In this document: positions 1 to 64,000 of the stretch, piece by piece | Layout: every line of letters starts with the position of its first letter | Numbering within the stretch: the first letter of the stretch is position 1 | Source: Escherichia coli | GTDB taxonomy: Bacteria > Pseudomonadota > Gammaproteobacteria > Enterobacterales > Enterobacteriaceae | Assembly (NCBI RefSeq): GCF_003991155.1 | Contig: NZ_CP031293.1 | Reading direction: 5' to 3' (one strand) | Length of the DNA stretch: 64,000 bases | The notes under the pieces: model-generated | The model's input: the letters and a program-made list of their open reading frames with translations, nothing else | Told to the model about the DNA's origin: nothing | Databases searched by the model: none | Made by a program: the position numbers and the translations under genes

Positions 1-668
1 ACTGGAGCCGTATCACCGCACCAGTTGATGGTCGCGTTGGTCTCAAGCAGGTTGATGTTGGTAACCAAATCTCCAGTGGTGATACCACCGGGATTGTGGT
101 GATCACCCAGACGCATCCTATCGATTTGCTCTTTACCCTGCCGGAAAGCGATATCGCTACCGTAGTACAGGCGCAAAAAACCGGAAAACCGCTGGTTGTT
201 GAAGCCTGGGATCGCACCAACTCGAAGAAATTAAGTGAAGGCACGCTGTTAAGTCTCGATAACCAAATCGATGCCACTACCGGTACGATTAAAGTGAAAG
301 CACGCTTTAATAATCAGGATGATGCGCTGTTTCCCAATCAGTTTGTTAACGCGCGTATGTTAGTCGACACCGAACAAAACGCCGTGGTGATCCCCACCGC
401 CGCCCTGCAAATGGGCAATGAAGGCCATTTTGTCTGGGTGCTGAATAGCGAAAACAAGGTCAGCAAACATCTGGTGACGCCGGGCATTCAGGACAGTCAG
501 AAAGTGGTGATCCGCGCAGGTATTTCTGCGGGCGATCGCGTGGTGACGGATGGCATTGATCGCCTGACCGAAGGGGCGAAAGTGGAAGTGGTGGAAGCCC
601 AGAGCGCCACCACTTCGGAAGAGAAAGCCACCAGCCGCGAATACGCGAAAAAAGGAGCACGCTCCTGA
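1..668 (+). CDS. mdtA: RND efflux periplasmic adaptor (membrane fusion protein) MdtA, C-terminal part; 5' end upstream of window
   Basis: Frame is open from the window edge to TGA at 666-668; stop overlaps the mdtB ATG (ATGA); conserved position ahead of mdtBCD-baeSR. Confidence 0.85.
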
Positions 669-3600
669 TGCAGGTGTTACCCCCGAGCAGCACAGGCGGC
701 CCGTCGCGCCTGTTTATTATGCGTCCTGTCGCCACCACGCTGCTGATGGTGGCGATCTTACTCGCCGGGATTATCGGTTATCGAGCCCTGCCCGTTTCGG
801 CGCTGCCGGAAGTGGACTATCCGACCATTCAGGTGGTCACGCTTTATCCAGGTGCGAGCCCGGATGTCATGACCTCTGCCGTTACCGCGCCGCTCGAACG
901 CCAGTTCGGGCAGATGTCTGGCCTGAAACAGATGTCGTCGCAAAGTTCCGGCGGTGCGTCAGTTATCACTTTACAGTTCCAGCTAACATTACCGCTCGAT
1001 GTCGCCGAGCAGGAAGTGCAGGCCGCGATTAACGCTGCGACCAACTTGTTGCCGAGCGATCTGCCTAACCCGCCGGTTTACAGCAAAGTGAATCCGGCAG
1101 ATCCGCCGATCATGACGCTCGCCGTCACCTCAACCGCCATGCCGATGACCCAGGTGGAAGATATGGTGGAAACCCGCGTCGCGCAGAAAATCTCGCAGAT
1201 TTCCGGCGTCGGCCTGGTGACGCTTTCCGGCGGTCAGCGTCCGGCTGTTCGTGTCAAACTTAACGCTCAGGCGATTGCCGCCCTCGGCCTGACCAGCGAA
1301 ACCGTGCGCACCGCCATTACCGGCGCGAACGTTAACTCAGCGAAAGGTAGCCTCGACGGCCCTTCCCGCGCGGTCACGCTTTCCGCGAACGACCAGATGC
1401 AATCCGCCGAAGAGTATCGCCAGCTAATCATCGCCTACCAGAACGGCGCGCCGATTCGTCTGGGCGATGTCGCAACCGTAGAGCAAGGAGCAGAAAACAG
1501 CTGGCTCGGCGCGTGGGCGAACAAAGAACAGGCCATTGTGATGAATGTTCAGCGCCAGCCCGGTGCTAACATTATCTCCACCGCCGACAGCATCCGGCAG
1601 ATGCTGCCACAACTCACCGAGAGTTTGCCGAAATCGGTGAAGGTGACAGTACTTTCTGACCGTACCACCAATATTCGCGCATCCGTCGATGATACTCAGT
1701 TTGAATTAATGATGGCTATCGCGCTGGTAGTCATGATTATCTACCTGTTTTTGCGCAATATTCCGGCGACCATTATTCCTGGCGTCGCAGTGCCGCTGTC
1801 GTTAATCGGCACCTTCGCAGTCATGGTGTTTCTCGATTTTTCGATCAATAACCTGACGCTGATGGCATTAACTATCGCCACCGGATTCGTGGTCGATGAC
1901 GCCATCGTGGTGATCGAGAACATTTCGCGCTATATCGAAAAAGGCGAAAAACCGCTGGCGGCGGCGCTCAAGGGCGCGGGTGAAATCGGTTTTACCATTA
2001 TCTCGCTGACCTTCTCGCTGATTGCAGTGCTGATCCCGCTACTGTTTATGGGCGATATCGTCGGGCGACTGTTCCGCGAGTTTGCCATTACCCTGGCGGT
2101 AGCAATTTTGATCTCCGCCGTGGTGTCGCTGACTCTGACGCCGATGATGTGCGCGCGGATGCTCAGCCAGGAGTCGCTGCGTAAACAGAATCGCTTCTCC
2201 CGAGCCTCGGAGAAAATGTTCGACAGGATAATCGCCGCCTATGGTCGTGGACTGGCGAAAGTGCTGAATCATCCGTGGCTGACCTTAAGCGTGGCGCTCA
2301 GCACGCTGCTGCTTAGCGTGCTGTTGTGGGTGTTCATTCCGAAAGGTTTCTTCCCGGTACAGGACAACGGCATTATTCAGGGCACTTTGCAGGCACCGCA
2401 ATCCAGCTCCTTTACCAATATGGCCCAGCGGCAACGCCAGGTCGCGGATGTGATTTTGCAGGATCCGGCAGTGCAAAGTATGACCTCGTTTGTTGGCGTT
2501 GATGGCACTAACCCGTCGCTGAACAGTGCGCGTTTACAAATCAACCTCAAACCGTTGGATGAACGTGATGACCGGGTGCAAAAAGTCATCGCCCGTCTGC
2601 AAACGGCGGTCGATAAAGTGCCGGGCGTCGATCTCTTCCTGCAACCAACGCAGGATCTGACTATCGATACTCAGGTCAGCCGCACCCAGTACCAGTTTAC
2701 CTTGCAGGCCACATCGCTGGATGCGCTCAGCACCTGGGTGCCGCAACTCGTGGAAAAACTCCAGCAGTTGCCACAGCTTTCTGATGTCTCCAGTGACTGG
2801 CAGGACAAAGGGCTGGTGGCGTATGTCAATGTTGATCGCGACAGCGCCAGCCGTCTGGGGATCAGCATGGCGGACGTCGATAACGCCCTGTACAACGCGT
2901 TTGGTCAGCGACTGATTTCCACTATTTATACTCAGGCTAACCAGTATCGCGTGGTGCTGGAACACAACACTGAAAATACCCCAGGCCTCGCGGCGCTGGA
3001 TACTATCCGCCTGACCAGCAGCGACGGTGGCGTGGTGCCGCTAAGCTCAATTGCCAAAATTGAGCAGCGTTTTGCGCCGCTCTCCATCAACCATCTGAAT
3101 CAGTTCCCGGTAACGACTATCTCCTTTAACGTGCCGGATAACTATTCGCTGGGCGATGCGGTGCAGGCGATTATGGACACCGAAAAAACGCTGAATCTGC
3201 CGGTGGATATCACCACGCAGTTCCAGGGTAGCACCCTCGCCTTCCAGTCGGCATTGGGCAGCACTGTCTGGCTGATTGTCGCGGCGGTGGTGGCGATGTA
3301 TATCGTGCTCGGTATTCTGTATGAAAGTTTTATTCACCCGATCACCATTCTCTCGACGTTGCCAACGGCAGGTGTTGGCGCACTGCTGGCGCTAATGATT
3401 GCCGGAAGTGAGCTGGATGTGATCGCCATCATCGGCATTATTTTGCTGATCGGTATTGTGAAGAAAAACGCCATCATGATGATCGACTTCGCGCTGGCTG
3501 CTGAGCGCGAGCAAGGCATGTCGCCGCGCGAAGCTATTTACCAGGCTTGTCTGTTGCGTTTTCGTCCGATCCTGATGACCACTCTGGCGGCTCTGCTTGG

Positions 3601-3790
3601 CTCGCTGCCGCTGATGTTGAGTACCGGGGTCGGCGCGGAACTACGTCGTCCGTTAGGTATCGGCATGGTCGGCGGTCTGATAGTCAGCCAGGTGCTGACG
3701 CTGTTTACCACGCCGGTGATTTATTTGCTATTCGACCGCCTGGCATTGTGGACCAAAAGCCGCTTTGCCCGTCATGAAGAGGAGGCGTAA
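668..3790 (+). CDS. mdtB: RND multidrug efflux transporter permease MdtB
   Basis: 1040-aa ORF with 12-TM RND architecture and large periplasmic loops; synteny with mdtC/mdtD/baeSR. Confidence 0.95.
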
Positions 3791-6700
3791 GTGAAGTTTT
3801 TTGCCCTCTTCATTTACCGCCCGGTGGCGACGATTTTACTGTCGGTCGCCATTACCCTGTGCGGCATACTGGGTTTCCGTATGCTGCCAGTCGCCTCGCT
3901 GCCGCAGGTCGATTTTCCGGTGATCATGGTCAGCGCCTCGCTGCCCGGTGCGTCACCAGAAACAATGGCGTCTTCCGTTGCCACGCCGCTGGAGCGCTCA
4001 CTTGGGCGCATTGCCGGAGTCAGCGAAATGACCTCCAGCAGTTCGCTCGGCAGCACGCGCATTATTTTGCAGTTTGATTTTGACCGGGATATCAACGGCG
4101 CAGCGCGCGATGTGCAGGCGGCGATCAACGCCGCGCAAAGTCTGCTACCCAGCGGGATGCCCAGCCGTCCGACCTATCGCAAAGCGAACCCATCGGATGC
4201 GCCAATTATGATCCTCACGCTGACATCCGATACTTATTCGCAGGGTGAACTGTACGATTTCGCCTCGACACAGCTGGCTCCGACAATTTCGCAAATCGAC
4301 GGTGTCGGTGATGTCGATGTCGGCGGCAGCTCACTGCCCGCCGTACGCGTCGGGCTGAATCCGCAGGCGCTGTTTAATCAGGGCGTCTCGCTGGACGACG
4401 TACGCACTGCCATCAGCAATGCCAACGTGCGTAAACCGCAGGGCGCACTGGAAGATGGCACCCACCGCTGGCAGATCCAGACCAATGACGAACTGAAAAC
4501 TGCCGCTGAATATCAGCCGCTAATTATTCATTACAACAACGGCGGAGCGGTTCGTCTGGGCGATGTGGCGACGGTGACCGACTCAGTACAGGATGTGCGC
4601 AACGCCGGGATGACCAACGCCAAACCGGCTATTTTGCTGATGATCCGCAAGCTGCCGGAAGCCAATATTATCCAGACGGTAGACAGCATCCGCGCCCGTC
4701 TGCCGGAATTACAATCCACCATCCCGGCAGCAATTGATCTGCAAATTGCCCAGGATCGCTCCCCTACTATCCGCGCGTCGCTGGAAGAGGTTGAGCAGAC
4801 GCTGATTATCTCGGTGGCGCTGGTGATTCTGGTGGTGTTTTTATTCCTGCGCTCGGGTCGCGCCACTATTATTCCCGCCGTTGCGGTGCCGGTTTCGCTG
4901 ATTGGTACGTTTGCGGCGATGTACCTGTGCGGATTCAGTCTCAATAACCTTTCGTTAATGGCACTCACCATCGCTACTGGTTTCGTGGTGGATGACGCCA
5001 TCGTGGTGCTGGAAAACATTGCCCGTCATCTGGAAGCGGGGATGAAACCGCTACAGGCCGCGCTACAAGGTACTCGCGAAGTCGGCTTTACGGTGCTGTC
5101 GATGAGTCTGTCACTGGTGGCGGTGTTCCTGCCGCTGCTGTTGATGGGCGGATTGCCGGGTCGCCTGTTACGCGAGTTTGCCGTGACGCTTTCTGTCGCC
5201 ATTGGTATTTCGTTGCTGGTTTCCCTGACGTTAACGCCGATGATGTGCGGCTGGATGCTGAAAGCCAGCAAGCCGCGCGAGCAAAAGCGACTGCGTGGTT
5301 TTGGTCGCATGTTGGTAGCCCTGCAACAAGGCTATGGCAAGTCGCTGAAATGGGTGCTCAATCATACCCGTCTGGTGGGCGTGGTGCTGCTTGGCACCAT
5401 TGCGCTGAATATCTGGCTGTATATCTCGATCCCGAAAACCTTCTTCCCGGAGCAGGACACAGGCGTACTGATGGGCGGGATACAGGCTGACCAGAGTATT
5501 TCGTTTCAGGCGATGCGCGGCAAGTTGCAGGACTTCATGAAAATTATCCGTGACGATCCGGCGGTGGATAATGTCACCGGCTTTACTGGCGGTTCACGGG
5601 TGAACAGTGGAATGATGTTTATCACGCTTAAACCACGCGGCGAGCGGAGCGAAACGGCCCAGCAAATTATCGACCGTCTGCGGGTAAAGCTGGCGAAAGA
5701 GCCGGGGGCGAATCTGTTCCTGATGGCGGTACAGGATATTCGCGTTGGCGGACGTCAGTCGAACGCCAGCTATCAGTACACGTTACTGTCCGACGACCTG
5801 GCGGCACTGCGCGAATGGGAGCCGAAAATTCGCAAAAAACTGGCGACGTTGCCGGAACTGGCGGACGTGAACTCCGACCAGCAGGATAACGGCGCGGAAA
5901 TGAATCTGGTTTACGACCGCGACACCATGGCACGGCTGGGAATCGACGTGCAGGCCGCCAACAGCCTGTTAAATAACGCCTTCGGTCAGCGGCAAATCTC
6001 GACCATTTACCAGCCGATGAACCAGTATAAAGTGGTGATGGAAGTGGATCCGCGCTATACCCAGGACATCAGTGCGCTGGAAAAAATGTTCGTTATCAAT
6101 AACGAAGGAAAAGCGATCCCGCTGTCGTATTTCGCTAAATGGCAACCGGCGAATGCCCCACTATCGGTGAATCATCAGGGATTATCGGCGGCCTCGACCA
6201 TCTCGTTCAACCTGCCGACCGGGAAATCGCTCTCGGACGCCAGTGCGGCGATCGATCGCGCAATGACCCAGCTTGGTGTGCCTTCGACGGTGCGCGGCAG
6301 TTTTGCCGGCACGGCGCAGGTGTTCCAGGAGACGATGAACTCGCAGGTGATCCTGATTATCGCCGCCATCGCCACGGTGTATATCGTGCTGGGTATCCTT
6401 TACGAGAGTTACGTACATCCGCTGACGATCCTCTCCACCCTGCCCTCGGCGGGCGTTGGTGCGCTGCTGGCGCTGGAGCTGTTTAATGCCCCGTTCAGCC
6501 TAATCGCCCTGATAGGAATCATGCTATTAATCGGCATCGTGAAGAAAAACGCCATTATGATGGTCGATTTTGCGCTCGAAGCCCAACGGCACGGTAACCT
6601 GACGCCGCAGGAAGCTATTTTCCAGGCCTGTCTGCTGCGTTTTCGCCCGATTATGATGACTACCCTGGCGGCGCTGTTTGGCGCGCTGCCGCTGGTGTTG

Positions 6701-6868
6701 TCGGGCGGTGACGGCTCGGAGCTGCGGCAACCCCTGGGGATCACCATTGTCGGCGGTCTGGTAATGAGCCAGCTTCTGACGCTGTATACCACGCCGGTGG
6801 TGTATCTCTTTTTCGACCGTCTGCGGCTGCGTTTTTCGCGTAAACCTAAACAAACGATAACCGAGTAA
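3791..6868 (+). CDS. mdtC: RND multidrug efflux transporter permease MdtC
   Basis: 1025-aa RND paralog of MdtB starting with GTG one nt after the mdtB stop. Confidence 0.95.
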
Positions 6869-8284
6869 ATGACAGATCTTCCCGACAGCACCCGCTGGCA
6901 ATTGTGGATTGTGGCTTTCGGCTTCTTTATGCAGTCGCTGGACACCACCATCGTAAACACTGCCCTTCCCTCAATGGCGCAAAGCCTCGGGGAAAGTCCG
7001 TTGCATATGCACATGGTCATTGTCTCTTATGTGCTGACCGTGGCGGTGATGCTGCCCGCCAGCGGCTGGCTGGCGGACAAAGTCGGCGTGCGCAATATTT
7101 TCTTTACCGCCATCGTGCTGTTTACTCTCGGTTCACTGTTTTGCGCACTTTCCGGCACGCTGAACGAACTGTTGCTGGCACGCGCGTTACAGGGCGTTGG
7201 CGGTGCGATGATGGTGCCGGTCGGCAGGTTGACGGTGATGAAAATCGTACCGCGCGAGCAATATATGGCGGCGATGACCTTTGTCACGTTACCCGGTCAG
7301 GTCGGGCCGCTGCTCGGTCCGGCACTCGGCGGCCTGCTGGTGGAGTACGCCTCCTGGCACTGGATCTTTTTGATCAACATTCCGGTGGGGATTATCGGTG
7401 CGATCGCCACACTGATGTTAATGCCGAACTACACCATGCAGACGCGGCGCTTTGATCTCTCCGGCTTTTTATTGCTGGCGGTTGGCATGGCGGTATTAAC
7501 CCTGGCGCTGGACGGCAGTAAAGGTACAGGTTTATCGCCGCTGGCGATTGCTGGCCTGGTCACAGTTGGTGTGGTGGCACTGGTGCTTTATCTGCTGCAC
7601 GCCAGAAATAACAACCGCGCTCTTTTCAGTCTGAAACTGTTCCGCACTCGTACCTTTTCACTGGGCCTGGCGGGGAGCTTTGCCGGACGTATCGGTAGCG
7701 GCATGTTGCCCTTTATGACGCCGGTTTTCCTGCAAATTGGCCTCGGTTTCTCGCCTTTTCATGCCGGACTGATGATGATCCCGATGGTGCTTGGCAGCAT
7801 GGGAATGAAGCGAATTGTGGTACAGGTGGTGAATCGCTTTGGTTATCGTCGGGTACTGGTAGCGACCACGCTGGGTCTGTCGCTGGTCACCATGTTGTTT
7901 ATGACCACCGCGCTGCTGGGCTGGTACTACGTTTTACCGTTCGTCCTGTTTTTACAAGGAATGGTCAACTCAACGCGTTTCTCCTCCATGAACACCCTGA
8001 CGCTGAAAGATCTCCCGGACAATCTGGCGAGCAGCGGAAACAGCCTGCTGTCGATGATTATGCAATTGTCGATGAGTATCGGCGTCACTATCGCCGGGCT
8101 GTTGCTGGGACTTTTTGGTTCACAGCATGTCAGCGTCGACAGCGGCACCACACAAACCGTCTTTATGTACACCTGGCTTAGCATGGCGTTTATCATCGCC
8201 CTTCCGGCGTTCATCTTTGCCAGAGTGCCGAACGATACGCATCAAAATGTCGCTATTTCGCGGCGAAAAAGGAGCGCGCAATGA
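6869..8284 (+). CDS. mdtD: MFS transporter MdtD
   Basis: 471-aa hydrophobic ORF (14-TM MFS-like) abutting mdtC; stop overlaps baeS start. Confidence 0.9.
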
Positions 8285-9684
8285 AGTTCTGGCGACCCGG
8301 TATTACCGGCAAACTGTTTCTGGCGATTTTCGCCACCTGCATTGTCTTGCTGATCAGTATGCACTGGGCGGTGCGTATCAGTTTTGAGCGTGGCTTTATT
8401 GATTACATCAAGCATGGTAATGAACAACGGCTGCAAATGCTCGGCGATGCGCTTGGTGAGCAGTACGCCCAGCACGGGAACTGGCGCTTCCTGCGTAATA
8501 ACGATCGCTTTGTATTTCAGATCCTACGTTCGCTGGAGCATGATAACAACGAAGATAAGCCCGGCCCCGGTATGCCGCCACACGGCTGGCGCACGCAATT
8601 CTGGGTGGTTGATCAAAACAACAAAGTGCTGGTTGGCCCGCGAGCACCGATTCCACCAGACGGCACACGGCGGCCCATTATGGTCAATGGGGCGGAAGTG
8701 GGTGCGGTGATCGCCTCCCCTGTTGAACGACTGACCCGCAATACCGATATCAATTTTGACAGACAACAGAGGCAAACCAGTTGGCTGATTGTCGCTTTAT
8801 CTACCTTGTTAGCGGCGCTGGCGACATTCCCACTGGCGCGCGGTTTGCTGGCTCCGGTCAAACGACTGGTGGACGGTACACACAAACTGGCAGCGGGCGA
8901 TTTCACTACTCGCGTAGCCCCCACCAGCGAAGATGAGTTGGGCAGACTGGCAGAGGATTTCAATCAACTCGCCAGCACACTGGAGAAAAACCAGCAGATG
9001 CGCCGCGATTTTATGGCCGATATCTCCCACGAGCTGCGCACGCCTTTAGCGGTACTGCGCGGCGAACTGGAAGCTATTCAGGATGGCGTGCGTAAATTCA
9101 CGCCGGAGACGGTGGCTTCTTTACAGGCAGAGGTCGGTACACTGACCAAACTGGTGGATGATCTTCATCAATTGTCGATGTCTGATGAAGGCGCTCTCGC
9201 CTATCAAAAAGCACCGGTAGATTTGATCCCACTGCTGGAAGTGGCGGGCGGCGCATTTCGCGAACGATTCGCCAGCCGTGGCCTGAAACTGCAATTTTCC
9301 CTGCCAGACAGTATTACCGTATTTGGCGATCGCGACCGTTTAATGCAGTTATTCAATAACTTACTGGAAAACAGCCTGCGCTACACTGATAGCGGCGGTA
9401 GCCTGAAAATCTCTGCCGAGCAGCACGACAAAACGGTGCGCCTGACCTTTGCCGACAGTGCACCGGGCGTTAGTGACGATCAACTGGAAAAATTGTTTGA
9501 GCGTTTTTATCGCACCGAAGGTTCCCGCAACCGTGCCAGCGGCGGTTCCGGCTTGGGGCTGGCGATTTGTCTTAACATTGTTGAAGCACATAATGGTCGC
9601 ATTGTTGCCGCTCATTCGCCTTTTGGCGGGGTAAGCATTACAGTAGAGTTACCGCTGGAACGGGATTTACAGAGAGAAGTATGA
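8281..9684 (+). CDS. baeS: Envelope-stress sensor histidine kinase BaeS
   Basis: 467 aa; two N-terminal TM segments, HAMP, H-box (SHELRTPL) and ATPase G-boxes (GGSGLGLAI). Confidence 0.9.
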
Positions 9685-10403
9685 CCGAGTTACCAATCGA
9701 CGAAAACACGCCACGTATTTTGATCGTGGAAGATGAACCGAAGCTGGGGCAGTTGCTTATTGATTATCTGCGTGCTGCGAGCTATGCGCCGACGCTTATC
9801 AGCCACGGCGATCAGGTACTGCCATATGTGCGCCAGACACCACCGGATCTGATCCTGTTGGATCTGATGCTCCCTGGCACCGATGGCCTGACGTTGTGTC
9901 GGGAGATTCGTCGTTTTTCTGACATTCCGATCGTGATGGTGACAGCAAAAATCGAAGAGATCGACCGCCTGCTCGGGCTGGAGATTGGCGCAGATGATTA
10001 TATCTGTAAGCCGTACAGCCCACGGGAAGTGGTAGCGCGCGTCAAAACCATTTTGCGCCGTTGCAAACCGCAGCGCGAGTTGCAGCAACAGGATGCTGAA
10101 AGCCCGTTGATTATCGACGAAGGTCGTTTTCAGGCTTCATGGCGCGGAAAAATGCTTGACCTGACGCCTGCGGAATTTCGTCTGCTGAAAACGCTCTCTC
10201 ATGAACCAGGAAAAGTGTTCTCCCGCGAGCAATTGCTCAATCATCTTTATGACGACTACCGCGTAGTAACCGACCGCACCATCGACAGCCACATTAAAAA
10301 CCTGCGCCGCAAGCTGGAATCTCTCGACGCCGAACAGTCATTTATCCGCGCCGTTTACGGCGTCGGTTACCGCTGGGAAGCCGACGCCTGCCGCATCGTT
10401 TAA
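9681..10403 (+). CDS. baeR: OmpR-family response regulator BaeR
   Basis: 240 aa; receiver domain ([10 protein letters not shown]) plus winged-helix output domain; overlaps baeS stop. Confidence 0.9.
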
Positions 10404-10582
10404 TATTTTTACCTGCCGGAGAAGGCATTCACGCCGCATCCGGCAACATTATCCCATGCATTGTCGGCTATCTGACATTATCTCTCCGCCCTGGCAAGCA
10501 CCTGAAAATCGCTCATACTTTAATCGGCAAACAGTCCTTTTAGATGCTGTTTTCGATACGCAATTTCAATCAAGGAGTCATT

Positions 10583-10915
10583 ATGGCTGGTTGGTTTGAA
10601 CTCAGTAAGAGCAGTGATAATCAGTTCCGGTTTGTGCTAAAAGCGGGCAATGGTGAGACTATCCTCACCAGCGAGCTGTATACCTCAAAAGCCTCTGCGG
10701 AAAAGGGCATCGCGTCGGTACGTAGCAACAGCCCGCAAGAAGAACGCTATGAGAAAAAAACGGCAAGCAACGGCAAATTCTATTTCAATCTGAAAGCCGC
10801 CAATCATCAAATTATCGGCTCCAGCCAGATGTACGCCACCGCGCAATCTCGTGAAACCGGAATTGCCTCCGTTAAAGCCAATGGCACAAGCCAGACGGTA
10901 AAAGACAATACGTAA
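10583..10915 (+). CDS. yegP: DUF1508 (YegP-like) tandem-repeat protein
   Basis: ATG 39 nt into the 10544 ORF, preceded by AAGGAG; 110 aa with two internal repeats; start choice by SD and K-12 length. Confidence 0.8.
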   Translation: MAGWFELSKSSDNQFRFVLKAGNGETILTSELYTSKASAEKGIASVRSNSPQEERYEKKTASNGKFYFNLKAANHQIIGSSQMYATAQSRETGIASVKANGTSQTVKDNT

Positions 10916-10917
10916 TT

Positions 10918-10950
10918 ACGATGCCGGGCGTGGGTTGTTGGCGTCCGGCT
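10918..10950 (+). terminator. Putative rho-independent terminator downstream of yegP
   Basis: GC hairpin (GCCGGGCG...CGTCCGGC) followed by TTTATAT; approximate coordinates. Confidence 0.45.
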
Positions 10951-11168
10951 TTATATCAAAACAACTCTTAGTTATTGATAATTAAGATTAACCTCCGCCA
11001 TTAAAATAGTGGGCACTGACGAGCACTCGTTGTGCTTTCTTTGTTTACCATCCCATACTTATCTTCCTGAACATGTTCATATGCCAAAATATCTTCTAAT
11101 ACTTTCGTGACGCTATCCGGTTTATGAAATACACTGATGTAAGATTTTTACTTACAGGCGGGTGTAAA

Positions 11169-11420
11169 ATGGCCAGAACGATGACGGTTGATCTCGGCGA
11201 TGAGTTGCGTGAATTTATCGAGTCCTTAATTGAATCCGGCGACTATCGCACCCAAAGCGAAGTGATCCGTGAGTCGCTGCGCTTACTTCGAGAAAAGCAA
11301 GCAGAGTCTCGCCTGCAAGCGTTACGTGACATGCTCGCTGAAGGGTTGAGTAGTGGTGAAGCTCAGCCGTGGGAAAAGGACGCGTTTTTACGGAAGGTGA
11401 AAGCAGGGATAAGGAAATAA
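11169..11420 (+). CDS. ParD/RHH-family type II antitoxin
   Basis: Small ORF with ParD-like sequence (SEVIRESLRLLREKQ...LQALR..L.EG..SG); in-frame ATG at 11169 chosen from the 11124 ORF; stop 1 nt before the toxin start. Confidence 0.75.
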   Translation: MARTMTVDLGDELREFIESLIESGDYRTQSEVIRESLRLLREKQAESRLQALRDMLAEGLSSGEAQPWEKDAFLRKVKAGIRK

Positions 11421-11421
11421 T

Positions 11422-11718
11422 GTGCGTACTATAAAACTCATGCCAAAAGCCAATGAGGATTTAGAAGGCATCTGGTATTACAGCTATCACCATTTCGGCG
11501 AACCACAAGCCGACAGATATGTGGAACATCTTTCAGACGTTCTCCAGATTCTGAGTAACAATAATATAGGTACGCCCAGACCTGAATTAGGCGAAGGTAT
11601 TTTTGTTCTTCCTTTTGAACGCCACGTAATTTATTTCCTGCAATCGCCAGAGGAAATTATCGTCATTCGTATCCTTAACCAAAACCAGGACGCCTCCAGA
11701 CATTTACACTGGAGCTAA
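11422..11718 (+). CDS. ParE/RelE-superfamily type II toxin
   Basis: 98-aa ORF (GTG start) directly after the antitoxin; ParE-like motifs (EDLEGIWYY...GEPQADRYV...GTPRPELG); alternative ATG at 11440. Confidence 0.75.
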   Translation: MRTIKLMPKANEDLEGIWYYSYHHFGEPQADRYVEHLSDVLQILSNNNIGTPRPELGEGIFVLPFERHVIYFLQSPEEIIVIRILNQNQDASRHLHWS

Positions 11719-11820
11719 ACCCGCCGATTGCGCTACAATGCCCGCCCTTAAAGTGGGGGCACTCCCCTAACCGCTTCATCAGGTGAAGCGGATCTGACCT
11801 GTCATCAGAACGAGAGAATT

Positions 11821-13182
11821 ATGTTTAAACCGGAACTCCTTTCCCCGGCGGGAACGCTGAAAAATATGCGTTACGCTTTCGCTTATGGCGCAGATGCTGT
11901 TTATGCGGGCCAGCCGCGTTACTCCCTGCGTGTGCGCAACAACGAATTCAACCACGAAAATCTCCAGCTCGGCATCAATGAAGCCCACGCGCTGGGGAAA
12001 AAGTTTTATGTCGTGGTCAACATTGCACCGCACAACGCCAAGCTGAAAACCTTTATCCGTGACCTGAAACCGGTGGTGGAGATGGGGCCGGATGCGCTGA
12101 TTATGTCCGATCCAGGGCTGATTATGCTGGTGCGCGAGCACTTCCCTGAAATGCCGATCCACCTCTCGGTGCAGGCTAACGCCGTGAACTGGGCGACGGT
12201 GAAATTCTGGCAGCAAATGGGACTGACCCGCGTGATCCTCTCTCGCGAGCTGTCGCTGGAAGAGATTGAAGAGATCCGTAATCAGGTGCCGGATATGGAG
12301 ATCGAGATCTTCGTTCACGGTGCGCTGTGCATGGCCTACTCCGGTCGCTGCCTGCTCTCTGGCTATATCAACAAGCGCGACCCGAACCAGGGCACCTGCA
12401 CCAACGCCTGCCGCTGGGAGTACAACGTCCAGGAAGGGAAAGAAGATGACGTTGGCAACATCGTGCACAAGTACGAGCCGATTCCGGTGCAAAATGTTGA
12501 GCCGACGCTGGGCATCGGCGCGCCAACCGACAAAGTGTTTATGATCGAAGAAGCTCAGCGTCCGGGCGAGTATATGACTGCGTTTGAAGATGAGCACGGC
12601 ACTTACATCATGAACTCGAAAGATCTGCGCGCTATCGCCCACGTTGAACGCCTGACCAAAATGGGCGTGCATTCGCTGAAAATCGAAGGTCGTACAAAAT
12701 CTTTCTACTATTGCGCACGCACCGCGCAGGTTTACCGTAAAGCTATCGATGACGCAGCTGCGGGAAAACCATTCGATACCAGCCTGCTGGAAACTCTGGA
12801 AGGTCTGGCGCATCGTGGCTATACCGAAGGTTTCCTGCGTCGTCATACTCACGACGATTATCAGAACTACGAATACGGTTATTCAGTTTCTGACCGCCAG
12901 CAGTTTGTTGGTGAGTTTACCGGTGAGCGCAAGGGCGACCTCGCGGCGGTAGCGGTGAAAAATAAATTCTCCGTTGGCGACAGCCTTGAGCTGATGACGC
13001 CGCAAGGGAACATTAACTTTACCCTTGAGCATATGGAAAACGCCAAAGGCGAAGCAATGCCGGTCGCACCGGGCGATGGTTATACTGTGTGGATCCCGGT
13101 GCCGCAGGATCTTGAGCTAAATTACGCGCTGCTGATGCGTAATTTCTCCGGGGAAACCACGCGTAACCCCCACGGTAAGTGA
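11821..13182 (+). CDS. trhP: Peptidase U32-family protein YegQ (tRNA hydroxylation protein TrhP)
   Basis: 453-aa ORF with U32 collagenase-family sequence; conserved neighbour of yegP and cyaR. Confidence 0.9.
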   Translation: MFKPELLSPAGTLKNMRYAFAYGADAVYAGQPRYSLRVRNNEFNHENLQLGINEAHALGKKFYVVVNIAPHNAKLKTFIRDLKPVVEMGPDALIMSDPGLIMLVREHFPEMPIHLSVQANAVNWATVKFWQQMGLTRVILSRELSLEEIEEIRNQVPDMEIEIFVHGALCMAYSGRCLLSGYINKRDPNQGTCTNACRWEYNVQEGKEDDVGNIVHKYEPIPVQNVEPTLGIGAPTDKVFMIEEAQRPGEYMTAFEDEHGTYIMNSKDLRAIAHVERLTKMGVHSLKIEGRTKSFYYCARTAQVYRKAIDDAAAGKPFDTSLLETLEGLAHRGYTEGFLRRHTHDDYQNYEYGYSVSDRQQFVGEFTGERKGDLAAVAVKNKFSVGDSLELMTPQGNINFTLEHMENAKGEAMPVAPGDGYTVWIPVPQDLELNYALLMRNFSGETTRNPHGK

Positions 13183-13266
13183 TTAATTTCGATTATTTTT
13201 CCCGGATGGAAAATTCTTAGAAACCGATCACATACAGCTGCATTTATTAAGGTTATCATCCGTTTC

Positions 13267-13353
13267 GCTGAAAAACATAACCCATAAAATGCTAGCTGTA
13301 CCAGGAACCACCTCCTTAGCCTGTGTAATCTCCCTTACACGGGCTTATTTTTT
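13267..13353 (+). ncRNA. cyaR: CyaR (RyeE) Hfq-dependent sRNA
   Basis: 87-nt sequence GCTGAAAAACATAACCCATAAAATGCTAGCTGTACCAGGAACCACCTCCTTAGCCTGTGTAATCTCCCTTACACGGGCTTATTTTTT matches my memory of CyaR, including the terminal hairpin and U-run. Confidence 0.85.
13327..13353 (-). other. Phage P2-type attB core overlapping the cyaR terminator
   Basis: Reverse complement reads AAAAAATAAGCCCGTGTAAGGGAGATT, which I recall as the P2 att core; no prophage genes follow. Confidence 0.55.
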
Positions 13354-13511
13354 ATGCATAAGCCCTATCTCTGGTAACCGTCTTCCATTGACCACATCGA
13401 TAGAATCTCCCTTCATAGCACGATGCCTTTCACTTATTGGCATCGTGCTCGCACAGGTTCCGGTTACGCACAGCCAGAACGCGCATGTTTGACGCTTACC
13501 AAAAAATATTC

Positions 13512-13829
13512 TCACTCTCCACATTTGAATGTCAGACGAGCGACGCCATGTAATCCTGCACCTTCTGTCTTCAATTTAACTATCTGCATTTTTTTGCCCT
13601 GTGTAACACAGAAATGAACTGCATCATTTTTTACTATATTTTCTGCACCAGATATTCTACCCCTGGCTAAAGAAGCTTCGGCTTCGGTGTAGTATTGGTT
13701 ATCGAGTTTACGCTGAATATTACTTTTATATGCAAGACCAAATTTACCGATACTTGTCTCATCATTATGTACAGCACACCCAGACATAAGAAAAACACTA
13801 ATTAATGATATAGCAGCTATCTTTTTCAT
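13512..13829 (-). CDS. yegR: Lipoprotein YegR
   Basis: Start taken at MKKIAAISLISVFLMSGC (lipobox) inside the 13512..13889 ORF; 105 aa. Confidence 0.8.
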   Translation of the reverse strand: MKKIAAISLISVFLMSGCAVHNDETSIGKFGLAYKSNIQRKLDNQYYTEAEASLARGRISGAENIVKNDAVHFCVTQGKKMQIVKLKTEGAGLHGVARLTFKCGE

Positions 13830-14244
13830 CTTACCTTCCCCCATTAAATACCAACGACACGCTCTGGTGTTTAAATATAATAATGGCATGATTATTATAA
13901 TTGAATAGGATTATAATAAATGTTCTGTACAACATTTCCTACATAAGTAGGAATTACATACACGGATGCCCTTCCGGGTAACCCCATGGGGGGGGGGTAA
14001 TATATTTTTAATAGTAGATTGAAGATGCCACTGTTTAGTTGAATATTAGGTATATGCTCTTTTTTGAAATTTATCGGTGGCTGCCGTTAATATTCGCTGT
14101 TCCCATTGCAAGCTCCTGGTGGTAACCACTGAATCCCCATACCTGAACTGACTTTTTATCCTCCGACTTTCATCCTGTTCTGACTCCACCTTTTCTTTTC
14201 TGCTCTACACTATCTACAGACCAATCATAAAGGCACATACGATC

Positions 14245-15144
14245 ATGGCAGAATTTCCCGCCAGCTTACTGATTCTTAATGGCAAAAGTACTGACAATCT
14301 ACCCTTGCGCGAAGCAATTATGCTGTTGCGTGAGGAAGGAATGACGATCCATGTGCGGGTCACCTGGGAGAAAGGCGATGCCGCACGATATGTAGAGGAG
14401 GCCCGGAAGTTGGGCGTCGCAACGGTGATTGCCGGTGGTGGCGATGGCACCATTAATGAAGTTTCTACGGCGTTGATTCAGTGTGAGGGGGATGACATAC
14501 CCGCGCTGGGAATTTTGCCATTAGGAACCGCCAATGATTTTGCCACCAGTGTAGGGATTCCTGAGGCACTGGATAAGGCGCTGAAACTGGCAATTGCCGG
14601 TAACGCCATTGCAATAGATATGGCGCAGGTCAACAAACAAACCTGTTTTATTAATATGGCGACAGGCGGATTTGGGACGCGTATTACCACAGAAACGCCG
14701 GAAAAATTAAAAGCCGCGCTGGGTGGCGTCTCTTACATCATTCATGGCTTAATGCGCATGGATACTCTGCAACCGGACCGTTGTGAAATCCGCGGTGAAA
14801 ACTTTCACTGGCAAGGTGACGCCCTGGTCATTGGTATTGGTAACGGGCGTCAGGCTGGTGGCGGTCAGCAATTGTGCCCGAACGCGTTAATTAACGATGG
14901 CTTGCTGCAACTGCGCATTTTTACCGGCGATGAAATTCTTCCGGCTCTCGTATCAACCTTAAAATCTGACGAAGATAACCCGAATATTATCGAAGGCGCT
15001 TCGTCGTGGTTTGATATACAAGCCCCACACGAAATCACTTTTAATCTTGATGGCGAACCGTTGAGCGGACAAAACTTTCATATTGAAATACTTCCGGCGG
15101 CGTTGCGTTGTCGATTACCACCGGATTGTCCATTATTGCGTTAA
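14245..15144 (+). CDS. yegS: Lipid kinase YegS (DAGK catalytic-domain family)
   Basis: 299-aa ORF with diacylglycerol-kinase-like GGDGT motif. Confidence 0.9.
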
Positions 15145-15225
15145 TCAAACTATTCTCTCTTGAACCAGGGAAAATCCGTAATGCCGGATGCGGTGTAAAC
15201 AACTTATCCGGCATACAGAACAATA

Positions 15226-16005
15226 CTACACCGTAATTAATTTCACTCGTGTCTTCTGCAATGCCAGTTTATCCACCTCTGACACAGCATCGTCGGTAAT
15301 AATAATGTCAATTTTTTCGATTGGCAGTACCTGATTAAAACCGCGACGATTAAATTTCGATGAATCGAGAACGGCAATCACTTTATTTGCGGCTGTGACC
15401 ATCGCCCCGCTAATCGAATAGCCTTCATTAAAGGTCGTAATACCATTAACCGCATCAATACCATCAGCACCGACAAACATTAAATCGGCATTAATATCCT
15501 GCAATGAACGCTCAGCAATGGAGCCATGCATCGAGCGCGTTTTATGGCGGACCGTGCCACCGCAGACGACCAGAGTAATGTCTTTATTTTCGGAAAGGGC
15601 AAATGCTGCCGGGAGACTGTTGGTAATCACCGTGATATTTTTGGCGGTCATTAATCCTTCGGCGATAAGCATTGTCGTACTTCCGCTGTCGAGAATAACG
15701 GTCATCCCTTCGTGGATCATTTTGACTGCCGCCTGCGCTATTCTGTTTTTTGGCGCGCTGGCGAGCTGAAATCGCTCTTTAAACCCGACTTCCTGGGTCT
15801 CGGTTTCACTATTACCGGACATTATTTTCGCCGCACCGCCATGAAAGCGCGTAACCACGCCTTTTTGTTCGAGAAAGCGCAAATCGGCACGGATTGTCGC
15901 TTCCGAGGCAGCAAATACTCCCGCCAGATCCTGAACAAGCACGGTTCCCTGTTCATTCACTAATTGGATGATCTTATTCCTTCGCTCGAATGAATTCATC
16001 GTCAT
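15226..16005 (-). CDS. gatR: DeoR-family repressor of galactitol operon, intact
   Basis: 259-aa uninterrupted ORF with N-terminal HTH and DeoR sugar-binding domain; alternative start at 15999. Confidence 0.85.
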   Translation of the reverse strand: MTMNSFERRNKIIQLVNEQGTVLVQDLAGVFAASEATIRADLRFLEQKGVVTRFHGGAAKIMSGNSETETQEVGFKERFQLASAPKNRIAQAAVKMIHEGMTVILDSGSTTMLIAEGLMTAKNITVITNSLPAAFALSENKDITLVVCGGTVRHKTRSMHGSIAERSLQDINADLMFVGADGIDAVNGITTFNEGYSISGAMVTAANKVIAVLDSSKFNRRGFNQVLPIEKIDIIITDDAVSEVDKLALQKTRVKLITV

Positions 16006-16104
16006 TTACCCATATTCAATTGTGGCTAGTGTAAACGAAGGGGGACCATTGGTGAATGATCTGTTTTGCACAATACCGGGCCAGCATCACGCTGGCCCGC
16101 GGTT

Positions 16105-17145
16105 TCAGGGAATGAGCAACACTTTGCCCGGCATAGCATTACGAGCGATGTCACGCACCGCCTGGGCGAAGCTTTCAAAGCTTCCACGGTGAGCGATTAA
16201 TGGCTCCAGGCTTAACTTACGTTCTGTCAGCAACCGACTCGCCGTTTCCCACTCCTGCCCCGGCCAAGGGCTGGAGTAGTTCATCCAACTGCCGATAACC
16301 GTCAGCTCTTTACGTAATATTTTGCCAAACGTTGTCGATGTTAAATGCAGATCCTGATGCAACGTGCCCACCAGCGTCAGCTGGGCATGAGGCCCGGCAA
16401 TCTCTACCGCCAGTTCGACGGTTTGCGGGACGCCAGCCGTCTCGAGGATAAGCTGATTAAAGCGCAGCTCGCGTAAAACGCCCTGCATTTGCGGCGCGCT
16501 CATTTCAAGGCTGTTAAATGTTTGCATCGCACCGAAAGATTTTGCCAGTGCCAGTTTTTCTGAGCTAATGTCGATTGCCGTCACACTCTTTGCTCCCAGC
16601 GCGACAGCGCACTGAATGGCCAGCAGGCCAATGGTTCCGGCACCAATAATAATAACGTTTTTATTCTCACATCCTTGCGCTAAATGGAACGCATGCAGGC
16701 CAACGGTAATCGGTTCAATAAAAGCGCCATCCTCAATAGGCATATCCGCAGGTAGTGCAAAGACATTGTTTCGCTTAACGACAATATATTCGGCAAATCC
16801 ACCATCACGCCGTGAGCCAATAAAATCATATTTTGCGCACTGGGAATAAAACCCTTTCAGACACTCTGGACAAGTAAAACAGGGTAATAACGGCACACAG
16901 GCAACCGCATCGCCGGGGTGTAAATCATCAACACCGGATCCCACCGCATCAATATAGCCGCTAAATTCATGGCCTAACGTTATTGGATAATAATGTGCAC
17001 CATTTTTAAATATCCTGGGTAAATCGGAACCACATAAGCCCGAGCTTGCAATTTTTACCCGCACCTCATCCTGATGTTTAATTTCAGGAATGACGCTTTC
17101 TGCAACGCGCACGATACCATCAGTATCATTCACCACTGATTTCAT
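16105..17145 (-). CDS. gatD: Galactitol-1-phosphate 5-dehydrogenase
   Basis: 346-aa zinc-type alcohol dehydrogenase fold; gat operon position. Confidence 0.9.
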   Translation of the reverse strand: MKSVVNDTDGIVRVAESVIPEIKHQDEVRVKIASSGLCGSDLPRIFKNGAHYYPITLGHEFSGYIDAVGSGVDDLHPGDAVACVPLLPCFTCPECLKGFYSQCAKYDFIGSRRDGGFAEYIVVKRNNVFALPADMPIEDGAFIEPITVGLHAFHLAQGCENKNVIIIGAGTIGLLAIQCAVALGAKSVTAIDISSEKLALAKSFGAMQTFNSLEMSAPQMQGVLRELRFNQLILETAGVPQTVELAVEIAGPHAQLTLVGTLHQDLHLTSTTFGKILRKELTVIGSWMNYSSPWPGQEWETASRLLTERKLSLEPLIAHRGSFESFAQAVRDIARNAMPGKVLLIP

Positions 17146-17192
17146 AAAAACTCCTGATTGTTAAGGGGGATTACCTCCCCCTCAGGTAAAAA

Positions 17193-18548
17193 TTATTCTG
17201 CGAGAACGGCTTTCTCTTGTTTAATAAAACCACGCGCTCTACGCCAGGTCATGAAAATACCGGTCAGATAAATTGCGCCGATAATAATGAAACCGGGAAT
17301 ATTTTGCGGGGAGAAAACCTGAATCAGTAACCAGGTAATGGGAGAACCGCCCTGATCCATTGAAGCCACCATACCCCCGGCTTTTAACGCGCCCGCATTA
17401 GCCGCCAGTTGGGTGTGCAAACCAATAGTTTGCGTAGCGATCCACAGGGTGATGCTCATAATGATGACACCCGAGATTAAGGTGCGGAACAGATTTCCAC
17501 GATGCACCGCGACCGCCATCGCCACAAAGAAGCCGATGGTGGCAAGGTCGCCAAACGGCAGCACCTGATTACCCGGCACACAAACAGCAATTAAAATGGT
17601 GAGCGGGATAAAAATCAGGCTTGCCGATACCACTGCCGTATGCCCCAGCAACAACGCCGGATCAAGGCCAATCAGGAACTCCTGACCGCCGAACTTCGCC
17701 TGTAAACGACTACGGGCCTGCTTAGCGATGGGCGTTAAACCATCCATGATAGGTTTAATCACCCGTGGCATCAGCAGCATAACTGCCGCCGTTTTTACCG
17801 CCAGCTGCAATACACCTTTGACATCGTAACCCGCAAGGATGCCGATAATCAGCCCCATCACAAAACCCACGGTGACCGGTTCGCCAAAAGGGCCAAATTT
17901 GCGCTGAATATCATCGGCGCTAAATTTAATTCGGTTAACGCCTGGGATTTTCTCGATGATAGCATCGACCAGCACCGCAATCGGCCCCATATACGCCGAC
18001 GTACCGTGCGGAATAGCAATGCCTTCCAGCTCAAAGAAATTTCGGGTATCGCGGGCAAACCAGTCGCCGAGCTTATAAACAAACGCCGCGTGAATTACCA
18101 CACCCGCCATCCCTATCATCCATGAACCGGTTGCCAGATGCAGCAACGCGCCGGTGAAGGTCATATGCCAGATATTCCAGATATCAACATTTACCACCCG
18201 CGTCATACGGGTCAGTAACATCGCCACGTTAACCAGAATCGCAATCGGAATCGCCACCAGCGCAATTTGCGACGCCCAGGTCATGGGTGAAGAGCCCGGC
18301 CAGCCGACATCGACCACATGCAGATTCAGGTCGAAATTTTCCGCCATCGCTTTCGCCGCCGGACCAATGGAATCCAGCATTAAGCCAATCACAAGGCCAA
18401 TGCCAACAAAGCCAATCCCGATATGCAGACCCGCTTTAAAGCAATCGCCTGCCTTCATGCCTAATATTTTAGAAAAAATAATGATGACAATCGGCAGCAT
18501 CACCGTAGGGCCGAGGTCGAGAATATAACGCATGACTTCTGAAAACAT
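17193..18548 (-). CDS. gatC: PTS galactitol-specific EIIC
   Basis: 451-aa polytopic membrane ORF between gatD and gatB. Confidence 0.9.
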   Translation of the reverse strand: MFSEVMRYILDLGPTVMLPIVIIIFSKILGMKAGDCFKAGLHIGIGFVGIGLVIGLMLDSIGPAAKAMAENFDLNLHVVDVGWPGSSPMTWASQIALVAIPIAILVNVAMLLTRMTRVVNVDIWNIWHMTFTGALLHLATGSWMIGMAGVVIHAAFVYKLGDWFARDTRNFFELEGIAIPHGTSAYMGPIAVLVDAIIEKIPGVNRIKFSADDIQRKFGPFGEPVTVGFVMGLIIGILAGYDVKGVLQLAVKTAAVMLLMPRVIKPIMDGLTPIAKQARSRLQAKFGGQEFLIGLDPALLLGHTAVVSASLIFIPLTILIAVCVPGNQVLPFGDLATIGFFVAMAVAVHRGNLFRTLISGVIIMSITLWIATQTIGLHTQLAANAGALKAGGMVASMDQGGSPITWLLIQVFSPQNIPGFIIIGAIYLTGIFMTWRRARGFIKQEKAVLAE

Positions 18549-18551
18549 AGG

Positions 18552-18836
18552 TCACCCCTGTAAGATAGTCAGAATTTTATTTTGTAATGCTTCGATACCG
18601 ACACCAGAAACAAAAGGCATGCCGTGAACTAACGGAATATTGCCAAAACTACGATCTACCCTGGCAGTGGTGCATATCAAATGCACGCCATCCATATAGG
18701 TTTCTATTTCATTAACCCGACACTGGATTAATTCAACAGGAATATTATGACTCTGACACAACTCTTTAATTTCTTCCGCCGCCATCGTAGAGGTCGCAAC
18801 CGCACCTCCGCAAGCGACAATAATTTTGCGTTTCAT
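18552..18836 (-). CDS. gatB: PTS galactitol-specific EIIB
   Basis: 94-aa ORF with N-terminal Cys ([11 protein letters not shown]). Confidence 0.9.
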
Positions 18837-18866
18837 AAATAGTCCTTTTTATTGTTACAGAGGGAT

Positions 18867-19319
18867 TTATTCGTCTGAATCTAAAACATACTTTGTGAAG
18901 TATTCCTTTAACTGGGTTTCAGGAAGAGTGATTAGTGTCTCGACGATATCGGGCTGTTGTAACTTGCCAAATAAACAGCGTAAAAGTTTCAATTGCTGCT
19001 GCGGATTTTCCACAATCAACGCAATAACCAACGATACCGCCACGTCGTTATCATCATCCGCTTGCTGAAAATGAACTTTATTTGTTGGCCTTAACAGATA
19101 AATGGCTGACGACTTAGCATGAATCGCCTCACAATGTGGTATTGCAATGGCGTGCTGCTCAAGCATTATCCCGGTAGGGAATTCTGCTTCTCTGGCAATT
19201 AATGCCTGTGGCCAGGTATCATGAACCACACCTTTCGCGAGCATCTCATTACCGATATGGGTTAAAACTTCGCTACGATCGACAAAAGAAATTCCGCTAC
19301 GAACAAACAGGTTAGTCAT
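18867..19319 (-). CDS. gatA: PTS galactitol-specific EIIA
   Basis: 150-aa ORF in gat operon order. Confidence 0.9.
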   Translation of the reverse strand: MTNLFVRSGISFVDRSEVLTHIGNEMLAKGVVHDTWPQALIAREAEFPTGIMLEQHAIAIPHCEAIHAKSSAIYLLRPTNKVHFQQADDDNDVAVSLVIALIVENPQQQLKLLRCLFGKLQQPDIVETLITLPETQLKEYFTKYVLDSDE

Positions 19320-19328
19320 ATACCGTCC

Positions 19329-21528
<2,200 letters not shown>

Positions 21529-21588
21529 TTAAATGTCGAGATAACGATCACAAAAACGACAATTCGAAAATTAATCAGAATGACAGGC

Positions 21589-21617
21589 AAAAAAACGGCC
21601 TCCCGATAGGGAAGCCG
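21589..21617 (-). terminator. Putative rho-independent terminator of fbaB
   Basis: Hairpin CGGCCTCCC-GATA-GGGAAGCCG followed on the minus strand by a U7 run; approximate. Confidence 0.5.
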
Positions 21618-21701
21618 TAGCAAAGTGCGCGTGTTTTTATGCCGGATGCGACGTAAACGCCTTTTCCGTTATACGGGGTAGTGCTGTTCGTATAAGGCGT
21701 A

Positions 21702-22754
21702 TCAGGCGATAGTAATTTTGCTATCGAGATAAACGTCCTGCACGGCGTTAATCAGTTTCACGCCGTCAGCCATCGATTTCTTGAACGCCTTACGTCCAAG
21801 AATCAGCCCCATTCCGCCAGCGCGTTTGTTGATAACCGCAGTACGCACTGCATCGCTGAGGTCAGTTTCACCGCCCGCAGCACCGCCGGAGTTTATCAAC
21901 CCAGCCCGGCCCATATAGCAGTTAGCTAACTGATAACGCACCAGATCAATCGGGTTTTCGCTGGTCAATTTGCTGTAAACACGATCGTCGGTATAACCGT
22001 AATTAATCGCTTTATAGCCGCCGTTATTTTCCGCCATTTTTTGTTTGACGATATCCGCACCTATGGTCGCCGCCAGATGGTTCGCCTGACCAGTCAGGTC
22101 GGCGGAAACATGGTAATCAACGCCATCTTTCTTAAAGGCGGAGTTACGCAAATAGGCCCACAGCACTGTCACCATGCCCAGCTCGTGCGCACGTTCAAAA
22201 GCCGCAGAAATTTCTTCAATCTGGCGACGTGACTCTTCCGAGCCAAAATAGATAGTCGCACCAACCGCCACCGCGCCCATATTGAACGCCTGCTCCACGC
22301 TGGCATACAGCGTTTGATCGTAGGTATTCGGGTAACTTAGCGTCTCGTTGTGATTAAGTTTGACGAGGAATGGAATGCGATGCGCGTAACGCCGCGATAC
22401 CGATGCCAGCACGCCGTAAGTTGACGCCACACAGTTACAGCCCGCTTCGATCGCCAGTTCAACAATGTTTTTCGGGTCAAAGTAGAGCGGGTTAGCGGCA
22501 AATGAAGCTCCGGCAGAGTGCTCAACGCCCTGGTCAACCGGCAGAATAGAAAGATATCCTGTGCCAGCCAGACGCCCGGTGTTGTACAACGTCTGCATAT
22601 TACGTAACACCGCTGGCGGGCGATTATTGTCAATCATCACGCGGTCTACGTAGTCATGTCCGGGGAGATAAAGCTGGTCAGAAGGAATAGTCATACAACG
22701 GTGCTGTAAAAGGTTGTCGGCGTCTTTGCCAAGCAACTGCGCAATATCTGTCAT
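21702..22754 (-). CDS. fbaB: Fructose-bisphosphate aldolase class I
   Basis: Start at [10 protein letters not shown] inside the 374-aa ORF gives 350 aa. Confidence 0.9.
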
Positions 22755-23010
22755 TACTATGCTCCCGTAAATTCCGATTGGATATCGGCTATGGATTGTC
22801 CTGGCCCGCCTTTTGCGGGCAATCATAATCCTGGTCGTTACGGGCGAGTTTTTCCATCTTTTGGATGTTTTTTCAGCGTTTTCTGTTGGCTCGATTCATC
22901 AGAAAAAATGTTACAGCGGTCAAGCTTTCACCGCAAAGGTATTTAAAAGGTATTATTAAGTGGTATTGTCATCGCGTACCTTACATTACCTGTCATGAAG
23001 GAATTAAAAG

Positions 23011-24288
23011 ATGAAAACAACAGCAAAGCTGTCGTTCATGATGTTTGTTGAATGGTTTATCTGGGGCGCGTGGTTTGTGCCATTGTGGTTGTGGTTAAGT
23101 AAAAGCGGTTTTAGTGCCGGAGAAATTGGCTGGTCGTATGCCTGTACCGCCATTGCGGCGATCCTGTCGCCGATTCTGGTTGGCTCCATCACTGACCGCT
23201 TTTTCTCGGCACAGAAAGTGCTGGCGGTATTGATGTTCGCTGGTGCGGTGCTGATGTATTTCGCCGCGCAACAGACCACTTTTGCCGGGTTCTTCCCGTT
23301 ACTGCTGGCCTACTCGCTAACCTATATGCCGACCATTGCGCTGACTAACAGTATCGCTTTTGCCAACGTGCCGGATGTGGAGCGTGATTTCCCGCGCATT
23401 CGTGTGATGGGGACTATCGGCTGGATTGCCTCTGGTCTGGCATGTGGATTCTTGCCGCAAATGCTGGGTTATGCCGATATCTCACCGACGAACATCCCGC
23501 TGCTGATTACTGCCGGAAGTTCTGCTCTGCTTGGTGTGTTTGCGTTTTTTCTGCCCGACACGCCACCAAAAAGCACCGGCAAAATGGATATTAAAGTCAT
23601 GCTCGGCCTGGATGCGCTGATCCTGCTGCGCGATAAGAACTTCCTCGTCTTTTTCTTCTGTTCATTCCTGTTTGCGATGCCACTGGCGTTCTATTACATC
23701 TTTGCCAACGGTTATCTGACCGAAGTTGGCATGAAAAACGCCACTGGCTGGATGACGCTCGGCCAGTTCTCTGAAATCTTCTTTATGCTGGCATTGCCGT
23801 TTTTCACTAAACGCTTTGGTATCAAAAAGGTATTGTTGCTTGGTCTGGTCACCGCTGCGATCCGCTATGGCTTCTTTATTTACGGTAGTGCGGATGAATA
23901 TTTCACCTACGCGTTACTGTTCCTCGGTATTTTGCTGCACGGCGTAAGTTACGATTTTTACTACGTTACCGCATACATCTATGTCGATAAAAAAGCCCCC
24001 GTGCATATGCGTACCGCCGCGCAGGGGCTGATCACGCTCTGCTGCCAGGGCTTCGGCAGTTTGCTCGGCTATCGTCTTGGCGGTGTGATGATGGAAAAGA
24101 TGTTCGCTTATCAGGAACCGGTAAACGGACTGACTTTCAACTGGGCCGGGATGTGGACTTTCGGCGCGGTGATGATTGCCATTATCGCCGTGCTGTTCAT
24201 GATTTTTTTCCGCGAATCCGACAACGAAATTACGGCTATCAAGGTCGATGATCGCGATATTGCGTTGACACAAGGGGAAGTTAAATGA
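23011..24288 (+). CDS. yegT: MFS nucleoside permease-family transporter
   Basis: 425-aa 12-TM ORF, first gene of the yegTUV cluster. Confidence 0.9.
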   Translation: MKTTAKLSFMMFVEWFIWGAWFVPLWLWLSKSGFSAGEIGWSYACTAIAAILSPILVGSITDRFFSAQKVLAVLMFAGAVLMYFAAQQTTFAGFFPLLLAYSLTYMPTIALTNSIAFANVPDVERDFPRIRVMGTIGWIASGLACGFLPQMLGYADISPTNIPLLITAGSSALLGVFAFFLPDTPPKSTGKMDIKVMLGLDALILLRDKNFLVFFFCSFLFAMPLAFYYIFANGYLTEVGMKNATGWMTLGQFSEIFFMLALPFFTKRFGIKKVLLLGLVTAAIRYGFFIYGSADEYFTYALLFLGILLHGVSYDFYYVTAYIYVDKKAPVHMRTAAQGLITLCCQGFGSLLGYRLGGVMMEKMFAYQEPVNGLTFNWAGMWTFGAVMIAIIAVLFMIFFRESDNEITAIKVDDRDIALTQGEVK

Positions 24289-25289
24289 AAACAGAACGTA
24301 TTCTCGGTGCTCTTTATGGGCAGGCGTTAGGGGATGCGATGGGGATGCCCTCCGAGCTTTGGCCACGCAGCCGCGTTAAAGCACACTTTGGCTGGATTGA
24401 CCATTTTCTGCCTGGACCAAAGGAGAATAACGCAGCCTGTTATTTTAACCGCGCCGAATTCACCGACGATACCTCGATGGCGCTGTGTCTGGCGGATGCG
24501 TTACTGGAACGTGAAGGCGAGATCGATCCGGATCTGATTGGGCGTAATATTCTCGACTGGGCGCTGCGTTTCGACGCCTTTAACAAAAACGTACTAGGTC
24601 CGACCTCGAAGATTGCGCTTAACGCCATTCGCGACGGTAAACCCGTTGCTGAACTGGAAAATAACGGCGTGACCAACGGCGCAGCGATGCGCGTCTCGCC
24701 ATTAGGTTGTTTGCTTCCGGCGCGTGATGTTGATTCCTTTATTGATGATGTGGCGCTGGCCTCCAGCCCGACCCATAAATCCGATCTGGCAGTTGCAGGT
24801 GCGGTAGTCATCGCATGGGCGATTTCTCGTGCCATTGACGGAGAAAGCTGGTCAGCGATTGTTGATTCACTGCCTTCAATTGCGCGACATGCACAGCAAA
24901 AACGCATCACTACCTTCAGCGCCTCACTGGCAGCACGTCTGGAGATTGCGCTGAAAATTGTGCGCAATGCCGACGGCACCGAATCCGCCAGCGAACAGCT
25001 GTATCAGGTCGTTGGCGCAGGTACCAGCACTATTGAGTCCGTTCCGTGCGCCATTGCGCTGGTTGAACTGGCACAAACCGACCCGAATCGCTGCGCCGTC
25101 CTGTGCGCTAACCTTGGCGGCGACACAGACACCATAGGTGCTATGGCGACGGCAATTTGCGGCGCGTTGCATGGCGTTAACGCTATCGATCCTGCGTTAA
25201 AGGCGGAACTGGATGCGGTAAATCAGCTTGATTTCAACCGCTATGCCACAGCGCTGGCGAAGTATCGCCAACAACGGGAGGCGGTATGA
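24285..25289 (+). CDS. yegU: ADP-ribosylglycohydrolase-family protein
   Basis: 334-aa ORF overlapping yegT stop and yegV start. Confidence 0.85.
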   Translation: MKTERILGALYGQALGDAMGMPSELWPRSRVKAHFGWIDHFLPGPKENNAACYFNRAEFTDDTSMALCLADALLEREGEIDPDLIGRNILDWALRFDAFNKNVLGPTSKIALNAIRDGKPVAELENNGVTNGAAMRVSPLGCLLPARDVDSFIDDVALASSPTHKSDLAVAGAVVIAWAISRAIDGESWSAIVDSLPSIARHAQQKRITTFSASLAARLEIALKIVRNADGTESASEQLYQVVGAGTSTIESVPCAIALVELAQTDPNRCAVLCANLGGDTDTIGAMATAICGALHGVNAIDPALKAELDAVNQLDFNRYATALAKYRQQREAV

Positions 25290-26251
25290 GCAGCGCTCGA
25301 TTACACACGCTGCTGCCTGAATTAACCACGCGTCAGCCAGTGATGGTCGTCGGCGCGGCGGTCATTGATGTGATCGCCGACGCTTATGCCCTCCCCTGGC
25401 GTGGGTGCGATATCGAACTGAAACAGCAGAGCGTTAACGTTGGCGGCTGTGCACTGAATATTGCCGTGGCATTAAAGCGCCTCGGCATCGAAGCGGGTAA
25501 TGCCTTGCCGCTCGGTCAGGGGGTGTGGGCGGAGATTATTCGCAACCGGATGGCAAAAGAGGACTTAATCAGCCTGATCGATAACGCCGAAGGTGATAAC
25601 GGCTGGTGTCTGGCGCTGGTTGAGCCGGATGGCGAACGCACTTTTATGTCATTCAGCGGTGTGGAAAATCAGTGGAATCGCCAATGGCTGGCACGATTAA
25701 CCGTTGCGCCTGGCAGCCTGCTCTATTTTTCCGGTTATCAACTGGCCTCGCCCTGCGGCGAATTGTTAGTGGAATGGCTGGAAGAGCTGCAAGACGTGAC
25801 GCCATTTATCGATTTTGGCCCACGTATTGGCGATATCCCGGATGCATTACTGGCGCGGATCATGGCCTGTCGACCTTTAGTGTCACTCAATCGTCAAGAG
25901 GCTGAGATTGCCGCCGAACGTTTTGCTCTATCCGCAGAGATAACAACACTAGGCAAGCAATGGCAGGAGAAATTTGCCGCGCCGTTGATCGTTCGTCTCG
26001 ATAAAGAGGGCGCATGGTATTTCAGCAACGACGCTTCTGGCTGCATTCCGGCATTTCCAACGCAAGTTGTAGACACCATTGGGGCGGGCGACAGTCATGC
26101 CGGCGGCGTACTTGCCGGGCTGGCCTCTGGTCTGCCACTGGCGGATGCCGTATTACTGGGCAATGCAGTGGCGTCGTGGGTTGTCGGGCATCGGGGCGGT
26201 GATTGTGCGCCAACGCGCGAGGAACTACTCCTCGCACACAAAAACGTATAG
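25286..26251 (+). CDS. yegV: PfkB-family sugar/nucleoside kinase
   Basis: 321-aa ORF with C-terminal GAGD motif. Confidence 0.85.
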   Translation: MSSARLHTLLPELTTRQPVMVVGAAVIDVIADAYALPWRGCDIELKQQSVNVGGCALNIAVALKRLGIEAGNALPLGQGVWAEIIRNRMAKEDLISLIDNAEGDNGWCLALVEPDGERTFMSFSGVENQWNRQWLARLTVAPGSLLYFSGYQLASPCGELLVEWLEELQDVTPFIDFGPRIGDIPDALLARIMACRPLVSLNRQEAEIAAERFALSAEITTLGKQWQEKFAAPLIVRLDKEGAWYFSNDASGCIPAFPTQVVDTIGAGDSHAGGVLAGLASGLPLADAVLLGNAVASWVVGHRGGDCAPTREELLLAHKNV

Positions 26252-26971
26252 ATCGCTGCGACAGTGGCTGATGCTGTACTCAATAGGCCGTTGCTGTTGG
26301 TCAAGCGCCACTTGCTTGATCACCAGCACCGGTATTTTGCTATCTAACTGAATATGTGACTGAAACTCGGCATCCGGCATCCGGGCGCTAACGCGGGAAC
26401 GCGTACGTTGTGGGTAAATGTGCTGGCTGCGGAAGTAGTCATAAAGAGAAATCCCGATGGCATCAACATCATGAATTAAATGTGCCGGAACCCACGATTC
26501 CTCAATCGATACCGCTTCTTCATCGACATAGCGAATACGCTTAAGCAAAAAGACATCACTTCCCGCTTCGACCGCCAGCTGCTGCGCAACTTCTTCGGGA
26601 CATTTCACGACACGCTTGTTAACCCATAGCGTATCGGGCTTTTTCCCGCGCAATACCACCTGCTGAGAAAAACCTCGCGCTTCTTTCAACGAGTATTCGA
26701 AGATGTTGTTGATCTGCGTACCGTAACCACGCGAACGCGTCACCACGCCCTCTTCTTCCAGCGCCTGCATCGCCTTGCGCACCGTAATGCGCGAAACGCC
26801 GGTTAACTGACTTAAATCACGCTCACCGGGCAAAATATTGCCATGCTCCAGCACCCCGCTGCGCACGGCATTTTTTACCGTTTCGGCAAACTTAATATAA
26901 AGCGGCGTGTTATCCGCCGCTAAAATACGTTCGTTCAGTTGGGCAATCAGCTGGGTATGCGCTTGTTCCAT
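26225..26971 (-). CDS. yegW: GntR-family transcriptional regulator
   Basis: 248-aa ORF with N-terminal wHTH and UTRA-like C-terminal domain; convergent with yegV. Confidence 0.85.
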   Translation of the reverse strand: MEQAHTQLIAQLNERILAADNTPLYIKFAETVKNAVRSGVLEHGNILPGERDLSQLTGVSRITVRKAMQALEEEGVVTRSRGYGTQINNIFEYSLKEARGFSQQVVLRGKKPDTLWVNKRVVKCPEEVAQQLAVEAGSDVFLLKRIRYVDEEAVSIEESWVPAHLIHDVDAIGISLYDYFRSQHIYPQRTRSRVSARMPDAEFQSHIQLDSKIPVLVIKQVALDQQQRPIEYSISHCRSDLYVFVCEE

Positions 26972-27022
26972 TTGTCTTTTTCCTGCCGGGGAGTCTGGTG
27001 GGAGTATATCACTGCTTCTTAT

Positions 27023-27850
27023 TTAAGGCGTTTCTTTAATCCCATCAACGAATCCCTGCAACTCCTCCTCTGTGCCATTAAACACATTAAAATCCACCGG
27101 ACCATTAATGCCATCTACCTGCCCACGGTCGGAATGCTGCCAGAAGCGCCAGGCCATGCCGTCATTGTCCGGACGACGTTGATAGTAGTGAGCCACCCAC
27201 CACGGATATTCATTGAAATAGCCCGCCAGATTCGTGTGATAAAAAACGGCTCCTGAGTAAATAATCGGCTTTTTCCCCGTACTTTTTTCGACCATTTTTA
27301 GCCACTGACTTACCCGCTTGCGTAATTCTTTTGCCGATAATTTTCCCCGTTCTTCTACGTCCAGCACGGCAGGGAAATCGCCTTGTGAGAAATCCACCGT
27401 TTGCAGAAATAATCTCGCCTGAACTGAAGCGGATACCGACGGGGAAAAATAATGATACGCCCCGCGCAGCAGGCCATTTTCGCGGCTTAGTTGCCAGTTA
27501 CGCGAAAAATAGGGGTCCACCAGCTTTTCGCCTTCCGTCGCCTTAATAAAGGCAAATTGTAAGCGAATACCGTTATCGCGCATTTTTGCCACCCGCTGCC
27601 AGTCGATTCGCTCCTGCCAGCGTGAAACATCAATACCATGAATGGTGTAACTGGCAGGAATGCGAATAGCAAAAGATTTGACCGGGCGATAACCGTAGAA
27701 GTGGATGTAGTCTTTAATCTGAATTGCTGTCGAATAGAAAAAATTCACCGTCTGACGCGGATAAATTGCAACGATGGAAATTAGCCCAAGAGCGCATAAT
27801 AAAGCGGTGAATTTTTTTCGACTGGTGATTCTCAGCTGCATTGGTTTCAT
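27023..27850 (-). CDS. yegX: Glycoside hydrolase family 25 (lysozyme-like) exported protein
   Basis: 275-aa ORF with N-terminal hydrophobic segment. Confidence 0.8.
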   Translation of the reverse strand: MKPMQLRITSRKKFTALLCALGLISIVAIYPRQTVNFFYSTAIQIKDYIHFYGYRPVKSFAIRIPASYTIHGIDVSRWQERIDWQRVAKMRDNGIRLQFAFIKATEGEKLVDPYFSRNWQLSRENGLLRGAYHYFSPSVSASVQARLFLQTVDFSQGDFPAVLDVEERGKLSAKELRKRVSQWLKMVEKSTGKKPIIYSGAVFYHTNLAGYFNEYPWWVAHYYQRRPDNDGMAWRFWQHSDRGQVDGINGPVDFNVFNGTEEELQGFVDGIKETP

Positions 27851-27905
27851 CCCTGAATGTCAGCGCCAAAGGCTGACAATAACCAAAGCAGCTATAGTAC
27901 GGTGC

Positions 27906-28706
27906 TCACCACCAGGCGTGGAAGTGGTGAACCGGACCAATACCGTGACCAACTTCCAGCGTGTCGGCCTGGGCTAACGCCGATGAAAGCCAGCTTTTTG
28001 CCTCCTGTACGGTGTCAGCCCAGTTTGTATGGCGCGGGCGCAGTGCAGCCAACGCCGCAGAGAGCGTACAACCAGTGCCGTGAGTGTTTTTGGTCATAAT
28101 GCGCGGTGCGGTAAACCGTTGTTCACCCTCGCGGGTAAACAGCCAGTCCGGGCTTTGCTCATCATCCAGATGACCACCTTTCATTAGCACTGCGCCACAG
28201 CCCATCGCCAACAGCGATCGCCCTTGTTCCAGCATTTCCTGTTCGGTGCGCGCGTGTGGCGCGTCGAGCAAGGCGGCTGCTTCGGGCAAGTTTGGCGTTA
28301 TTAATGAAACATGTGGCAATAATCGACTGCGTAGCGTGGCAACTGCCGAAGGTGAAAGCAGCGGGTCGCCGCTTTTTGCCAGCATAACGGTGTCGAGTAC
28401 CACGTTTTGGATCTGATAACGTTGCAACCGTTCTGCCACCGCTTCAACAATATCGGTTTCCGCCAACATACCGATTTTAGTGGTGTCGATTCGCACATCA
28501 CTGAACACCGAATCGAGCTGGGCGGCGACAAAATCAGGCTCAATGCGATACACCGACTGTACGCCACGGGTATTTTGCGCCACCAGTGCAGTAATCACTG
28601 AGCAACCATAAGCGCCAAGTGCCGAGAAGGTTTTAAGATCGGCCTGAATCCCCGCACCACCACTCGGATCAGTACCGGCAATCGTCAGAGCGTTAATTCG
28701 TTTCAT
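27906..28706 (-). CDS. thiD: Hydroxymethylpyrimidine/phosphomethylpyrimidine kinase
   Basis: 266-aa ORF, ThiD sequence. Confidence 0.9.
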   Translation of the reverse strand: MKRINALTIAGTDPSGGAGIQADLKTFSALGAYGCSVITALVAQNTRGVQSVYRIEPDFVAAQLDSVFSDVRIDTTKIGMLAETDIVEAVAERLQRYQIQNVVLDTVMLAKSGDPLLSPSAVATLRSRLLPHVSLITPNLPEAAALLDAPHARTEQEMLEQGRSLLAMGCGAVLMKGGHLDDEQSPDWLFTREGEQRFTAPRIMTKNTHGTGCTLSAALAALRPRHTNWADTVQEAKSWLSSALAQADTLEVGHGIGPVHHFHAWW

Positions 28707-28729
28707 GCCTGCACCTCCTGCGTCAATTG

Positions 28730-29491
28730 TCAGAGCGCATCAAGGAAATGTGGAACAAAACTGCCTGGCCCCTCGCTTCTGGCAACTGCGCGTTCTCCGG
28801 CTTGTTTCATCCAGTGACAGGCAGATGCGATATTTTCCAGCGTATCGCCTGGTAGCGCACAACAGGCAGCGACAACCGCCGATAATGCACAGCCAGTTCC
28901 TACCACTTTGGTCATTAGCGGATCGCCACCGTGAATGCCAACGATACGATGTCCATCGGTAACATAATCCACCTCGCCAGTGACCACGACGATTGCGCCA
29001 GTTTCCCGTGCCAGTGTTTGTGCAGCAGGTATCGCGTTAGCTGCGGCATCAGTGGTATCCACTCCCCGTCCGCCATTAGCAACGCCAGCTAATGCCATGA
29101 TTTCCGAAGCATTACCACGTATGGCGGTTGGCTTATGAGACAGAAGTTCCAGACAAAAACGGCGGCGATAATCGAGTGCACCCACCGCTACTGGATCAAG
29201 CGTCCAGGGTGTTTGAGAGCGTTTTGCCTGTTCAACGGCGGCACGCATCGCCTGTGCGCGTGGCTGCGTCAGCGTGCCAACGTTAATCAGCAACGCACTG
29301 GCGATTGCCGCAAACTGACTGGCCTCTTCGGTTTCGATGACCATCGCTGGCGATGCACCGAGCGCCAGTAAGGTATTGGCAGTAAAGGTTTGCACCACAT
29401 CATTGGTCATACAGTGCACAAGGGGGGAATGTTTGTGAAAAAGATGTAACGCGTGCGCAGATTGCGCGGAACTCAGCAGGTCGACTTGCAT
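28730..29491 (-). CDS. thiM: Hydroxyethylthiazole kinase ThiM; C-terminus ends early at an in-frame TGA
   Basis: 253-aa ORF; the TGA at 28730-28732 is followed in frame by QLTQEVQA and a second TGA that overlaps the thiD ATG. Confidence 0.9.
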
Positions 29492-29625
29492 AGTTTGCTC
29501 CTGCCATAACGTGAAGAAGCAATGACCTGGTGGTCCGTGACTTCCCTACGCTGGCATTATCCAGATCAGGTGATACGGGTATTTCTCAGCCTTCACGCAG
29601 AAGGGCACCCCGAGTCGTTTGGTTG
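29492..29625 (-). promoter_or_regulatory. TPP riboswitch (thi-box) leader of thiMD
   Basis: Minus-strand leader reads AACCAAACGACTCGGGGTGCCCTTCTGCGTGAAGGCTGAGAAATACCCGTATCACCTGATCTGGATAATGCCAGCGTAGGG, the thiM aptamer as I recall it, followed by the expression platform up to the thiM ATG. Confidence 0.85.
29544..29625. repeat. 82-bp direct repeat, left copy (attL-like); lies within the thiM riboswitch aptamer
   Basis: Perfect 82/82 identity with 37276..37357. Confidence 0.9.
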
Positions 29626-29837
29626 AATCTCTATATTTTGTGCCAGCTTAGGGGAAGTGGCTTGCAGATGCAAGCTCGCCTCCATTAATTGCTTCTTCTC
29701 TGTGTACCCCATTTTGTACCCCATATCAGAAATGAAAAAGAAACATTTAACATCTATCATTCAGATGATAAAAACTATTGATTATCTTAATTTGCTAATT
29801 TATATTATTTATCTAAATTTGATAGGTGAGATAAAAA

Positions 29838-30077
29838 ATGACAGAAACCCAGATCTACGAGAACATTAAGCAAGCCATTAGCAGCGCACCACGAAATAGC
29901 CAAACGATGGAAATGCACCTCCAGATGATCAAATATGCTGACCATCTGAAAAAGGTTACGGCAAAAGAGTTTTGTGAAGGTGTAGGACTTAAAGCCAGCT
30001 TTGGTACAGAGTTCAGCAAAATGAGAAATCTTACCGAGCGACTCAAAGCTGCTGGACTTGACACCACGAAGTTATAA
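29838..30077 (+). CDS. Hypothetical small protein (island)
   Basis: 79-aa ORF with SD-like GGTGAG upstream; no recognised motif. Confidence 0.4.
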   Translation: MTETQIYENIKQAISSAPRNSQTMEMHLQMIKYADHLKKVTAKEFCEGVGLKASFGTEFSKMRNLTERLKAAGLDTTKL

Positions 30078-30242
30078 AAAACAAATCATCAATATATTAT
30101 TTTTGTTTTCCAGACTTACTTGCATATGTTTCTACGAGCATAAAAAACAACAACCACCACATAGCTATTACCATAATAATGTTTTCCTTTTATATTAAAC
30201 AGAGAAATAGAATTAGAGCGTGGAATAGATGAATTCTATTTT

Positions 30243-30488
30243 CTATAACTTCTTGAGGTTGAATGTAGAAAAAGACAGCTCTTTCATTTCAATAACACCG
30301 AAATTTGATAGCTGTTTCAGCCAGAATTTTAAACCTGACTCAGAGCAACCTGCTCGATGTAACACATCGCTATATTTTAGCGGTGTTGGCTTTCCTTTAT
30401 AGAGGTAAACAAGCGTTTCGTAGGTGTGTTTTCCGGTGTCGTTACACTGAATGCGGTCTACTTGATTTTTTACTAAATATTGGATCAT
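30243..30488 (-). CDS. Hypothetical small protein, possible winged-helix (island)
   Basis: 81-aa ORF with AAGGAGG upstream, directly after the 239-aa gene stop. Confidence 0.45.
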   Translation of the reverse strand: MIQYLVKNQVDRIQCNDTGKHTYETLVYLYKGKPTPLKYSDVLHRAGCSESGLKFWLKQLSNFGVIEMKELSFSTFNLKKL

Positions 30489-30499
30489 AGTCCTCCTTA

Positions 30500-31219
30500 T
30501 TAAAATGGAATGTCAAAATCGTCCTCTTCTGTCTCAGGTATCGTGTATATATGTTCTCTTCCTGTAAATTCAGAAACCACTATTGAAATTAGCCTGTATG
30601 CCTCTATTTTATCGCCCTGCGTTTCAGCTAAAGCCCACTCAAGGGCTGCTTCTGTTGGCTGTCCATTCGGTTTGCAAATAGTGACACCGCCCCAAGGAAG
30701 CTCTGTTTTTTCCTGCTGAATAGAGCGTGTTGTTTCTAGTGTTTTTTTATCTTCCGTAGGGGGAAGCTGTTCAGGAACAGCTTTAACAGTAGATACTTGC
30801 TCTGTCTGTGGCTTTTCTGCATTTACAGAGGCTTTCGCTTCTCTTGGTGCTGTAATATGTGCATCTGTAAAGGGTAATGCTTTATAGAGTGATGTTTGAC
30901 CGTGGCGTGCCTCTACAGAAAGAACTCCCATATCAACAAACATATTTATAATATTGCGTACCTGACGATCACTAACCATTCCAATATTAGCTAATGTTTT
31001 TTGAGTAGCGTAACATTCTTGCCCTTGTTCATTGAATCCAGCTATATAGCTATAGATTTCAACGGCTGGCAGTGTAGCGGTGTATTCATTACCAGATGGT
31101 GAGTACCATTTTTTAAACATCTTCAACCATTGCTCAACAACTACATATTTTTGTTTACCATCTTTCTGATTTAGACATTTGGCTTTCGCTTCGGCAATTG
31201 TTTTGATATTTTTGATCAT
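30500..31219 (-). CDS. Putative replication-initiator-like DNA-binding protein with SSB-like acidic C-terminal tip (…EEDDFDIPF)
   Basis: 239-aa ORF with strong AAGGAGG SD; N-terminal wHTH-like segment, P/E/K/T-rich linker, C-terminus DDFDIPF. Confidence 0.6.
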   Translation of the reverse strand: MIKNIKTIAEAKAKCLNQKDGKQKYVVVEQWLKMFKKWYSPSGNEYTATLPAVEIYSYIAGFNEQGQECYATQKTLANIGMVSDRQVRNIINMFVDMGVLSVEARHGQTSLYKALPFTDAHITAPREAKASVNAEKPQTEQVSTVKAVPEQLPPTEDKKTLETTRSIQQEKTELPWGGVTICKPNGQPTEAALEWALAETQGDKIEAYRLISIVVSEFTGREHIYTIPETEEDDFDIPF

Positions 31220-31343
31220 TTAGTTCCTCCTTTGTAAGGACTGTAATTAGTAGTTCATTAACAAGTTTTGGAATTGATTTCCCTTCTGCCTTTGCGCGAT
31301 TTAACAACGCGTTATAAGTTGCAGAGTCAAAATTAATATTCAT
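31155..31343 (-). CDS. Ribbon-helix-helix (CopG/Arc-like) small DNA-binding protein
   Basis: Start at MNINFDSATYNALLNRAKAEGKS with GGAGAGGAGA SD; overlaps start of the Rep-like gene. Confidence 0.55.
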   Translation of the reverse strand: MNINFDSATYNALLNRAKAEGKSIPKLVNELLITVLTKEELNDQKYQNNCRSESQMSKSERW

Positions 31344-31365
31344 TTGGTTTTCTCCTCTCCTGTTA

Positions 31366-31548
31366 TTATTCTTTCTCTGCTTCTGCCTTACGCAGTTCAT
31401 CAATAATCTTGAGTGCATCGTCAAAGCATTTTTCACGCTCTGGATAACCTCGACTCCTTGCCATATTACGATTCATTACTACTTGATGTCGTGTTAACTC
31501 ACCTTTTTTAAATGCCTCTACGACGTGTTCCGGTATAAACCATTTCAT
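31366..31548 (-). CDS. Hypothetical 60-aa protein, first gene of the island's minus-strand operon
   Basis: ATG preceded by AAGGAG at optimal spacing; basic/acidic helical sequence. Confidence 0.5.
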   Translation of the reverse strand: MKWFIPEHVVEAFKKGELTRHQVVMNRNMARSRGYPEREKCFDDALKIIDELRKAEAEKE

Positions 31549-32323
31549 AAAAAACTCCTTATTCAGTTAAAAGAAAAACACCTTGCAAGCCTGACGGCTT
31601 CAAAGTGCATTGATTTTGATTATTTAGAGAAGAATGTTTTTCTGTCCCTCTAGTACCTATTATTACATATAAATAAACATTTGTCAATATCTTTTCATAA
31701 AAAATCAGAACCTTTTCATGCACTTACATTTTTTCTTAGCGATTCGTGCTCTCCTGTGTAGTGCTATTCTTCATTACCAGCTAAAACGCTCTAAAACGCG
31801 TTCTAACGAAGTTTTGATAAAAGCAATACATTCTCTTATGTAATGGCTGTTTAGCTCGCCAGAGGCTTATTTAAGTGGCTTATTTTGTATTTGTTAGATG
31901 ATGATAGATATAAAACAGAGAGTTCTTAGATTAGTTACTTTATAAAACGCTCTGTAAAGCCCTGTAGTGAGTTTATATATGTAGGCAAAGCGGTTTCCAT
32001 TCTCTACCCTGCTTAATGCTGTTAGAGAAGCATTTAGACCCCTTATTTTTAATTACCTAAAGTATCCTCTATACATCTCTGTTATGAAACACCTCTGAAT
32101 CCTTCATAAAACACATTATGACGCAAAGAACACTTTTCTAAGGTGATTCCCTTCCTGAACTCTGTTTCTTGCGTCAGAGAGCTACACAGAGAGCTTATAA
32201 AGCTATTATTAATAATAAAGTAGATAAAGTAAGTAAGATAAGTAAGAAGATTAACTAAGATAGATAAGATTAATAAGATCAGAATTCTCTTTCGGTGTCG
32301 CCTCTGGCTTTTCCACCGAAAAC

Positions 32324-33019
32324 AATTACACGACTACAGAATGTAGGAAGTGAAATTGTATTGAGGCTTAGTGAAATTACACGAGGAAAGCAGAGTGTAA
32401 TTGAGCTTTAGCCGCTCTCTCTTCGAGTAATTACACAACTACAGAGAATAACAGAGTTATTAAATGTAGGAGGGTAATTAAGAGTTAGAGAGAGTTAACA
32501 CGTAAGCAATCAGATGATTGGTTAGGTGATTACTCTTACTGCGCACAGCGCAATAGTATTCCTTCGTGGGCGTTACCGCCAACGATAGTTACACGAAGAA
32601 AGTAACGCTTTGCTTTCGGTGTGAGCGGAACGGGCCAGCCACAAAGCCCGAAAGGTAGCGGAGTAAGGCTGCTTGCCAGAGAGTGGAGCTAACGCCGGAA
32701 GGCAAAAGATCATATATATAGTATAAAGAATATTATTTAATTATAGTATTGGTGGAACTCATTACCTAAGGTAAACCGGAGACCACTTCCAACGGTTAGG
32801 CAACCACTTCCAATTGTGTTATTTCCCCTTTTACCCTAAGTAAATTTTAGCCTTTCGTTACATCCATTTATCACATAGCACTTACCCTGTGTAAATCATA
32901 GAATAATGCTCTCTATTCCCTGTGTAATTCCATACTAAAAAATTCAATGAAAAGTAGTTTAAAAGTGCAATGTTAGCTTTCTTCACTTTTACATCACTTT
33001 CGCTGCGCCTTGTGTAATG
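32324..33019. repeat. Iteron-like repeat cluster (AATTACAC core, both orientations) in a 1.75-kb non-coding region
   Basis: AATTACACGACTACAGA at ~32324 and AATTACACAACTACAGA at ~32429; shorter copies at ~32375 and inverted at ~32396, ~32885, ~32918, ~33008. Confidence 0.6.
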
Positions 33020-33312
33020 CGGCTTACAGAGCACTATCAGAAATTATTGATCAAAAATCAACCTATTATTTGTCGAACAAGTTTTCTTTAATGCAACAAA
33101 AATTATTTTTTCAAAATAAACACACAATTTAATAGCTTGCTAATTTTACCAAAATGTAACTACATGATTCTCATGCAAGAAGTGTAGTGATAAGGCAGGC
33201 TAAATCACCACACTAAAAAACTTCGAATTTCGTAGTGAAAAAAGTACTTTACACACCTAATCAACACGCCCAATAATCACTACACACAAATCAATACAGA
33301 AGAAAAAAGAAG

Positions 33313-33864
33313 ATGGCTAATATTGGATACATTAGGGTATCGACTGTGCAACAAAACACAGACCGTCAATTAGCAGGAGTAACTCTTGATAAAGTCTTTG
33401 AAGATAAAGCGTCAGGCAAGAACACTCAGCGCCCACAGTTTGAGGCAATGATGAACTATGTGCGGGAGGGTGACGTGTTACACGTCCATAGTATTGATCG
33501 CCTTTGTCGTAATACAGCCGACCTTCTGGCAACTGTAGAGCAATTAACAAAGCGCGGCGTGTCTGTGCATTTCCATAAAGAAGACTTTAAGACAGGAAAG
33601 AACTCTCCCGCAGGGAATATGATGCTCACAGTTCTTGCAGCAGTGGCACAAATGGAACGTGAAATGATGCTTGAGCGTCAACGTGAAGGGATCGCCGCAG
33701 CCAAGGCCGCTGGACGTATAGCAAAACGTGGTAATGGAAAAGCAATTGATCGAGCGGGAATTGCTGCCGCTCTCGCGAATGGTGGCTCAATTCGGAGCGT
33801 AGCAAAAGATTTCAGTGTCAGCACGCAGACGGTGCAACGTATCAAGAAAGAGCAGGTGGCGTAA
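33313..33864 (+). CDS. Small serine recombinase (resolvase/invertase family)
   Basis: 183 aa; N-terminal catalytic motif IGYIRVSTVQQNTDRQ with the nucleophilic Ser; C-terminal HTH. Confidence 0.85.
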   Translation: MANIGYIRVSTVQQNTDRQLAGVTLDKVFEDKASGKNTQRPQFEAMMNYVREGDVLHVHSIDRLCRNTADLLATVEQLTKRGVSVHFHKEDFKTGKNSPAGNMMLTVLAAVAQMEREMMLERQREGIAAAKAAGRIAKRGNGKAIDRAGIAAALANGGSIRSVAKDFSVSTQTVQRIKKEQVA

Positions 33865-34030
33865 TGCCTCCTTGATATTTGACAGGGACGGTCGGCAAAA
33901 ATCGGGGCTTGCTGATCTCAGCGTTGAGCGGTTCTTGCAATGGTGCCTAGGTGCTCGCTTGTATTCCCCTTCGATAATCACCACTAAGCCACTTATTGCC
34001 TTGTGGAGTGGCCCGAAAATTACTGATATC

Positions 34031-34531
34031 TTATTGATTCAGTCGATCCCATTTAACCGCAGATACAATTCCCCAATTACCACTAGCATTAGGCCTACGC
34101 CACTTCGCGGTTTCCATTCCACGAAGGTATTCGAGAGCTTCATTGAACGAACTGAAACGTTTCTGGGCTGATTTTTCCCCTACTCTAAACGAACCATCGC
34201 GAGTACTTGCCAATCCTGGATGAAAACACGACCCATCTGCAGCATAAGGAACAAGTACCTCCTGATCATCAGGTTTCCTTGAATCAGAAGCCAGTAACTG
34301 CCAAGGCTCAATACGCAAAGCGTCAGCCAGAACCTCAATTGCATCAAGAGATGCATTAGAGCAACCACGCTCAATTCGACTCATATAACTACGTGCAAAA
34401 CCACACCGATCTGCAAAGGCCTCTTGGCTTAAGCCAATAGCTATACGGAACTCTTTTACTCGTTGTCCAAAAAGGTATCTCAGATTCTTTCGCATGGCAC
34501 AAAGATGCAATTTGACGCACCAATTAACCAC
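34031..34531 (-). CDS. XRE-family HTH regulator with uncharacterised C-terminal domain
   Basis: Cro/C1-type HTH (GLSQEAFADRCGFARSYMSRIERG); likely start at internal Met (34495). Confidence 0.7.
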   Translation of the reverse strand: MVNWCVKLHLCAMRKNLRYLFGQRVKEFRIAIGLSQEAFADRCGFARSYMSRIERGCSNASLDAIEVLADALRIEPWQLLASDSRKPDDQEVLVPYAADGSCFHPGLASTRDGSFRVGEKSAQKRFSSFNEALEYLRGMETAKWRRPNASGNWGIVSAVKWDRLNQ

Positions 34532-34605
34532 GCACTAATCGTGACATTTTGAATCAATCATGTATTATTAGCATCACCATCCATTTGACACACCAAGGGA
34601 GACAA

Positions 34606-34953
34606 ATGAAAAAACTAGTATTTGCCGCTTTGTTAATTCCAGTGATGGGCCACGCCACAACCTTTTCCTGTAAAGCAATACAGGAAGGTCATATTGACTC
34701 GGGAAGTCAGAAAGTTTCTGTAGATTCAACTTTTGATATACAAGATAAAAAAATGACCATAAATCTTGGCGGTAAAACTTGGAGACTTGATTTGGTAGGT
34801 CAAAAAAGCATCGCAAAGATGTATGCTACACCTGACGGAGGGGTTGCAGCCACATACATTGACAATGGCAGTATACCGATATTTGTATTACGCCCTTCTA
34901 ATCCCGATGGGGAGATGGCTGTTTACACATTGAGTATGTGTTCTGAAGTATGA
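34606..34953 (+). CDS. Small secreted protein of unknown function
   Basis: Start at MKKLVFAALLIPVMGHA (signal peptide) with AAGGGAGA SD; divergent from the XRE gene. Confidence 0.6.
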   Translation: MKKLVFAALLIPVMGHATTFSCKAIQEGHIDSGSQKVSVDSTFDIQDKKMTINLGGKTWRLDLVGQKSIAKMYATPDGGVAATYIDNGSIPIFVLRPSNPDGEMAVYTLSMCSEV

Positions 34954-35030
34954 TTGATCGGCGTGATATTCACGCCGTTTTTGGGGAAATTTGTATATTG
35001 AAAAATATAGAAATAGAACTTTTATCAAGC

Positions 35031-35756
35031 CTATTTATTAACAGGTAGTAATGTCAGATCGCCATAATGGGCTTGTCTATGGCAATTAGGACATAATGCA
35101 ATAGCATTTTCCACAGAGTCCTCCCCCCCCTTTGAAAGCCACTCAATATGATGAACTTCTAGAAATGGAGTACCATCTTCCTTTAGAAAAGGAGCATCTC
35201 GCTTACAATATTGACATTTTCCATTTGCACTCAAAAGAACTTCAGCAACTACATATGGGCTTCGTTTATAAACTCGTGTTGTTACTTCGATTAGTTCCGG
35301 GATTTTACTTTCTGTCGCTAAAATTTGCTTTCGTTCCACTGAAGATAATTTTGCAGCCGTCTCAACAGCTTCTTCGAAAACCGATTTTACTTGACGATAA
35401 CGCCACATCCCTTCTAAATCCTGGTATAATTCCCAAATACCGTGCACAGATGGTTGATAGATTTCAAAAATATTTCCACGCTTGAACAATCGGTCATACT
35501 TATGATGCCGATGAGTTACATCATCAGTTCGTCGGGCAGTTTTGTTGAAACTCCAGTAGCTCCGCTTACAATTAACTGTATTAGCAATTAAATTGAGCCA
35601 AGTATTATCTTTATAAGATGGAAATAGCTTTCTAAGATAATCATCTACCTGCTTAGCCGTTGCAGCCCCACCAAACTGATTAGCAATTATCTGTATGGTA
35701 ATAGCTCTTATCGGTTGATCGCCATACTTGTATTTTTTGCCTAAATTTTTAACCAT
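35031..35756 (-). CDS. HNH endonuclease, McrA-like C-terminal nuclease domain with distinct N-terminal domain
   Basis: C-terminal CQYC...EVHHIEWLSKGG...NAIALCPNCHRQAHY zinc-finger HNH motif, similar to what I recall of E. coli McrA; ~150-aa N-terminal region unrecognised. Confidence 0.75.
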   Translation of the reverse strand: MVKNLGKKYKYGDQPIRAITIQIIANQFGGAATAKQVDDYLRKLFPSYKDNTWLNLIANTVNCKRSYWSFNKTARRTDDVTHRHHKYDRLFKRGNIFEIYQPSVHGIWELYQDLEGMWRYRQVKSVFEEAVETAAKLSSVERKQILATESKIPELIEVTTRVYKRSPYVVAEVLLSANGKCQYCKRDAPFLKEDGTPFLEVHHIEWLSKGGEDSVENAIALCPNCHRQAHYGDLTLLPVNK

Positions 35757-35884
35757 AGAAGACTCACTAAGCCTAAATTCATCTTAAGTTATTATTGTAA
35801 ATTAGTTGTGAAAATTTTTGATCTCAGACAATAAAAATCTACAAATTATTAGCTGGTTATACACTAAGAAGGATACACGAATAA

Positions 35885-37222
35885 CTAAGTCTCCCAACAA
35901 AGACCATCGATCACATAACAAACGGTGGAAAGTGGGAATGTGTGCAGATAACGCTGGGTAATCCCTACTCCACTCTTTTCATGACCTACCACCTGTTGCA
36001 GATGCGCCAAATTACTCACCCAACCAGCTAAACAAGTAGAAATCATAGTATGCCGGAAACTATGCACCAAGCGCCGCTGCCCATAATCATCAAGATAAGG
36101 AATATCAAGCTGATCACGAACATCTGAAAGAACTTTACCTATCTTTGACATATTTCGACCTGAGACTTCCGAAAAGATTTTCTCTTTCCATTGGCGGTTA
36201 ACAAAATCCAGAAACCCCCACTCAATCAGTTTGGGATGAATCACTACCTGTCTTGTAGCATTCTCAGTTTTACCCAGCCTTCTTTCCGCGATCAGAAGAT
36301 AGTGCCGCTGGCTATCTTCATCAAATTTGATCTGCGACTTCTCCAGTTTAGCAATCTCACCTCTTCTGGCTCCTGTGTACGCCAACAACAAAGTGATCCA
36401 CTTCTGCCATCCATCAGGCTGCTTTAGTGCCCATCCTACAAATTTTTTCATTTCTGCTGCACTGTATGCACCAAACCTAGCTTTGGATGGTGCCGCTACT
36501 ATTCCATCAGTCGGAGACTTAGATAGAATATCTTTGTTTTCAGTCAGAAATGTTTTGAATAACGATTTGTAGATTTTAAGGTGCTTATGTACAGCCTCAG
36601 CACCAACTAAATCCTCTGGCAGCACATCATCACATTCGATTAGTTGCTGAATAGTCATTGACCTATACGGTTGCACTACACGCTTTGGTAAGTTTTCGAC
36701 AGTTTCCATTACTCGCTTAATATCTTGTTTGGTGATTGCCGTTACGTCTGTTTCTTTTCCCAAGACAACAAGCAATACCTCCATATAACGCTCATTTGCC
36801 ATTGAGATCGATTTTGTCCAATTTCGACCTCTTTCCTCCTTGTACATAGCCCACGCATCAGCAAGTGTTAGCACCTTTTCCGGTTTGGCTGGTGGTTGAA
36901 GCTGCAAAACTTCTTTAGAAATATTGTTCAATTGCTGAGGGAGTGGCAACGGAATCATTACGTTACGTGACGAAGCGATCAAGTTTGAAACAAACTTATT
37001 AAATTGTGGCAACGGAGTAGCGAGTGATTTAACGAAAGGAATGTGCGGAGTAAGGCCAATCATCAACGCCGATGCTTCGCGATAACTGTCAGTAAAAAGT
37101 GATTTTTTGTATATCCGACCATCCGAAAGCCGGATTTGTAGATAGTAATTACCGTTTCGCTGAAATGTGTATGGGAGAGTTCTTGACCTCATAAACGCCC
37201 CCTTTTTGTACCTTAACAGCAT
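35885..37222 (-). CDS. Tyrosine site-specific integrase
   Basis: 445 aa; C-terminal catalytic region with HSFRHT and GITQRYLH; starts 53 bp from the right direct repeat. Confidence 0.85.
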   Translation of the reverse strand: MLLRYKKGAFMRSRTLPYTFQRNGNYYLQIRLSDGRIYKKSLFTDSYREASALMIGLTPHIPFVKSLATPLPQFNKFVSNLIASSRNVMIPLPLPQQLNNISKEVLQLQPPAKPEKVLTLADAWAMYKEERGRNWTKSISMANERYMEVLLVVLGKETDVTAITKQDIKRVMETVENLPKRVVQPYRSMTIQQLIECDDVLPEDLVGAEAVHKHLKIYKSLFKTFLTENKDILSKSPTDGIVAAPSKARFGAYSAAEMKKFVGWALKQPDGWQKWITLLLAYTGARRGEIAKLEKSQIKFDEDSQRHYLLIAERRLGKTENATRQVVIHPKLIEWGFLDFVNRQWKEKIFSEVSGRNMSKIGKVLSDVRDQLDIPYLDDYGQRRLVHSFRHTMISTCLAGWVSNLAHLQQVVGHEKSGVGITQRYLHTFPLSTVCYVIDGLCWET

Positions 37223-37275
37223 GATTTATGGTCAAAAAGAGATACAACCACATAATTTTCAAGACTATTTTGGCC

Positions 37276-37357
37276 CCCTACGCTGGCATTATCCAGATCA
37301 GGTGATACGGGTATTTCTCAGCCTTCACGCAGAAGGGCACCCCGAGTCGTTTGGTTG
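37276..37357. repeat. 82-bp direct repeat, right copy (attR-like); duplicate of the thiM aptamer segment
   Basis: Identical to 29544..29625; followed by native sequence leading into rcnR. Confidence 0.9.
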
Positions 37358-37445
37358 CGATGATAAATCGCAAAGGAGGATGGTAATGTCCAGCGCACGC
37401 GTTGTAAACGAGGAAAAACGGCAGTTTTACAATCGCGTTAATAAA

Positions 37446-37718
37446 TTATTTGATATATGAATCCAGCACCTTCAGAACGACATCCAGATCTTCTTCACGT
37501 TTTAGCTCATCCCCCTGGTGAACGATGTGTTCCGTCAGATGACCTTTAATCACTTCCCGCATCAGACCGTTTACCGCGCCACGGATAGCAGCAATCTGTT
37601 GTAAAACTGCAGCGCATTCGTGCGGCTCGTCGAGCATTTTCTTGAGCGCCACGACCTGGCCCTGAATCTTACTGGCACGCGCTTTCAGTTTCTGTTTATC
37701 ACGGATGGTATGAGACAT
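37446..37718 (-). CDS. rcnR: Ni/Co-responsive repressor RcnR
   Basis: 90-aa ORF, CsoR/RcnR family; divergent from rcnA. Confidence 0.9.
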
Positions 37719-37766
37719 GGCAACACCTGGTTAACAAGAATATGAAAAATCATAGCACTATTAATC

Positions 37767-37801
37767 TACTGGGGGGTAGTATCAGGTACTGGGGGGGAGT
37801 A
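37767..37801. promoter_or_regulatory. RcnR operator sites (TACT-G6/7-AGTA) in the rcnR-rcnA intergenic region
   Basis: TACTGGGGGGTAGTA and TACTGGGGGGGAGTA, 5 bp apart; matches the RcnR recognition motif as I recall it. Confidence 0.7.
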
Positions 37802-37838
37802 GAATCAGATTGCCGAATTAATACTAAGAATTATTATC

Positions 37839-38648
<810 letters not shown>

Positions 38649-38866
38649 CTCAATCCTTTAGGCTTGCATGTTATCTTCAGCCCAGGATGATTCTTAAATC
38701 AGCTATTTCCGCTGACTCTCTGCTCGCTAAGGATGCTTTTAGGGCATCCTTTCATTTACACTTTTTACGAAATCATGGGATCACTAACAAAATATCGCTT
38801 GTCAGTTATATTGTATGGCAGGAAAGATATGCGACTGATATTACAGATCCCCAAAGTGGAGAGTTT

Positions 38867-39205
38867 ATGACCATTAAAAATAAGATGTTGCTGGGTGCGC
38901 TTTTGCTGGTTACCAGTGCCGCCTGGGCCGCACCAGCCACCGCGGGTTCGACCAATACCTCGGGAATTTCTAAGTATGAGTTAAGCAGTTTCATTGCTGA
39001 CTTTAAGCATTTCAAACCAGGTGACACCGTACCAGAAATGTACCGTACCGATGAGTACAACATTAAGCAGTGGCAGTTACGTAACCTGCCCGCGCCTGAT
39101 GCCGGGACGCACTGGACCTATATGGGTGGCGCGTACGTGTTGATCAGCGACACCGACGGTAAAATCATTAAAGCCTACGACGGTGAGATTTTTTATCATC
39201 GCTAA
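38867..39205 (+). CDS. rcnB: Periplasmic Ni/Co homeostasis protein RcnB
   Basis: Start at MTIKNKMLLGALLLVTSAAWA (signal peptide) inside the longer 38687 ORF; 112 aa. Confidence 0.8.
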   Translation: MTIKNKMLLGALLLVTSAAWAAPATAGSTNTSGISKYELSSFIADFKHFKPGDTVPEMYRTDEYNIKQWQLRNLPAPDAGTHWTYMGGAYVLISDTDGKIIKAYDGEIFYHR

Positions 39206-39230
39206 AAAAAGCCCCCTCGGAGAGAGGGGG
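39204..39230 (-). terminator. Rho-independent terminator downstream of yehA
   Basis: Hairpin CCCCCTC-GGAGA-GAGGGGG preceded on the plus strand by A7 (U7 on minus); approximate. Confidence 0.55.
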
Positions 39231-39286
39231 AAATGCAAACACCTTGTTATTTTTTATTATTAGCCACTTGCTCGTCTTGCTTATTA

Positions 39287-40321
39287 TTAGTCGTATTTCA
39301 CATTGATTAATGCGGTTGCCTCCAGTGCGCCAGATTTAACTTTGTTTGTATCGTAAACGTAGTAACTGGCCGTTATCGGAATTGAAACCGTTGTATCTGT
39401 AAGTTTTGACTTTGCCGCAATTTCTTTTAAATTTGTATATCCTTTACTGCTGTTAGTGATATTTAAAAGTGTGACTGGCGTACCATTACTTTCAAGAATA
39501 AATCCTACGCCATTATCTTCCGCACCTTTCAGGATCGTGTTGCTGTTGGTTAACAAGTCAGAACTTGATAAATACACCTGCATTTTCCGTGATGTTTGAT
39601 TTTGTTGACCTAATAAGTTTTTACAACGCAGAACAATATCCCCTTTGTTACTATTTATTGTTGCTTTGTTACCTGTAGCTGGTAATTGTGAAACGGGAAT
39701 ACTCTCTAACGTAATTAATAAATCGTCCGGTTTGCAGGTTGTGGTTATCGGGTTGTATGACAATGTCAGATTAAAGGAATAGACACCTGCATTTTGTGCC
39801 AATGCATTTCTGTAGCTATTTACACATGCATCCCATGACTTGCCACCGAATAAACACAGTAAAAATTGTACTGCAGCACTCCCGCGTGTCGATGATGAAG
39901 CACTGGATAATGTCGCAACACCATTAATCATCACTGAACCGCCGCCCCCCGCAGAAACATTCACTTTTGCATTACTGGCCGCAGGTGTCACCGTTACCGA
40001 ATAACCACTGGTGAAACTGGTCTGAGTATTTGACAACGTGATGTTGTTTTTATTGGTCCATTCAAAATGTAAATTTAATTTAATGGTATCGTTATAAAGT
40101 CCAACAATAATATCCGACGGGCTCATAGGGGTGATAGTATTTGTACTCACGCATGACGAATCATTAAAATTATGCTCATATGTCGCCATTTGTGTTTGAG
40201 TAAGTGCAAAATCCCCCTGAACAACCAAATTGTGCTGAACAGATAACTCACTATAACATGCTGCATAGCTCACAGGCATAACCATCATTATTAATATAAA
40301 TAGCATTATGCGAATTTCCAT
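39287..40321 (-). CDS. yehA: Chaperone-usher fimbrial tip adhesin-like protein YehA
   Basis: 344-aa ORF with signal peptide; last gene of yehDCBA. Confidence 0.85.
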   Translation of the reverse strand: MEIRIMLFILIMMVMPVSYAACYSELSVQHNLVVQGDFALTQTQMATYEHNFNDSSCVSTNTITPMSPSDIIVGLYNDTIKLNLHFEWTNKNNITLSNTQTSFTSGYSVTVTPAASNAKVNVSAGGGGSVMINGVATLSSASSSTRGSAAVQFLLCLFGGKSWDACVNSYRNALAQNAGVYSFNLTLSYNPITTTCKPDDLLITLESIPVSQLPATGNKATINSNKGDIVLRCKNLLGQQNQTSRKMQVYLSSSDLLTNSNTILKGAEDNGVGFILESNGTPVTLLNITNSSKGYTNLKEIAAKSKLTDTTVSIPITASYYVYDTNKVKSGALEATALINVKYD

Positions 40322-40336
40322 AGAACCACCTGACTA

Positions 40337-42832
40337 TTACTGGCAAATATAATTTTTACTTTCATCAATCTCTTTACCGAAGGTGATTGTGCATGAAAGC
40401 CCTTGTTGCTTATCAATTGCCACATTAACCGATGGCGGTACTTCATTGGTGCGAATAAATAACTGGCTTCCCTGGCCGACAACACCAATATTATGACCAT
40501 GGATATCATTGACTTCATAACCAAACGTTAATGGTTGCCCATCCGCTCTTAATGCTTTTATAAACCATGGCTTGCGCTGATCGGTATCAAAATTAACCAG
40601 TACAACCGCGCCGCGATAAGGGGCGGCAATTTTCCGGTTGCCACGTAATTCTGCTTCGCTATCGCTTTGTGACACATCCAACATCAGGTAATTTTCCCGA
40701 TAAGGTGTCATTCCGTCGTATACCACCACTCCATTACGGTTTGTTGTGCGATATTTTTGCCCATTGACATAAGCATCTTTAATTCCTGGCGCATTCATCA
40801 CAGCAAACGTTTCAGAAAGACGGTTTGCCAGATTAACGCCACCCGACCAGGCGACAATGCCCCCTGAAACACTGGCTCCAGCCTGTCGATAAGCACTCGA
40901 CTGACTATAACTGCCATTCACTGTCGCAACCGGCGCGTTCCAGGTTAAATTCGCCCCAGCTGTCGTTTCATTTCCCTGATACTGATAACTCAGGTTGACC
41001 CCATAGTTAAACTGATCCCGGCTTCCAACGGTTCCTGATAATCCCGTATTATTTGAGGCAACCCCCTGATCATCAAACGTCGTTGAGTTAGACATATATA
41101 TTTGCCGACGAGGCGTCGTAACGTCATCACCCCAATCAAAGGGAATCGATATAAAAATATTAAAACGTTTCTCTTCATGATGATTCTCGTCATAAGCCTG
41201 GCTTGCCGCGAGGGTATAGCTTATCCGTCGCAGGTTGTTGGAATAACTCAACTGATAATCCTTACTACTGCCGCTACGCCCCCAGTAATCTCGCCATAAC
41301 GTACTTAATGACACAGAACCCCAGCCTTCTGGCAATGACTGGCTCATATTAGCAGAAAAGCTATTTTTACGGCCAAAATCGTTCTGGTAATAATCGGCAA
41401 TGTCATAGATATCGTTTTCATCACGGCGATAATTATCTTTATTGTTTGCCCAAACGTGATCGTTAAATGTCCGGTAATCACGCGACGAATAACGCCAGGC
41501 TGCCAGACCAAAACGCGTCGACGTTTGGCTCACAAATTTGTTGTAGGCAATTTGATAACTTTGCCCGTCAAACACATCGCCGTTGTCTTGTTTACTATGC
41601 GACTTCGTGGCATCGACGGAAATGGCACCAATGCGTGTATTCCAGCCAGTCCCCAAAGTGAACGCGTAATAATTATTCGCGACCATCGATCCGCCATACA
41701 GCGTCAATAAGTTATTAAAACCATACTGATAACCCGCCTGAACAAAATCACTTTGTTTGCTCGCCCCTTCAATATGGCTACGACCTGCCGCAAAATCATA
41801 TTTCGACACGCCGGGTTGCAGCATATTCGGCACTGCTGCATAAGGCACCAGATAGGTGGTTACCGAACCGTCCGCCTCTTTCACGCTGACATCAAGATCT
41901 GCTCCACCACCGGCCAACTGCAAATCTGTAATCGCAAACGGGCCAGGAGGAACCTCTTTCTGATAAACCACAAAACCGTTCTGTTCAATAGTTACCAGCG
42001 CGTTACTCTGAGCAATCCCCTGCACCCGTGGCGTAAAATTCTGTTTCGAGTTAGGCAACATCTGCATATCACGAAACAACCGCACACCGCTGAAGCGAAC
42101 AGAATCAAAAATATCGCTTGATGTGTACATATCACCCACGCGAAGCGTGCCGAGAAGTTGGGCAAATCCACGTTCCAGATACAGGGTATTGCTTTTCCAC
42201 ACCCCTGGATTGCTATTTGTTTTACTGAAACTGGCATCAGAATGCAGTTGCCACCCCAGTAAGTTTAACCCGCTGTTAAAACGTACATATGTACTCTTGC
42301 TATTACCCGACGCTTTATAGTCGCTGTAATACTGACTCACATAATAAGAGGTATAAAACGCATTAATACCCCGCTCCCAGTTTTCCGGTGGAACATAGCC
42401 ACTTTCCAGTTCTTCCACCCACGCCTGCGGGACACTGAAATCGAGACGAAAAACTCCGATATCCCAGGTATAGCTCCCACCCTGAACAAGTTGCTCAAAT
42501 GTTAAACATTGCTTACCGCTGGCAAAGTTATCGGTATTAATGCCTAACCGCTTGATAATTTCCCTTGATAAACATGTTTCTTGCGGGTTGTCTTTAACAA
42601 TAATCTCATATTTCCCGCGCCATTGCTTATTGACATAAATATCGATGTCATACTGCCCCGGCAAGGGTTGATTATCATCAAGACGAATATTTGCAACCTG
42701 CTGGTCTTTCATTCCACCTATCATAAAATGGGTATCAAAGGTTTCTTCAGCTGCATAAGCTTCAATGCCGAGCAATAACGCTACGATTGCTGATGCAAGT
42801 GGGGTCATTCTCAACATAGGCAGCTCCTGCAA
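40337..42832 (-). CDS. yehB: Fimbrial outer-membrane usher YehB
   Basis: 831-aa usher-like ORF; true start possibly at MLRMTPL (42817). Confidence 0.85.
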   Translation of the reverse strand: MQELPMLRMTPLASAIVALLLGIEAYAAEETFDTHFMIGGMKDQQVANIRLDDNQPLPGQYDIDIYVNKQWRGKYEIIVKDNPQETCLSREIIKRLGINTDNFASGKQCLTFEQLVQGGSYTWDIGVFRLDFSVPQAWVEELESGYVPPENWERGINAFYTSYYVSQYYSDYKASGNSKSTYVRFNSGLNLLGWQLHSDASFSKTNSNPGVWKSNTLYLERGFAQLLGTLRVGDMYTSSDIFDSVRFSGVRLFRDMQMLPNSKQNFTPRVQGIAQSNALVTIEQNGFVVYQKEVPPGPFAITDLQLAGGGADLDVSVKEADGSVTTYLVPYAAVPNMLQPGVSKYDFAAGRSHIEGASKQSDFVQAGYQYGFNNLLTLYGGSMVANNYYAFTLGTGWNTRIGAISVDATKSHSKQDNGDVFDGQSYQIAYNKFVSQTSTRFGLAAWRYSSRDYRTFNDHVWANNKDNYRRDENDIYDIADYYQNDFGRKNSFSANMSQSLPEGWGSVSLSTLWRDYWGRSGSSKDYQLSYSNNLRRISYTLAASQAYDENHHEEKRFNIFISIPFDWGDDVTTPRRQIYMSNSTTFDDQGVASNNTGLSGTVGSRDQFNYGVNLSYQYQGNETTAGANLTWNAPVATVNGSYSQSSAYRQAGASVSGGIVAWSGGVNLANRLSETFAVMNAPGIKDAYVNGQKYRTTNRNGVVVYDGMTPYRENYLMLDVSQSDSEAELRGNRKIAAPYRGAVVLVNFDTDQRKPWFIKALRADGQPLTFGYEVNDIHGHNIGVVGQGSQLFIRTNEVPPSVNVAIDKQQGLSCTITFGKEIDESKNYICQ

Positions 42833-43507
42833 TTAAATTTTGTCACTAATATAGTTGCCATGGTCATCGATAATGGTCAGATGCCAGTTATTCGCATTAT
42901 TACTTTTGACATTAATACTCTGACTTTCTAAGGGGGCAATCATAATAGTTTCATAATTGACTTTGACATTATTAGCTTTGACATCCGAAATCGTCACCCA
43001 ATTTGCTGAGTCATTTTTTATCACCAATCCATTGCCACTGCGATTTACCCGTAACTTTTTAAATGTCGCTTTATTTACCGGTGCAATACCCGCAGGCCGG
43101 TAAAACAATTTGATTCTGTTTTGCATTGCAAATTTCAGTGCATTCTTGCCCTCTTGCTCTGGACTATTTGGTGGAATATCCAGAACATTCAGATAAAAAA
43201 TGCTCTCTTTATTAGTGGGCAGTTTATTCGGCATAATTTTGATTTTTACTTGCTGCCCGGAATTTGCCCCTATTTTTGCCACTGGTGGCGTTAACATGAA
43301 AGGAACCTGAATTTTTTCTGGTGGTAACGACGTATCACCATCATCAATCCACGCCTGCAGCAGCGAAGAACGGTTTCCCTGATTCATCAACTGCACCATC
43401 ACTTCTTTATTTTCTGCCGGGTAAATAATACGCGTCCCGTAGATAACAATACCGGCATGTGCAGGAAGGACCATAGAAGAAATGAGTAAAGCAAATAATC
43501 CTTTCAT
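42833..43507 (-). CDS. yehC: Fimbrial periplasmic chaperone YehC
   Basis: 224-aa ORF with signal peptide, PapD-like. Confidence 0.85.
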   Translation of the reverse strand: MKGLFALLISSMVLPAHAGIVIYGTRIIYPAENKEVMVQLMNQGNRSSLLQAWIDDGDTSLPPEKIQVPFMLTPPVAKIGANSGQQVKIKIMPNKLPTNKESIFYLNVLDIPPNSPEQEGKNALKFAMQNRIKLFYRPAGIAPVNKATFKKLRVNRSGNGLVIKNDSANWVTISDVKANNVKVNYETIMIAPLESQSINVKSNNANNWHLTIIDDHGNYISDKI

Positions 43508-43587
43508 CTTAATGCCTCTTAAATTAAAAGGCCGCCATGGGGATAGCGGCCATGTTTATTACCTGGAGAAACTTGAAATTTTATTTA

Positions 43588-44130
43588 TTAATCCTGCGCC
43601 ACACGCATAACCAGAGAAGATAACACATCACCTGATTGCACTGAATTATCTGTCAGCTTCAGGTATTTTGCTTTAAACGGAATAGCATATTGACCTTCCG
43701 CTGTTTTATAACTCTCAATGTTAAAAGGTGCAGAAACATCCAGGACATCGCTGTTATCACCTAAATAGAGATAGTACCCCACGGTATCGTTGCTACTGGC
43801 TATCGCCTTATCGTTTCCGGTTATTTTATCGTTGGTAATCAACGAGAGTTTTACACCAGCAACTTCTTTCGGACAGCTAATTTTTAACATGCTGCTGGTT
43901 ACACCGACTGCATCATCATAGGTCGAGTATTTAGCTTTACCTTCAAAGACAGTGGTTGGTACAGTTGGCATATTAATACTTACTGAATCGCCACCCGCTT
44001 CGAATTTACACGGAGATTCTGCAATATTCCCTTTAATGGTTAATGTTCCGGTATCAACGTCTGCGGCAAATACCCCAGCGCTCATAAAAAAAGAAGAAAA
44101 GACAGCGGCAGCAATAATTGAACGTTTCAT
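43588..44130 (-). CDS. yehD: Fimbrial major subunit YehD
   Basis: 180-aa ORF with signal peptide; AT-rich upstream region. Confidence 0.85.
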   Translation of the reverse strand: MKRSIIAAAVFSSFFMSAGVFAADVDTGTLTIKGNIAESPCKFEAGGDSVSINMPTVPTTVFEGKAKYSTYDDAVGVTSSMLKISCPKEVAGVKLSLITNDKITGNDKAIASSNDTVGYYLYLGDNSDVLDVSAPFNIESYKTAEGQYAIPFKAKYLKLTDNSVQSGDVLSSLVMRVAQD

Positions 44131-44425
44131 AATATGTTCCTTAATAAAATTTATTTTTTGGTTGTTAAGAGTCTGTATCTCTTAGAAACAAATTTCTCAC
44201 ATCAAAAAAGTTGCCGCAATGTAAACATATTGTTTTATTGATTTAAAGCAAATTAACTATTGCAATATAAATACAACAAATACTTAAGCATATTAAATAT
44301 TTATCACATCTATTAATTAATGCAGATTTTTGTAAATGGTATTATTTATATCAATAAAAAAGCTAAAATCATTCACACGAATGATTTCAGCTTTCTAAAT
44401 CCGATTAAAAAACCAGGGTGGCAAA

Positions 44426-44707
44426 TTAATCGTAGCGATTTAACACGATTCGACGTTTGCTATCGCTACCTGCAACAACCACTTCTGTCGTTACACCTTT
44501 GACTGGCGAAGAAACCTGATGACGGGTATCAACATCATACGTTAACTGACCACAATGCTGTTGAGGTTGTCCATTAACCATAGCCATACTGCATGTTGGG
44601 GGACTGATCCTGCCATTAATCGTTAATGTGGCAGTCTGTGAAGAGAACGCGGGAGAAGCCATTCCATAGGCAAGAAAAATAATTCCTGACAGCCAGTACT
44701 TATTCAT
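44426..44707 (-). CDS. yehE: Small exported protein YehE
   Basis: 93-aa ORF with signal peptide. Confidence 0.75.
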   Translation of the reverse strand: MNKYWLSGIIFLAYGMASPAFSSQTATLTINGRISPPTCSMAMVNGQPQQHCGQLTYDVDTRHQVSSPVKGVTTEVVVAGSDSKRRIVLNRYD

Positions 44708-44969
44708 TGAACGTTATCCCTGTAGTAAAGGTTATGCCTGGATAGAATGAGTGCATAACAAACTATAGCTGTACATCCACTACACAGCCACGAAGGATGA
44801 TAATGAAGCATTGCCTGTACGATCAATCGACTTTATAGAGTTTCGGACGAAGGTCCGCAGAATATTTGCAGCATTAAATAAGTGTTCATTAATGCGGCAA
44901 AAACAAATACACCGCATCAATGTAACATCTCTGCGGTGTATGAAAAGCAACCAAAAAGGTTTATACGCG

Positions 44970-46079
44970 TTAGACCGCGCGGAAGGAAATCTCGCCAGGA
45001 ATGACTTCTCCCTGCCAATAAAGCTGGGCTGCAACGCGGTCAGCCAGCTGGCGGTAGATAGCGGTAAATTCGCTCTCCGGACGGCTGATAACCGTTGGCG
45101 TGCCTTTATCGAGATCTTCACGTAAGGAGATGTGTAACGGCATCTGCCCCAGCAACTGCGTGTGGTATTTCTCGGCCAGTTTCTCTGCACCACCGGTACC
45201 GAAAATCGGTTCATGGTGACCACAGTTACTGCAAATATGCACACTCATGTTCTCGACAATACCGAGCACCGGAACCTCGACTTTCTCGAACATCACAATG
45301 CCTTTTTTCGCATCGATCAACGCAATGTCCTGCGGGGTGGTGACCACTACCGCGCCAGTTACTGGAATGTTCTGTGCCAGTGTCAATTGAATGTCACCGG
45401 TGCCTGGCGGCATATCAAGCACCAGATAGTCGAGATCCGGCCACAAGGTTTCCTGCAACATTTGCATTAACGCCTTGCTCGCCATCGGACCACGCCACAC
45501 CATCGCATTGTCGTCAGTGACCAGATAACCAATTGAATTGGTTGCAAGGCCATGAGACATAATCGGTGCCATGTGGGTACCGTCCGGCGAAGTTGGACGC
45601 TGATTTTCTGCGCCCAGCATGGTGGGGATTGATGGGCCGTAGATATCGGCGTCCAGAATGCCGACTTTCGCCCCTTCCGCCGCCAGTGCCAGCGCCAGGT
45701 TTACCGCCGTGGAGGATTTACCCACGCCGCCTTTACCGGAGCTGACCGCAATGATGTTCTTCACGCCGTTAATTCCCGGCTGATTCTTCACGCGTTTTAA
45801 GGTGGCGATATTGTGCGACAGTTTCCAGTCGATAGCTTTCGCCCCGGTGATACGCAGCAGTTCGGCGCTACATTGCTCTTTTAACTCTTCGAACGCGCTA
45901 TGCCAGACGAATGGCATAACCAGTTCCACATGCAACGTGTCGTCCATCCAGGCGACATGGTGCAACGCTTTCAGCGTGGTGAGGTTATGCTTCAGGGTTG
46001 GGTGCTGAAAATTGGCCAGTGTCCCGGCGACCATTGCGCGCAAGGCTTCTGGTGATTTGGCCTGGGATTGTTCGTTCAT
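44970..46079 (-). CDS. mrp: Fe-S cluster carrier ATPase Mrp/ApbC
   Basis: Start at MNEQSQAKS (residue 11 of the 379-aa ORF); P-loop GKGGVGKS and CxxC motif. Confidence 0.9.
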   Translation of the reverse strand: MNEQSQAKSPEALRAMVAGTLANFQHPTLKHNLTTLKALHHVAWMDDTLHVELVMPFVWHSAFEELKEQCSAELLRITGAKAIDWKLSHNIATLKRVKNQPGINGVKNIIAVSSGKGGVGKSSTAVNLALALAAEGAKVGILDADIYGPSIPTMLGAENQRPTSPDGTHMAPIMSHGLATNSIGYLVTDDNAMVWRGPMASKALMQMLQETLWPDLDYLVLDMPPGTGDIQLTLAQNIPVTGAVVVTTPQDIALIDAKKGIVMFEKVEVPVLGIVENMSVHICSNCGHHEPIFGTGGAEKLAEKYHTQLLGQMPLHISLREDLDKGTPTVISRPESEFTAIYRQLADRVAAQLYWQGEVIPGEISFRAV

Positions 46080-46210
46080 CCCGACTCCTTTTTTGTATAG
46101 ATAAACCATCAGCTGATAGTTTACCTGAAGAATATAGAGAAGTACTTACTTAACATTTTCCCATTTGGTACTATCTAACCCCTTTTCACTATTAAGAAGT
46201 AATGCCTACT

Positions 46211-48244
46211 ATGACTCAAGTCGCGAAGAAAATTCTGGTGACGTGCGCACTGCCGTACGCTAACGGCTCAATCCACCTCGGCCATATGCTGGAGCACATC
46301 CAGGCTGATGTCTGGGTCCGTTACCAGCGAATGCGCGGCCACGAGGTCAACTTCATCTGCGCCGACGATGCCCACGGCACACCGATCATGCTGAAAGCTC
46401 AGCAGCTCGGTATCACCCCGGAGCAGATGATTGGCGAAATGAGTCAGGAGCATCAGACTGATTTCGCAGGCTTTAACATCAGCTATGACAACTATCACTC
46501 GACGCACAGCGAAGAGAACCGCCAGTTGTCAGAACTTATCTACTCTCGCCTGAAAGAAAACGGTTTTATTAAAAACCGCACTATTTCTCAGCTGTACGAT
46601 CCGGAAAAAGGCATGTTCCTGCCGGACCGTTTTGTGAAAGGCACCTGCCCGAAATGTAAATCCCCGGATCAATACGGCGATAACTGCGAAGTCTGCGGCG
46701 CGACCTACAGCCCGACTGAATTGATCGAGCCGAAATCGGTGGTTTCTGGCGCTACGCCGGTAATGCGTGATTCTGAACACTTCTTCTTTGATCTGCCCTC
46801 TTTCAGCGAAATGTTGCAGGCATGGACCCGCAGCGGTGCGTTGCAGGAGCAGGTGGCAAATAAAATGCAGGAGTGGTTTGAATCCGGCCTGCAACAGTGG
46901 GATATCTCCCGCGACGCCCCTTATTTCGGTTTTGAAATTCCGAACGCGCCGGGCAAATATTTCTATGTCTGGCTGGACGCACCGATTGGCTATATGGGCT
47001 CTTTCAAGAATCTGTGTGATAAGCGCGGCGACAGCGTAAGCTTCGATGAATACTGGAAGAAAGATTCCACTGCCGAGCTGTATCACTTCATCGGTAAAGA
47101 TATCGTTTACTTCCACAGCCTGTTCTGGCCAGCAATGCTGGAAGGCAGCAACTTCCGCAAGCCGACCAACCTGTTTGTTCATGGCTATGTGACGGTGAAC
47201 GGCGCGAAGATGTCTAAGTCTCGCGGTACCTTTATTAAGGCCAGCACCTGGCTGAATCATTTTGACGCCGACAGCCTGCGTTACTACTACACTGCGAAAC
47301 TCTCTTCGCGCATTGATGATATCGATCTCAACCTGGAAGATTTCGTTCAGCGCGTGAATGCCGATATCGTTAACAAAGTGGTTAACCTGGCCTCCCGTAA
47401 TGCAGGCTTTATCAACAAACGTTTTGACGGCGTGCTGGCAAGCGAACTGGCTGACCCGCAGTTGTACAAAACCTTCACTGATGCCGCTGAAGTGATTGGT
47501 GAAGCGTGGGAAAGCCGCGAATTTGGTAAAGCAGTGCGCGAAATCATGGCGCTGGCTGATCTGGCTAACCGCTATGTCGATGAACAGGCTCCGTGGGTGG
47601 TGGCAAAACAGGAAGGCCGCGATGCCGACCTGCAGGCAATTTGCTCAATGGGCATAAACCTGTTCCGCGTGCTGATGACTTACCTGAAGCCGGTACTGCC
47701 GAAACTGACCGAGCGCGCAGAAGCATTCCTCAATACAGAACTGACCTGGGATGGTATCCAGCAACCGCTGCTGGGCCACAAAGTGAATCCGTTCAAAGCG
47801 CTGTATAACCGCATCGATATGAAGCAGGTTGAAGCACTGGTGGAAGCGTCTAAAGAAGAAGTGAAAGCAGCTGCCGCGCCAGTTACTGGCCCACTGGCAG
47901 ATGATCCGATTCAGGAAACCATCACCTTTGACGACTTCGCCAAAGTTGACCTGCGCGTGGCGCTGATCGAAAACGCAGAGTTTGTTGAAGGTTCTGACAA
48001 ACTGCTGCGCCTGACGCTGGATCTCGGCGGTGAAAAACGCAATGTCTTCTCCGGCATTCGTTCTGCTTACCCGGATCCGCAGGCACTGATTGGTCGTCAC
48101 ACCATTATGGTGGCTAACCTGGCACCACGTAAAATGCGCTTCGGTATCTCCGAAGGCATGGTGATGGCTGCCGGTCCTGGCGGGAAAGATATTTTCCTGC
48201 TAAGTCCGGATGCTGGTGCTAAACCGGGTCATCAGGTGAAATAA
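46211..48244 (+). CDS. metG: Methionyl-tRNA synthetase
   Basis: Start at [10 protein letters not shown]; HLGH and KMSKS motifs, zinc knuckle CPKC...CEVC. Confidence 0.95.
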
Positions 48245-48253
48245 TCTCCTTTC

Positions 48254-48283
48254 AAGGCGCTGTATCGACAGCGCCTTTTCTTT
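48254..48283 (+). terminator. Rho-independent terminator of metG
   Basis: 10-bp stem AAGGCGCTGT/ACAGCGCCTT with ATCG loop, then TTTTCTTT. Confidence 0.75.
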
Positions 48284-48384
48284 ATAAATTCCTAAAGTTG
48301 TTTTCTTGCGATTTTGTCTCTCTCTAACCCGCATAAATACTGGTAGCATCTGCATTCAACTGGATAAAATTACAGGGATGCAGA

Positions 48385-51300
48385 ATGAGACACTTTATCT
48401 ATCAGGACAAAAAATCACATAAATTCTGGGCGGTGGAGCAGCAAGGCAACGAGTTACATATCAGTTGGGGCAAAGTCGGCACTAACGGGCAAAACCAGGT
48501 AAAAAGCTTTGCTGATGCTGCGGCAGCGGCAAAAGCGGAGCTTAAGCTGATCGCGGAGAAAACGAAAAAAGGCTATGTGGAAAATGCTTCAGCAAACGTG
48601 CATATCCCCCCCATCACCAAAGCCACTCCTGAAGTTAAAACTCCCCCTGTGAGTCAAAATAAACACCCATGGCTGGCTGATGATGCAGTCATTCCTGTCA
48701 CTGACGATATTAATCGATTTGCTTTTCCACATCGCTCTCGCCCCAGAGAGATCAATTATCTGCACAAAGATGGTCAAATATGGCAGCGCATTGCGAATAA
48801 CACCAGGGCATATGACCCCGACAATAATTACCGCTCTTATCCTGAAAACTGGCAGCAAGCGTTTGCCGAGTTACAAAGTCGAATTCTGGACAATCAACAA
48901 ACAGGGAGTGCGCAATCTGATGCGGCATTGCTCTGGAGTTTTTGGAACTCTTACTCTGCAGATGAACTGGTCGATGACTTAGTCATTCGCTGTGGTCTGG
49001 AAAGTGCCGTTGAAATCGCCCTTTTTGCTCTTCAACTCAAATATAAACCAGTAAAAGGCGCAGTCACCACCATCATTCCACCTGGTCACAAAGCAGAATC
49101 GCTACCGAGTTGGCATCAACGTCTATGTCATCATCTTTCACTCGCTTCAGAAGATGAGTGGCAACGCTGTGTGAATAAAGTGCTTACTGCTATTCCGACG
49201 CTATCCCCAGCACGGCAACCTTTTGCGGCGTTACTGCTCCCTGAACGCCCGGATATTGCCAATGCTATGGCTCTACGTTACGCAGACCAAAACGTTCCGG
49301 CGATGACCTGGTTAAGACTGGTAGTAACCGATGATGCCGCTCTGACTGCAGCAGAAAAATACGACTTCCCACCGTTATATCGTGATTTTCGCGCTTATCT
49401 GGCAATGTTGCTGGCAAATAATGGGGTGAGCGGTGTAAGCCGGATACTTACTGAGTTTGTGGAAGAGCATTCTGACAATCCCACTTATCTCTTCGAGCGC
49501 ATCAGCGAGACTGAAGATCTTGTCAAATGGTTATGGAAAACGAATCACCCGGATGCGATTCAAATTCTGATCCTCGGTGTAATTGGCAAGAAAAAGCACC
49601 TGGAATACTTAAGCAAAGCCTGTCAAAAACATCCCGCTGCGGCTATTGCCGCTTATGCAACTTTGCTGGCAATACATGAAGATGCACAGTGGCGCAACGC
49701 GCTTGTCAAACTGGTTACCGTCACGCCAGAGTTGGTATGTGACGTCATTCCCTGGGTTAATGCTAAAGCGGCAGGCATCTTATCTGAATGTCGTCCGCAG
49801 CCAGTAGCTGAAGAATGTGAATATGCCACTGTGGATATGTTGCCGGAGCTGTTTGTTTCGCCGCCCTGGATGACCAAAGAGAAAAAGAAAAATACGCCTG
49901 TGTTTGATCTTCCAGTGCTTCCAGTTCCTTCTGTTTCTGATGTCACTCCCGAGATTGCCAAAAGACTAACCCGTACTTACCTTGTCACCCGCTTCCAGCA
50001 AATAGCCCAACAGCAGGCGACAAAACAAACATTGTTTACCGACCTGCCGCCGATAAAAAAAGCAAGCTGGGAGAAACACTTAATACCGCTTACACCGGAG
50101 CAACAAATACTGTGGCATCTTGGTTTTGAAAAATGGCGGGAAAGCGGAGAAAAAATCTACGAAAAAATTCCGGCGCCACAAAGCGCCGTTGATGCCCTGC
50201 TACGCTTCGATTTTCCAGCACTCAATGCTGAATTTGTGCAATACCATAACAATGCATACAAAAGCTGGAATCTCATTGCCCTCTGTTACCTGCCTGGTCA
50301 ACAGGCCATTTCTTTTCTTAACCAGATAGTCAAAGAAGATAACTACTCTGATGAGGGAAATATTCTGGCAATTTTTGGTAGCGCCGCCATACCTGCATTT
50401 ATGACCTGCCTGCAACGTGATCCACGACGTCTGTGCTTCTTCCCCTTTTTCCTCGGTGTCAGTGACCTGGCCTTACCGATGGCGCAACAATTACAGAAAA
50501 AAATGTCTTATGACGATGCGCGAAACTGGCTGACTGATTACCCGCGCCATGCCGCCGCCGGACTGCTTCCTGTAGCACTGGGTAAACACTGCCAAAATCG
50601 GGAATATGCCCGCCAGGCGCTCCGCCTGCTGGTGAATTTAAACCAACGAGAAACGATTGAGGAAATCGCCCGGGGGTATAACCAACCAGATGTTTTAGCT
50701 GCGCTGGCAACATTGTTCGATAGCGACCCACTGGAAGAATATCCTGCAAAAATCGCCCCATTGCCCGGCTTTTATCAGTTCACCTTATGGCGCAGACCAC
50801 GGCTTAAAAGTAACAATCTGCCTCTGTCCGATGACGCTATGCGCCACCTGGGCACTATGTTGAGCTTCCCTCGCGACATTACCGCCTACGCTGGACTGGA
50901 TATCATTAGAGAAATCTTCACCCGGGAATCACTGGCTGACTTTGGCTGGGATCTCTACACGGCATGGATGGAATCTGGCGCGCCCGCAAAAGAAAACTGG
51001 GCATTTACCTCGCTGGGGATTTTAGGCAATAACGACACCGCGCGTAAACTAACCCCGCTTATCCGGGCCTGGCCGGGTGAATCCCAGCATAAACGCGCGG
51101 TTTCTGGGCTCGATGTGTTAGCCAGTATCGGTAGCGATATTGCGCTGATGCTGCTTAATGGCATTGCACAAAAAATTAAATTCAAAGCATTGCAGGAACA
51201 TGCCCGCGACAAAATCAATATGGTCGCCGAAAATCGCGGATTGACAATGGCCGAACTGGAAGACCGCCTGGCTCCAGATTTAGGGCTTGATATCAACGGC

Positions 51301-52185
51301 TCGCTGATACTTGATTTCGGCCCACGTCAATTCACCGTTGGTTTTGACGAAACCTTAAAACCTGTAGTGCGCGATGCAAACGGCAAGGTCCTGAAAGATT
51401 TACCCAAACCAAATCAGAGCGATGATAAAACACTGGCAACTGACGCCGTTAACCTCTTTAAACAATTGAAGAAAGATGTTCGTGCTATCGCCAGCCAGCA
51501 AATTACCCGTCTGGAACAGGCTATGTGCCAGCGCAGACGCTGGACGACAGAGCAGTTCCGCCTGTTCATGGTGGAGCACCCACTGGTACGTCACTTAACC
51601 CGACGACTGTTATGGGGGGTATATACTGAGGAAAACACGCTGATTGCCTGCTTCCGGGTCGCAGAAGACAGCACTTACAGCGATATGCAGGATGAGCTAT
51701 TCACGCTACCAGCAGGAAACATCGGTATTCCGCATATGCTGGAAATCCCCCCTGAATCTGCCGCTGCATTCAGGCAAATTTACGCTGATTACGAACTGCT
51801 CCCCCCCTTCCAACAGCTCGATCGTGGTAGTTATCGTCTTGCTGATAATGAACGGAATACCCACGAACTGACACGCTGGAGCGGACGCCTTTGCCAGGCA
51901 GGGCGCATTGTCGGGCTAGAGCGCCGAGGTTGGCAACGTCTGGAAGAAAGCGGCAGCGTCTATGCGATGCGCAAATCTACTCCTTATGGCGATCTCGAAC
52001 TTGAAACAGAACATTTTTCATTAATTTATGGCGAAACAGGTTATGGCGACCTGTTACCTGTTGAAAGCGTAAAAATCACCTCGCCAGATGATCGCTACGG
52101 TAAACAACCTTTACTTACTTTTTCCATGCTCGACGACATCACCGCCAGCGAGCTGATTAACGACATTGAATCATTGTTTGATTAA
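48385..52185 (+). CDS. WGR-domain / DUF4132 large protein, paralog 1 (MolR-like)
   Basis: 1266-aa ORF; N-terminal WGR-like motif (KFWAVEQQGNELHISWGKVGTNGQ); C-terminal region shared with the next two genes. Confidence 0.85.
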   Translation: MRHFIYQDKKSHKFWAVEQQGNELHISWGKVGTNGQNQVKSFADAAAAAKAELKLIAEKTKKGYVENASANVHIPPITKATPEVKTPPVSQNKHPWLADDAVIPVTDDINRFAFPHRSRPREINYLHKDGQIWQRIANNTRAYDPDNNYRSYPENWQQAFAELQSRILDNQQTGSAQSDAALLWSFWNSYSADELVDDLVIRCGLESAVEIALFALQLKYKPVKGAVTTIIPPGHKAESLPSWHQRLCHHLSLASEDEWQRCVNKVLTAIPTLSPARQPFAALLLPERPDIANAMALRYADQNVPAMTWLRLVVTDDAALTAAEKYDFPPLYRDFRAYLAMLLANNGVSGVSRILTEFVEEHSDNPTYLFERISETEDLVKWLWKTNHPDAIQILILGVIGKKKHLEYLSKACQKHPAAAIAAYATLLAIHEDAQWRNALVKLVTVTPELVCDVIPWVNAKAAGILSECRPQPVAEECEYATVDMLPELFVSPPWMTKEKKKNTPVFDLPVLPVPSVSDVTPEIAKRLTRTYLVTRFQQIAQQQATKQTLFTDLPPIKKASWEKHLIPLTPEQQILWHLGFEKWRESGEKIYEKIPAPQSAVDALLRFDFPALNAEFVQYHNNAYKSWNLIALCYLPGQQAISFLNQIVKEDNYSDEGNILAIFGSAAIPAFMTCLQRDPRRLCFFPFFLGVSDLALPMAQQLQKKMSYDDARNWLTDYPRHAAAGLLPVALGKHCQNREYARQALRLLVNLNQRETIEEIARGYNQPDVLAALATLFDSDPLEEYPAKIAPLPGFYQFTLWRRPRLKSNNLPLSDDAMRHLGTMLSFPRDITAYAGLDIIREIFTRESLADFGWDLYTAWMESGAPAKENWAFTSLGILGNNDTARKLTPLIRAWPGESQHKRAVSGLDVLASIGSDIALMLLNGIAQKIKFKALQEHARDKINMVAENRGLTMAELEDRLAPDLGLDINGSLILDFGPRQFTVGFDETLKPVVRDANGKVLKDLPKPNQSDDKTLATDAVNLFKQLKKDVRAIASQQITRLEQAMCQRRRWTTEQFRLFMVEHPLVRHLTRRLLWGVYTEENTLIACFRVAEDSTYSDMQDELFTLPAGNIGIPHMLEIPPESAAAFRQIYADYELLPPFQQLDRGSYRLADNERNTHELTRWSGRLCQAGRIVGLERRGWQRLEESGSVYAMRKSTPYGDLELETEHFSLIYGETGYGDLLPVESVKITSPDDRYGKQPLLTFSMLDDITASELINDIESLFD

Positions 52186-52197
52186 AAGGATTTAGCA

Positions 52198-55100
52198 ATG
52201 AAAACCTATATTTATCAGGACGAAAAATCACATAAATTCTGGGCAGTGGAGCAACAGGGAAACGAGCTGCATATTAGTTGGGGCAAAGTCAGTACCAACG
52301 GGCAAAGCCAGGTAAAAAGCTTTGCTGATGCTGCGGCGGCGGAAAAAGCGGAACTGAGGCTGATTGCGGAGAAGATGAAGAAGGGGTATGTGGAGCAAGC
52401 GAAGGATAATTCTTTGCAACCTTCCCAAACGGTAACGGATTCTCTCAAGGTAGCGGCCTTATCCACCATTATTCAGGAACAACCCTTTTGCGTAGCAGAA
52501 GCCCGTGTGGCTGACAAAAATACAGATGATGTTTTACCGTGGCTGGCGAAAGATATTGCTGTCGTTTTTCCGCCCGAAGTTGTACACACCACGTTAAGCC
52601 ATCGCCGCTTTCCCGGAGTTCCTGTTCAGCAAGCAGACAACTTGACCCAGTTACGTCGCTTAGCCTGTAGCGTGTCGCAACGGGATAATAAAACAGCCAC
52701 ATTTGACTTCAGCGCCTGTTCTTTAGTATGGCAAAACACCGTCGCCCAGGCGATCAGTCAGATCGACTGCCTGAAAACAACACAGTTACCATCACCAGTA
52801 ATGGCTGTACTCACGGCACTTGAAATGAAATGCACAAGATATAAAGTGCGTGAGGATGTTATGGATCAGATCATTCAGGAAGGCGGTCTGGAATATGCTA
52901 CTGATGTAATAATACACCTTCAACAGATTGATATTGAATGGAATTATGCGAATAATATCATTATTATTCTGCCGTCTGGCATTGCACCTGATAACTTGCA
53001 GCAATATTCCAGTTTTGAATTACGCCTACGGAAACATTTATCACTGGCGGAAGAGTCTCTCTGGCAAAAATGTGCACAAAAACTTATTGCCGCAATTCCA
53101 CATATTCCAGAATGGCGGCAACCATTAATTGCTTTGTTATTACCCGAAAAACCAGAAATTGCACATGAAATTGCCCAGCGTCTACTGGGGAAAAAAAAAT
53201 TACCCTCGCTTGAGTGGCTAAAAATAGTGGCGACTGATGAGCACATTCTTGCCTCATTAGAAAAATATCACGAGCCATATGCCATTTTTGATGATTACTA
53301 TTGTGGTGCGATATGGTCAGCCACCGTATTACAGGAGCAAGGTGTTGCAGCCCTGCCCCGATTTGCTCCCTATGCCGCAAGTGACTACTGCGCCGATGTG
53401 TTGCGTCATATCAATCATCCGTTCGCATTAACACTGCTTATACGTGTAGCCGGGCATACTAAACGCTGTCACGATCGAATGACGAAAGCCTGCGCTGCGT
53501 TCCCACACGCAGCACTGGCAGCACTGGCGGAACTTCTAGTGCAAAAAGAAGAGAATAGTTGGCGCATTATGCTAATGACGATGCTTATCTCGCAACCAGC
53601 ACTGGCAGAACAGGTCATTCCCTGGCTTTCGACACCCGCAGCTGCAGTGCTGAAATCATGCCAGCAACAACTGACACAGCCATCAAACCATGCCAGCACC
53701 GATCTACTGCCGGCCATAGTAGTCTCCCCACCATGGCTTTCGAAAAAGAAAAAATCGTCGATTCCGGTGCTTGATTTAGCACCATTAGGCATTGAGCCAA
53801 TCAGTTATCTGACAGAAGAAATCAGTAATCAACTTTTGGCGAAATATATCTGGTATTCAAAACACATCACGGTTAGTCATGAAGAAAGTACTGCCAATCT
53901 GTTGGCAAGGATGGGTTTTCAACGACGGATCGCTGGTACATATATTAAAGCTCCCGAAGCGGTAGTTGAGGCATGGCTAAATGAAGATTATTCAACCTTA
54001 ATAAGTGAATTTAAGGTGTTTCATTCACCTACCGGGCATTATTGGCATTTGGGGATTTTGACAACATTGCCGCTGGAGAAAGCAATAAGAGCATGGAATG
54101 CCCTTACTCTATCTCCGCATACCGATACCGAATACGCCATGTTACATTTTGGACTCAAAGGATTACCTGGGTTAGTAAACTCACTTGCACGTTATCCACA
54201 GGAAGCCTTGCCCATAACGAATTACTTCGCAGCGAGTGAGCTGGCTCCTGCCGTCGCCCGCGCCTTCAACAAACTCAAAACCCTACGACAAGACGCCCGC
54301 ACCTGGCTGCTGAAATACCCGGAACACGCCATTACCGGCCTGCTACCTTCGGCGCTCGGCAAAGCCGGTGAAGCACAGGATAACGCCCGCGCTGCCTTGC
54401 GTATGCTTATCGAAAACGATCATCAGCCATTACTGCAAGAAATCGCCCGGCGTTATAACCAGCCGGAAGTAACAGATGCGGTGAACGCTATGCTTGCGCT
54501 CGATCCCTTAGATAATCACCCGACAAAAATCCCCACTCTTCCGGCCTTTTATCAGCCATCGATCTGGACCCGCCCGGTATTAAAAGCAAATGCCCAATCA
54601 CTGCCAGATAACGCCCTCCTCCACCTCGGTGAAATGCTCCGCTTCCCTCAGGAAGAGGCTCTGTATCCGGGATTATTGCAGGTGAAAGATGCCTGTACCG
54701 CCGACTCACTGGCTGAATTTGCCTGGGATCTGTTTACCGCCTGGCAGACCGCTGGCGCACCGTCGAAAGAAAGTTGGGCGTTCACTGCGTTAGGCGTTCT
54801 CGGTAACGATGACACCGCCCGCAAACTGACGCCATTAATCCGCGCCTGGCCTGGCGAATCTCAGCATAAACGTGCCACCGTTGGGTTGGATATTCTCGCT
54901 GCTATCGGCAGCGATATCGCCCTGATGCAGCTTAACGGCATCGCCCAGAAACTGAAATTCAAAGCATTACAGGAGCGAGCAAAAGAAAAAATTGCCGACA
55001 TTGCCGAAAGCCGCGAACTCACAGTGGCAGAACTTGAAGATCGGTTAGCACCGGATCTCGGTCTGGATGATAACGGTTCGCTGCTGCTGGATTTCGGGCC

Positions 55101-55992
55101 ACGGCAGTTCACCGTCAGCTTTGATGAAACCTTAAAACCGTTTGTGCGTGATGCTTCCGGCAGCCGCCTGAAAGACTTGCCTAAACCGAACAAAAGCGAT
55201 GATGAAACCCAAGCGAACGATGCAGTTAACCGCTACAAACTGTTGAAAAAAGATGCGCGTACCGTTGCCGCCCAGCAGGTAGCAAGGCTGGAATCCGCCA
55301 TGTGCCTACGCCGCCGCTGGTCGCCGGAAAACTTCCAGCTATTCCTGGTTGAGCATCCGCTGGTTCGCCACTTAACCCGCCGTCTGATTTGGGGCGTTTA
55401 TAGCACCGAAAACGAGCTACTGGCCTGTTTCCGGGTGGCAGAAGATAACAGCTACAGCACCGCTGACGATGATCTTTTCACCCTGCCGGAAGGCGATATC
55501 TCTATTGGTATTCCTCACGTTCTGGAAATATCACCGACGGATGCCGCCGCCTTTGGTCAGCTTTTTGCCGACTACGAACTTTTACCGCCGTTCCGTCAGC
55601 TCGACCGCAACAGTTATGCCCTGACTGAAGTCGAACGCAACGCCAGCGAACTAACCCGCTGGGCAGGCAGAAAATGCCCGAGCGGTCGGGTTATGGGGCT
55701 GTCGAATAAAGGCTGGGTGCGTGGTGAACCGCAGGACGGTGGCTGGATCGGCTGGATGATCAAACCTCTGGGCCGCTGGTCATTAATCATGGAAATCGAT
55801 GAAGGATTTGCAGTTGGTATGTCGCCAGCCGAACTCAGTGCCGAGCAACTCTTAAGCAAGCTGTGGCTATGGGAAGGCAAAGCAGAAAGCTATGGCTGGG
55901 GGAGTCATTCAACACAGGAAGCGCAGTTCTCCGCACTCGATGACATCACCGCCAGCGAGTTGATTAACGATATTGAAGCCCTGTTTGAATAA
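52198..55992 (+). CDS. molR: WGR-domain / DUF4132 large protein, paralog 2 (MolR-like; length matches my recollection of intact MolR)
   Basis: 1264-aa ORF; N-terminal ~60 aa and C-terminal ~450 aa highly similar to paralog 1, centre divergent; which copy is the K-12 molR orthologue is uncertain. Confidence 0.8.
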   Translation: MKTYIYQDEKSHKFWAVEQQGNELHISWGKVSTNGQSQVKSFADAAAAEKAELRLIAEKMKKGYVEQAKDNSLQPSQTVTDSLKVAALSTIIQEQPFCVAEARVADKNTDDVLPWLAKDIAVVFPPEVVHTTLSHRRFPGVPVQQADNLTQLRRLACSVSQRDNKTATFDFSACSLVWQNTVAQAISQIDCLKTTQLPSPVMAVLTALEMKCTRYKVREDVMDQIIQEGGLEYATDVIIHLQQIDIEWNYANNIIIILPSGIAPDNLQQYSSFELRLRKHLSLAEESLWQKCAQKLIAAIPHIPEWRQPLIALLLPEKPEIAHEIAQRLLGKKKLPSLEWLKIVATDEHILASLEKYHEPYAIFDDYYCGAIWSATVLQEQGVAALPRFAPYAASDYCADVLRHINHPFALTLLIRVAGHTKRCHDRMTKACAAFPHAALAALAELLVQKEENSWRIMLMTMLISQPALAEQVIPWLSTPAAAVLKSCQQQLTQPSNHASTDLLPAIVVSPPWLSKKKKSSIPVLDLAPLGIEPISYLTEEISNQLLAKYIWYSKHITVSHEESTANLLARMGFQRRIAGTYIKAPEAVVEAWLNEDYSTLISEFKVFHSPTGHYWHLGILTTLPLEKAIRAWNALTLSPHTDTEYAMLHFGLKGLPGLVNSLARYPQEALPITNYFAASELAPAVARAFNKLKTLRQDARTWLLKYPEHAITGLLPSALGKAGEAQDNARAALRMLIENDHQPLLQEIARRYNQPEVTDAVNAMLALDPLDNHPTKIPTLPAFYQPSIWTRPVLKANAQSLPDNALLHLGEMLRFPQEEALYPGLLQVKDACTADSLAEFAWDLFTAWQTAGAPSKESWAFTALGVLGNDDTARKLTPLIRAWPGESQHKRATVGLDILAAIGSDIALMQLNGIAQKLKFKALQERAKEKIADIAESRELTVAELEDRLAPDLGLDDNGSLLLDFGPRQFTVSFDETLKPFVRDASGSRLKDLPKPNKSDDETQANDAVNRYKLLKKDARTVAAQQVARLESAMCLRRRWSPENFQLFLVEHPLVRHLTRRLIWGVYSTENELLACFRVAEDNSYSTADDDLFTLPEGDISIGIPHVLEISPTDAAAFGQLFADYELLPPFRQLDRNSYALTEVERNASELTRWAGRKCPSGRVMGLSNKGWVRGEPQDGGWIGWMIKPLGRWSLIMEIDEGFAVGMSPAELSAEQLLSKLWLWEGKAESYGWGSHSTQEAQFSALDDITASELINDIEALFE

Positions 55993-56001
55993 GGAAAGAA
56001 C

Positions 56002-59000
56002 ATGGACAAGGAATTACCGTGGCTGGCGGATAACGCCCAACTGGAACTGAAATATAAAAAAGGCAAAACACCACTCAGCCATCGCAATTGGCCGGGAGAA
56101 CCGGTGCCTGTTATCACTGAAAGCCTCATCCAGACACTGGGTGATAAATTGCTACACATTGCTGAGAAGAAAAAAAACATTGTCTGGCGTTATGAAAATT
56201 TTTCACTGGAATGGCAGTCCGCCATCACGCAGGCCATCAACTTGATCGGCGAGCACAAACCCTCAGTTCCGGCCCGGACAATGGCGGCGCTAGCCTGTAT
56301 CGCGCAAAATGACAGCCAACAGTTGCTCGACGAAATCGTCCAACAAGAGGGACTGGAATATGCGACTGAGGTGGTGATTGCACGCCAGTTTATTGCACAG
56401 TGTTATGAGAGTGATCCTCTGCTAGTGACATTGCAGTATCAGAACGAGGATTATGGCTATGGTTATCGCTCAGAAACCTATAACGAATTCGATCTCCGAC
56501 TGCGTAAGCATCTCTCTCTGGCAGAGGAAAGCTGCTGGCAGCGTTGCGCCGACAAACTCATTGCCGCACTGCCAGGACTACCCCAAGTTCGCCGTCCTTT
56601 TATTGCGCTGATCCTCCCGGAAAAACCAGAAATCGCCAATGAGTTGGTAGGCCTTGAATGCCCGTGGACTCATTTTCATTCTAAGGAGTGGTTAAAAGTT
56701 GTTGCTACTGACCACAGGGCAGTGGGAAAACTCGAACGCTACTGGAGCCAGGATATATTTAGCGATCGCGAAGCCAGCTACATGTCGCATGAAAACCACT
56801 TCGGCTACGCGGCCTGCGCCGCCCTTTTGCGCGAACAAGGAATTGCAGCCGTTCCACGCCTCGCGATGTATGCCCATAAAGAAGATTGCGGCAGTCTGCT
56901 GGTACAAATTAACCATCCGCAGGTCATCCGTACCCTGCTGTTAGTTGCTGATAAAAATAAACCCAGCCTGCAACGTGTGGCTAAATACAGTAAAAACTTC
57001 CCCCATGCGACGCTTGCCGCACTGGCAGAGCTTCTGGCGTTAAAAGAACCGCCTGCACGCCCTGGTTATCCAATCATCGAAGACAAAAAGCTGCCTGCAC
57101 AGCAAAAAGCTCGAGATGAATACTGGCGTACGCTGTTACAAACGCTGATGGCATCGCAGCCACAACTGGCAGAAGAGGTGATGCCGTGGTTAAGTACTCA
57201 AGCCCAGGCAGTGCTGAATAGTTATTTATCGGCACCGCCCAAAACGGTTATTGATAGCACCGATAACATCCAAATGCCTGAAATCCTCGTTTCACCACCG
57301 TGGCGTAGTAAGAAAAAAATGACAGTTCCACGTCTTGATTTGGCACCGTTCGAATTAACGCCGCAAGTTTACTGGCAACCAGGCGAACGAGAGAGGCTTG
57401 CCGCCACTGAGTCTGCCCGTTATTTCAGCACGGAATCTCTTGCGGAACGCATGGAACAAAAAAGTGGACGAGTTGTATTACAGGAGCTGGGTTTTGGAGA
57501 TGATGTATGGCTGTTTTTGAATTATATACTCCCCGGAAAACTGGATGCTGCACGCAATTCACTCATTGTTCAGTGGCATTACTACCCAGGGCGGGTTGAA
57601 GAGATCATGAATGGCTGGAGCTCCCCGGAAGCTCAATTAGCAGAACAGGCGCTTCGCAACGGTCACGTAGAAGTGTTAATTAACATATGGGAAAATGACA
57701 GCTACTCACGCTATCGTCGGGAAAAGAGTATCTGGAACCTGTATTTATTGGCGCAGTTGCCGCGTGAGATGGCTTTGACTTTCTGGCTACGTATCAATGA
57801 GAAAAAGCATCTGTCTGCGGGTGAGGACTATTTTCTCAGTATCTTCGGATTGGATGCTCTACCAGGTCTGCTGTTGGCTTTTTCACATCGTCCAAAAGAA
57901 ACATTTCCATTAATTTTAAATTTCGGCGCAACAGAACTGGCCCTGCCCGTTGCCCGCGTCTGGCGACGTTTCGCGGCGCAGCGTGATCTGGCTCGCCAGT
58001 GGATTTTACATTGGCCGGAACATACAGCTACTGCACTTATCCCTCTTGTCTTCACCAAATCCAGCGATAATAGCGAAGCTGCATTACTTGCCCTGCGTTT
58101 ACTTTACGAACAGGGACATGGCGAATTACTGCAAACCGTGGCAAACCGCTGGCAGCATACAGATGTATGGCCTGCCCTGGAGCAATTACTTAAACAGGGT
58201 CCAATGGACATTTACCCGGCACGCATTCCCAAAGCCCCTGATTTCTGGCATCCGACAATGTGGTCCAGACCGAGACTTATCACGAATAATCAGCCTGTTA
58301 CCGATGATGCTCTGGAAATTATCGGCGACATGCTGCGCTTTACCCAGGGCGGACGTTTTTATTGCGGGCTGGAACAACTGAAAACGTTCTGCCAGCCACA
58401 AACGCTGGCAGCTTTTGCCTGGGATCTCTTCACCGCGTGGCAACAAGTTGGCGCCCCCGCAAAAGACAACTGGGCATTTCTGGCGTTAAGTCTCTTCGGT
58501 GACGAAAGCACGGCTCGGGATCTGACAACACAGATCCTCGCCTGGCCACAGGAAGGCAAATCTGCCCGTGCCGTCAGTGGCCTGAACATACTTACTCAGA
58601 TGAATAATGATATGGCGCTGATACAGCTGCATCATATATCGCAACGGGCGAAATCCCGCCCCTTACGTGATAACGCGGCGGAATTTCTTCAGGTGGTCGC
58701 AGAAAATCGTAGGCTAAGCCAGGAACAGTTAGCGGACAGATTAGTCCCAACACTGGGTCTTGATGATCCGCAGGCGTTGAGTTTTGATTTTGGTCCACGG
58801 CAATTTACCGTTCGCTTTGATGAAAACCTTAACCCGGTTATCTTTGATCAGCAAAACGTTCGCCAGAAAAGCGTTCCCCGGTTGCGCGCCGATGACGATC
58901 AACTGAAAGCGCCCGAGGCACTGGCCCGACTAAAAGGGCTAAAAAAAGATGCGACTCAGGTGAGCAAAAACCTGCTCCCGCGTCTTGAAACGGCCCTACG

Positions 59001-59634
59001 CACCACCCGACGCTGGTCGCTGGCAGATTTTCATACTCTGTTTGTTAATCATCCCTTTACCCGCCTGGTTACTCAGCGATTAATATGGGGCGTGTATCCG
59101 GCAAATGAACCGCGTCGTTTACTCAACGCCTTTCGTGTGGCCGCAGAGGGGGAGTTCTGCAATGCACAAGATGAGCCCATTGACCTGCCTGCGGATGCTT
59201 TGATTGGCATTGCCCACCCGTTAGAAATGACAGCAGAAATGCGCAGTGAATTTGCACAGCTTTTTGCCGATTACGAAATTATGCCGCCTTTTCGCCAGTT
59301 GACGAGGCGCACAGTGCTGCTCACGCCTGACGAGTCAGCCAGTAACAGCCTGACTCGCTGGGAAGGTAAATCCGCTACCGTTGGGCAACTTATGGGAATG
59401 CGATACAAAGGCTGGGAGTCAGGCTATGAGGACGCATTTGTCTATGACCTGGGCGAGTACCGGCTGGTCCTTAAGTTTTCATCCGGTTTTAACCACTACA
59501 ATGTTGATAGCAAAGCGCTAATGAGCTTCCGTTCTCTTCATGTATACCGTGACAATAAATCTGTCACTTTTGCCGAACTTGATGTGTTTGATTTGAGTGA
59601 AGCGTTAAGCGCACCCGACGTCATTTTCCATTAA
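56002..59634 (+). CDS. yehI: DUF4132-family large protein YehI (no WGR domain)
   Basis: 1210-aa ORF sharing central and C-terminal blocks with the two upstream paralogs. Confidence 0.85.
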   Translation: MDKELPWLADNAQLELKYKKGKTPLSHRNWPGEPVPVITESLIQTLGDKLLHIAEKKKNIVWRYENFSLEWQSAITQAINLIGEHKPSVPARTMAALACIAQNDSQQLLDEIVQQEGLEYATEVVIARQFIAQCYESDPLLVTLQYQNEDYGYGYRSETYNEFDLRLRKHLSLAEESCWQRCADKLIAALPGLPQVRRPFIALILPEKPEIANELVGLECPWTHFHSKEWLKVVATDHRAVGKLERYWSQDIFSDREASYMSHENHFGYAACAALLREQGIAAVPRLAMYAHKEDCGSLLVQINHPQVIRTLLLVADKNKPSLQRVAKYSKNFPHATLAALAELLALKEPPARPGYPIIEDKKLPAQQKARDEYWRTLLQTLMASQPQLAEEVMPWLSTQAQAVLNSYLSAPPKTVIDSTDNIQMPEILVSPPWRSKKKMTVPRLDLAPFELTPQVYWQPGERERLAATESARYFSTESLAERMEQKSGRVVLQELGFGDDVWLFLNYILPGKLDAARNSLIVQWHYYPGRVEEIMNGWSSPEAQLAEQALRNGHVEVLINIWENDSYSRYRREKSIWNLYLLAQLPREMALTFWLRINEKKHLSAGEDYFLSIFGLDALPGLLLAFSHRPKETFPLILNFGATELALPVARVWRRFAAQRDLARQWILHWPEHTATALIPLVFTKSSDNSEAALLALRLLYEQGHGELLQTVANRWQHTDVWPALEQLLKQGPMDIYPARIPKAPDFWHPTMWSRPRLITNNQPVTDDALEIIGDMLRFTQGGRFYCGLEQLKTFCQPQTLAAFAWDLFTAWQQVGAPAKDNWAFLALSLFGDESTARDLTTQILAWPQEGKSARAVSGLNILTQMNNDMALIQLHHISQRAKSRPLRDNAAEFLQVVAENRRLSQEQLADRLVPTLGLDDPQALSFDFGPRQFTVRFDENLNPVIFDQQNVRQKSVPRLRADDDQLKAPEALARLKGLKKDATQVSKNLLPRLETALRTTRRWSLADFHTLFVNHPFTRLVTQRLIWGVYPANEPRRLLNAFRVAAEGEFCNAQDEPIDLPADALIGIAHPLEMTAEMRSEFAQLFADYEIMPPFRQLTRRTVLLTPDESASNSLTRWEGKSATVGQLMGMRYKGWESGYEDAFVYDLGEYRLVLKFSSGFNHYNVDSKALMSFRSLHVYRDNKSVTFAELDVFDLSEALSAPDVIFH

Positions 59635-59694
59635 ACCACAGCGGGCAGTGATGCGACTGCCCGTTATTAACACGACCTGCCACCGGGAAAAGCG

Positions 59695-60015
59695 ATGATC
59701 GTGCAAAAAGAGCTGGTCGCTATTTATGATTATGAAGTCCCTGTACCTGAAGATCCGTTTTCCTTCAGACTTGAGATCCATAAATGCTCTGAATTATTTA
59801 CAGGTTCCATCTACCGGCTGGAGCGATTCCGGCTACATCCAACATTTCATCAACGTGATCGAGAGGATATCGACCCGCTAATAAATGATGCGTTGATTTA
59901 TATAAGAGATGAGTTTATTGATGAGCGAAAATTACGGGGCGAATCACCAGAAATGGTAATAGCCATTTTTAATCGTGAACTACAGAATATATTCAACCAA
60001 GAAATAGAAAAATAG
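59695..60015 (+). CDS. yehK: Small protein YehK
   Basis: 106-aa ORF at conserved position. Confidence 0.75.
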   Translation: MIVQKELVAIYDYEVPVPEDPFSFRLEIHKCSELFTGSIYRLERFRLHPTFHQRDREDIDPLINDALIYIRDEFIDERKLRGESPEMVIAIFNRELQNIFNQEIEK

Positions 60016-60068
60016 CTTTATTAAAGAGGGAGACGGTATTCCCCCTTAGATGCGTTTCAATTTGCCCG

Positions 60069-60158
60069 TTACTTCAACAAATCAATCAACCGTAACAGAG
60101 CCACTAATAACTCCAGTACGGCAATGAGCACAGTTAACTTTTGTGTCAGCGTGTCCAT
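60069..60158 (-). CDS. zorO: Type I toxin, ZorO-like small hydrophobic peptide (29 aa)
   Basis: Minus-strand ORF MDTLTQKLTVLIAVLELLVALLRLIDLLK with TAAGGAGA SD; matches my memory of ZorO; approximate coordinates. Confidence 0.6.
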   Translation of the reverse strand: MDTLTQKLTVLIAVLELLVALLRLIDLLK

Positions 60159-60384
60159 CCGCTCTCCTTATTAAGGAGCGCAACACCAGCACCTTACCCT
60201 TACACTGCCTGTCGATACTGGTTTACGTATGTTGGACCACGATGTTGCACTCCGGATCAGGGCACTACCTGCGGCACCACCCGTCCGGTAGCCATGACTT
60301 GAAATGGGTTCGATCCGGCGCAACGTCCCAACAGTCAGGATTATAAATCTCATTATCTTAATTGCAACGGGGTCCACCGATGGT

Positions 60385-60469
60385 TATAATTCGTTCGTTG
60401 GAACACGATGTTGCACAGGCTGCGGCGTTGGGCCTGAAAATAGTAAATAAAAGAACCTGCCTCACCAGC
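60385..60469 (+). ncRNA. orzO: Putative OrzO-like antisense sRNA antitoxin (boundaries uncertain)
   Basis: Plus-strand CACGATGTTGCAC can pair with the zorO 5' UTR (same 13-mer at ~60237); ends in hairpin ACCTGC-CTCACCA-GCAGGT plus T7. Confidence 0.4.
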
Positions 60470-60590
60470 AGGTTTTTTTATTTACTGTGATCTGCTTTCC
60501 AGATATTTTCCGCTCAAACAACTAATGCGCCAAACATTTATTGCGCGTAAAATATCGTTTATTTCATTAATACATTTCAGGGATGAATAT

Positions 60591-61679
60591 ATGTCACCGC
60601 AGAATAATCATCTGCAGCGTCCGCCTGCCGCTGTGTTATACGCCGATGAACTGGCAAAATTAAAACAAAATGATCACGCACCTTGCCCGCCCGGTTGGCA
60701 GTTAAGTTTGCCTGCGGCCCGTGCTTTTATCCTTGGCGACGAAGCGCAAAATATTAGCCGTAAAGTCGTGATCAGTCCCTCCGCTGTCGAACGCATGTTA
60801 GTCACTCTCGCTACCGGGCGCGGTTTGATGTTGGTGGGGGAACCTGGCACCGCAAAATCGCTCCTGTCTGAATTACTGGCAACCGCTATTAGCGGCGATG
60901 CCGGGTTAACCATCCAGGGCGGCGCATCTACCACCGAAGATCAAATCAAGTACGGCTGGAACTACGCTCTGCTTATCAATCATGGTCCATCAACGGAAGC
61001 GCTGGTCCCTGCCCCGCTTTACCAGGGAATGCGCGACGGCAAAATCGTCCGTTTTGAAGAAATAACGCGTACACCGCTGGAAGTGCAGGACTGTCTGTTA
61101 GGTATGCTTTCTGACAGGGTGATGACGGTGCCGGAACTCACCGGTGAAGCCAGTCAGCTCTATGCGCGGGAAGGCTTTAATATTATTGCCACTGCCAATA
61201 CCCGCGATCGCGGCGTCAATGAAATGAGTGCTGCGCTAAAGCGTCGTTTCGATTTTGAAACTGTCTTTCCGATTATGGATTTCGCTCAGGAGCTGGAGCT
61301 TGTCGCCAGTGCTTCGGCGCGTTTGCTGGCCCATAGCGGTATTCCGCATAAAGTGCCTGACGCGGTACTGGAGTTACTGGTCCGCACCTTCCGCGATCTG
61401 CGTGCCAACGGCGAAAAGAAAACGTCAATGGATACACTAACAGCGATTATGTCCACCGCTGAAGCCGTGAACGTGGCCCACGCTGTGGGCGTCCGCGCCT
61501 GGTTTTTAGCGAATCGCGCAGGTGAGCCAGCCGATCTGGTGGACTGTATTGCCGGAACCATCGTCAAAGATAACGAAGAAGATCGCGCTCGTCTGCGCCG
61601 TTACTTCGAACAGCGAGTCGCCACACATAAAGAAGCTCACTGGCAGGCTTATTATCAAGCCCGCCACCGCCTGCCGTGA
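60591..61679 (+). CDS. yehL: MoxR-family AAA+ ATPase YehL
   Basis: Start at MSPQNNHLQ inside the 60525 ORF; Walker A GEPGTAKS. Confidence 0.85.
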   Translation: MSPQNNHLQRPPAAVLYADELAKLKQNDHAPCPPGWQLSLPAARAFILGDEAQNISRKVVISPSAVERMLVTLATGRGLMLVGEPGTAKSLLSELLATAISGDAGLTIQGGASTTEDQIKYGWNYALLINHGPSTEALVPAPLYQGMRDGKIVRFEEITRTPLEVQDCLLGMLSDRVMTVPELTGEASQLYAREGFNIIATANTRDRGVNEMSAALKRRFDFETVFPIMDFAQELELVASASARLLAHSGIPHKVPDAVLELLVRTFRDLRANGEKKTSMDTLTAIMSTAEAVNVAHAVGVRAWFLANRAGEPADLVDCIAGTIVKDNEEDRARLRRYFEQRVATHKEAHWQAYYQARHRLP

Positions 61680-61689
61680 GGAAAGATGC

Positions 61690-63969
61690 ATGAGCGAGCC
61701 GTTAATTGTCGGCATCCGGCATCATAGCCCGGCCTGCGCCCGGCTGGTGAAATCGTTAATCGAAAGCCAGCGGCCACGATACGTGTTGATTGAAGGCCCG
61801 GCTGATTTTAATGACCGGGTAGACGAACTGTTTTTAGCCCACCAGCTTCCGGTAGCTATTTACAGTTATTGCCAGTATCAGGACGGTACGGCCCCCGGGC
61901 GCGGTGCCTGGACGCCATTTGCTGAATTTTCACCGGAGTGGCAGGCGCTACAAGCCGCACGTCGTATTCAGGCACAAACTTACTTCATCGATTTACCTTG
62001 CTGGGCGCAGAGTGAAGAAGATGACGATTCGCCTGATACGCAAGAGGAAAGCCAGACCTTGCTGCTGCGTGCCACCCGCATGGATAACAGCGACACCCTG
62101 TGGGATCACTTGTTCGAAGATGAAAGCCAGCAAACTGCATTACCCTCTGCGCTGGCGCACTATTTTGCACAACTGCGGGGCGATTCCCCCGGAGATGCTC
62201 TCAATCGTCAGCGCGAAGCCTTTATGGCCCGCTGGATTGCATGGGCGATGCAGCAAAACAATGGCGACGTGTTAGTCGTCTGCGGCGGCTGGCATGCTCC
62301 GGCACTGGCAAAGATGTGGCGCGAATACACGCAGGAAATTAACACGCCGGAATTGCCCTCGCTGGCAGATGTCGTTACAGGTTGTTATCTCACCCCCTAC
62401 AGTGAAAAGCGCCTTGATGTGCTGGCAGGATACCTTTCCGGTATGCCTGCCCCGGTCTGGCAAAACTGGTGCTGGCGGTGGGGCTTGCAGCAGGCAGGTG
62501 AACAACTGCTGAAAACGGTTCTTACCCGTTTGCGCCAGCACCACTTGCCTGCTTCAACAGCGGATATGGCTGCCGCTCATCTGCATGCGATGGCACTGGC
62601 ACAGTTGCGCGGTCATACACTACCGTTACGCACTGACTGGCTGGATGCCATAGCAGGCTCGCTGATTAAAGAAGCCCTGAATGCGCCGTTGCCGTGGAGC
62701 TATCGCGGCGTTATTCATCCCGATACCGATCCGATTCTGCTAACGTTGATAGACACATTAGCGGGTGACGGATTCGGTAAACTTGCCCCTTCTACGCCAC
62801 AACCGCCTCTGCCAAAAGATGTCACCTGCGAACTGGAACGTACCGCAATCTCTCTTCCGGCGGAGCTTACCTTAAATCGCTTTAACCCCAATGGACTAGC
62901 GCAAAGTCAGGTGTTACATCGGCTGGCAATACTGGAGATCCCAGGGATTGTACGCCAGCAGGGAAGCACACTGACACTTGCAGGCAACGGTGAAGAACGC
63001 TGGAAATTAACCCGCCCGCTTAGCCAGCATGCGGCATTGATTGAGGCCGCCTGCTTTGGTGCAACACTCCAGGAAGCCGCACGCCATAAATTAGAAGCCG
63101 ATATGCTGGACGCGGGTGGAATCGGCAGTATCACCACATGTCTTAGCCAGGCGGCGTTAGCGGGTCTGGCGTCCTTCAGTCAGCAATTACTGGAACAACT
63201 CACATTATTAATCGCCCAAGAAAATCAGTTTGCCGAAATGGGCCAGGCGCTGGAAGTGCTTTACGCCTTGTGGCAGCTCGATGAAATCAGCGGTATGCAA
63301 GGCGCGCAGATATTACAAACGACGTTATGCGCGGCTATCGATCGCACGCTGTGGCTGTGTGAATCTAACGGCAGACCGGATGAAAAGGAGTTTCACGCTC
63401 ACCTGCATAGCTGGCAAGCGCTTTGCCATATCCTGCGCGATCTACATAGCGGCGTTAATTTACCCGGCGTTTCTCTTTCTGCGGCGGTAGCCTTACTGGA
63501 GCGACGCAGTCAGGCGATTCATGCCCCGGCGCTGGATCGCGGCGCGGCTCTTGGCGCACTAATGCGTCTGGAACATCCCAACGCCAGTGCCGAAGCGGCG
63601 CTGACGATGCTGGCGCAGTTATCCCCGGCACAATCCGGCGAGGCGCTGCACGGTTTGCTGGCGCTGGCCCGCCATCAACTGGCCTGTCAGCTGGCATTTA
63701 TCGCCGGTTTCAGTAGTCATTTAAATCAACTGAGTGACGACGATTTTATTAACGCCCTGCCCGATTTACGCGCGGCGATGGCCTGGCTACCACCACGAGA
63801 ACGCGGGACGCTGGCGCATCAGGTGCTTGAGCATTACCAGCTCGCACAGCTTCCCATTTCAGCGCTGCAAATGCCGTTGCATTGTCCACCGCAAGCCATT
63901 GCACATCATCAACAACTCGAACAGCAGGCACTGGCATCGCTGCAACACTGGGGAGTTTTCCATGTCTGA
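61690..63969 (+). CDS. yehM: Uncharacterised protein YehM
   Basis: Start at MSEPLIVGI (in frame within the 61522 ORF, just after the yehL stop); 759 aa. Confidence 0.8.
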   Translation: MSEPLIVGIRHHSPACARLVKSLIESQRPRYVLIEGPADFNDRVDELFLAHQLPVAIYSYCQYQDGTAPGRGAWTPFAEFSPEWQALQAARRIQAQTYFIDLPCWAQSEEDDDSPDTQEESQTLLLRATRMDNSDTLWDHLFEDESQQTALPSALAHYFAQLRGDSPGDALNRQREAFMARWIAWAMQQNNGDVLVVCGGWHAPALAKMWREYTQEINTPELPSLADVVTGCYLTPYSEKRLDVLAGYLSGMPAPVWQNWCWRWGLQQAGEQLLKTVLTRLRQHHLPASTADMAAAHLHAMALAQLRGHTLPLRTDWLDAIAGSLIKEALNAPLPWSYRGVIHPDTDPILLTLIDTLAGDGFGKLAPSTPQPPLPKDVTCELERTAISLPAELTLNRFNPNGLAQSQVLHRLAILEIPGIVRQQGSTLTLAGNGEERWKLTRPLSQHAALIEAACFGATLQEAARHKLEADMLDAGGIGSITTCLSQAALAGLASFSQQLLEQLTLLIAQENQFAEMGQALEVLYALWQLDEISGMQGAQILQTTLCAAIDRTLWLCESNGRPDEKEFHAHLHSWQALCHILRDLHSGVNLPGVSLSAAVALLERRSQAIHAPALDRGAALGALMRLEHPNASAEAALTMLAQLSPAQSGEALHGLLALARHQLACQLAFIAGFSSHLNQLSDDDFINALPDLRAAMAWLPPRERGTLAHQVLEHYQLAQLPISALQMPLHCPPQAIAHHQQLEQQALASLQHWGVFHV

Positions 63970-64000
63970 ACTGAACGATCTTCTGACCACCTGTGAGCTA
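63962..64000 (+). CDS. yehP: YehP (VWA-domain protein), 5' end only
   Basis: ATG overlapping the yehM stop (ATGTCTGA); frame open to window end; identity from synteny only. Confidence 0.5.
   Translation, partial: MSELNDLLTTCEL

Follow-up and report, generated by a model that had tools for sequence, protein, structure and literature searches.

What are the two small genes that stand between yegP and yegQ in this Escherichia coli chromosome, and how did they come to occupy a spacer that carries no gene in K-12? We addressed this question in a window of 64,000 nucleotides (contig NZ_CP031293.1), the relevant region of which is 100% identical to E. coli strain 2016C-3878. We consider it quite probable that the pair forms an intact chromosomal ParD/ParE type II operon, which would be transcribed from a weak promoter of its own, repressed and neutralised by ParD, and toxic through poisoning of gyrase by ParE. 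The case is built here on the integrity of the genes, the family and fold of their products, purifying selection, conservation of the probable operator and the pattern of presence and absence. Literature searches with the protein accessions, with yegP and ParE, and with yegQ and toxin-antitoxin returned no paper and no experimental study on this locus.

The accessory segment between yegP and yegQ

The flanking genes are yegP (10583..10915; DUF1508 match, 1.7e-45) and yegQ/trhP (11821..13182; Peptidase_U32 match, 5e-89). The spacer between them, estimated at about 900 bp in the first-pass annotation, measures 905 bp in the window and 146 bp in K-12, and the comparison with K-12 agrees with the first-pass statement that no gene lies there, both small genes being absent. 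The window has an accessory segment of 780 bp (10950..11729, plus strand), in place of which K-12 has the 21-bp filler GCTTTACCAGAGCCCCCCACA. The left junction falls between 10949 and 10950, directly 3' of the yegP terminator hairpin (10923..10949, plus strand, GCCGGGCG...CGTCCGGC), a terminator-like site obtained from a scan; the alignments of K-12 and E. albertii part from the window exactly after GGCGTCCGGC. At the right junction begins the upstream leader of yegQ/trhP (11730..11820, plus strand, GCGCTACAAT...), which is the right flank and lies outside the module. No integrase, transposase or mobility gene was found beside the segment, and the search for flanking direct or inverted repeats or target duplications around it gave no meaningful ones.

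Two small co-directional ORFs had been described between yegP and yegQ, and we see them on the plus strand at 11124..11420 and 11422..11718, separated by 1 nt: the stop codon of parD occupies 11418-11420 and the GTG of parE follows at 11422. The layout is that of a type II toxin-antitoxin operon, with the antitoxin gene first, the toxin gene adjacent and the spacing tight. A 33-aa ORF (11009..11110) and some antisense ORFs are found in upstream DNA that has indels and is poorly conserved.

The yegQ/trhP leader is nearly invariant in seven Escherichia lineages, E. albertii included, among which the neighbouring genes have dS values of 0.3-0.9. It contains the hairpin CCGCTTCA-N5-TGAAGCGG, its fold z-score is only -1.2, and it may act as a conserved 5' UTR with a regulatory role. 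The Rfam search of 10400-13700 gave no match to the module or to this leader; it returned the CyaR sRNA downstream of yegQ, as expected (13265-13350, 100.7 bits), and a sub-threshold naRNA4 match. Between yegQ and yegR, K-12 has ogrK/P2-remnant genes (L002 4796-5308) where the record of the window strain has no annotated gene, and this stretch is a second presence/absence difference close to the parDE site.

The antitoxin, its start codon and its probable operator

The upstream ORF had been assigned to a ParD/RHH-type antitoxin, and the HMM search confirmed the assignment: the protein scored above the curated cut-offs of Pfam PF03693 (ParD_antitoxin; 4.3e-19, 69.2 bits against a cut-off of 21, residues 1-78) and of TIGR02606 (CC2985-type ParD; 2.3e-25, 88.4 bits against 46.2), and gave a weak match to the RHH_1 profile. 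ParD chains in the PDB were matched with E values from 1.9e-27 to 8e-6, the best being PrpA (7YCS chain D; 61% identity over 77 residues, E 1.9e-27).

The start of the gene had been placed at 11124. An ORF does open there, but the antitoxin itself probably begins at ATG 11169, 45 nt downstream, and is most likely a ribbon-helix-helix protein of 83 aa (MARTMTVDLG...; 11169..11420, plus strand) rather than one of 98 aa. The Pfam and TIGR matches both start at the first residues of MARTMTV; the start ATGGC(C/A) is invariant in the plasmid homologues and reads ATGGCC at 11169 in the window; in E. whittamii and in Escherichia lineage L018 only the 83-aa frame is open, because a +1 indel lies between both ATGs. 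Models of 83 aa and of 98 aa are present in public databases. The RefSeq model (WP_001329834.1) runs from ATG 11124 and has 98 aa; this RefSeq/PGAP model probably includes 15 codons in excess at its start, and the extra stretch (11124-11168) covers both the putative -10 hexamer and the palindrome described below.

Alignment with the plasmid homologues points to a putative sigma-70 promoter of parDE at 11107..11135 (plus strand), composed of a -35 GTGACG (11107-11112), a spacer of 17 nt and a -10 TACACT (11130-11135). At the same position the Klebsiella and Pantoea plasmids have TATAAT or TATAGT, which ends 3 nt before the palindrome. The window promoter matches only 8/12 consensus positions, and for this reason the consensus promoter scan reported none upstream of parDE.

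The palindrome is an unstranded inverted repeat, TGTAAG-N7-CTTACA (11138..11156), with the core GTAAG-N7-CTTAC at 11139-11155. Its arms are conserved in upstream DNA that is otherwise unalignable among the homologues: of eight chromosomal and plasmid homologues that were aligned, six have identical arms, and a single arm mismatch is present in the Salmonella plasmid and in a frameshifted IncF remnant. The palindrome is found upstream of every parD examined, the orphan parD of a Citrobacter plasmid aside, and at these loci it is exact save in the Salmonella plasmid. The number of exact GTAAG-N7-CTTAC matches expected by chance in the window is zero, and only one non-coding operator-like site is present in it; a second match, at 49435, falls within an ORF of 1266 aa and was put down to chance. 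The palindrome is a probable ParD operator overlapping the transcription start, which is predicted at about 11142: ParD would read DNA with the strand RTMTVD, which PrpA has in the same or almost the same form, and the TGTAA core recurs in the motif TTTG(T/A)AAT footprinted for PrpA (PMC7848731, PMC9731233). RNA folding of the operator region is unremarkable (z -1.7), and so is that of the yegQ leader.

Relatives, distribution and history

The closest solved and characterised relative is PrpA/PrpT from the Pseudoalteromonas rubra megaplasmid pMBL6842 (PDB 7YCS). Its architecture is like that of the E. coli pair, antitoxin first and PF03693 combined with PF05016; the strand RTMTVD is common to both antitoxins, and PrpT is 34% identical to ParE (TM 0.88). 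Overexpressed PrpT kills E. coli and causes filamentation, and PrpA neutralises PrpT and binds the prpAT promoter (PMC7848731); gyrase is absent from the PrpT papers (PMC7848731, PMC9731233). PrpAT resides on a plasmid and has an 8-nt overlap between its genes, and PrpA also binds the origin iterons and thereby limits plasmid copy number (PMC7848731). The E. coli pair, in contrast, is chromosomal, has the 1-nt gap and has a probable operator GTAAG-N7-CTTAC rather than TTTG(T/A)AAT. The traits of a copy-number controller of the PrpA/PrpT type were not found, as 1843/1843 copies are chromosomal and no replication gene or origin is nearby.

Paralogues with 68-71% nucleotide identity over the whole pair occur in 880 plasmid records, and their hosts include Escherichia, Klebsiella, Enterobacter, Salmonella, Citrobacter, Yersinia and others. 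Those of Salmonella pRM11065-1, Pantoea pDSJ09, Klebsiella pINF078-VP and Citrobacter TSA-1 have genes of the same sizes and the same parD start, and promoter DNA unrelated to that of the E. coli pair save for the -10 region and the operator. The Salmonella pair (L004) is intact, with a 14-nt parD/parE overlap, and the antitoxin is more conserved than the toxin: 88% versus 68% identity for this plasmid, 61% versus 34% for PrpA/PrpT. The E. coli IncFIA/FIB/FIC plasmid pLAO103 has a 68%-identical parDE (L005, 2300-2900) about 1.3 kb from a RepB-family initiator gene; this copy is frameshifted, with ParD truncated at 60 aa and ParE without its N-terminus. Many of the 460 Escherichia plasmid matches show the same 68% identity and have no annotated gene. 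In the plasmid of Citrobacter sp. TSA-1 (L023, 1501-2857) an orphan parD stands before a complete parDE in a tandem arrangement, and the exact palindrome occurs twice on this plasmid with two parD genes. A decayed relative is present on the chromosome of Pluralibacter gergoviae (L008, 3718-4290), with ParE 69% identical and truncated at 43 aa; it has the same operator palindrome and a different site, between alanine-racemase-like and aminotransferase-like genes. ParDE-I of IncI/IncF plasmids was considered as a relative as well; going by its published description (PMC6614396), in which the toxin shares only 15% identity with Caulobacter ParE1, it looks like a different lineage.

Where they are present, parD and parE are under purifying selection and are kept as coding sequences. 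When E. coli is compared with E. whittamii, synonymous differences number 10 in parD and 12 in parE, and non-synonymous ones 1 and 7, so that dN/dS is 0.03 for parD and 0.13 for parE; against the Salmonella plasmid pair the dN/dS of parE is about 0.1, and the range for parE is 0.11-0.19.

The stronger conservation of ParD than of ParE invites a different reading of the locus, namely that the chromosomal copy is weakly toxic or attenuated and is of value through ParD, which would counter addiction to related plasmid parDE modules or cross-regulate them, rather than through killing by ParE. This would agree with a probable operator common to chromosomal and plasmid copies, with the frameshifted IncF-type remnants on many E. 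coli plasmids, and with lineage L018, which has the same junctions as the window, an intact parD and two stop codons in parE. It would also agree with the Phe (Phe24, ...HHFGE...) that E. coli ParE has at the position equivalent to Trp25, the gyrase contact of VcParE2 from V. cholerae; VcParE2 is reported to inhibit gyrase, Trp25 is key for this interaction and W25F lowered toxicity (bioRxiv 10.1101/2025.07.24.666505). However, parE is itself under purifying selection and is full-length in essentially all of the 1843 carriers, and we regard this reading as unlikely. ParD-ParE pairs are, moreover, usually specific, as Fiebig et al. 2010 reportedly observed with Caulobacter paralogues. Because the probable operator and 88% of the ParD sequence are shared, chromosomal ParD could neutralise plasmid ParE or, in the manner of PrpA, act as a repressor of plasmid parDE or of plasmid replication; such cross-talk with the parDE of F-type and other enterobacterial plasmids is doubtful, and if true it could explain both the IncF frameshifted remnants and the difference in conservation between ParD and ParE.

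Among 5426 complete E. coli genomes, 1843 (34%) have parDE, each as one full-length chromosomal copy at yegP-yegQ. The copies fall into two allele groups: 188 genomes are at least 99% identical to the window, and about 1650, O104:H4, O103:H2, O111:H2 and ECOR29 included, are near 98.2%. The empty junction is present in at least 2142 genomes, K-12 and O157:H7 among them, a count that is a lower bound as further empty variants escape megablast; the empty site of E. albertii is the same as that of K-12. Outside E. coli, the full module is found at identical junctions in E. whittamii (L007), with ParE 93% identical. In Escherichia sp. E1V33 and E3659 about 66-85 bp of the left end and a frameshifted 3' half of parE remain, and E. 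coli strain HH97 has frameshifts in parD and parE.

A further state of the site is a 5.3-kb cassette of four genes, present in 298 E. coli genomes, IHE3034 and the type strain ATCC 11775 included, and occurring in B2 E. coli. It replaces the interior of the module, of which the initial 66 bp and, at the other end, the terminal 20 bp of parE are left. In IHE3034 (NC_017628.1; L020) the cassette spans 36064-41390 on the minus strand, corresponds to window 11016-11698 and encodes a hypothetical protein of 200 aa, a DUF4034 protein of 701 aa, a DUF1266 protein of 237 aa and a PcfJ-domain protein of 403 aa. The left end segment of the module (10950..11015, plus strand) is thus kept both where the interior is deleted, in E1V33 and E3659, and where the cassette stands instead. 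A stretch of about 17 bp (…AATAATG[G/A]G…ATAAG[C/T]TTCA) directly after this segment is common to the E1V33 and E3659 remnants and the IHE3034 cassette (L009 1420-1470; L017 2910-2960; L020 36150-36175) and is missing from the intact modules of the window and E. whittamii.

From this pattern of presence and absence, decay and replacement it follows that the module is an accessory element of the genus which has been repeatedly lost, replaced or inactivated. The nonsense codons in parE of L018, the frameshifts of HH97 and the remnants in E1V33 and E3659 indicate that it is dispensable. The first-pass annotation had called the locus an accessory insertion; the accessory nature holds, and the choice between insertion and later loss elsewhere is settled in part. 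Insertion is favoured since the empty site of K-12 matches that of E. albertii. In addition, the dS of the module between lineages is 0.14-0.23, against 0.33-0.94 for the flanking baeR, yegP and yegQ, so that acquisition followed by spread between lineages is favoured by these comparisons over simple vertical descent, with the polarity partly settled. Were the K-12 filler a remnant of parE, the empty site would be the scar of a deletion; this idea was rejected as not robust, since semi-global alignment with the right end of the module gave p values that varied among lineages (0.03-0.68). The 3' end of parE is native to the gene, given that the plasmid homologues also end in ...HW(R/Q/L)*. As to yegP itself, its dS between E. 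coli and E. whittamii/E1V33 is 0.76-1.06 (0.38-0.57 for baeR and yegQ), and against E. albertii it is 0.40-0.48; this unusual divergence from E. whittamii/E1V33, smaller from E. albertii, points to recombination at yegP or to replacement of its allele.

Toxin-antitoxin systems count among the known types of phage defence, and a spacer that holds parDE in some genomes and other cargo in 298 could be viewed as a 'defence hotspot', with the module serving in abortive infection. We find this quite improbable: neither ParD nor ParE matched any family of PADLOC-DB at E<=0.001, the four cassette proteins had no match against PADLOC either, no other defence genes are nearby, and phage genomes contain no close relative save one partial, 73%-identical Salmonella fragment among 50,697 phage records. 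A phage origin of the module was rejected on the same search.

The toxin and the proposed operation of the pair

The toxin gene parE (11422..11718, plus strand) starts with GTG, encodes 98 aa and is preceded by a Shine-Dalgarno sequence, AAGGA, 7 nt upstream of the GTG and within the 3' end of parD. That its product is a toxin of the ParE/RelE fold had been proposed, and this was upheld by the HMM search, in which it exceeded the cut-off of PF05016 (ParE_toxin; 6.9e-14, 52.6 bits against 23, profile positions 1-88 of 89), and by the ParE-type fold of its AlphaFold2 (AF2) model in Foldseek; a search of NCBIfam matched no model. PF05016 is a broad RelE/ParE family which takes in gyrase poisons and mRNases, and therefore the branch of the toxin was tested separately.

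In the PDB, the only significant sequence matches were to ParE toxins, namely PrpT (6e-13) and MtParE1, CcParE1 and VcParE2 (each about 2e-7), and a weak one to the chimeric ParE of M. opportunistum came next (6X0A, E 0.038). For the AF2 model, 85 homologues were used, drawn from a search with 2143 cluster representatives among its matches; the model has a pLDDT of 93.2 and consists of a two-helix hairpin and a three-stranded sheet (H8-25, H27-46, E60-65, E68-74, E78-86). Foldseek against the PDB placed ParE-type toxins at all of ranks 1-23, with TM 0.66-0.88. Judged by this model, the toxin is of the ParE type, closer to ParE than to RelE-type mRNases. That it would be a RelE-like ribosome-dependent mRNA endonuclease and not a gyrase poison is very improbable, for although RefSeq names it only a 'RelE/ParE family toxin' and RelE-type structures are found further down among the fold matches, the RelE, YoeB and YafQ mRNases reach only TM 0.5-0.66 there with E>1e-3, chains of RelE, YoeB, YafQ and HigB gave no PDB sequence match even at E<=10, the partner is a CC2985-type ParD, and the C-terminal motif R-I-L-N-Q-N-Q-D aligns with RVLHQSMD of the gyrase-inhibiting ParE1 proteins.

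The structures of Caulobacter ParDE1 (3KXE), M. tuberculosis ParDE1 (8C24) and V. cholerae ParDE2 (7R5A) represent chromosomal type II systems of the same family and fold, and their comparison with the E. coli pair gave TM 0.83-0.85 for ParE and E values of 1e-11 to 3e-12 for ParD. The identity of E. coli ParE to CcParE1, MtParE1 and VcParE2 is only 26-31%. The ParE toxins of these systems are reported to inhibit gyrase, MtParE1 among them (PMC10899793). ParE toxins differ in the region of gyrase that they target, gyrase is not a universal target, and P. aeruginosa ParE1 has been described as non-toxic (bioRxiv 10.1101/2025.07.24.666505). The ParE of Yersinia pYV/pCD1 is toxic and induces the SOS response, and its ParDE stabilises the plasmid (PMC10203498); this pair (ParD 80 aa, ParE 99 aa) is plasmid-borne and only 36% (ParD) and 32% (ParE) identical to ours. 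PaaR2-PaaA2-ParE2 of E. coli O157:H7 (5CW7) likewise has a ParE-fold toxin (TM 0.77), with an identity of 16-17%; it is, however, a three-component, prophage-borne system with an unrelated antitoxin, and O157:H7 is without the yegP-yegQ module.

By analogy with these homologues, from which toxicity, neutralisation, the gyrase target and autoregulation are inferred, the pair would probably operate as follows. The operon would be transcribed from its own weak promoter at about 11107-11135, and the translation of parD and parE would be coupled. ParD would form a ribbon-helix-helix dimer that most likely binds GTAAG-N7-CTTAC through its N-terminal strand and represses the operon, and the C-terminal part of ParD would wrap around ParE and neutralise it. 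Once labile ParD is degraded or no longer made, free ParE would be released, and would most likely poison DNA gyrase, leading to DNA damage, filamentation and growth arrest. For the cell, the pair could be a selfish addiction module, an anti-addiction factor or cross-regulator, a phage defence or a stress-response element.

The pair is a known and annotated member of a very well known family. Each protein occurs on at least 1000 public contigs, and we consider the pair ordinary because the public annotation already names both genes (WP_001329834.1 for ParD, WP_001259171.1 for the toxin). About one third of E. coli, the B1 pathogens O104:H4, O103:H2 and O111:H2 included, have this accessory toxin-antitoxin module, which is annotated as a matter of routine, and the finding matters little beyond annotation. 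What is useful in it is the probable correction of the ParD start and the recognition that the yegP-yegQ spacer is polymorphic, a small site that occurs in at least three states and is usable as a lineage marker.

Follow-up and report, generated by a model that had tools for sequence, protein, structure and literature searches.

The unoccupied P2 attachment site at the cyaR terminator of Escherichia coli and a flank probably left by a much older P2-family prophage

The terminator of the small RNA gene cyaR is the preferred attachment site of bacteriophage P2 in Escherichia coli; K-12 blocks the site with a remnant, and most other strains have it free. The classical host is E. coli C, where P2 uses a site called locI, and in the P2 literature of Haggard-Ljungquist and co-workers this locI is reportedly the primary attB, with a 27-bp core identical to that of attP. 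An empty attB, the identity of its core with the 3' end of cyaR and the presence of a remnant in K-12 are all already established. Other temperate elements also enter the 3' ends of RNA genes, with phage 186 in tRNA-Ile and Fels-2/SopE-phi in ssrA (PMC3448106), and small RNA loci are known to serve as phage attachment sites, including the sdsR locus in Salmonella (PMC3333887). In the tRNA, tmRNA and sRNA systems, and likewise at cyaR, the element carries a copy of the 3' end of the gene, so that the RNA gene is intact after insertion; such sites are reused repeatedly, and relics accumulate in them. Unlike those systems, cyaR shares only a short segment with its phage, 27 bp that take in the terminator alone and no structured functional domain.

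Here we examined a 64,000-nucleotide stretch of E. coli DNA, referred to below as the window, which is 100% identical to E. coli 2016C-3878 (NZ_CP029747, whose RefSeq annotation was used for the neighbouring genes). The features discussed are collected in Table 1. A match to the CyaR/RyeE family of Rfam (RF00112) was found at 13265-13350 on the plus strand (100.7 bits, E=6.7e-20, against a gathering score of 47), covering model positions 1-85 of 85 without truncation, which places the gene in the family. The preliminary description of this DNA had started cyaR at 13267, at the 5' end GCUGAAAAAC, and Rfam starts it at 13265. A terminator scan located a stem-loop at 13318-13345, followed by a T run. 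The window holds a single copy of the 27-mer AAAAAATAAGCCCGTGTAAGGGAGATT, on the minus strand and with 0 mismatches, and none of 100 shuffled controls contained it at up to 3 mismatches. From the Rfam placement of cyaR, the 27-mer corresponds to the loop of the terminator, the 3' (descending) half of its stem and the U tract. That this sequence is the P2 attachment core had been put forward earlier, together with its position at the cyaR 3' end, and both points hold: the Rfam placement supports the second, and the P2 reference NC_001895 carries the annotations "attP" and "Int, attP core" at 24356-24382/3, which the window matches at 100% (27/27). On one side of the core, the P2 annotation places the IHF site, the P arm and the ogr terminator, and on the other side the Cox sites, the P' arm and int.

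Table 1. Positions of the genes and the attachment-site features at the cyaR-yegS locus, in window coordinates.
Feature	Position	Strand	Basis
yegQ (trhP), 453 aa, conserved neighbour upstream of cyaR	11821-13182	+	ORF and RefSeq annotation
cyaR (ryeE) sRNA gene, including the U tract	13265-13353	+	Rfam RF00112 and terminator scan
P2-type attB core (locI), unoccupied	13327-13353		27/27 against the P2 attP core
E. coli-specific low-GC island, from cyaR core to yegS leader	13354-14157		GC content and comparison with other species
Putative degraded P2-family attP P arm (attR-type remnant)	13366-13404	+	Alignments, blastn, nhmmer, genomic controls
Core-like stretch	13404-13438	+	Gapped alignment over all 27 core positions, control p=2e-4
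11-bp perfect inverted repeat, AGCACGATGCC ... GGCATCGTGCT, downstream of the yegR stop	13417-13449		Sequence reading
yegR, 105-aa predicted lipoprotein (signal peptide and Cys18), orphan-like	13512-13829	-	ORF and RefSeq annotation
P'-proximal-like stretch (Cox-binding side)	14102-14131	+	Anchored pairwise alignment with P2
Putative decayed second att core (attL-type)	14132-14157	+	AATC-CCCATACCTGAACTGACTTTTT, 19/27 with one gap
Ancestral yegS leader	14164-14244	+	Aligns with the sequence directly after cyaR in L126 and L128
yegS, 299 aa	14245-15144	+	ORF and annotation

When the whole P2 genome was compared with the whole window, the 28-nt core was the sole match, and the sequence runs without a break from cyaR through the core into the yegR-side flank; the site is unoccupied, as had been proposed. 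The roughly 160 bp of non-coding DNA said to separate cyaR from yegR proved to be 158 bp from the core to the yegR stop codon, and this interval (13354-13511) has no protein-level similarity to any of the P2 gene products. Across the island as a whole, no similarity to Ogr, gpD or Int was found. The sequence at 13327-13353 is the known primary P2 attB, which we take to be locI from the P2 GenBank annotation and the background literature, and it is currently empty, which is the ordinary majority state in the species. The locus is contiguous through the core in 4,207 of 5,423 complete E. coli genomes (78%) and contiguous within 1.2 kb in 4,564 (84%), the larger figure adding small remnants of the K-12 type, which are present in ~7% of the 5,423. 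In ~859 genomes of the same set (~16%) the locus is split, and the breaks fall at the two edges of the core (query 628/654, equivalent to 13327/13353). Two split genomes were inspected, and both contain P2-like prophages: the junction in ECE313 reads cox, C, int, core and yegR, and that in elppa10 reads yegQ, cyaR, core, ogr, D, U and T. A lysogen junction at the core was also seen in 720R8. With the site unoccupied here and prophages inserted exactly at the core in other members of the species, the attB of the present strain is a plausible free integration target, and a phage with a P2 integrase would have its preferred target available.

Two variants at this locus were observed in passing. 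Several strains (R3, 20AR0479, Esc23, 875, MS20655 and CFSAN067215) have a 170-bp AT-rich insertion by the yegR stop, at about position 13507 of the window (1308-1478 in L003, the locus of strain R3). In R3 the core itself differs by one G-to-A substitution (26/27), by which the G-U pair in the cyaR stem becomes A-U.

Nothing material separates the present site from the locI of E. coli C: the 27-bp core is identical, the locus between yegQ/cyaR and yegR is shared, and the flank is that of C122, so that this is one and the same site in another strain. In E. coli C122 the site is empty, with an exact core and one extra T in the U tract, and its flank has ~7 differences from that of the window over ~250 aligned nt (counted by eye). 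Genome comparison also bore out the earlier statement that K-12 has a cryptic P2 remnant between cyaR and yegR, consisting of ogrK and a gene D fragment, which the present strain lacks. The order in a K-12-lineage genome is the cyaR core, the P2 IHF site, the P arm, the ogr terminator, ogrK, truncated gene D and a partial second core, after which the flank known from the window resumes. The cryptic ogrK-yegZ remnant opens with an attR junction of the same type as that discussed below (cyaR, core, IHF site, P arm, ogr terminator). Unlike K-12, the window is without ogrK and the gene D fragment and has only an older P arm in a far more degraded state; K-12 possesses this old arm too, downstream of its partial second core.

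This older P arm qualifies one part of the preliminary description, which had found no prophage remnant before yegR. No prophage and no ogrK/yegZ are present, as stated, but a degraded P arm of the P2 family lies there and can be aligned with the P arms of P2, three further peduoviruses and the K-12 remnant. Its longest conserved piece is a 15-nt exact match, CATTGACCACATCGA (13386-13400), that includes one arm-type Int site, GACCACA, at 13390-13396. The published arm-site consensus is tgTGGaCa (PMC3448106), and GACCACA is its reverse complement. One of the two arm repeats has been kept, and the IHF-site segment is missing from the remnant (16-nt gap). Against the whole 33.6 kb P2 genome, the P arm is the only significant match of the island (blastn, E=0.002). 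An nhmmer profile built from 12 P2-family P arms, with the core excluded, returned the remnant as the top match in the 64-kb window (E=0.015, the next at E=4), and its pairwise score of 22 was not approached by any of 4,344 genomic control segments, the highest of which scored 16. The island at 13354-14157 would accordingly open in the manner of an attR-type junction, with the core followed by a P arm that contains an arm-type Int site. The description had also raised hidden remnant genes in 13354-13511 as something that would speak against it; the remnant in that interval is non-coding, so no such gene was found.

Directly after the P arm comes a core-like stretch, the first 10 nt of which exactly repeat the 5' end of the core (AATCTCCCTT), while the remainder aligns with three small gaps. 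It is possibly the vestige of a further core copy. Under a model of nested integrations a second P arm might follow it, and this candidate was rejected (pairwise p=0.36-0.47, no nhmmer match). The inverted repeat that overlaps the stretch has no T run on either strand, and the terminator scan called no intrinsic terminator there.

The far end of the island offers the counterpart of the attR-type side. Only 6 nt lie between the end of a decayed second core and the start of the ancestral yegS leader, and this 6-nt offset to CGACTTTCATCC equals that of the real core in Escherichia sp. E1V33 (L128). Aligned without gaps at this fixed offset, the decayed core agrees with the P2 core at 16/27 positions in the window, at 18/27 in both K-12 and C122 and at 19/27 in ECE313. 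For 19/27 or better the binomial probability is 4e-6, the overall range being about 4e-6 to 2e-5, and only one other of the 128,000 positions in the window reaches 18/27 against the core. By these alignments, the opposite boundary of the island appears to hold the second core expected of an attL. Immediately before it, 14102-14131 agrees with the 30 nt directly to the left of the P2 attP core at 21/30 positions with one gap, and it has no recognisable arm repeats. In the anchored alignment this P'-proximal stretch scores 11, whereas none of 7,396 genomic control segments scores above 7. An nhmmer profile of five P' sides gave no match at the island, and we rate this similarity as supportive only; derivation of the stretch from a P2-like P' side is supported but not conclusive. 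A pseudo-cyaR at the right end of the island, which a multiple alignment had brought up, was rejected because under stringent local alignment it did not rise above the shuffled and genomic controls. The same right-end stretch matches the P2 P'-proximal sequence better than it matches cyaR.

Could these resemblances be coincidences in AT-rich DNA? Each match is indeed short (30-40 nt at ~70% identity), the E value from nhmmer is modest, and the profile of the P' side is null. However, there are three independent matches, each at the sole position and in the sole orientation that the att model predicts, and both arms exceed every one of their genomic controls. The second core, at its fixed offset, has the low binomial probabilities given above, and it is a stronger match in other lineages (18-19/27 in K-12, C122 and ECE313) than in the window. 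We regard chance as an exceedingly improbable source of the att-arm and second-core matches.

The history of the interval is also recorded in other species. Scanning species-representative genomes for the cyaR pattern yielded at least 120 loci. Among the matches listed (120 species loci), nearly all have yegQ upstream of cyaR, and where yegS is still close by, its start lies in most cases ~74-150 nt beyond the cyaR terminator; the short cyaR-yegS loci among the matches listed span Pectobacterium, Serratia, Klebsiella and Enterobacter. YegR and the island are absent from all of the 120 Enterobacterales species loci among the matches listed. Two non-coli Escherichia clades, represented by E69 (L126) and E1V33 (L128), have cyaR abutting a yegS that is 85-87% identical to that of the window. 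The sequence CGACTTTCATCCTG, which begins at 14164 in the window and directly follows cyaR in both of these clades, is separated from the core in E. coli by the island. The island is ~0.8 kb long with a GC content of 0.39, compared with 0.49 for the window. Its absence from the sister taxa (L126, L128 and E. albertii, L010) and its atypical composition are what an insertion would leave. Essentially every one of the 5,423 E. coli genomes has the island, and none has a pristine cyaR-yegS junction. The single shortened copy among these genomes is in FDAARGOS_1077 (L139), where most of yegR is gone (window 13479-13772) while the P-arm remnant and the decayed core still mark the two ends of the island; that strain can therefore do without yegR.

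These comparisons bear on the interpretation adopted in the preliminary description, in which the attB is pristine and was never occupied, and the 158 bp and yegR are ordinary host DNA with no phage history. The island has no phage genes and no protein-level similarity to P2, its arrangement is uniform across E. coli and yegR is annotated as a normal chromosomal gene, all of which would fit. A P-arm remnant nevertheless adjoins the core directly, the yegR region is absent among the matches listed (120 species loci), where cyaR abuts yegS, and the far boundary of a low-GC island has a decayed second core and a P'-like stretch. We consider a pristine site quite unlikely.

The best explanation, in our judgement a highly probable one, is that the window has an unoccupied locI attB together with a flank, 13354-14157 including yegR, left from a much older P2-family prophage. 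The narrower proposal that the island is the eroded scar of such a prophage seems likely and is moderately well supported. Most likely, the "empty" attB is the surviving attR-side core of an ancient and almost fully eroded P2-family prophage that became fixed in E. coli. As is established for P2, and as we infer for the present strain, Int with IHF would pair the 27-bp attP core with the identical host core and exchange strands within it. Since the phage brings an identical copy of the core, cyaR would be rebuilt at the ogr-side junction (cyaR, core, P arm, ogr and onwards), and a second core would come to lie at the int-side junction, next to yegR. A P2-family phage may have entered the cyaR core in this way in an ancestor of E. 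coli, after its split from the cryptic clades and E. albertii, and the prophage would then have eroded to ~0.8 kb with the loss of its phage genes. The cyaR-side core would have stayed intact because it is the terminator of the sRNA and thus under selection on cyaR, and the other copy, on the yegS side, would have decayed. In the outcome, the attR side would survive as an intact core with a degraded P arm and the attL side as a P'-proximal stretch with a decayed core. K-12 would represent a further and younger layer, with ogrK and the truncated D lodged between the cyaR core and the old P arm.

Several observations were counted against this explanation. The island shows no homology to P2 proteins, YegR is not found in the phage collection beyond two records with host flank, the P' profile is null and the E value of the P arm is only 0.015. 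One integration does not account for the additional core-like stretch at 13404-13438. In a tblastn comparison of all reading frames of the island with P2, nothing significant was found except translated P-arm DNA, and thus no recognisable phage genes.

The place of yegR in this history deserves separate treatment. The gene has a GC content of 0.37, and homologues of YegR occur almost only in E. coli and Shigella, with a few distant ones in unrelated contexts, between IS elements or in plain chromosomal surroundings and not in prophages. Pfam gave no match for YegR, and NCBIfam only signal-peptide noise. By tblastn against 50,697 phage records, only two records were matched, and both include host flank. 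YegR was accordingly rejected as a recognisable phage protein, the matches being a prophage extraction and the "Phage TP" record with its host flank; the layout of ogr and flank in the latter looks like a chromosomal region of the K-12 type. The phage records H41 and H42, in which the host flank might have been taken for the phage's own P arm, were set aside, as they carry yegR, yegS and yegQ and are host DNA there. Within the prophage model, yegR may be surviving cargo or a later arrival, and because YegR was not found in sequenced phages, we infer this step of its origin. In either case, the position of this uncharacterised gene, specific to E. coli, is probably due to an integration of this kind.

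Alternatively, the att fragments could be the scars of one or more P2-family integrations, with yegR and the AT-rich DNA arriving independently, for instance through recombination or on some other element, and never having been phage cargo. The absence of YegR from sequenced phages and the position of its distant homologues by IS elements or in plain chromosome would agree with a composite of this kind, as would the core-like stretch at 13404-13438, which hints at more than one event, and K-12 indeed stacks relics of different ages at the cyaR site. Yet the limits of the island coincide exactly with the core and the decayed core, the P-side and P'-side remnants are in the right order and orientation, and one integration with an internal deletion is more parsimonious. 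E. albertii, moreover, retains cargo between remnants of the same sort. We hold the composite origin to be possible but rather doubtful, and the eroded prophage remains the reading that we prefer.

The E. albertii case is a direct parallel to that prophage. In E. albertii NBRC 107761 (L010, 4930-8420), cdtA, cdtB and cdtC lie in a 3.3-kb island between cyaR and yegS, with a truncated P2-type attR on one side and, on the other, an attL with a 25/27 core and a P' nearly identical to that of P2, followed by the same yegS leader. This island is a P2-family prophage reduced to its toxin cargo. As is proposed for the yegR island, it holds non-phage cargo between P2-type att remnants at the cyaR core, here a truncated attR and a near-intact attL, with the phage genes lost. 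It differs in being much younger than the E. coli island and in carrying a toxin operon that is well known, which cannot be said of yegR, a gene not known from phages. Remnants similar to those of E. albertii are present at the same locus in Enterobacter sp. Bisph1 and Citrobacter youngae.

More generally, an attR of the P2 family directly follows cyaR in Citrobacter, Trabulsiella, Buttiauxella, Enterobacter sp. Bisph1 and E. albertii, and since this is the case in several genera, the cyaR terminator is a pan-enterobacterial target of P2-family phages. The target core varies with the local sequence of the stem. The gap between cyaR and yegS is a recurrent hotspot for insertion. Many lineages of the Enterobacterales have cyaR-yegS insertions of their own, of 0.6-5 kb (L022, L023, L027, L043, L058, L060, L069, L082, L085 and L111), and weak copies of a second core were noticed in some such insertions (21/27 in L060, 18/27 in L043). 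In the P2-family prophages or remnants of Citrobacter youngae (L026 and L032), extra ORFs of 201 aa and 63 aa were observed between the P arm and ogr, at +100 to +1050 after the core, and these suggest an att-proximal position for cargo in some P2-like phages.

Taken across the Enterobacterales, an sRNA terminator has acted as a reusable docking site, at which relics of different ages stack up: the old P arm, the ogrK/yegZ remnant of K-12 and the cdt island of E. albertii. This carries a caution, as the shortest interval observed, when taken as the "empty attB", may itself be a scar. A more far-reaching version of the proposal is that the canonical locI is no naive attB in any E. coli, the C strain included, but an attR junction inherited from a fossil P2-family prophage, with yegR as its last surviving cargo, now fixed in the species, and that the retained Int site may still bind; we think this unlikely. 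More speculatively, the GACCACA motif at 13390-13396, ~37 bp beyond the core, may bind the N-terminal domain of Int and so aid the strong preference of P2 for locI over secondary sites. In the full text of the literature covered, we found no paper linking cyaR with the P2 attachment site, the locI flank with a P arm or yegR with a remnant; coverage was limited and had gaps, so this is weak evidence that the fossil is novel. The fossil, if new, would be a further prophage scar at a reused att site.

Two minor features of the window lie outside this argument. Where the island is AT-rich, a short terminator-like hairpin, ACCCCATGGGGGGGGGGT (13981-13998), contains ten consecutive G residues and has T-rich sequence after it. 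Just upstream of yegQ is a toxin-antitoxin pair of the parDE type, with ParD (PF03693) at 11124-11420 and ParE (PF05016) at 11422-11718. The gap between yegP and yegQ is only ~150 bp in elppa10, and the parDE pair therefore appears to be a strain-variable insertion.

Follow-up and report, generated by a model that had tools for sequence, protein, structure and literature searches.

The window analysed here is a stretch of 64,000 nucleotides of Escherichia coli DNA (contig NZ_CP031293.1), in which the divergently oriented genes yegR and yegS are separated by a 415-bp spacer containing an uninterrupted run of ten G residues (Table 1). A first-pass annotation had described this run, overlapping a palindrome, in the yegR-yegS intergenic region, and the location is borne out by the RefSeq annotation of E. 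coli 2016C-3878 (NZ_CP029747.1), whose spacer is identical to that of the window. The sequence agrees with the description as well: positions 13981-13997 read ACCCCATGGGGGGGGGG, and the 16-mer CCCCATGGGGGGGGGG (CCCCATG+G10) occupies 13982-13997, so that only the quoted start coordinate was one base early. The local sequence around the tract is ...CCTTCCGGGTAACCCCATGGGGGGGGGGTAATATATTTTTAATAG....

Table 1. Features of the yegR-yegS spacer and its flanking genes (window coordinates)
Feature	Position	Strand	Remarks
yegR	13512..13829	-	105-aa lipoprotein; signal ends LMSGC
Overlapping ACGACA-16-TATAAT and TTTAAA-17-TATTAT	13854..13898	+	conserved, promoter-like; consensus match
TATAAT, inferred -10 of EvgA-dependent yegR promoter	13910..13915	-	20 bp downstream of the box
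18-bp inverted repeat TTCCTACATAAGTAGGAA, perfect 7+4+7	13936..13953		EvgA-type box, yegR; invariant in 15 haplotypes
G+C-rich island, 40 bp, 68% G+C	13958..13997		left part of hypervariable block; G run forms the island's end
GTAACC-N17-TATATT, weak, 8/12 match	13978..14006	+	below scan threshold; permissive scan
10-bp palindrome CCCCATGGGG, contains CCATGG	13982..13991		overlaps start of G run
G10 homopolymer, C10 on minus strand	13988..13997	+	hypermutable tract; G9/G10/G11 on same haplotype elsewhere
9-bp segment TTTTAATAG	~14006..14014		absent from K-12/O157 haplotypes; placement ambiguous within T/A run
TTGAAA-18-TAATAT, best-placed yegS candidate	14064..14093	+	consensus match only; K-12 has TTGAAA-18-TAGTAT
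yegS	14245..15144	+	lipid kinase

The tract is the longest homopolymer of the 64-kb window and its only G/C run of at least 9, the runners-up being C8 at 35123 and G7 at 37791. Under an i.i.d. model, G/C runs of at least 10 are expected 0.08 times per 64 kb and about 6 times per 5 Mb; likewise, G9 is matched at two overlapping positions in the window against a mean of 0.2 in dinucleotide shuffles, 5 of 100 of which reach two. A run of ten is thus unusual for the window, yet not impossible genome-wide. The surroundings had been called otherwise AT-rich, which holds for the flanks (27-30% G+C) but not for the island that the tract terminates. As for the palindrome, perfect 10-bp palindromes occur at chance frequency (56 in the window, 62 expected), and we therefore do not take it as a signal. 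The equivalent position reads CTCCATGGGG in K-12, CTCCATGGAG in O157 and CCCTATGGGG/A in other strains. The O157:H7 version is itself a perfect 10-bp palindrome, both arms of which differ from CCCCATGGGG, and that of K-12 is a half-changed intermediate between the two.

Several neighbouring loci in the window also differ between strains. Codon 403 of baeS (position 9487) is GAA (Glu) in the window and CAA (Gln) in every one of the 5,199 complete genomes that match there, a private missense change in the BaeS sensor kinase; the 99 nt around this codon (9438-9536) are 90-95% identical to 4,448 complete genomes and 80-90% identical to 687, a divergence that is high for a core gene and may reflect a segment imported into the lineage. 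Between yegP and yegQ lies a ParD-antitoxin/ParE(RelE)-toxin pair (11124-11420 and 11422-11718) that is absent from a K-12-like genome (L002). The spacer downstream of CyaR, between cyaR and yegR (13351-13511), is empty in the window, holds ogrK and a D-gene remnant in K-12 (L002, 1996-2508), and carries a full P2-like prophage, with the integrase adjoining yegR, in L021, L022 and L026; three states of a P2-type attachment site are represented here. Finally, gatR, a DeoR/GlpR-family gene by the gat operon (15226-16005, minus strand), is intact in the window and split by IS3 in L002.

Tract states and length variation across E. coli

The spacer was found in 5,423 of 5,426 complete E. coli genomes; its identity to the window reaches at least 99% in only 38 records and lies at 90-95% in most. 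In an alignment of 15 haplotypes, both ends of the spacer are near-invariant, with 5-15% variable columns over the yegR-proximal 128 bp and the yegS-proximal ~95 bp, and variability climbs to 41-53% in the ~80 bp at 13950-14029, a hot spot at whose centre the tract lies. Most strains have an interrupted run at this position, such as GGGGGCTTT (G5CTTT) in K-12, GGAGGCTTT in O157 and, in a third haplotype exemplified by the O25:H4 strain CU568-3, GGGGGACTTT (G5ACTTT); further states are GGGAGCTTT, AGGGCTTT and GGGGGGCTTA. The family that shares the left flank ACACGGATGCCC... comprises G6TT, G7TT, G7T, G8T, G9T, G9TT, G10T and G11T, so that the haplotypes together display a graded series of tract states. 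Runs of at least 8 G occur in at least four lineages or backgrounds, three of them diverged by 1.3-2.3% (G9T in L021 and L023, G9TT in L022, G8T in L026). A scan of metagenome contigs with GGGTAACCCCATG8 matched one Illumina/SPAdes-style contig, which has G9T on the same haplotype as one complete genome, and a scan of species-representative genomes with the 23-mer of the EvgA-type box matched one MAG, with G7TT. K-12 lacks the G10 run, and only about 40 of the 5,426 complete genomes have the long tract. An uninterrupted run, being absent or interrupted in most of the species, is best read as the derived state. Since G5CTTT, G7TT and G8T all total 9 nt, several of the steps between these states would have kept the total length constant, which suggests substitutions at the edge of the run.

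A 90-nt query centred on the tract resolved the window's own lineage among the 5,426 genomes. The exact G10 sequence is present in 29 of them, four have a 91-nt span (G11) and five an 89-nt span (G9) at 98.9% identity, and in the eight of these loci that were fetched the length differences prove to be G11 and G9 within the run. Three members of the lineage (MRY15-117, MRY15-131 and CREC-544) have been published as ST457, and a fourth, LWY24, is called ST93 in the title of a paper. A wider view was obtained with a 57-nt query, by which 225 of the 5,426 genomes have the exact 28-nt left flank: 29 carry G10T, another 15 match at 95-99% identity and the remaining 181 at 90-95%. Among the 15 are four G11T, seven G9T, one G9TT and a G8T class with one verified member, and of 48 evenly spaced matches from the 181, 47 have the identity and span expected of G7TT, so that G7TT looks uniform across ~180 genomes. 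Off-mode lengths, on the other hand, account for 9 of the 38 genomes of the G9-G11 lineage (24%), G10 being modal in 76%. Instability hence rises with run length.

The backgrounds in which the length changes occur are nearly clonal. Over 20 kb, the six G9 or G11 genomes compared are 99.98-99.99% identical to the window; leaving aside one SNP that only the window carries, 0-2 SNPs separate them from it, and none is shared by the variants in a way that would group them. If 9 variants among 38 near-clonal genomes, at ~0.7 SNP each per 20 kb, are set against a star-like genealogy and the standard E. coli base-substitution rate, length would change about 1e-6 times per generation; by this rough estimate the tract changes thousands of times faster than a site is substituted and far more slowly than classical contingency loci switch. 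In mutation accumulation experiments the indel rate climbs exponentially with homopolymer length, 8-bp G:C runs already being outliers in K-12 (PMC8510543), and the estimated rate fits this published rise. The earlier view of the run as slippage-prone and length-variable is thereby upheld, G9, G10 and G11 occurring in otherwise identical 90-mers: the comparison across strains that had been proposed as a check finds tract length not to be invariant, and the slippage part of that interpretation stands.

Long G runs are, however, a weak point of long-read consensus, and some of the ±1 calls may be long-read assembly errors. The same annotation had flagged the tract as a frequent site of sequencing error, an apt warning given MRY15-131, a G9 genome assembled from PacBio RSII reads with HGAP, in which a second homopolymer deletion (G5 to G4 at window position 17165) is found nearby. 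This G5-versus-G4 difference (17161-17165, in the gatD-gatC spacer) is in its own right a likely homopolymer consensus error. Taken further, the argument would be that the tract is real, its true length is fixed at G10, and the G9 and G11 calls in ST457 are for the most part such errors. The absence of phylogenetic clustering among the variants over 20 kb fits random error and fast mutation equally. Yet in five of the six variant genomes the tract is the only indel over 20 kb, runs of A7/T7 size included; variants of both signs, +1 and -1, are seen, and SX4 and SX48 agree on G11. Moreover, G8T, G9T and G9TT are fixed in other lineages, with G9T found both in a complete genome and in the short-read-style metagenome contig, and different lengths fixed elsewhere mean that length change at this site has happened repeatedly. 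We thus regard it as unlikely, if still deserving some weight, that the G9 and G11 calls are for the most part errors. The tract as such does not stem from a single faulty assembly, since 29 independent complete genomes have the very same 90-mer with G10.

Position of the tract relative to promoter-like sites

EvgA activates a set of promoters that includes those of emrK, frc, yfdX, ydeP, safA and yegR. To name the inverted repeat at 13936-13953 we used TTCYTACA-NN-TGTARGAA, which we take to be the EvgA consensus (Masuda and Church 2003). The repeat, located upstream of yegR, has no mismatch to TTCYTAC-N4-GTARGAA, and when this pattern was run with at most one mismatch over a 23-kb test region of a K-12-like genome (emrKY-evgAS-yfdEVU-frc-yfdX), exactly three matches were obtained, one each ahead of emrK/evgA, frc and yfdX; next to the yfdX box lies a further site that has 3 mismatches. 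The yegR box is thus the same 18-bp inverted repeat that these EvgA-activated promoters have in common, whereas the tract is not part of this element and only neighbours it. This is consistent with a review that names yegR among the promoters strongly bound by EvgA (PMC8147483) and with transcriptome data that make yegR an EvgA-type acid-stress gene (PMC5811628). The box lies 20 bp from a minus-strand TATAAT, a distance that is invariant among the haplotypes and at which the emrK box has TTTAGT, and this arrangement implies a class II (-41.5) EvgA promoter for yegR. Transcription would then start near 13903 on the minus strand, with the centre of the box near -41.5 and the tract, 34 bp distal to the box, between roughly -85 and -94, past the activator. 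Because the tract lies beyond the box, its length cannot alter the geometry between box and -10.

On the side of yegS, the -35-like hexamer of the best-placed candidate starts 66 bp downstream of the tract. Of the two overlapping plus-strand sites near yegR, Shimada et al. (PMC3946193) predicted TTTAAA-17-TATTAT to be the promoter of yegS, and a transcript from either of them would read through the tract. The same authors predicted a yegRZ promoter, TAAACA-18-TATATT, whose start would fall in the C-run in K-12 (PMC3946193). This arrangement is created by the lack of the 9-bp segment TTTTAATAG and hence exists only in haplotypes without it; we rejected it as a conserved promoter, as the 9-bp indel removes it from the window and from CU568-3. 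The SELEX-predicted yegRZ promoter is, in other words, haplotype-specific. The supplements of a SMRT-Cappable-seq study mention neither yegR nor yegS.

The first-pass annotation had gone on to suggest that the G run could create a length-variable promoter element. We do not retain this suggestion. A spacer scan at a threshold of 9/12 or better found no sigma-70-like site that spans the tract, and both the EvgA-type box and the best yegS -35-like hexamer lie at the distances given above. The G run falls into the spacer of just one promoter-like arrangement, the sub-threshold GTAACC-N17-TATATT, which matches the -35 consensus at 3/6 positions without TTG and has no extended -10; since 8/12 matches are common in this AT-rich DNA, it adds little to the case for a promoter.

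The suggestion can be cast in a stronger form, in which the tract would be the spacer of a new weak yegS promoter with a start near 14013, or would set the phase of Nac or H-NS relative to the EvgA-dependent yegR promoter, and in which G9, G10 and G11 would tune expression. The GTAACC/TATATT spacer measures 15 nt in K-12 and with G7TT, and 16, 17 and 18 nt with G9, G10 and G11, respectively, so that it reaches the optimal 17 bp exactly at the modal G10, an observation that counts against strict neutrality. Furthermore, a Nac ChIP-seq peak in K-12 is located ~162 bp upstream of the yegR start codon, at the equivalent of the tract position, and yegR goes down 22-fold upon Nac induction (PMC5217608); H-NS and an RpoD SELEX peak have been reported in the yegR-yegS spacer (PMC3946193). 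With Nac at the tract equivalent and H-NS on the spacer, a 1-bp change could alter the phasing of bound proteins. That loss of yegS is beneficial in glucose-limited chemostats (PMC3708739) indicates, in addition, that yegS dosage can matter. Against all this stand the poor match of the spanning hexamers, the placement of the tract outside the interval between EvgA box and -10, the roughly estimated rate of ~1e-6 changes per generation, which would be far too slow for a classical contingency locus, and the fact that the surrounding 80 bp are the least conserved part of the spacer. We therefore consider a regulatory role of tract length improbable. Its most specific version, namely that growth of the run to G10 in ST457 made an optimally spaced yegS-directed promoter or re-phased Nac/H-NS, with slippage to G9 and G11 serving as a slow tuning knob, we would give even less credence.

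A role at the RNA level fares worst. Conceivably, a plus-strand hairpin or a weak intrinsic terminator could have the G run as its 3' arm, perhaps where an unannotated transcript of ~100 nt, antisense to the yegR leader and initiated at 13854-13898, reaches its 3' end. In K-12 the plus strand, and only this strand, can form a 12-bp stem (ATTGAGGCCCTT/GGGGGCTTTAAT; z = -2.9 against shuffles) in which GGCCCTT is the partner of the G-run; a single double change among the haplotypes, G:U to U:G, preserves its pair, the upstream 13910-13957 is nearly invariant, and a terminator-like site (5-bp stem, 8-nt loop) is called in the window. Nevertheless, the window sequence folds no better than shuffles (z = 0.17), the terminator is called neither in K-12 nor in CU568-3, and RNAalifold returned no covariation, its covariation term being positive (unfavourable). 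Pairing on the structure derived from K-12, itself one of the sequences compared, amounts to 84.6%, compared with 82% in shuffles, a margin that related sequences can show with no structure at all. An Rfam search in E-value mode over 13100-14400 returned only CyaR, at 13265-13350, leaving the spacer without a match. Because the flanking genes are divergent, no transcription unit ends at the tract, and an intrinsic (Rho-independent) terminator was discarded, being called in the window only and in a sequence that folds no better than shuffles. On balance, we grant the hairpin only the slightest chance of being correct.

Further readings were rejected. A G-quadruplex would have to be built from GGG (13976-13978) and G10, from which, if every loop is to have 1 nt or more, no more than three G3 runs can be obtained; a fourth would require at least G11. 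Translation of the tract on the plus strand (ATG-GGG-GGG-GGG-TAA) shifts frame with tract length, and a 30-aa minus-strand ORF (13895-13987) stops after 4 codons in K-12. Small ORFs starting at CCATGG are not conserved on either strand.

Origin and significance of the tract

The reading that we favour, and consider likely, is that the G10 run is a lineage-specific, slippage-prone mononucleotide repeat situated midway in the divergent yegR/yegS control region, where constraint is lowest. Its history may have begun with an older interrupted G-run that lost its interrupting C, giving rise to the G7TT family; T-to-G changes at the edge of the run, together with slippage, would then have lengthened it, the order of these steps being the one that the extant states suggest, and the slippage rate would have risen steeply with run length. 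The tract would have little or no effect on expression, since it lies upstream of the EvgA box that would drive yegR and well upstream of the likely yegS promoter. Judging from this position, it is probably neutral and not a genetic switch. The features of a neutral repeat are all found here: a derived state, an instability that rises with length and a weakly constrained sequence. Of the features that characterize promoter contingency loci, G10 displays an uninterrupted repeat of slippage-prone length (for G:C, from about 8 upwards), but it is placed neither in a -35/-10 spacer nor between an activator site and a core promoter.

Polymorphic mononucleotide repeats were reportedly described in non-coding E. 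coli DNA by Gur-Arie et al. in 2000 and by Diamant et al. in 2004. Compared with these, the tract stands out by its ten G:C pairs, which exceed the 8-bp G:C outliers of K-12 (PMC8510543), and by its absence from that strain. It otherwise resembles them closely, being an intergenic homopolymer with slippage variation from strain to strain and no demonstrated function. In Bordetella pertussis, poly-C tracts in the fim2 and fim3 promoters bring about BvgA-dependent phase variation, and EvgA is the E. coli relative of BvgA. The likeness lies in a G:C homopolymer of similar length within the promoter region of a gene that is activated by a NarL/FixJ-type regulator; the fim tracts, however, sit between the activator site and the -10 and set its geometry, whereas the yegR tract is found 34 bp beyond the box. 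The promoter repeats of Neisseria porA/opc and Haemophilus hifA-hifB are contingency loci, too. They share with the tract a location in a control region (a divergent one in the case of hif) and a length that varies between isolates, but the promoters whose -35/-10 spacer they occupy are strong and mapped, and they switch frequently, while only an 8/12 pseudo-promoter spans the tract of the window.

For practical purposes, the tract is an unstable or error-prone site, where spurious indel calls and differences of ±1 from one ST457 assembly to another are to be expected; it could at the same time serve as a fast-evolving marker within this lineage, which is multidrug-resistant and occurs in animals, wastewater and patients. 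No result obtained here points to a tuning of yegR or yegS by the tract. Were it nevertheless true, the tract would add a case of repeat-mediated promoter variation, which is rare in E. coli, and a promoter-repeat contingency of the Bordetella/Neisseria type would be arising there de novo. As we read it, the series of tract states illustrates how a homopolymer may be born: once the base that interrupts it has gone, the run grows at its edge, after which slippage speeds up.

Follow-up and report, generated by a model that had tools for sequence, protein, structure and literature searches.

Does the Escherichia coli strain from which this DNA comes carry a working gatR, the regulatory gene that an insertion sequence disrupts in K-12, and, if so, is its galactitol operon likely to be under normal control? 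We explored this question in the window, that is, the whole 64-kb stretch of DNA that was analysed, and conclude with high confidence that the ORF in question is a wild-type, functional gatR allele encoding the DeoR-family repressor of the galactitol PTS/catabolic operon gatYZABCD.

The initial annotation described a continuous DeoR-type ORF of 259 aa, without giving its strand, and this description is confirmed by the ORF list and by Pfam matches to HTH_DeoR and DeoRC. The ORF, at 15226..16005 of the window, lies on the minus strand and runs unbroken from ATG to stop, with no internal stop or frameshift; the E-values of the two domains (below) discount a chance ORF. Both PGAP and the MG1655 RefSeq record place the start at the second ATG (MNSFERR...), six bases inside the maximal ORF. 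A weak Shine-Dalgarno-like GGG, read from the sequence, precedes the second ATG by 9 nt but the first by only 3 nt, a difference in spacing that makes the annotated start the more plausible one, and the choice between 259 and 257 aa leaves the intactness of gatR unaffected. The gene and its domains are as follows:

15226..15999, minus strand, gatR coding sequence as annotated by PGAP on identical DNA (257 aa plus stop, WP_001295426.1)
15826..15984, minus strand, HTH_DeoR (PF08220), N-terminal DNA-binding domain (Pfam E=1.3e-16, residues 8-60 of the 259-aa ORF)
15292..15753, minus strand, DeoRC (PF00455), C-terminal sensor/effector-binding domain (Pfam E=2.5e-51, residues 85-238 of the 259-aa ORF)

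For the sensor domain, the nearest solved structure by sequence match is the effector domain of E. coli DeoR (7l6l, E=1.9e-11), which is also the only solved structure matched by the GatR sequence.

The name gatR must come from synteny, given that PGAP labels the product generically, as a DeoR/GlpR family regulator, in both FDAARGOS_497 and 2016C-3878. This generic name reflects the lack of a GatR-specific model in NCBIfam and, there being no curated profile, orthology rests on synteny together with direct comparison to K-12 and HS. The gene immediately follows gatD, closing the gatYZABCD cluster, and is flanked by yegS and fbaB; the order yegS, gatR-gatDCBAZY, fbaB is common to MG1655, HS, BL21(DE3), FDAARGOS_497 and 2016C-3878. 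Furthermore, BLAST and annotation show both MG1655 gatR fragments to be colinear with the window ORF. Position, colinearity and DeoR-type domains thus support the assignment of the ORF to gatR in the initial annotation. It could be argued instead that the ORF encodes a DeoR-family paralogue, AgaR- or SrlR-like and serving another sugar system, which merely adjoins the gat operon: in the absence of a GatR model, the best NCBIfam matches are to AgaR (NF040755 equivalog, 232.9 bits) and SrlR (NF007753 equivalog, 226.3 bits), with the DeoR profile scoring 84.2 (cut-off 244). However, the AgaR and SrlR scores fall beneath their curated cut-offs of 260 and 350, respectively, the ORF is colinear with the annotated K-12 gatR and identical to it in protein sequence, and the protein is also identical to that encoded by the HS allele, which has been shown to control gat, so that a paralogue at this position is exceedingly improbable.

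The disruption of gatR in K-12 by an insertion sequence, as stated in the initial annotation, is correct, and both the MG1655 record and inspection of the junctions identify the element as IS3E. In the MG1655 annotation, gatR (b4498) consists of two fragments split by a 1258-bp IS3E (insE5/insF5), which sits after codon ~100 and is accompanied by a 3-bp GTC target duplication. Alignment to K-12 gatR, proposed as a check in the initial annotation, shows that the window spans the IS3E site unbroken; removal of IS3E and one GTC copy from the K-12 gene yields a 780-nt ORF, the product of which is 100% identical over 259 aa to that of the window. The gatR::IS1 allele of BL21(DE3) represents an independent event in the same gene at the same locus, ~65 bp nearer the N-terminal end than the K-12 site and with a 9-bp target-site duplication. 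Both sites are unoccupied in the window:

15701..15703, no strand assigned, empty IS3E target site GTC (MG1655 annotation, BLAST breakpoints with a 3-bp overlap, junction sequences)
15766..15774, no strand assigned, empty 9-bp IS1 target site of B/BL21(DE3) (BL21(DE3) annotation, BLAST breakpoints with a 9-bp overlap)

Sousa et al. (PMC5850726) in one sentence give the K-12 insertion as IS1, an identification that is ruled out by the MG1655 record and by direct inspection, in which IS1 in gatR was seen only in the B lineage and IS3E in K-12; a 2026 preprint also names the K-12 insertion IS3E (bioRxiv 10.64898/2026.01.05.697630). That the gat operon is constitutive in K-12, as the initial annotation also stated, accords with the literature, which associates gatR disruption with gat expression that is constitutive or elevated (PMC5850726; PMC3045373; bioRxiv 10.64898/2026.01.05.697630). 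In particular, MG1655 is reported to express gat more highly than does a K-12 strain in which gatR is undisrupted (PMC3045373).

Divergence from K-12 is uneven across this region (window 15101-16200), with 96.7% identity over yegS and the 3' portion of gatR, rising to 99.8% over gatD and the 5' portion of gatR. This abrupt shift within gatR suggests a putative recombination breakpoint near the IS3E site.

How common the intact gene is can be gauged from a census of 5426 complete E. coli genomes, conducted with a 201-bp central gatR query of which either laboratory insertion leaves less than 80% covered. This central segment, the only part of the gene that the census reads, so that frameshifts or insertions outside it are invisible, is uninterrupted in 4725 of the 5426 genomes (87%); it is interrupted or truncated in 382 and has no match in 319. 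The interrupted set includes 345 genomes with the K-12 gatR::IS3E junction, all of them laboratory strains among the matches listed, and about 34-35 with the B gatR::IS1 junction at 100% identity, which are BL21-type laboratory strains. Given that some 380 of the 382 interrupted genomes contain the exact K-12 or B junction, two laboratory alleles explain essentially all interruptions of this segment, and the disruptions of central gatR by insertion sequences in this collection come essentially from two laboratory lineages. In E. coli, the intact gene is both ancestral and prevalent, with the K-12 and B laboratory strains being the exceptions. Because intactness is the default of the species, a point missed in the initial annotation, the intact gatR of this strain is unremarkable: it is an ordinary wild-type gene, already described in the literature.

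Is this ordinary gene also an active one? The 257-aa product is 100% identical to GatR of E. coli HS (WP_001295426.1). Compared with the wild-type GatR of HS or of rebuilt K-12, the protein, its position and its orientation are the same, whereas the DNA differs at 16 nt, all of them synonymous. When the HS allele was used to replace the MG1655 pseudogene, the resulting strain still used galactitol and its operon was regulated (Sousa et al. 2017, PMC5850726). New IS insertions in the restored gatR re-created constitutive mutants in mice (PMC5850726). The pattern of IS disruption across complete genomes fits such experiments, in which loss of regulation arises readily, and suggests that the mutants do not persist in natural isolates. 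Furthermore, in a CRISPRi study, silencing of gatR strongly affected the fitness of the clinical strains LF82 and CFT073 in the mouse gut, with no signal in MG1655 (bioRxiv 10.64898/2026.01.05.697630); natural gatR alleles are therefore active.

The diversity of natural alleles leads in the same direction. Nine gatR alleles, chosen to span the diversity found in a sequence search, contain 44 segregating nucleotide sites, only 2 of which are replacements, both conservative (I196V in CFT073 and E241D in an O157 strain), against ~180 synonymous and 591 non-synonymous sites. At the sequence level, this indicates strong purifying selection on natural gatR alleles. The same GatR protein is encoded by alleles that differ at up to 23 synonymous sites, an observation that also bears on a different concern, namely, that the intactness of gatR is an artefact of assembly masking an IS insertion or a frameshift. 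Such an error is hardly credible, considering that the gatR DNA is 100% identical in two independent complete genomes, FDAARGOS_497 and 2016C-3878, and that the window aligns colinearly with E. coli 2016C-3878 over its full 64 kb, at 99.99% identity and with 7 mismatches. FDAARGOS_497 is more distant, with ~98% identity over the whole window and without a 7.65-kb island discussed below, whereas its gatR region is 100% identical over 1.1 kb.

The structural operon and its control region contain the following features:

16105..21474, minus strand, gatYZABCD operon, all six genes intact (ORFs and PGAP annotation of 2016C-3878, without pseudogene flags)
16105-17145, minus strand, gatD
17193-18548, minus strand, gatC (full 451 aa)
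18552-18836, minus strand, gatB
18867-19319, minus strand, gatA
19329-20591, minus strand, gatZ
20620-21474, minus strand, gatY
21475..21594, minus strand, gat control region, from the fbaB terminator to the gatY start (promoter/terminator scan; conserved in comparison with K-12, HS and FDAARGOS_497)
21485..21492, no strand assigned, candidate operator half, downstream arm TGTCGTTT as read on the plus strand (8-bp perfect inverted repeat)
21554..21561, no strand assigned, candidate operator half, upstream arm AAACGACA as read on the plus strand (same repeat, 61 nt from its partner)

Internal stops are absent from the translations of the structural genes, which differ from those of HS at 0-18 aa; gatC, which is frameshifted in MG1655, is intact in the window. 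Because the protein is that of the functional HS allele, all six gat genes are intact and the promoter-proximal region is conserved, we strongly infer that the strain retains galactitol-regulated gat catabolism.

The ~120 bp between the fbaB terminator and gatY are conserved save for a few SNPs and a 2-bp indel. A promoter scan predicts a sigma-70-like promoter at 21539..21510 (-35 TCGACA, 18-nt spacer, -10 CATTAT), and a TGTGA motif that overlaps its -35 can be read as a putative class II CRP site. The 8-bp inverted repeat formed by TGTCGTTT and AAACGACA brackets the core promoter and is invariant in 4/4 strains aligned. The motif TGTCGTTTW has 3 matches in the 64 kb, 2 of which are these arms, and at least 3 matches occurred in 12 of 100 shuffles; the count is thus not significant window-wide, and the inverted repeat is only a candidate operator. 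A mapped E. coli GatR operator was not found in the searchable literature, the scope of which excludes the original 1996 description of gatR.

Several positions in the control region distinguish the window from K-12 and HS. The -10 region reads CATTATGTT in the window versus CATTATATT in K-12/HS, an A-to-G change; in addition, there is the 2-bp indel, located upstream, and TTTTCGAA is found here in place of TTTTCATA in K-12/HS, and ATCGAAAAT in place of ATCGAAAAC. The TTTTCGAA variant lengthens an inverted repeat to 11 nt (I1, TTTATTTTCGA/TCGAAAATTAA). This longer, flanking repeat was given no weight as an operator, its upstream arm not being conserved in K-12, HS or FDAARGOS_497. Separately, the spacer between gatY and fbaB is shorter by 78 bp than that of K-12/HS and has one REP unit fewer (window 21619-21660). 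The missing unit falls between the stop codon of fbaB and its terminator (21618-21595), and we rejected the shorter spacer as a promoter change: it is a difference in REP copy number, upstream of the fbaB terminator and outside the promoter.

On these grounds, a scheme of regulation can be proposed. In the absence of galactitol, the N-terminal HTH domain of GatR would bind operator DNA at the gatY promoter and keep the operon off, with the inverted TGTCGTTT/AAACGACA pair around the -35/-10 possibly serving as the operators. Galactitol entering via the GatABC PTS would give rise to a phosphorylated intermediate, which would bind the DeoRC domain and release the repressor; the analogy of other DeoR regulators makes galactitol-1-phosphate or tagatose-6-phosphate the likeliest candidate. 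cAMP-CRP would then probably aid activation of the promoter. The analysis shows which gene this is, that it is uninterrupted, that it encodes the same protein as an experimentally functional allele, that its target genes are intact and that it is under purifying selection; we infer the operator positions, the inducer, the role of CRP and the phenotype of this strain.

Alternatively, gatR could be intact and regulation nevertheless altered, with polymorphisms in the gatY promoter/operator rendering the operon leaky, constitutive or silent. The differences from K-12/HS described above, together with the lack of a mapped operator in the literature searched, lend this alternative some substance. 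However, all 4 strains aligned preserve the candidate operator 8-mers, the TGTGA motif and the -35/-10 framework, and further isolates of clinical and animal origin, 2016C-3878 among them, have an identical gat locus throughout. Moreover, the strong purifying selection on GatR implies that, in natural lineages, the repressor functions in concert with its operator. We therefore regard altered regulation as improbable. A more specific proposal, that the TTTTCGAA extension and the -10 difference give GatR an operator occupancy in this lineage unlike that in K-12/HS, is likewise a long shot. If it were true, the tightness of repression would be a tunable, lineage-specific trait, with a bearing on the trade-off in gut adaptation, where gat regulation is repeatedly lost and regained. 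A wild-type gatR governing a conventionally regulated operon remains our preferred reading.

The initial annotation also stated that the window contains no transposase ORF. Narrowly, this stands: PGAP annotates none in the interval of 2016C-3878 that matches the 64-kb window, and no IS1 or IS3 similarity, at the DNA level or translated, is found in these 64 kb. The statement misses, however, a 7.65-kb AT-rich integrative island at 29626-37275 (GC 34-45% versus about 50-55% in the flanks) that encodes an integrase and a recombinase and is present in about 80 of the 5426 complete E. coli genomes. Its features, with the riboswitch copies at its two ends, are:

29526-29622, minus strand, TPP aptamer beside thiM (Rfam 71.2 bits)
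33313..33864, plus strand, resolvase-type serine recombinase
34031..34495, minus strand, XRE/control-protein-like HTH protein
35031..35756, minus strand, HNH endonuclease-type protein (C-terminal region matches the PADLOC Type IV methyl-directed restriction enzyme model, E=1.9e-23)
35885..37222, minus strand, tyrosine integrase gene
37259-37354, minus strand, TPP aptamer directly upstream of the integrase gene (Rfam 61.3 bits)

The island is inserted in the TPP riboswitch of thiM, 82 bp of which have been duplicated as direct repeats (29544-29625 and 37276-37357), hence the two TPP aptamers found by Rfam. Judging from this arrangement, thiMD is severed from its original promoter by the island. 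The native promoter side of thiM now faces the integrase-proximal aptamer, so that expression of the integrase might proceed through a thiamine-sensing leader. Further cargo (29838-37222) comprises HTH_36 and HTH_73 proteins and small hypothetical ORFs. No transposase domain was found in the HTH proteins of the island, the integrase, the recombinase or the HNH protein; a 79-aa HTH-like ORF considered as a transposase fragment was rejected, as it matches only HTH_73 and has no DDE/transposase domain. From its gene content, the island may be a small defence island. About 1.76 kb of it (window 31550-33310) contain no ORF of at least 60 aa and no Rfam match; a plasmid collection yields only partial matches, of which the larger falls in a record of chromosome size (4.9 Mb). 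This ORF-poor stretch could consist of decayed genes or of an unrecognised non-coding element.

Several other loci were noted in the window. A ParD/ParE-family type II toxin-antitoxin pair is located at ~11125-11719 on the plus strand, between yegP and yegQ, and is absent at this position in HS and in the K-12 derivative examined. The CyaR sRNA is present at 13265-13350 on the plus strand (Rfam, 100.7 bits); K-12 has a P2-like remnant after cyaR (ogrK and yegZ; cryptic prophage PR-X) that is absent from window 13183-13511. Three tandem large DUF4132 genes, two of them in addition to yehI, occupy window ~48385-61000, compared with two in FDAARGOS_497, and the extra copy accounts for the gap at 48582-52180 in the alignment to that genome. 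In the yehK-yehL intergenic region, a match to the OrzO-P antitoxin sRNA (60404-60479, plus strand; Rfam 102.8 bits) suggests a zor/orz-type type I toxin-antitoxin locus, which is unannotated in the colinear genome.

Beyond correct annotation, the intactness of gatR matters little. Behaviour of the gat system derived from MG1655, with its constitutive expression and the gatC frameshift of the reference, should not be assumed for this strain.

Among related regulators, AgaR, the repressor of the GalNAc/galactosamine operon, regulates a related PTS and the tagatose-bisphosphate pathway. The window GatR aligns with the AgaR profile over its full length (residues 3-259 to profile positions 2-256) and consists of the same two domains; AgaR nevertheless differs, in that the score of 232.9 bits is sub-threshold and the context in the window is gat rather than aga. 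SrlR/GutR, the repressor of the glucitol operon, and DeoR are likewise DeoR-family repressors of catabolic operons for sugar alcohols or sugar phosphates and, relative to the window GatR, are paralogues, not orthologues.

Follow-up and report, generated by a model that had tools for sequence, protein, structure and literature searches.

Results

The window, a 64,000-nucleotide stretch of Escherichia coli DNA (contig NZ_CP031293.1), carries thiM and thiD one after the other on the minus strand (Table 1), an orientation on which the first-pass annotation of this DNA was silent. thiM encodes hydroxyethylthiazole kinase; its translation from an ATG at 29491 ends ...FLDAL, and directly upstream lies the TPP riboswitch aptamer that controls thiMD. 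Past the TGA that closes the gene the frame continues CAA TTG ACG CAG GAG GTG CAG GCA TGA, and this second TGA joins the thiD ATG as the tetranucleotide ATGA. Translation therefore agrees with the first-pass annotation, which had placed a thiM stop at 28730-28732 and had the frame running on through QLTQEVQA to a stop over the thiD start. The same annotation spoke of a truncation by eight codons: the truncation stands, but the count does not, as nine residues are lost, namely Trp-254 and the eight after it, leaving 253 amino acids in place of 262. Relatives are annotated with a ThiM of 262 residues and a 4-nt overlap between thiM and thiD; that this overlap has been removed, as also claimed, is borne out by the distance count, which leaves a short untranslated spacer of 23 nt between the thiM stop and the thiD ATG. 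Within the orphaned tail sits the thiD Shine-Dalgarno (SD) sequence, a perfect 7-nt match to the consensus UAAGGAGGU.

Table 1. Features of the thiM-thiD locus and of the island upstream, in window coordinates
Feature	Position	Strand	Description and basis
thiM CDS as now read	28730..29491	minus	253 codons and premature TGA; ORF list, translation
Premature stop TGA	28732..28730	minus	replaces Trp-254 (TGG); base-by-base comparison and 31-mer searches
Orphaned thiM tail	28703..28729	minus	eight sense codons (QLTQEVQA) and ancestral TGA; translation through the stop
Ancestral thiM stop TGA	28705..28703	minus	overlaps the thiD ATG
Untranslated spacer	28707-28729	minus	thiM stop to thiD ATG; distance count
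thiD CDS	27906..28706	minus	266 aa, intact; ORF list, annotated thiD in relatives
thiD ATG	28706..28704	minus	
thiD Shine-Dalgarno sequence	28713..28719	minus	AGGAGGT, 6 nt before the ATG; read from the sequence
TPP riboswitch aptamer	29526..29622	minus	Rfam RF00059, 71.2 bits against a gathering score of 54.3
Predicted helix region	28723-28787	minus	arms 28774-28787 (5') and 28721-28735 (3'); 14 bp counting one bulge
Island inside the aptamer	29544-37357		about 7.7 kb
Direct repeats of the island	29544-29625, 37276-37357		82 bp, perfect
Promoter-like site	37408->37380	minus	TTTACA-17-TACCAT
ORF-poor island segment	31549-33312		about 1.76 kb

A derived stop at codon 254

The nearest complete genome is that of E. 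coli 2016C-3878 (NZ_CP029747.1), with whose chromosome positions 6000-50000 of the window are collinear; over these 44,001 bp five substitutions, and not a single indel, separate the two. Position 28730 is among them (plus strand: T in the window, C in relatives), so that codon 254 reads TGG in NZ_CP029747.1 and TGA in the window, one base apart. A 31-mer centred on the site, which cannot seed a megablast match unless the central base agrees, was found in its TGG version in 4,894 of 5,426 complete E. coli genomes and in its TGA version in none of them. Likewise, none of the 5,411 complete genomes matching a 101-bp query was identical to it, the best 401 differing by one base. Of the single-base substitutions possible in thiM, 2.8% produce a stop codon; since the TGA arose by a single-base change, a chance test does not apply.

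Given the TGG of relatives and their 262-residue ThiM with its 4-nt overlap, the TGA is, on this sequence comparison, a derived G-to-A transition at a tryptophan codon whose ancestral state is TGG. The first-pass annotation had suspected a change of TGG to TGA at the Trp of ...DALWQLTQEVQA, given there as the K-12 C-terminus; both the comparison with NZ_CP029747.1 and the 31-mer counts agree with it, and this terminus is that of the main E. coli protein cluster (P0017). The site has what a simple nonsense polymorphism should have: a sense codon one base away in relatives and presence in independent records.

The truncated kinase

ThiM is a salvage enzyme that phosphorylates thiazole alcohol; de novo synthesis of thiamine does not require it. 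The 253-residue form is a clear member of the HK family (Pfam PF02110, E=1.5e-104, 349 bits), covering profile positions 1-241 of 247; the 262-residue form spans 1-247, so positions 242-247 are what the truncation removes from the profile. The catalytic and ligand-binding core is kept, including GTGC (G198-T199-G200-C201, with the conserved Cys) and the N-terminal MTN and PAM motifs, and every invariant column of the Enterobacteriaceae alignment up to L253 is present. In an AlphaFold model built with 16 Enterobacteriaceae sequences (mean pLDDT 87, pTM 0.89) the C-terminal helix spans residues 242-261, and truncation at 253 takes off its last two turns.

In the alignment F249, D251, A252 and L253 are invariant and an aromatic residue (W or Y) occupies position 254 in 14 of 15 full-length Enterobacteriaceae sequences, with a gap there in Kosakonia, while residues 255-262 vary in sequence and differ in length by up to three residues. 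None of these 15 sequences ends at 253. The Klebsiella ThiM structure 6jyy (257 aa; E=1.7e-110, about 70% identity as judged by eye from the alignment) has Tyr at the equivalent of 254 and 3-4 further residues after it; in B. subtilis ThiK the corresponding residue is Ser. In S. aureus ThiM, D243 is a trimer-interface residue (PMC4785402); a short-peptide PDB search intended to place it on E. coli ThiM aligned only the Klebsiella chain. From sequence and model, the core of the truncated enzyme is probably catalytically complete and the enzyme destabilised, weakened or less active. It could be fully active, given the variability past 254 and the Ser of B. subtilis ThiK, and could equally be inactive.

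Other natural E. coli thiM alleles (P0019, P0068, P0149 and P0107) carry C-terminal frameshifts ending ...CSTFP* and terminate some 35 nt short of the thiD ATG; strain B7A has one of them in its complete genome. The dispensable salvage role of ThiM fits the existence of such alleles.

Spacing between thiM and thiD

The ATGA overlap is conserved in E. coli, E. albertii, E. fergusonii, C. amalonaticus (Citrobacter) and E. asburiae (Enterobacter), which suggests that it is maintained across these species; in E. coli it was noted by Bastet et al. 2017 (PMC5499598). All relatives and the four other species have the two genes as a pair coupled through overlapping stop and start (ATGA, -4), an arrangement that the window allele, at +23 nt, no longer has. 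In three native E. coli ATGA pairs with introduced upstream stops (hyfH-hyfI, ydbH-ynbE and menD-menH), a gap of +14 nt lowered reinitiation by 40-80% and one of +38 nt by 80-100%, near abolition (PMC10666635). These losses make weakened reinitiation at +23 nt plausible, and by analogy the gap should considerably weaken thiM-thiD termination-reinitiation.

A severe effect on thiD appears less likely. [quoted passage not shown] Folding models place the SD partner in thiM codons 247-250, and that a ribosome would still translate these codons before stopping also argues against a severe effect, although sequestration of the SD by the same codons could make fresh initiation at thiD weaker than the SD suggests.

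An integrase island inside the riboswitch

An island of about 7.7 kb, bounded by perfect 82-bp direct repeats, lies inside the thiM TPP riboswitch aptamer. It encodes a tyrosine integrase, an HNH endonuclease, two HTH proteins, a resolvase/invertase and several proteins of no assigned function. Because the island sits within the riboswitch and is flanked by the direct repeat, Rfam finds two TPP aptamers, at 71.2 and 61.3 bits. In the region 37259-37408 the native thiM promoter-like site and the sequence upstream of it front the integrase-proximal hybrid aptamer and the integrase gene, so that the thiM promoter could drive the integrase with a TPP aptamer in between. Among the papers searched for an island or phage site in the thiM riboswitch, none described the riboswitch as this attachment site.

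Three of the five differences from 2016C-3878, at 33270, 35229 and 37198, are private to the window with respect to both that genome and the assembly GCA_013078545.1, and all three fall within the island: 37198 precedes the annotated integrase ATG (37192) by 6 nt and sits in its G-rich ribosome-binding region, 35229 is in the HNH gene, and 33270 is 43 nt upstream of the resolvase gene. The fifth difference, at 9487 (G in the window, C in the relative), falls where the annotation of the relative has baeS. The ORF-poor segment (Table 1), which adjoins the resolvase/invertase gene, lacks both annotation in the relative and any ORF reaching 70 aa; Rfam at the gathering threshold gave no match in it, and a search of 31.2-33.4 kb for inverted and direct repeats found only short imperfect ones.

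Could the stop mark the beginning of decay? On this account the island has cut thiMD off from its native promoter, the cell makes little use of thiM, and a non-functional 253-residue product has arisen under relaxed selection. The promoter-like site and its upstream sequence stand only before the integrase-proximal copy of the riboswitch, leaving the thiM-proximal copy behind island DNA, and a simple, insensitive scan found no consensus-like promoter on the thiM strand before thiMD (region 29526-29720); the natural frameshift alleles and the loss of the conserved aromatic at 254 point the same way, and the island could relax or alter thiMD expression. Against this, 166 of the 5,426 complete E. 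coli genomes carry the integrase junction, none of the complete genomes has the stop, and annotation gives both thiM and thiD at full length in the nearest relatives that have the island. With thiD intact and the arrangement widespread, the operon is presumably functional; indeed thiD, needed for de novo synthesis, implies that the operon must still be transcribed, and thiM carries no second lesion. We therefore regard incipient decay as unlikely, though it fares better than the other alternatives considered below.

Local mRNA structure

In 121- and 201-nt contexts, ViennaRNA folds the TGG allele with an 11-bp helix (CAGUUGCCAGA/UCUGGCAAUUG) that pairs thiM codons ~233-238 with 253-258, the SNP lying at its centre, and leaves the thiD SD open (per-base unpaired probability 0.27-0.98, and 0.64-0.98 for the AGGAG core). 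The TGA allele folds less stably, its minimum free energy being 4-5 kcal/mol higher, and has the SD paired in a sequestering hairpin (unpaired probability 0.02-0.18). In an 81-nt context, by contrast, the two alleles fold identically. Other species do not share the helix: Citrobacter and Enterobacter lack it, and E. albertii and E. fergusonii have a degraded version with no compensating substitutions. Shuffled sequence folds as well as the 121-nt context does (z = -0.03).

These folds, together with the persistence of the allele in a lineage, are what would speak for an adaptive regulatory mutation, in which the SNP was selected for lower ThiD (or ThiM) output by uncoupling the genes, breaking the 11-bp helix and sequestering the SD. 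We consider such a mutation very unlikely: the helix is neither conserved nor compensated, the fold resembles that of shuffled sequence and the allelic difference vanishes in the 81-nt context, translating ribosomes would melt such structures, and the allele is rare, with no sign of recurrence. On the first two of these grounds, an RNA-structure effect of the SNP was demoted from a candidate mechanism to this low-probability alternative.

Possible readthrough of UGA-C

The base 3' of the premature TGA is C (28729), a context that the first-pass annotation had called leaky, in agreement with the literature: termination is documented to be poor when C occupies +4, above all for UGA (PMC5289835), and in E. 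coli TGA is the leakiest and most error-prone stop, replaced mainly by tryptophan (PMC11126739). K-12 readthrough figures of up to a few percent reflect an unusually weak RF2 allele (PMC11126739), and this strain, whose prfB lies beyond the window, may read through far less often. Since the lost residue is itself Trp, any product of Trp readthrough would be exactly wild-type ThiM, and its full-length C-terminal peptide, ...FLDALWQLTQEVQA, would mark the event.

A more ambitious proposal builds on this property, together with the fold. In such a leaky switch, Trp readthrough would restore both wild-type ThiM and, for the ribosomes that read through and no others, the ATGA-coupled thiD start, tying ThiM and ThiD output to the conditions that govern readthrough (pH, temperature, nutrient state), while the SNP would also tip the fold toward hiding the thiD ribosome-binding site; the allele would then be a selected down-tuning of thiamine salvage and synthesis, and not a neutral lesion. 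We think it highly improbable that this is so.

Programmed recoding, whether by selenocysteine, by efficient readthrough or by a prfB-like +1 frameshift at CUC UGA C, would make a full-length or alternative protein the main product. It draws on the Trp readthrough of UGA and on a superficial resemblance between a UGA-C after a Leu codon and the CUU UGA C of prfB, but is extremely unlikely: plain TGG in about 4,900 genomes makes the stop recent and derived, not a conserved signal. For selenocysteine, homologues have TGG (Trp) or TAY (Tyr), and the folds give only a 3-bp stem immediately downstream, with no SECIS-like hairpin evident. At the putative frameshift site, GAU GCG CUC UGA C, the CUC U is not the slippery CUU U, no SD-like element stands 3 nt upstream, and the +1 frame closes after two codons (D N stop).

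Independent carriers of the allele

A protein look-up found the identical 253-residue protein on 12 contigs and a second look-up on 17, two of them longer than 1 Mb, though the number of independent isolates among these 12-17 contigs is uncertain because NCBI and Logan may duplicate the same runs. At least four NCBI accessions hold it (AZR89783.1, HAJ7704568.1, HAJ7744444.1 and HAJ7843514.1), deposited plainly as 'hydroxyethylthiazole kinase', and the TGA was read directly in GCA_013078545.1 and in the Logan assembly of SRR22019963. GCA_013078545.1 has the stop together with the 2016C-3878 state at 33270, 35229 and 37198; the stop is therefore older than the three other nearby SNPs of the window, and inherited. 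At least 1,000 contigs hold the full-length allele on this protein background, so that the stop marks a small sub-clone.

One of the 17 contigs, L005 (ENA gut-metagenome scaffold QINN14-1_SAMEA2582127 scaffold_7889; context rcnA-rcnR-thiM, no island), was considered as a third, island-free context for the allele and rejected, as it ends at ...CTCTG within a partial gene. Its end falls two bases into codon 254, which is why an exact-match look-up retrieved it as a '253-aa protein'. The position of the end is probably a coincidence selected by that look-up, and may alternatively be an assembly-graph break at a polymorphic site.

The first-pass annotation had left open a sequencing error, with TGG as the true codon and the stop confined to this record, and although no complete RefSeq E. 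coli genome has the TGA and a single-base substitution is a possible consensus error, there is next to no chance of this, as the identical TGA occurs in two independently produced assemblies, GCA_013078545.1 and that of SRR22019963, and the four or more protein accessions, one carrier differs from the window at three nearby SNPs and so is no copy of the same record, and the absence of indels over 44 kb speaks for good assembly quality. Error is thus essentially refuted, excluded for practical purposes, and the alternative offered alongside it, a real truncation with weakened coupling to thiD, stands at the level of sequence.

Discussion

Taken together, the sequences show the stop in thiM to be a genuine nonsense polymorphism (TGG to TGA), passed down vertically within one small branch of an E. 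coli clone that bears the island, and we hold the reading as a whole, with the following proposed consequences for ThiM and thiD, to be very probable. Most ribosomes would terminate at UGA-C, yielding a 253-residue ThiM with its core intact but its last two helix turns and a conserved aromatic gone, probably destabilised or less active. A small fraction would read the UGA with tRNA-Trp, make exact wild-type ThiM and terminate at the original ATGA. With the thiM stop now 23 nt upstream of the thiD start, coupling would be substantially reduced and thiD would depend mainly on fresh initiation at its own AGGAGGU. The cost is likely to be small, ThiM serving only thiazole salvage and little ThiD being needed, and a small cost would explain why the allele has persisted in several isolates. 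The functional effects, a hypomorphic ThiM, slight Trp readthrough and weakened thiD coupling, we infer from sequence.

Nonsense polymorphisms like this one, in a salvage gene that the cell can do without, are common and well understood, and public databases already list the truncated protein. The allele has little importance in itself, many nonsense polymorphisms being found in any wild E. coli lineage. It replaces a conserved ATGA overlap with a 23-nt gap ahead of a gene needed for thiamine synthesis, and is of modest value as a natural counterpart of laboratory constructs on how far terminating ribosomes travel to restart. For annotation, a 253-residue thiM is best flagged as a C-terminally truncated allele, neither a normal variant nor an error.

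The closest known system is the wild-type E. coli thiMD operon, with the same genes, riboswitch aptamer, thiD ribosome-binding site and start, from which the window allele differs by a thiM stop nine codons early and by the 23 nt that now part stop and start. The frameshift alleles of B7A (AIF64821.1) and P0019 resemble it in having lost the C-terminal ThiM helix and the ATGA overlap, with a stop upstream of the thiD start; they replace 17 (P0019) to about 50 (B7A) residues with out-of-frame sequence, whereas the window allele, a clean nonsense change, leaves room for partial rescue through readthrough by tRNA-Trp. The engineered constructs of PMC10666635 share a stop near the 3' end of the upstream gene of an ATGA pair and a short untranslated gap, but the window holds a natural allele at +23 nt, in another gene pair, with a perfect 7-nt SD before thiD. 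The prfB (RF2) autoregulatory site CUU UGA C likewise sets a Leu codon before the weak terminator UGA-C; the thiM site has CUC in place of CUU U, no upstream SD-like stimulator and a short +1 frame, and, unlike the prfB site, its UGA is unconserved, relatives having TGG.

Follow-up and report, generated by a model that had tools for sequence, protein, structure and literature searches.

Genomic islands and prophages insert into the 5′ end of dusA (Farrugia et al. 2015, PMC4482086), and other islands target tRNA and tmRNA genes (Islander, PMC4383910). Elements named 'Eco824.15.TPP_RNA' and 'Kox2.11.TPP_RNA' appear in a TIGER supplement (Mageeney et al. 2020, PMC7192596). Beside thiM, E. coli B carries a genome island with EcoBLMcrX (Fomenkov et al. 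2017, PMC5487053), and RM_type_IV has been listed at rcnR-thiM (Hochhauser 2023). Among systems related by content, the Vibrio cholerae PLE faces phage ICP1 and its origin-directed nuclease Odn (Barth et al. 2021, PMC8263062), and RptR-regulated defence islands have been described (Zhang et al. 2025, PMC12255303). Here we analyse a 64-kb stretch of Escherichia coli DNA (the window), which in all likelihood carries a site-specific integrative island of an Enterobacteriaceae-wide family whose attB is the 3′ part of the thiM TPP riboswitch aptamer. The principle is that of the tRNA- and dusA-targeting islands, in which a split gene is restored, here acting on a riboswitch. We found no published account of this riboswitch-rebuilding mechanism in the literature.

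Insertion site and riboswitch leader

A repeat search of the window returned an 82-nt direct repeat, 100% identical between 29544–29625 and 37276–37357 (spacing 7732 bp), which far exceeds chance within 64 kb. The two copies bracket a 7,650-bp island between thiM, which ends at 29491 (minus strand), and rcnR (37446–37718, minus strand). As the initial annotation had claimed, both lie in the same orientation within the thiM riboswitch aptamer: minus-strand Rfam TPP (RF00059) matches at 29526–29622 (71.2 bits) and 37259–37354 (61.3 bits) exceed the gathering score of 54.3. It had also taken thiM and rcnR to be adjacent in K-12 and the DNA between them to be an insertion. The reconstructed junction is indeed contiguous in K-12 MG1655, and comparison with E. 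coli genomes shows the empty site to be the norm (4,720 of 5,426 complete genomes), whereas 80 complete E. coli genomes contain the island at a coverage of 80% or more. An assembly duplication was considered and rejected, as the same island with both repeats is present in these 80 genomes and analogous islands are found in other genera.

The thiM-proximal repeat copy (29544–29625) is designated attL and the promoter-proximal copy (37276–37357) attR. The aptamer at 29526–29622, ahead of thiMD, is complete, with P1 intact. Because the attL aptamers of sister islands are chimeric (70–75 bits, equal to or above native aptamers), its 5′ part is by analogy probably island-borne, joined to a P1 3′ strand and expression platform of host DNA. 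The displaced host aptamer (37259–37354, minus strand) now lies upstream of int; it contains two non-standard P1 pairs and lacks its native P1 3′ strand and expression platform. A native thiM promoter-like site (TTTACA, 17 nt, TACCAT; 37380–37408, minus strand), recognised by promoter scan and sequence, is now directed into this displaced aptamer and int.

The tyrosine integrase (435 aa; 35885–37192, minus strand) matches PHROG 1 (E 9e-27) and Pfam PF00589 (E 4e-6), and its translation shows ARRGE, HSFRH, GHEK and RY motifs; a search gave 538 homologues. The initial annotation placed its start 53 bp inside the right repeat; this holds for the longest open reading frame (start 37222), but RefSeq and all homologues agree on a start at 37192, 83 bp from the repeat. 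In more than 10 enterobacterial genera, a TPP aptamer is found ~85 nt upstream of integrases that are 64–83% identical; when one genome per species was scanned, 15 of the 16 relatives from these genera showed this arrangement. Integrase homologues in E. coli, Klebsiella, Enterobacter, Cronobacter and Citrobacter each closely follow a TPP aptamer; wherever the examined locus extends far enough, thiM is found at its opposite end. The search for other elements in TPP riboswitches thus succeeded across genera, and together with the empty-site norm it upholds the reading as an integrase-bounded insertion, the integrase clade being tied to this site.

Sister islands indicate how the repeat arises. 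Their attL carries an island-specific 5′ flank and a P3 stem (GCCCCATCAATGATGGGC versus host GCCCTTCTGCGTGAAGGC) that diverges from the host with compensated base pairs, whereas their attR is the genus-specific host version. The block they have in common with the host is only ~48 bp and P3 is divergent yet compensated, so the 82 bp, initially regarded as a long core identity, is not the recombination core; it appears to be a version of the leader and of the aptamer 5′ part that belongs to the island itself and in the window happens to match the E. coli allele. With distant integrases (64–71% identical), a core-like CGTAGTC between GGATAATGCCAG and CTGGCGATTATCC lies at the 3′ edge of homology. 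The crossover position is bounded to the aptamer 3′ part, not to a single nucleotide; it would fall within about the last 45 nt, probably at GCGTAG(GG). One variable position (GTAYYAC) equals the host allele in attL and attR alike, a match that a simple single-point crossover does not explain.

We propose that the integrase recombines at the 3′ part of the thiM aptamer, with attP bringing its own copy of the thiM leader, from a promoter-like block and the aptamer 5′ end through the P4/P5 region. After integration the thiMD riboswitch would be intact, with the island contributing the 5′ two-thirds and the host the P1 3′ strand and expression platform. The island would thus give thiMD a promoter and most of the aptamer, while the host promoter and aptamer would be moved ~7.7 kb to end directly upstream of int.

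The flanking arms are consistent with this proposal. In the left (P) arm (29626–29837, minus strand), a conserved block, ACTTCCCCTAAGCTGGCA.AAA.TATAGAGATT, adjoins the aptamer and is kept in islands whose integrases are only ~78% identical. Two tandem GGGGTACA arm-type repeats follow at about 29703–29722, and GGGTACA occurs twice in 64 kb, both times in this arm. The int leader and right (P′) arm (37193–37275, minus strand) has a GGTACAAAA arm-type repeat at 37204–37212; GGTACAAAA occurs twice in 64 kb, once per arm, and GGTACA repeats are confined to the two arms within the window. A candidate thiMD promoter in the left arm (TTGCAT 29673–29668, 17 nt, TAAGCT 29650–29645) matches the consensus only weakly and went undetected in the promoter scan; we infer that it is the island-side promoter. 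The O157:H7 and E. coli B lineages are thiamine prototrophs. Since both retain remnants that lack int but have the same island-derived sequence ahead of the thiM aptamer, an island-side promoter must function. The int leader also contains a conserved CUCUUUUUG / CAAAAAGGG pairing, which could mask the int Shine-Dalgarno sequence, and its consensus fold shows little covariation. An exact search of viral and metagenome contigs found no excised circle or attP junction, and no excisionase was identified in the island.

Backbone and variable cargo

Apart from a variable defence slot beside int, the island has a backbone comprising two regulators (RptR-like and XRE), a lambda-O-like Rep together with an iteron-rich origin region, and a serine recombinase. 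The cargo listed in the initial annotation (integrase, HNH, XRE, serine recombinase, Rep-like and RHH-like proteins, iteron region) is all present. The first left-end gene encodes a small RptR-like transcription regulator (29838–30077, plus strand; Pfam HTH_73, with PF24718 in homologues; E 4e-32 to RptR, PDB 9R2Z), a homologue of ECD_02033, which lies upstream of EcoBLMcrX in E. coli B. A leftward operon begins with a 60-aa protein (31366–31548, minus strand; RefSeq CDS), faced by a strong predicted sigma-70-like promoter (TTGACA, 17 nt, TG-AATAAT; 31659–31687, minus strand; 11 of 12 consensus matches). On the same strand lie an open reading frame for a 62-aa RHH-like protein (31155–31343), 166 nt of which are 100% identical in nucleotide sequence to phage PaulScherrer bas60_0101, and the Rep-like initiator (30500–31219), whose N-terminus is a lambda-O/DnaD-like winged helix (PHROG replication-initiation families, E 4e-7 to 1e-5). 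The DNA-binding domain of this initiator is copied in Justusliebigvirus phages. In phi92-like phages, island Rep fragments are fused to a nuclease, resembling ICP1 Odn. Downstream of the Rep-like gene, an 81-aa hypothetical protein (30243–30488, minus strand; RefSeq annotation) had no family match in the PHROG and NCBIfam annotation.

About 1.76 kb (31549–33312) lacks conserved open reading frames, with none of at least 50 aa annotated, and forms a putative origin region with AATTACAC iterons (32324–32440), inverted CCYTGTGTAAT repeats (about 32870–33020) and AT-rich tracts; it is 91–94% identical to elements at thrW. Within it, a GC-rich structured element (32481–32715, plus strand; MFE -81.3 kcal/mol, z -4.44) has a homologue in sister islands, where 10 of 34 pairs show compensatory changes, and has no Rfam match.

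Beyond this region follow a small serine recombinase of the resolvase/invertase family (33313–33864, plus strand; PHROG 125, E 2e-61; Pfam Resolvase in homologues) and an XRE-family HTH regulator with a C-terminal extension (34031–34495, minus strand, by RefSeq coordinates; PHROG, NCBIfam and PADLOC HTH matches), a candidate island repressor. A 115-aa protein with a hydrophobic signal-like N-terminal segment (34606–34953, plus strand; PHROG 35183, E 9e-26) precedes an HNH nuclease (35031–35756, minus strand), a predicted type IV, modification-dependent restriction enzyme (PADLOC mREase_IV, E 1.9e-23; HNH PHROGs). The HNH gene occupies the variable slot beside int, which in relatives holds GmrSD, SIR2, AIPR, or a methyltransferase plus ATPase. 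From this content the island probably has an anti-phage role. The PHROG and NCBIfam annotation revealed no capsid, terminase, packaging, redirection or transfer genes in the island of the window.

Phage links, spread and alternative readings

The island family seems, from sequence comparison, to be in conflict with phi92-like phages, and it may tentatively be read as a phage satellite or PLE-like parasite or defence element of these virulent (Justusliebigvirus) phages. Such a reading extends the riboswitch-integration model and is not a strict rival to it; the initial suggestion of a plasmid-like or satellite-like element likewise agrees with the Rep/iteron/resolvase module and with the links to phages. 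Infection would trigger excision and Rep/iteron replication, phage particles would deliver the island to new cells, and thiM islands would be versions without the structural module that their thrW relatives retain. The thrW elements, 91–94% identical over the Rep/origin/recombinase core, have homologues of three phi92 proteins: the capsid protein gp124 (E 1.5e-6), the tape-measure protein gp134 (E 1e-38) and the tube initiator gp135 (E 1.6e-79). DNA 97–100% identical to parts of the Rep-like and RHH genes is present in four distinct Justusliebigvirus phages, and among 50,697 phage records a Rep-like homologue occurs only in those four. The gp184 protein of phage inny combines a pair of Rep-type winged-helix domains with a MUG113/T5orf172-type nuclease, the architecture of the anti-PLE nuclease Odn (PMC8263062). 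Against this, capsid, terminase, packaging and redirection genes are absent from the island, viral contigs yielded no attP or island sequence, gene flow without parasitism could explain the similarity, and we found no literature linking satellites to Justusliebigvirus phages. Rep and iterons would presumably support replication after excision, and transfer would depend on a helper, probably phi92-like phages.

Three other readings are less compatible with the data. An integrative mobilisable element, transferred by conjugative plasmids through an oriT concealed within the 1.76-kb non-coding region, would use the Rep-like protein and recombinase for plasmid-like maintenance. The plasmid-like Rep/iteron/resolvase set, the large structured non-coding region and the presence of part of the core on a 166-kb E. 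coli plasmid (H153) point that way, but this is unlikely: relaxase, coupling protein and known mobilisation families are all absent from the PHROG, NCBIfam and Pfam annotations, 72,556 plasmid records contain no free plasmid form, and the phage links are specific and recent. Equally improbable is a functional aptamer upstream of int that ties integrase expression, and hence island stability, to thiamine status. The aptamer does lie ~85 nt upstream of int in every family member, both when integrated (host promoter plus aptamer) and, by construction, in attP, and the conserved hairpin may mask the int Shine-Dalgarno sequence and start codon. The arrangement is nevertheless automatic, since int adjoins attP; the aptamer at attR is missing its P1 3′ strand, for which no conserved replacement exists; and the hairpin is nearly devoid of covariation (covariation term -0.57), overlaps a likely arm-type DNA site and has no apparent link to the aptamer. 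An inert relic, spread by descent alone with repeats as scars of an old insertion, seems very unlikely. Flanks are ~100% identical in four of five carriers checked, so most spread of this exact island is clonal, and decay is common, because the site is split in ~700 genomes with the integrase retained in just 177–224; remnants persist in O157:H7 and E. coli B. Yet every island gene is intact, the repeats are perfect and arm repeats are present. Strain PS10-3 carries the island at 99.8% identity within more divergent flanks (97.0% and 92.6%), which shows horizontal acquisition. Cargo has also been swapped among otherwise near-identical islands, and one sister island is shared almost unchanged by E. 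coli, Enterobacter and Cronobacter.

Comparison with described systems

As a site-specific integrative island, the thiM element resembles the dusA elements in having a dedicated tyrosine-integrase clade at the 5′ end of one conserved locus, where the displaced 5′ part is replaced by the element and the gene stays functional. Unlike them, it targets a non-coding riboswitch aptamer instead of a coding 5′ end, and the part replaced is a folded RNA domain, with a divergent, compensated helix in sister islands. As with tRNA and tmRNA islands, the crossover would fall within a structured, conserved RNA gene that has local dyad symmetry; the island regenerates its target, and its far end is marked by the displaced fragment. 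Those islands supply the RNA 3′ part, whereas the thiM island would supply the 5′ part and promoter, so that the host promoter is left reading into int.

A riboswitch as attB is unusual, as the initial annotation held, but already on record in the TPP_RNA names of TIGER. These integrative elements (11–15 kb), mapped to the TPP riboswitch in E. coli and Klebsiella oxytoca, are very probably of the same family; they appear as supplementary-list names only, and 'riboswitch' is absent from the main text (PMC7192596). By sequence comparison, the EcoBLMcrX island of E. coli B is a remnant of the family, with the same site, the same left-end RptR-like gene (ECD_02033) and the same island-derived leader upstream of the thiM aptamer. 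There ECD_02033 is followed by a DUF6998 gene, as in sister islands. Unlike the island of the window, the E. coli B version has no integrase; the window island in turn lacks the EcoBLMcrX/DUF6998 gene and has the HNH enzyme beside int instead. Neither an integrase nor a riboswitch is mentioned for the EcoBLMcrX island in PMC5487053.

Like RptR-regulated islands, the locus opens with a small RptR-family regulator; unlike them, it has no TAGCTA operator upstream of this gene, and no defence gene follows it. Like PLE, whose replicon uses RepA, it is a small integrative island with a Rep/iteron replicon that seems to face a lytic phage, and as in ICP1, the phage chimera combines a copy of the island-Rep DNA-binding domain with a T5orf172-type nuclease. 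Unlike PLE, the system is known here from sequence alone, has no packaging genes or known helper, and its Rep family and integrase are unrelated.

An island within the thiM riboswitch

A repeat search across 28.5-38.5 kb returns one outstanding direct repeat, 82 nt long at 100% identity, with one copy beside thiM (attL, 29544-29625) and the other beside an integrase gene (attR, 37276-37357). The flanking genes, thiM directly to the left and rcnR directly to the right of the repeat pair, are both encoded on the minus strand, and the G+C content falls from ~55% outside the repeats to 31-45% between them. Each copy belongs to a TPP riboswitch aptamer with P1-P5 architecture that scores above the RF00059 gathering score of 54.3 bits: the attL aptamer (29526-29622, minus strand) reaches 71.2 bits with P1 intact, and the attR aptamer (37259-37354, minus strand) 61.3 bits, two of its P1 pairs being non-standard. 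Of the two copies, attL keeps the expression platform native to thiM and attR has none. The thiM gene itself carries a premature stop in this strain (W254*, 28730-28732, codon 254) that removes the last nine residues. Because the start codon of thiD overlaps the usual thiM stop, translational coupling to thiD might be disturbed. In other carriers of the same island (L001), thiM is full-length (262 aa).

The initial annotation described an integrase-bounded island inserted between thiM and rcnR and flanked by perfect 82-bp repeats, and proposed a search for the reconstructed empty site. Joining both flanks via a single repeat copy gives a junction that is contiguous in 4,720 of 5,426 complete E. 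coli genomes, K-12 MG1655 among them, which bears out the insertion; the thiM-rcnR site is split in ~700 of the 5,426. Differences of ~15 bp in these empty-site alignments arise because a 12-nt periodic repeat within rcnA (38186-38257, GCACGAGCACGA...), which encodes the His/Glu-rich loop of RcnA, varies in length between strains. The 7,650-bp insert is found at ≥80% coverage in 80 genomes, mostly at ~100% identity, and RefSeq annotates two TPP riboswitches at the locus. Together with the empty-site counts, these carriers and the riboswitch pair show that the repeat and the insertion are real, and they rule out an assembly duplication.

A 435-aa tyrosine integrase (35885-37192, minus strand; PHROG 1, E 9e-27; PF00589, E 4e-6) bounds the island at attR, and its translation contains the catalytic motifs R, HxxR, H and Y. 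The initial annotation was right to place an integrase near the right repeat, whereas its distance of 53 bp reflects the longest ORF; the start conserved in RefSeq and in every homologue is 37192, 83 bp from the repeat. With an intact recombinase by one end, target-derived repeats, an uninterrupted target in relatives, and an integrase clade that occupies this one target in independent hosts, the insert has the features of an integrative element, and the earlier interpretation of the element as a whole holds.

Next to the integrase lies an HNH nuclease gene (35031-35756, minus strand) matching the PADLOC type IV restriction model PDLC03656 (mREase_IV; E 1.9e-23). The island encodes no cognate methyltransferase, and the protein is predicted to be a type IV, modification-dependent restriction enzyme. 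The remaining genes comprise a signal-bearing protein of 115 aa (34606-34953, plus strand; PHROG 35183, E 9e-26), an XRE regulator (34031-34495, minus strand) and a lambda-O/DnaD-like Rep (30500-31219, minus strand), both assigned from family matches, a small serine recombinase (33313-33864, plus strand; PHROG 125, E 2e-61), two small ORFs (31155-31548, minus strand; ORF calls and RefSeq) and an 81-aa ORF (30243-30488, minus strand; likewise). Between the small ORFs and the recombinase, 1.76 kb (31549-33312) contain no credible ORF according to an ORF check and the annotation.

The attL end of the island encodes a 79-aa protein (29838-30077, plus strand) homologous to RptR, whose crystal structure (9R2Z; Zhang et al. 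2025, PMC12255303) it matches at E 4e-32 across 77 of its 79 residues. A TAGCTA operator is absent between attL and this gene, the nearest lying 3′ of the gene at ~30162. In contrast to the characterised RptR locus and to the sister islands (family members with a related integrase, an 11-kb island among them), the RptR-like gene here has no upstream TAGCTA and no defence gene downstream (sites 29778-29806 and 30162). The protein may be an orphan regulator, or may act at some other island promoter.

Origin of the repeat and probable restoration of the riboswitch

To account for the length of the repeat, the junctions were compared across loci. At attR the host version is found, genus-specific in both its 5′ flank and its aptamer 5′ half, and the integrase-side DNA is near-identical in E. 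coli, Enterobacter and Cronobacter. At the attL of sister islands, the 5′ flank and aptamer 5′ half are island-specific (AATCTTCATGACTCGG..., with P3 GCCCCATCAATGATGGGC), the E. coli host counterpart being CAACCAAACGACTCGG... with P3 GCCCTTCTGCGTGAAGGC; the sister-island P3 thus differs from that of the host, yet is fully base-paired. The block common to attL and attR in sister islands is merely ~48 bp (GGCTGAGAAATACCCGTATCACCTGATCTGGATAATGCCAGCGTAGGG), and their chimeric attL aptamers score 70-75 bits, equal to or above native ones, partly because the island UGACU pairs perfectly with the host P1 AGUCA. Recombination therefore takes place in the 3′ part of the aptamer, and the attL DNA 5′ of it is island-borne. 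The repeat in the window spans 82 bp because its island-borne copy happens to equal the E. coli allele; in strain A10, which carries the same island type, the two copies differ at three positions.

Polymorphisms between attL and attR bound the crossover only to the 3′ ~45 nt. For more distant integrases (64-71% identity), homology stops at GCGTAG, and the attP side reads GGATAATGCCAG-CGTAGTC-CTGGCGATTATCC, two inverted 12-13-mers around 7 bp, a classic core architecture at the 3′ strand of P5/P4. We infer a probable overlap region at GCGTAG(GG). The polymorphic position in GTAYYAC carries the host allele in attL and attR alike, a pattern that one fixed crossover fails to account for.

The entire 64-kb window contains two copies of GGTACAAAA, each on the minus strand: one is found ~80 nt outside attL, the other ~65 nt outside attR and immediately upstream of the integrase gene. 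Within the same 64 kb, GGGTACA is confined to a tandem pair in the arm at attL, and Citrobacter has three copies at the corresponding place. These repeats look like arm-type integrase sites.

The attL block adjoining the aptamer, (GCTTGC-N4-GCAAGC)-ACTTCCCCTAAGCTGGCA.AAA.TATAGAGATT, is kept between islands whose remaining non-coding DNA cannot be aligned. Within it, TTGCAT/TTGCTT, 17 nt and TAAGCT (29650-29645) form a weak promoter-like site that the promoter scan did not flag; the predicted transcription start would fall a few nt past TAAGCT. Exactly this sequence precedes the thiM aptamer in the integrase-less remnants of O157:H7 and E. coli B. Since both hosts are thiamine prototrophs, an island-side promoter must exist. 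The island would integrate in the 3′ part of the aptamer and bring a promoter and most of an aptamer to thiMD.

The native thiM promoter-like site (TTTACA, 17 nt, TACCAT; 37408-37380) now faces the displaced aptamer and the integrase gene, an arrangement that raises the alternative of a thiamine-responsive integrase, controlled through the aptamer upstream of it. A conserved leader hairpin could indeed mask the Shine-Dalgarno sequence and start codon of the integrase gene. However, the displaced aptamer is without the 3′ strand of P1, no conserved complementary strand that could substitute for it was found, and the hairpin, in which covariation is nearly absent, overlaps the arm-type site. TPP control of the integrase through a substitute P1 was accordingly rejected, and we regard thiamine-responsive expression as improbable.

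The element is an integrative island that regenerates its target, a riboswitch, the regenerated part being promoter and aptamer. Mobile islands repair tRNA genes that they split, and target restoration extends here to a metabolite-sensing riboswitch. As a consequence, many Enterobacteriaceae would have their thiamine genes controlled by natural chimeric riboswitches, whose 5′ half comes from the island and whose 3′ half and platform come from the host. They offer a natural experiment on aptamer modularity, and caution against reading thiM regulation from K-12 alone.

Integrase family, defence cargo and spread

The search for integrase homologues yields 538 at E ≤1e-20, many of them 78-83% identical and found in Cronobacter, Enterobacter, Citrobacter and Klebsiella, and also in E. 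coli. On the contigs of five relatives, Rfam places a TPP aptamer just upstream of the integrase gene in all five, and the far end of the locus, where reached, is thiM (Citrobacter). A scan of one genome per species provided 16 loci from Lelliottia, Enterobacter, Erwinia, Citrobacter, Silvania, Cedecea, Pantoea, Mangrovibacter and Kosakonia; the aptamer lies ~85 nt upstream of the integrase gene in 15, the sole exception being a truncated gene. The riboswitch site is a trait of the integrase family, beyond the window strain.

The cargo beside the integrase gene differs between relatives: the window island has HNH, strain A10 GmrSD, the 11-kb sister island AIPR and HNH, Klebsiella SIR2, and Citrobacter a methyltransferase with an ATPase. 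This position is therefore a defence-cargo slot. Minimal islands, with only ~2-3.5 kb from attR to thiM, occur in Enterobacter cloacae M-7 and Mangrovibacter (L043 and L049). At four loci (L037, L038, L042 and L049), an island-type left arm (CCCTAA.CTGGCA...) takes the place of the host promoter upstream of the integrase-side aptamer, as expected for tandem island arrays; L049 additionally has an integrase fragment upstream.

In four carriers, each from a different country, the flanks match the window at ~100% identity, and the exact island has therefore spread mostly with a clone. Strain PS10-3, with an island 99.8% identical and flanks of 97.0% and 92.6% identity, indicates an independent acquisition. 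Cargo is swapped between otherwise near-identical islands, and these swaps, together with a near-identical sister island in three genera, argue for activity. An exact-pattern search for the attP junction in viral and metagenome contigs, a weak test, gave 0 matches. A free plasmid or phage form was considered and rejected, as no phage or plasmid record covers >26% of the island. No relaxase family appears in the PHROG, NCBIfam or Pfam results, which leaves the island without this mark of a mobilisable element; an oriT in the non-coding region is possible.

The integrase is kept at only 177-224 of the ~700 occupied E. coli sites, and decay is therefore frequent. Integrase-less remnants of the family lie at the thiM leader in O157:H7 strain 9234 (L002, 18901-21270) and in the E. 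coli B derivative Rosetta2-DE3 (L031, 8781-12500). In E. coli B, where the locus is an integrase-less remnant of a sister island, ECD_02033 is the RptR-like gene, and this gene together with a DUF6998 gene corresponds to EcoBLMcrX, the locus reported by Fomenkov et al. 2017. It is thereby possible to assign the classical r6/EcoBLMcrX restriction system of E. coli B to a remnant of this family.

The existence of the element is already logged in bulk catalogues, tempering novelty. The TIGER supplement names 'Eco824.15.TPP_RNA' and 'Kox2.11.TPP_RNA', the main text being silent on riboswitch targets (PMC7192596), and Hochhauser et al. list an 'rcnR-thiM' locus of 7,956 bp with eight genes, RM_type_IV and mobile-element type 'None'. 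Beyond such list entries and locus tables, we found no paper discussing a riboswitch as attB, nor an account of how the riboswitch is restored, of the aptamer carried by the island, of the breadth of the family or of its phage links. The rcnR-thiM defence hotspot, previously without a mobile-element type, thereby gains an explanation.

The predicted replication core and phi92-like phages

The portion of the island that holds the Rep gene, the small ORFs, the non-coding region and the recombinase (~30125-33880) is 88-94% identical to DNA at other sites in >1,000 E. coli genomes. This core module is present in 1,173 of the 5,426 complete genomes (about a fifth), in up to five copies per genome. 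Its 1.76-kb non-coding region has a strong leftward promoter-like site in the promoter scan, AATTACAC iterons (32324-32440), inverted CCYTGTGTAAT repeats and AT-rich tracts. A GC-rich element of ~235 nt within it (32481-32715) folds far better than shuffled sequences (z -4.4), and its homologues in sister islands and in the E. coli B remnant (for example L007 18440-18685, minus strand, and L031 11549-11835) have a variable middle domain. Compensatory changes affect 10 of its 34 predicted pairs, only about three lineages being sampled, and the element, which has no Rfam match, may act as a structure associated with the origin or as an RNA. Across the 1.76-kb region, Rfam matches up to E 10 are at chance level, which discounts a known RNA, and genes for tRNA and tmRNA are absent. 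A Hin/Gin-type segment inverted by the serine recombinase between 31208-31226 and 33040-33058 was likewise rejected, as the inverted junction occurs in 0 of 539 matching genomes.

Elements at thrW join this core to a different integrase and three genes; in O26 RM10386 (L005, 2364-6272) and FDN-11 (L006, 2355-6271), the core is 91-94% identical to the window. Their products resemble the tube initiator gp135 (E 1.6e-79), the tape measure gp134 (E 1e-38) and the capsid protein gp124 (E 1.5e-6) of phage phi92, and the thrW elements look like an undescribed satellite-like family. The window island carries an integrase, an XRE regulator, a lambda-O-like Rep and iterons, which might serve as the integration, repression and replication parts of a satellite; it has no primase or helicase. 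None of the packaging-redirection or capsid genes sought (terS, ppi/rpp, sid/psu, cpm, own capsid) was found in it, and it therefore falls short of that defining feature of satellites.

A few virulent Justusliebigvirus (phi92-like) phages contain DNA 97-100% identical to parts of the island Rep-like and RHH genes: window positions 30752-31124 and 31191-31356 are shared with phages inny (MN850601, 2140-3243) and PaulScherrer (MZ501100, 2468-2653). Among 50,697 phage records, only four distinct phages have a Rep-like homologue, and no literature link between satellites and phi92-like phages was found. These links point to a possible, unstudied conflict between the islands and phages of the phi92-like type, a type used in phage therapy collections. 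This prospect and the restoration mechanism make the island worth experimental follow-up.

In gp184 of phage inny, the captured Rep winged helix is combined with another winged helix of Rep type and, at the C-terminus, a nuclease domain of MUG113/T5orf172 type (GIY-YIG superfamily). The architecture is the same as that of the ICP1 origin-directed nuclease Odn, which destroys the origin of the PLE satellite (Barth et al. 2021, PMC8263062). Taken with the shared DNA, gp184 suggests, tentatively, that the family might interfere with phi92-like phages and be moved by them. We put forward with similar reserve a joint reading, in which an undescribed enterobacterial family, with its core in about one-fifth of complete E. 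coli genomes, would parasitise or block phi92-like (Stephanstirmvirinae) virulent phages. The thrW relatives would build particles from their own capsid, tape-measure and tube-initiator copies, the thiM-riboswitch islands would be defence-loaded derivatives, and the phages would answer with an Odn-like gp184 that captured the island Rep DNA-binding domain. If true, this would constitute a second, independent arms race of the PLE/ICP1 type, in E. coli.
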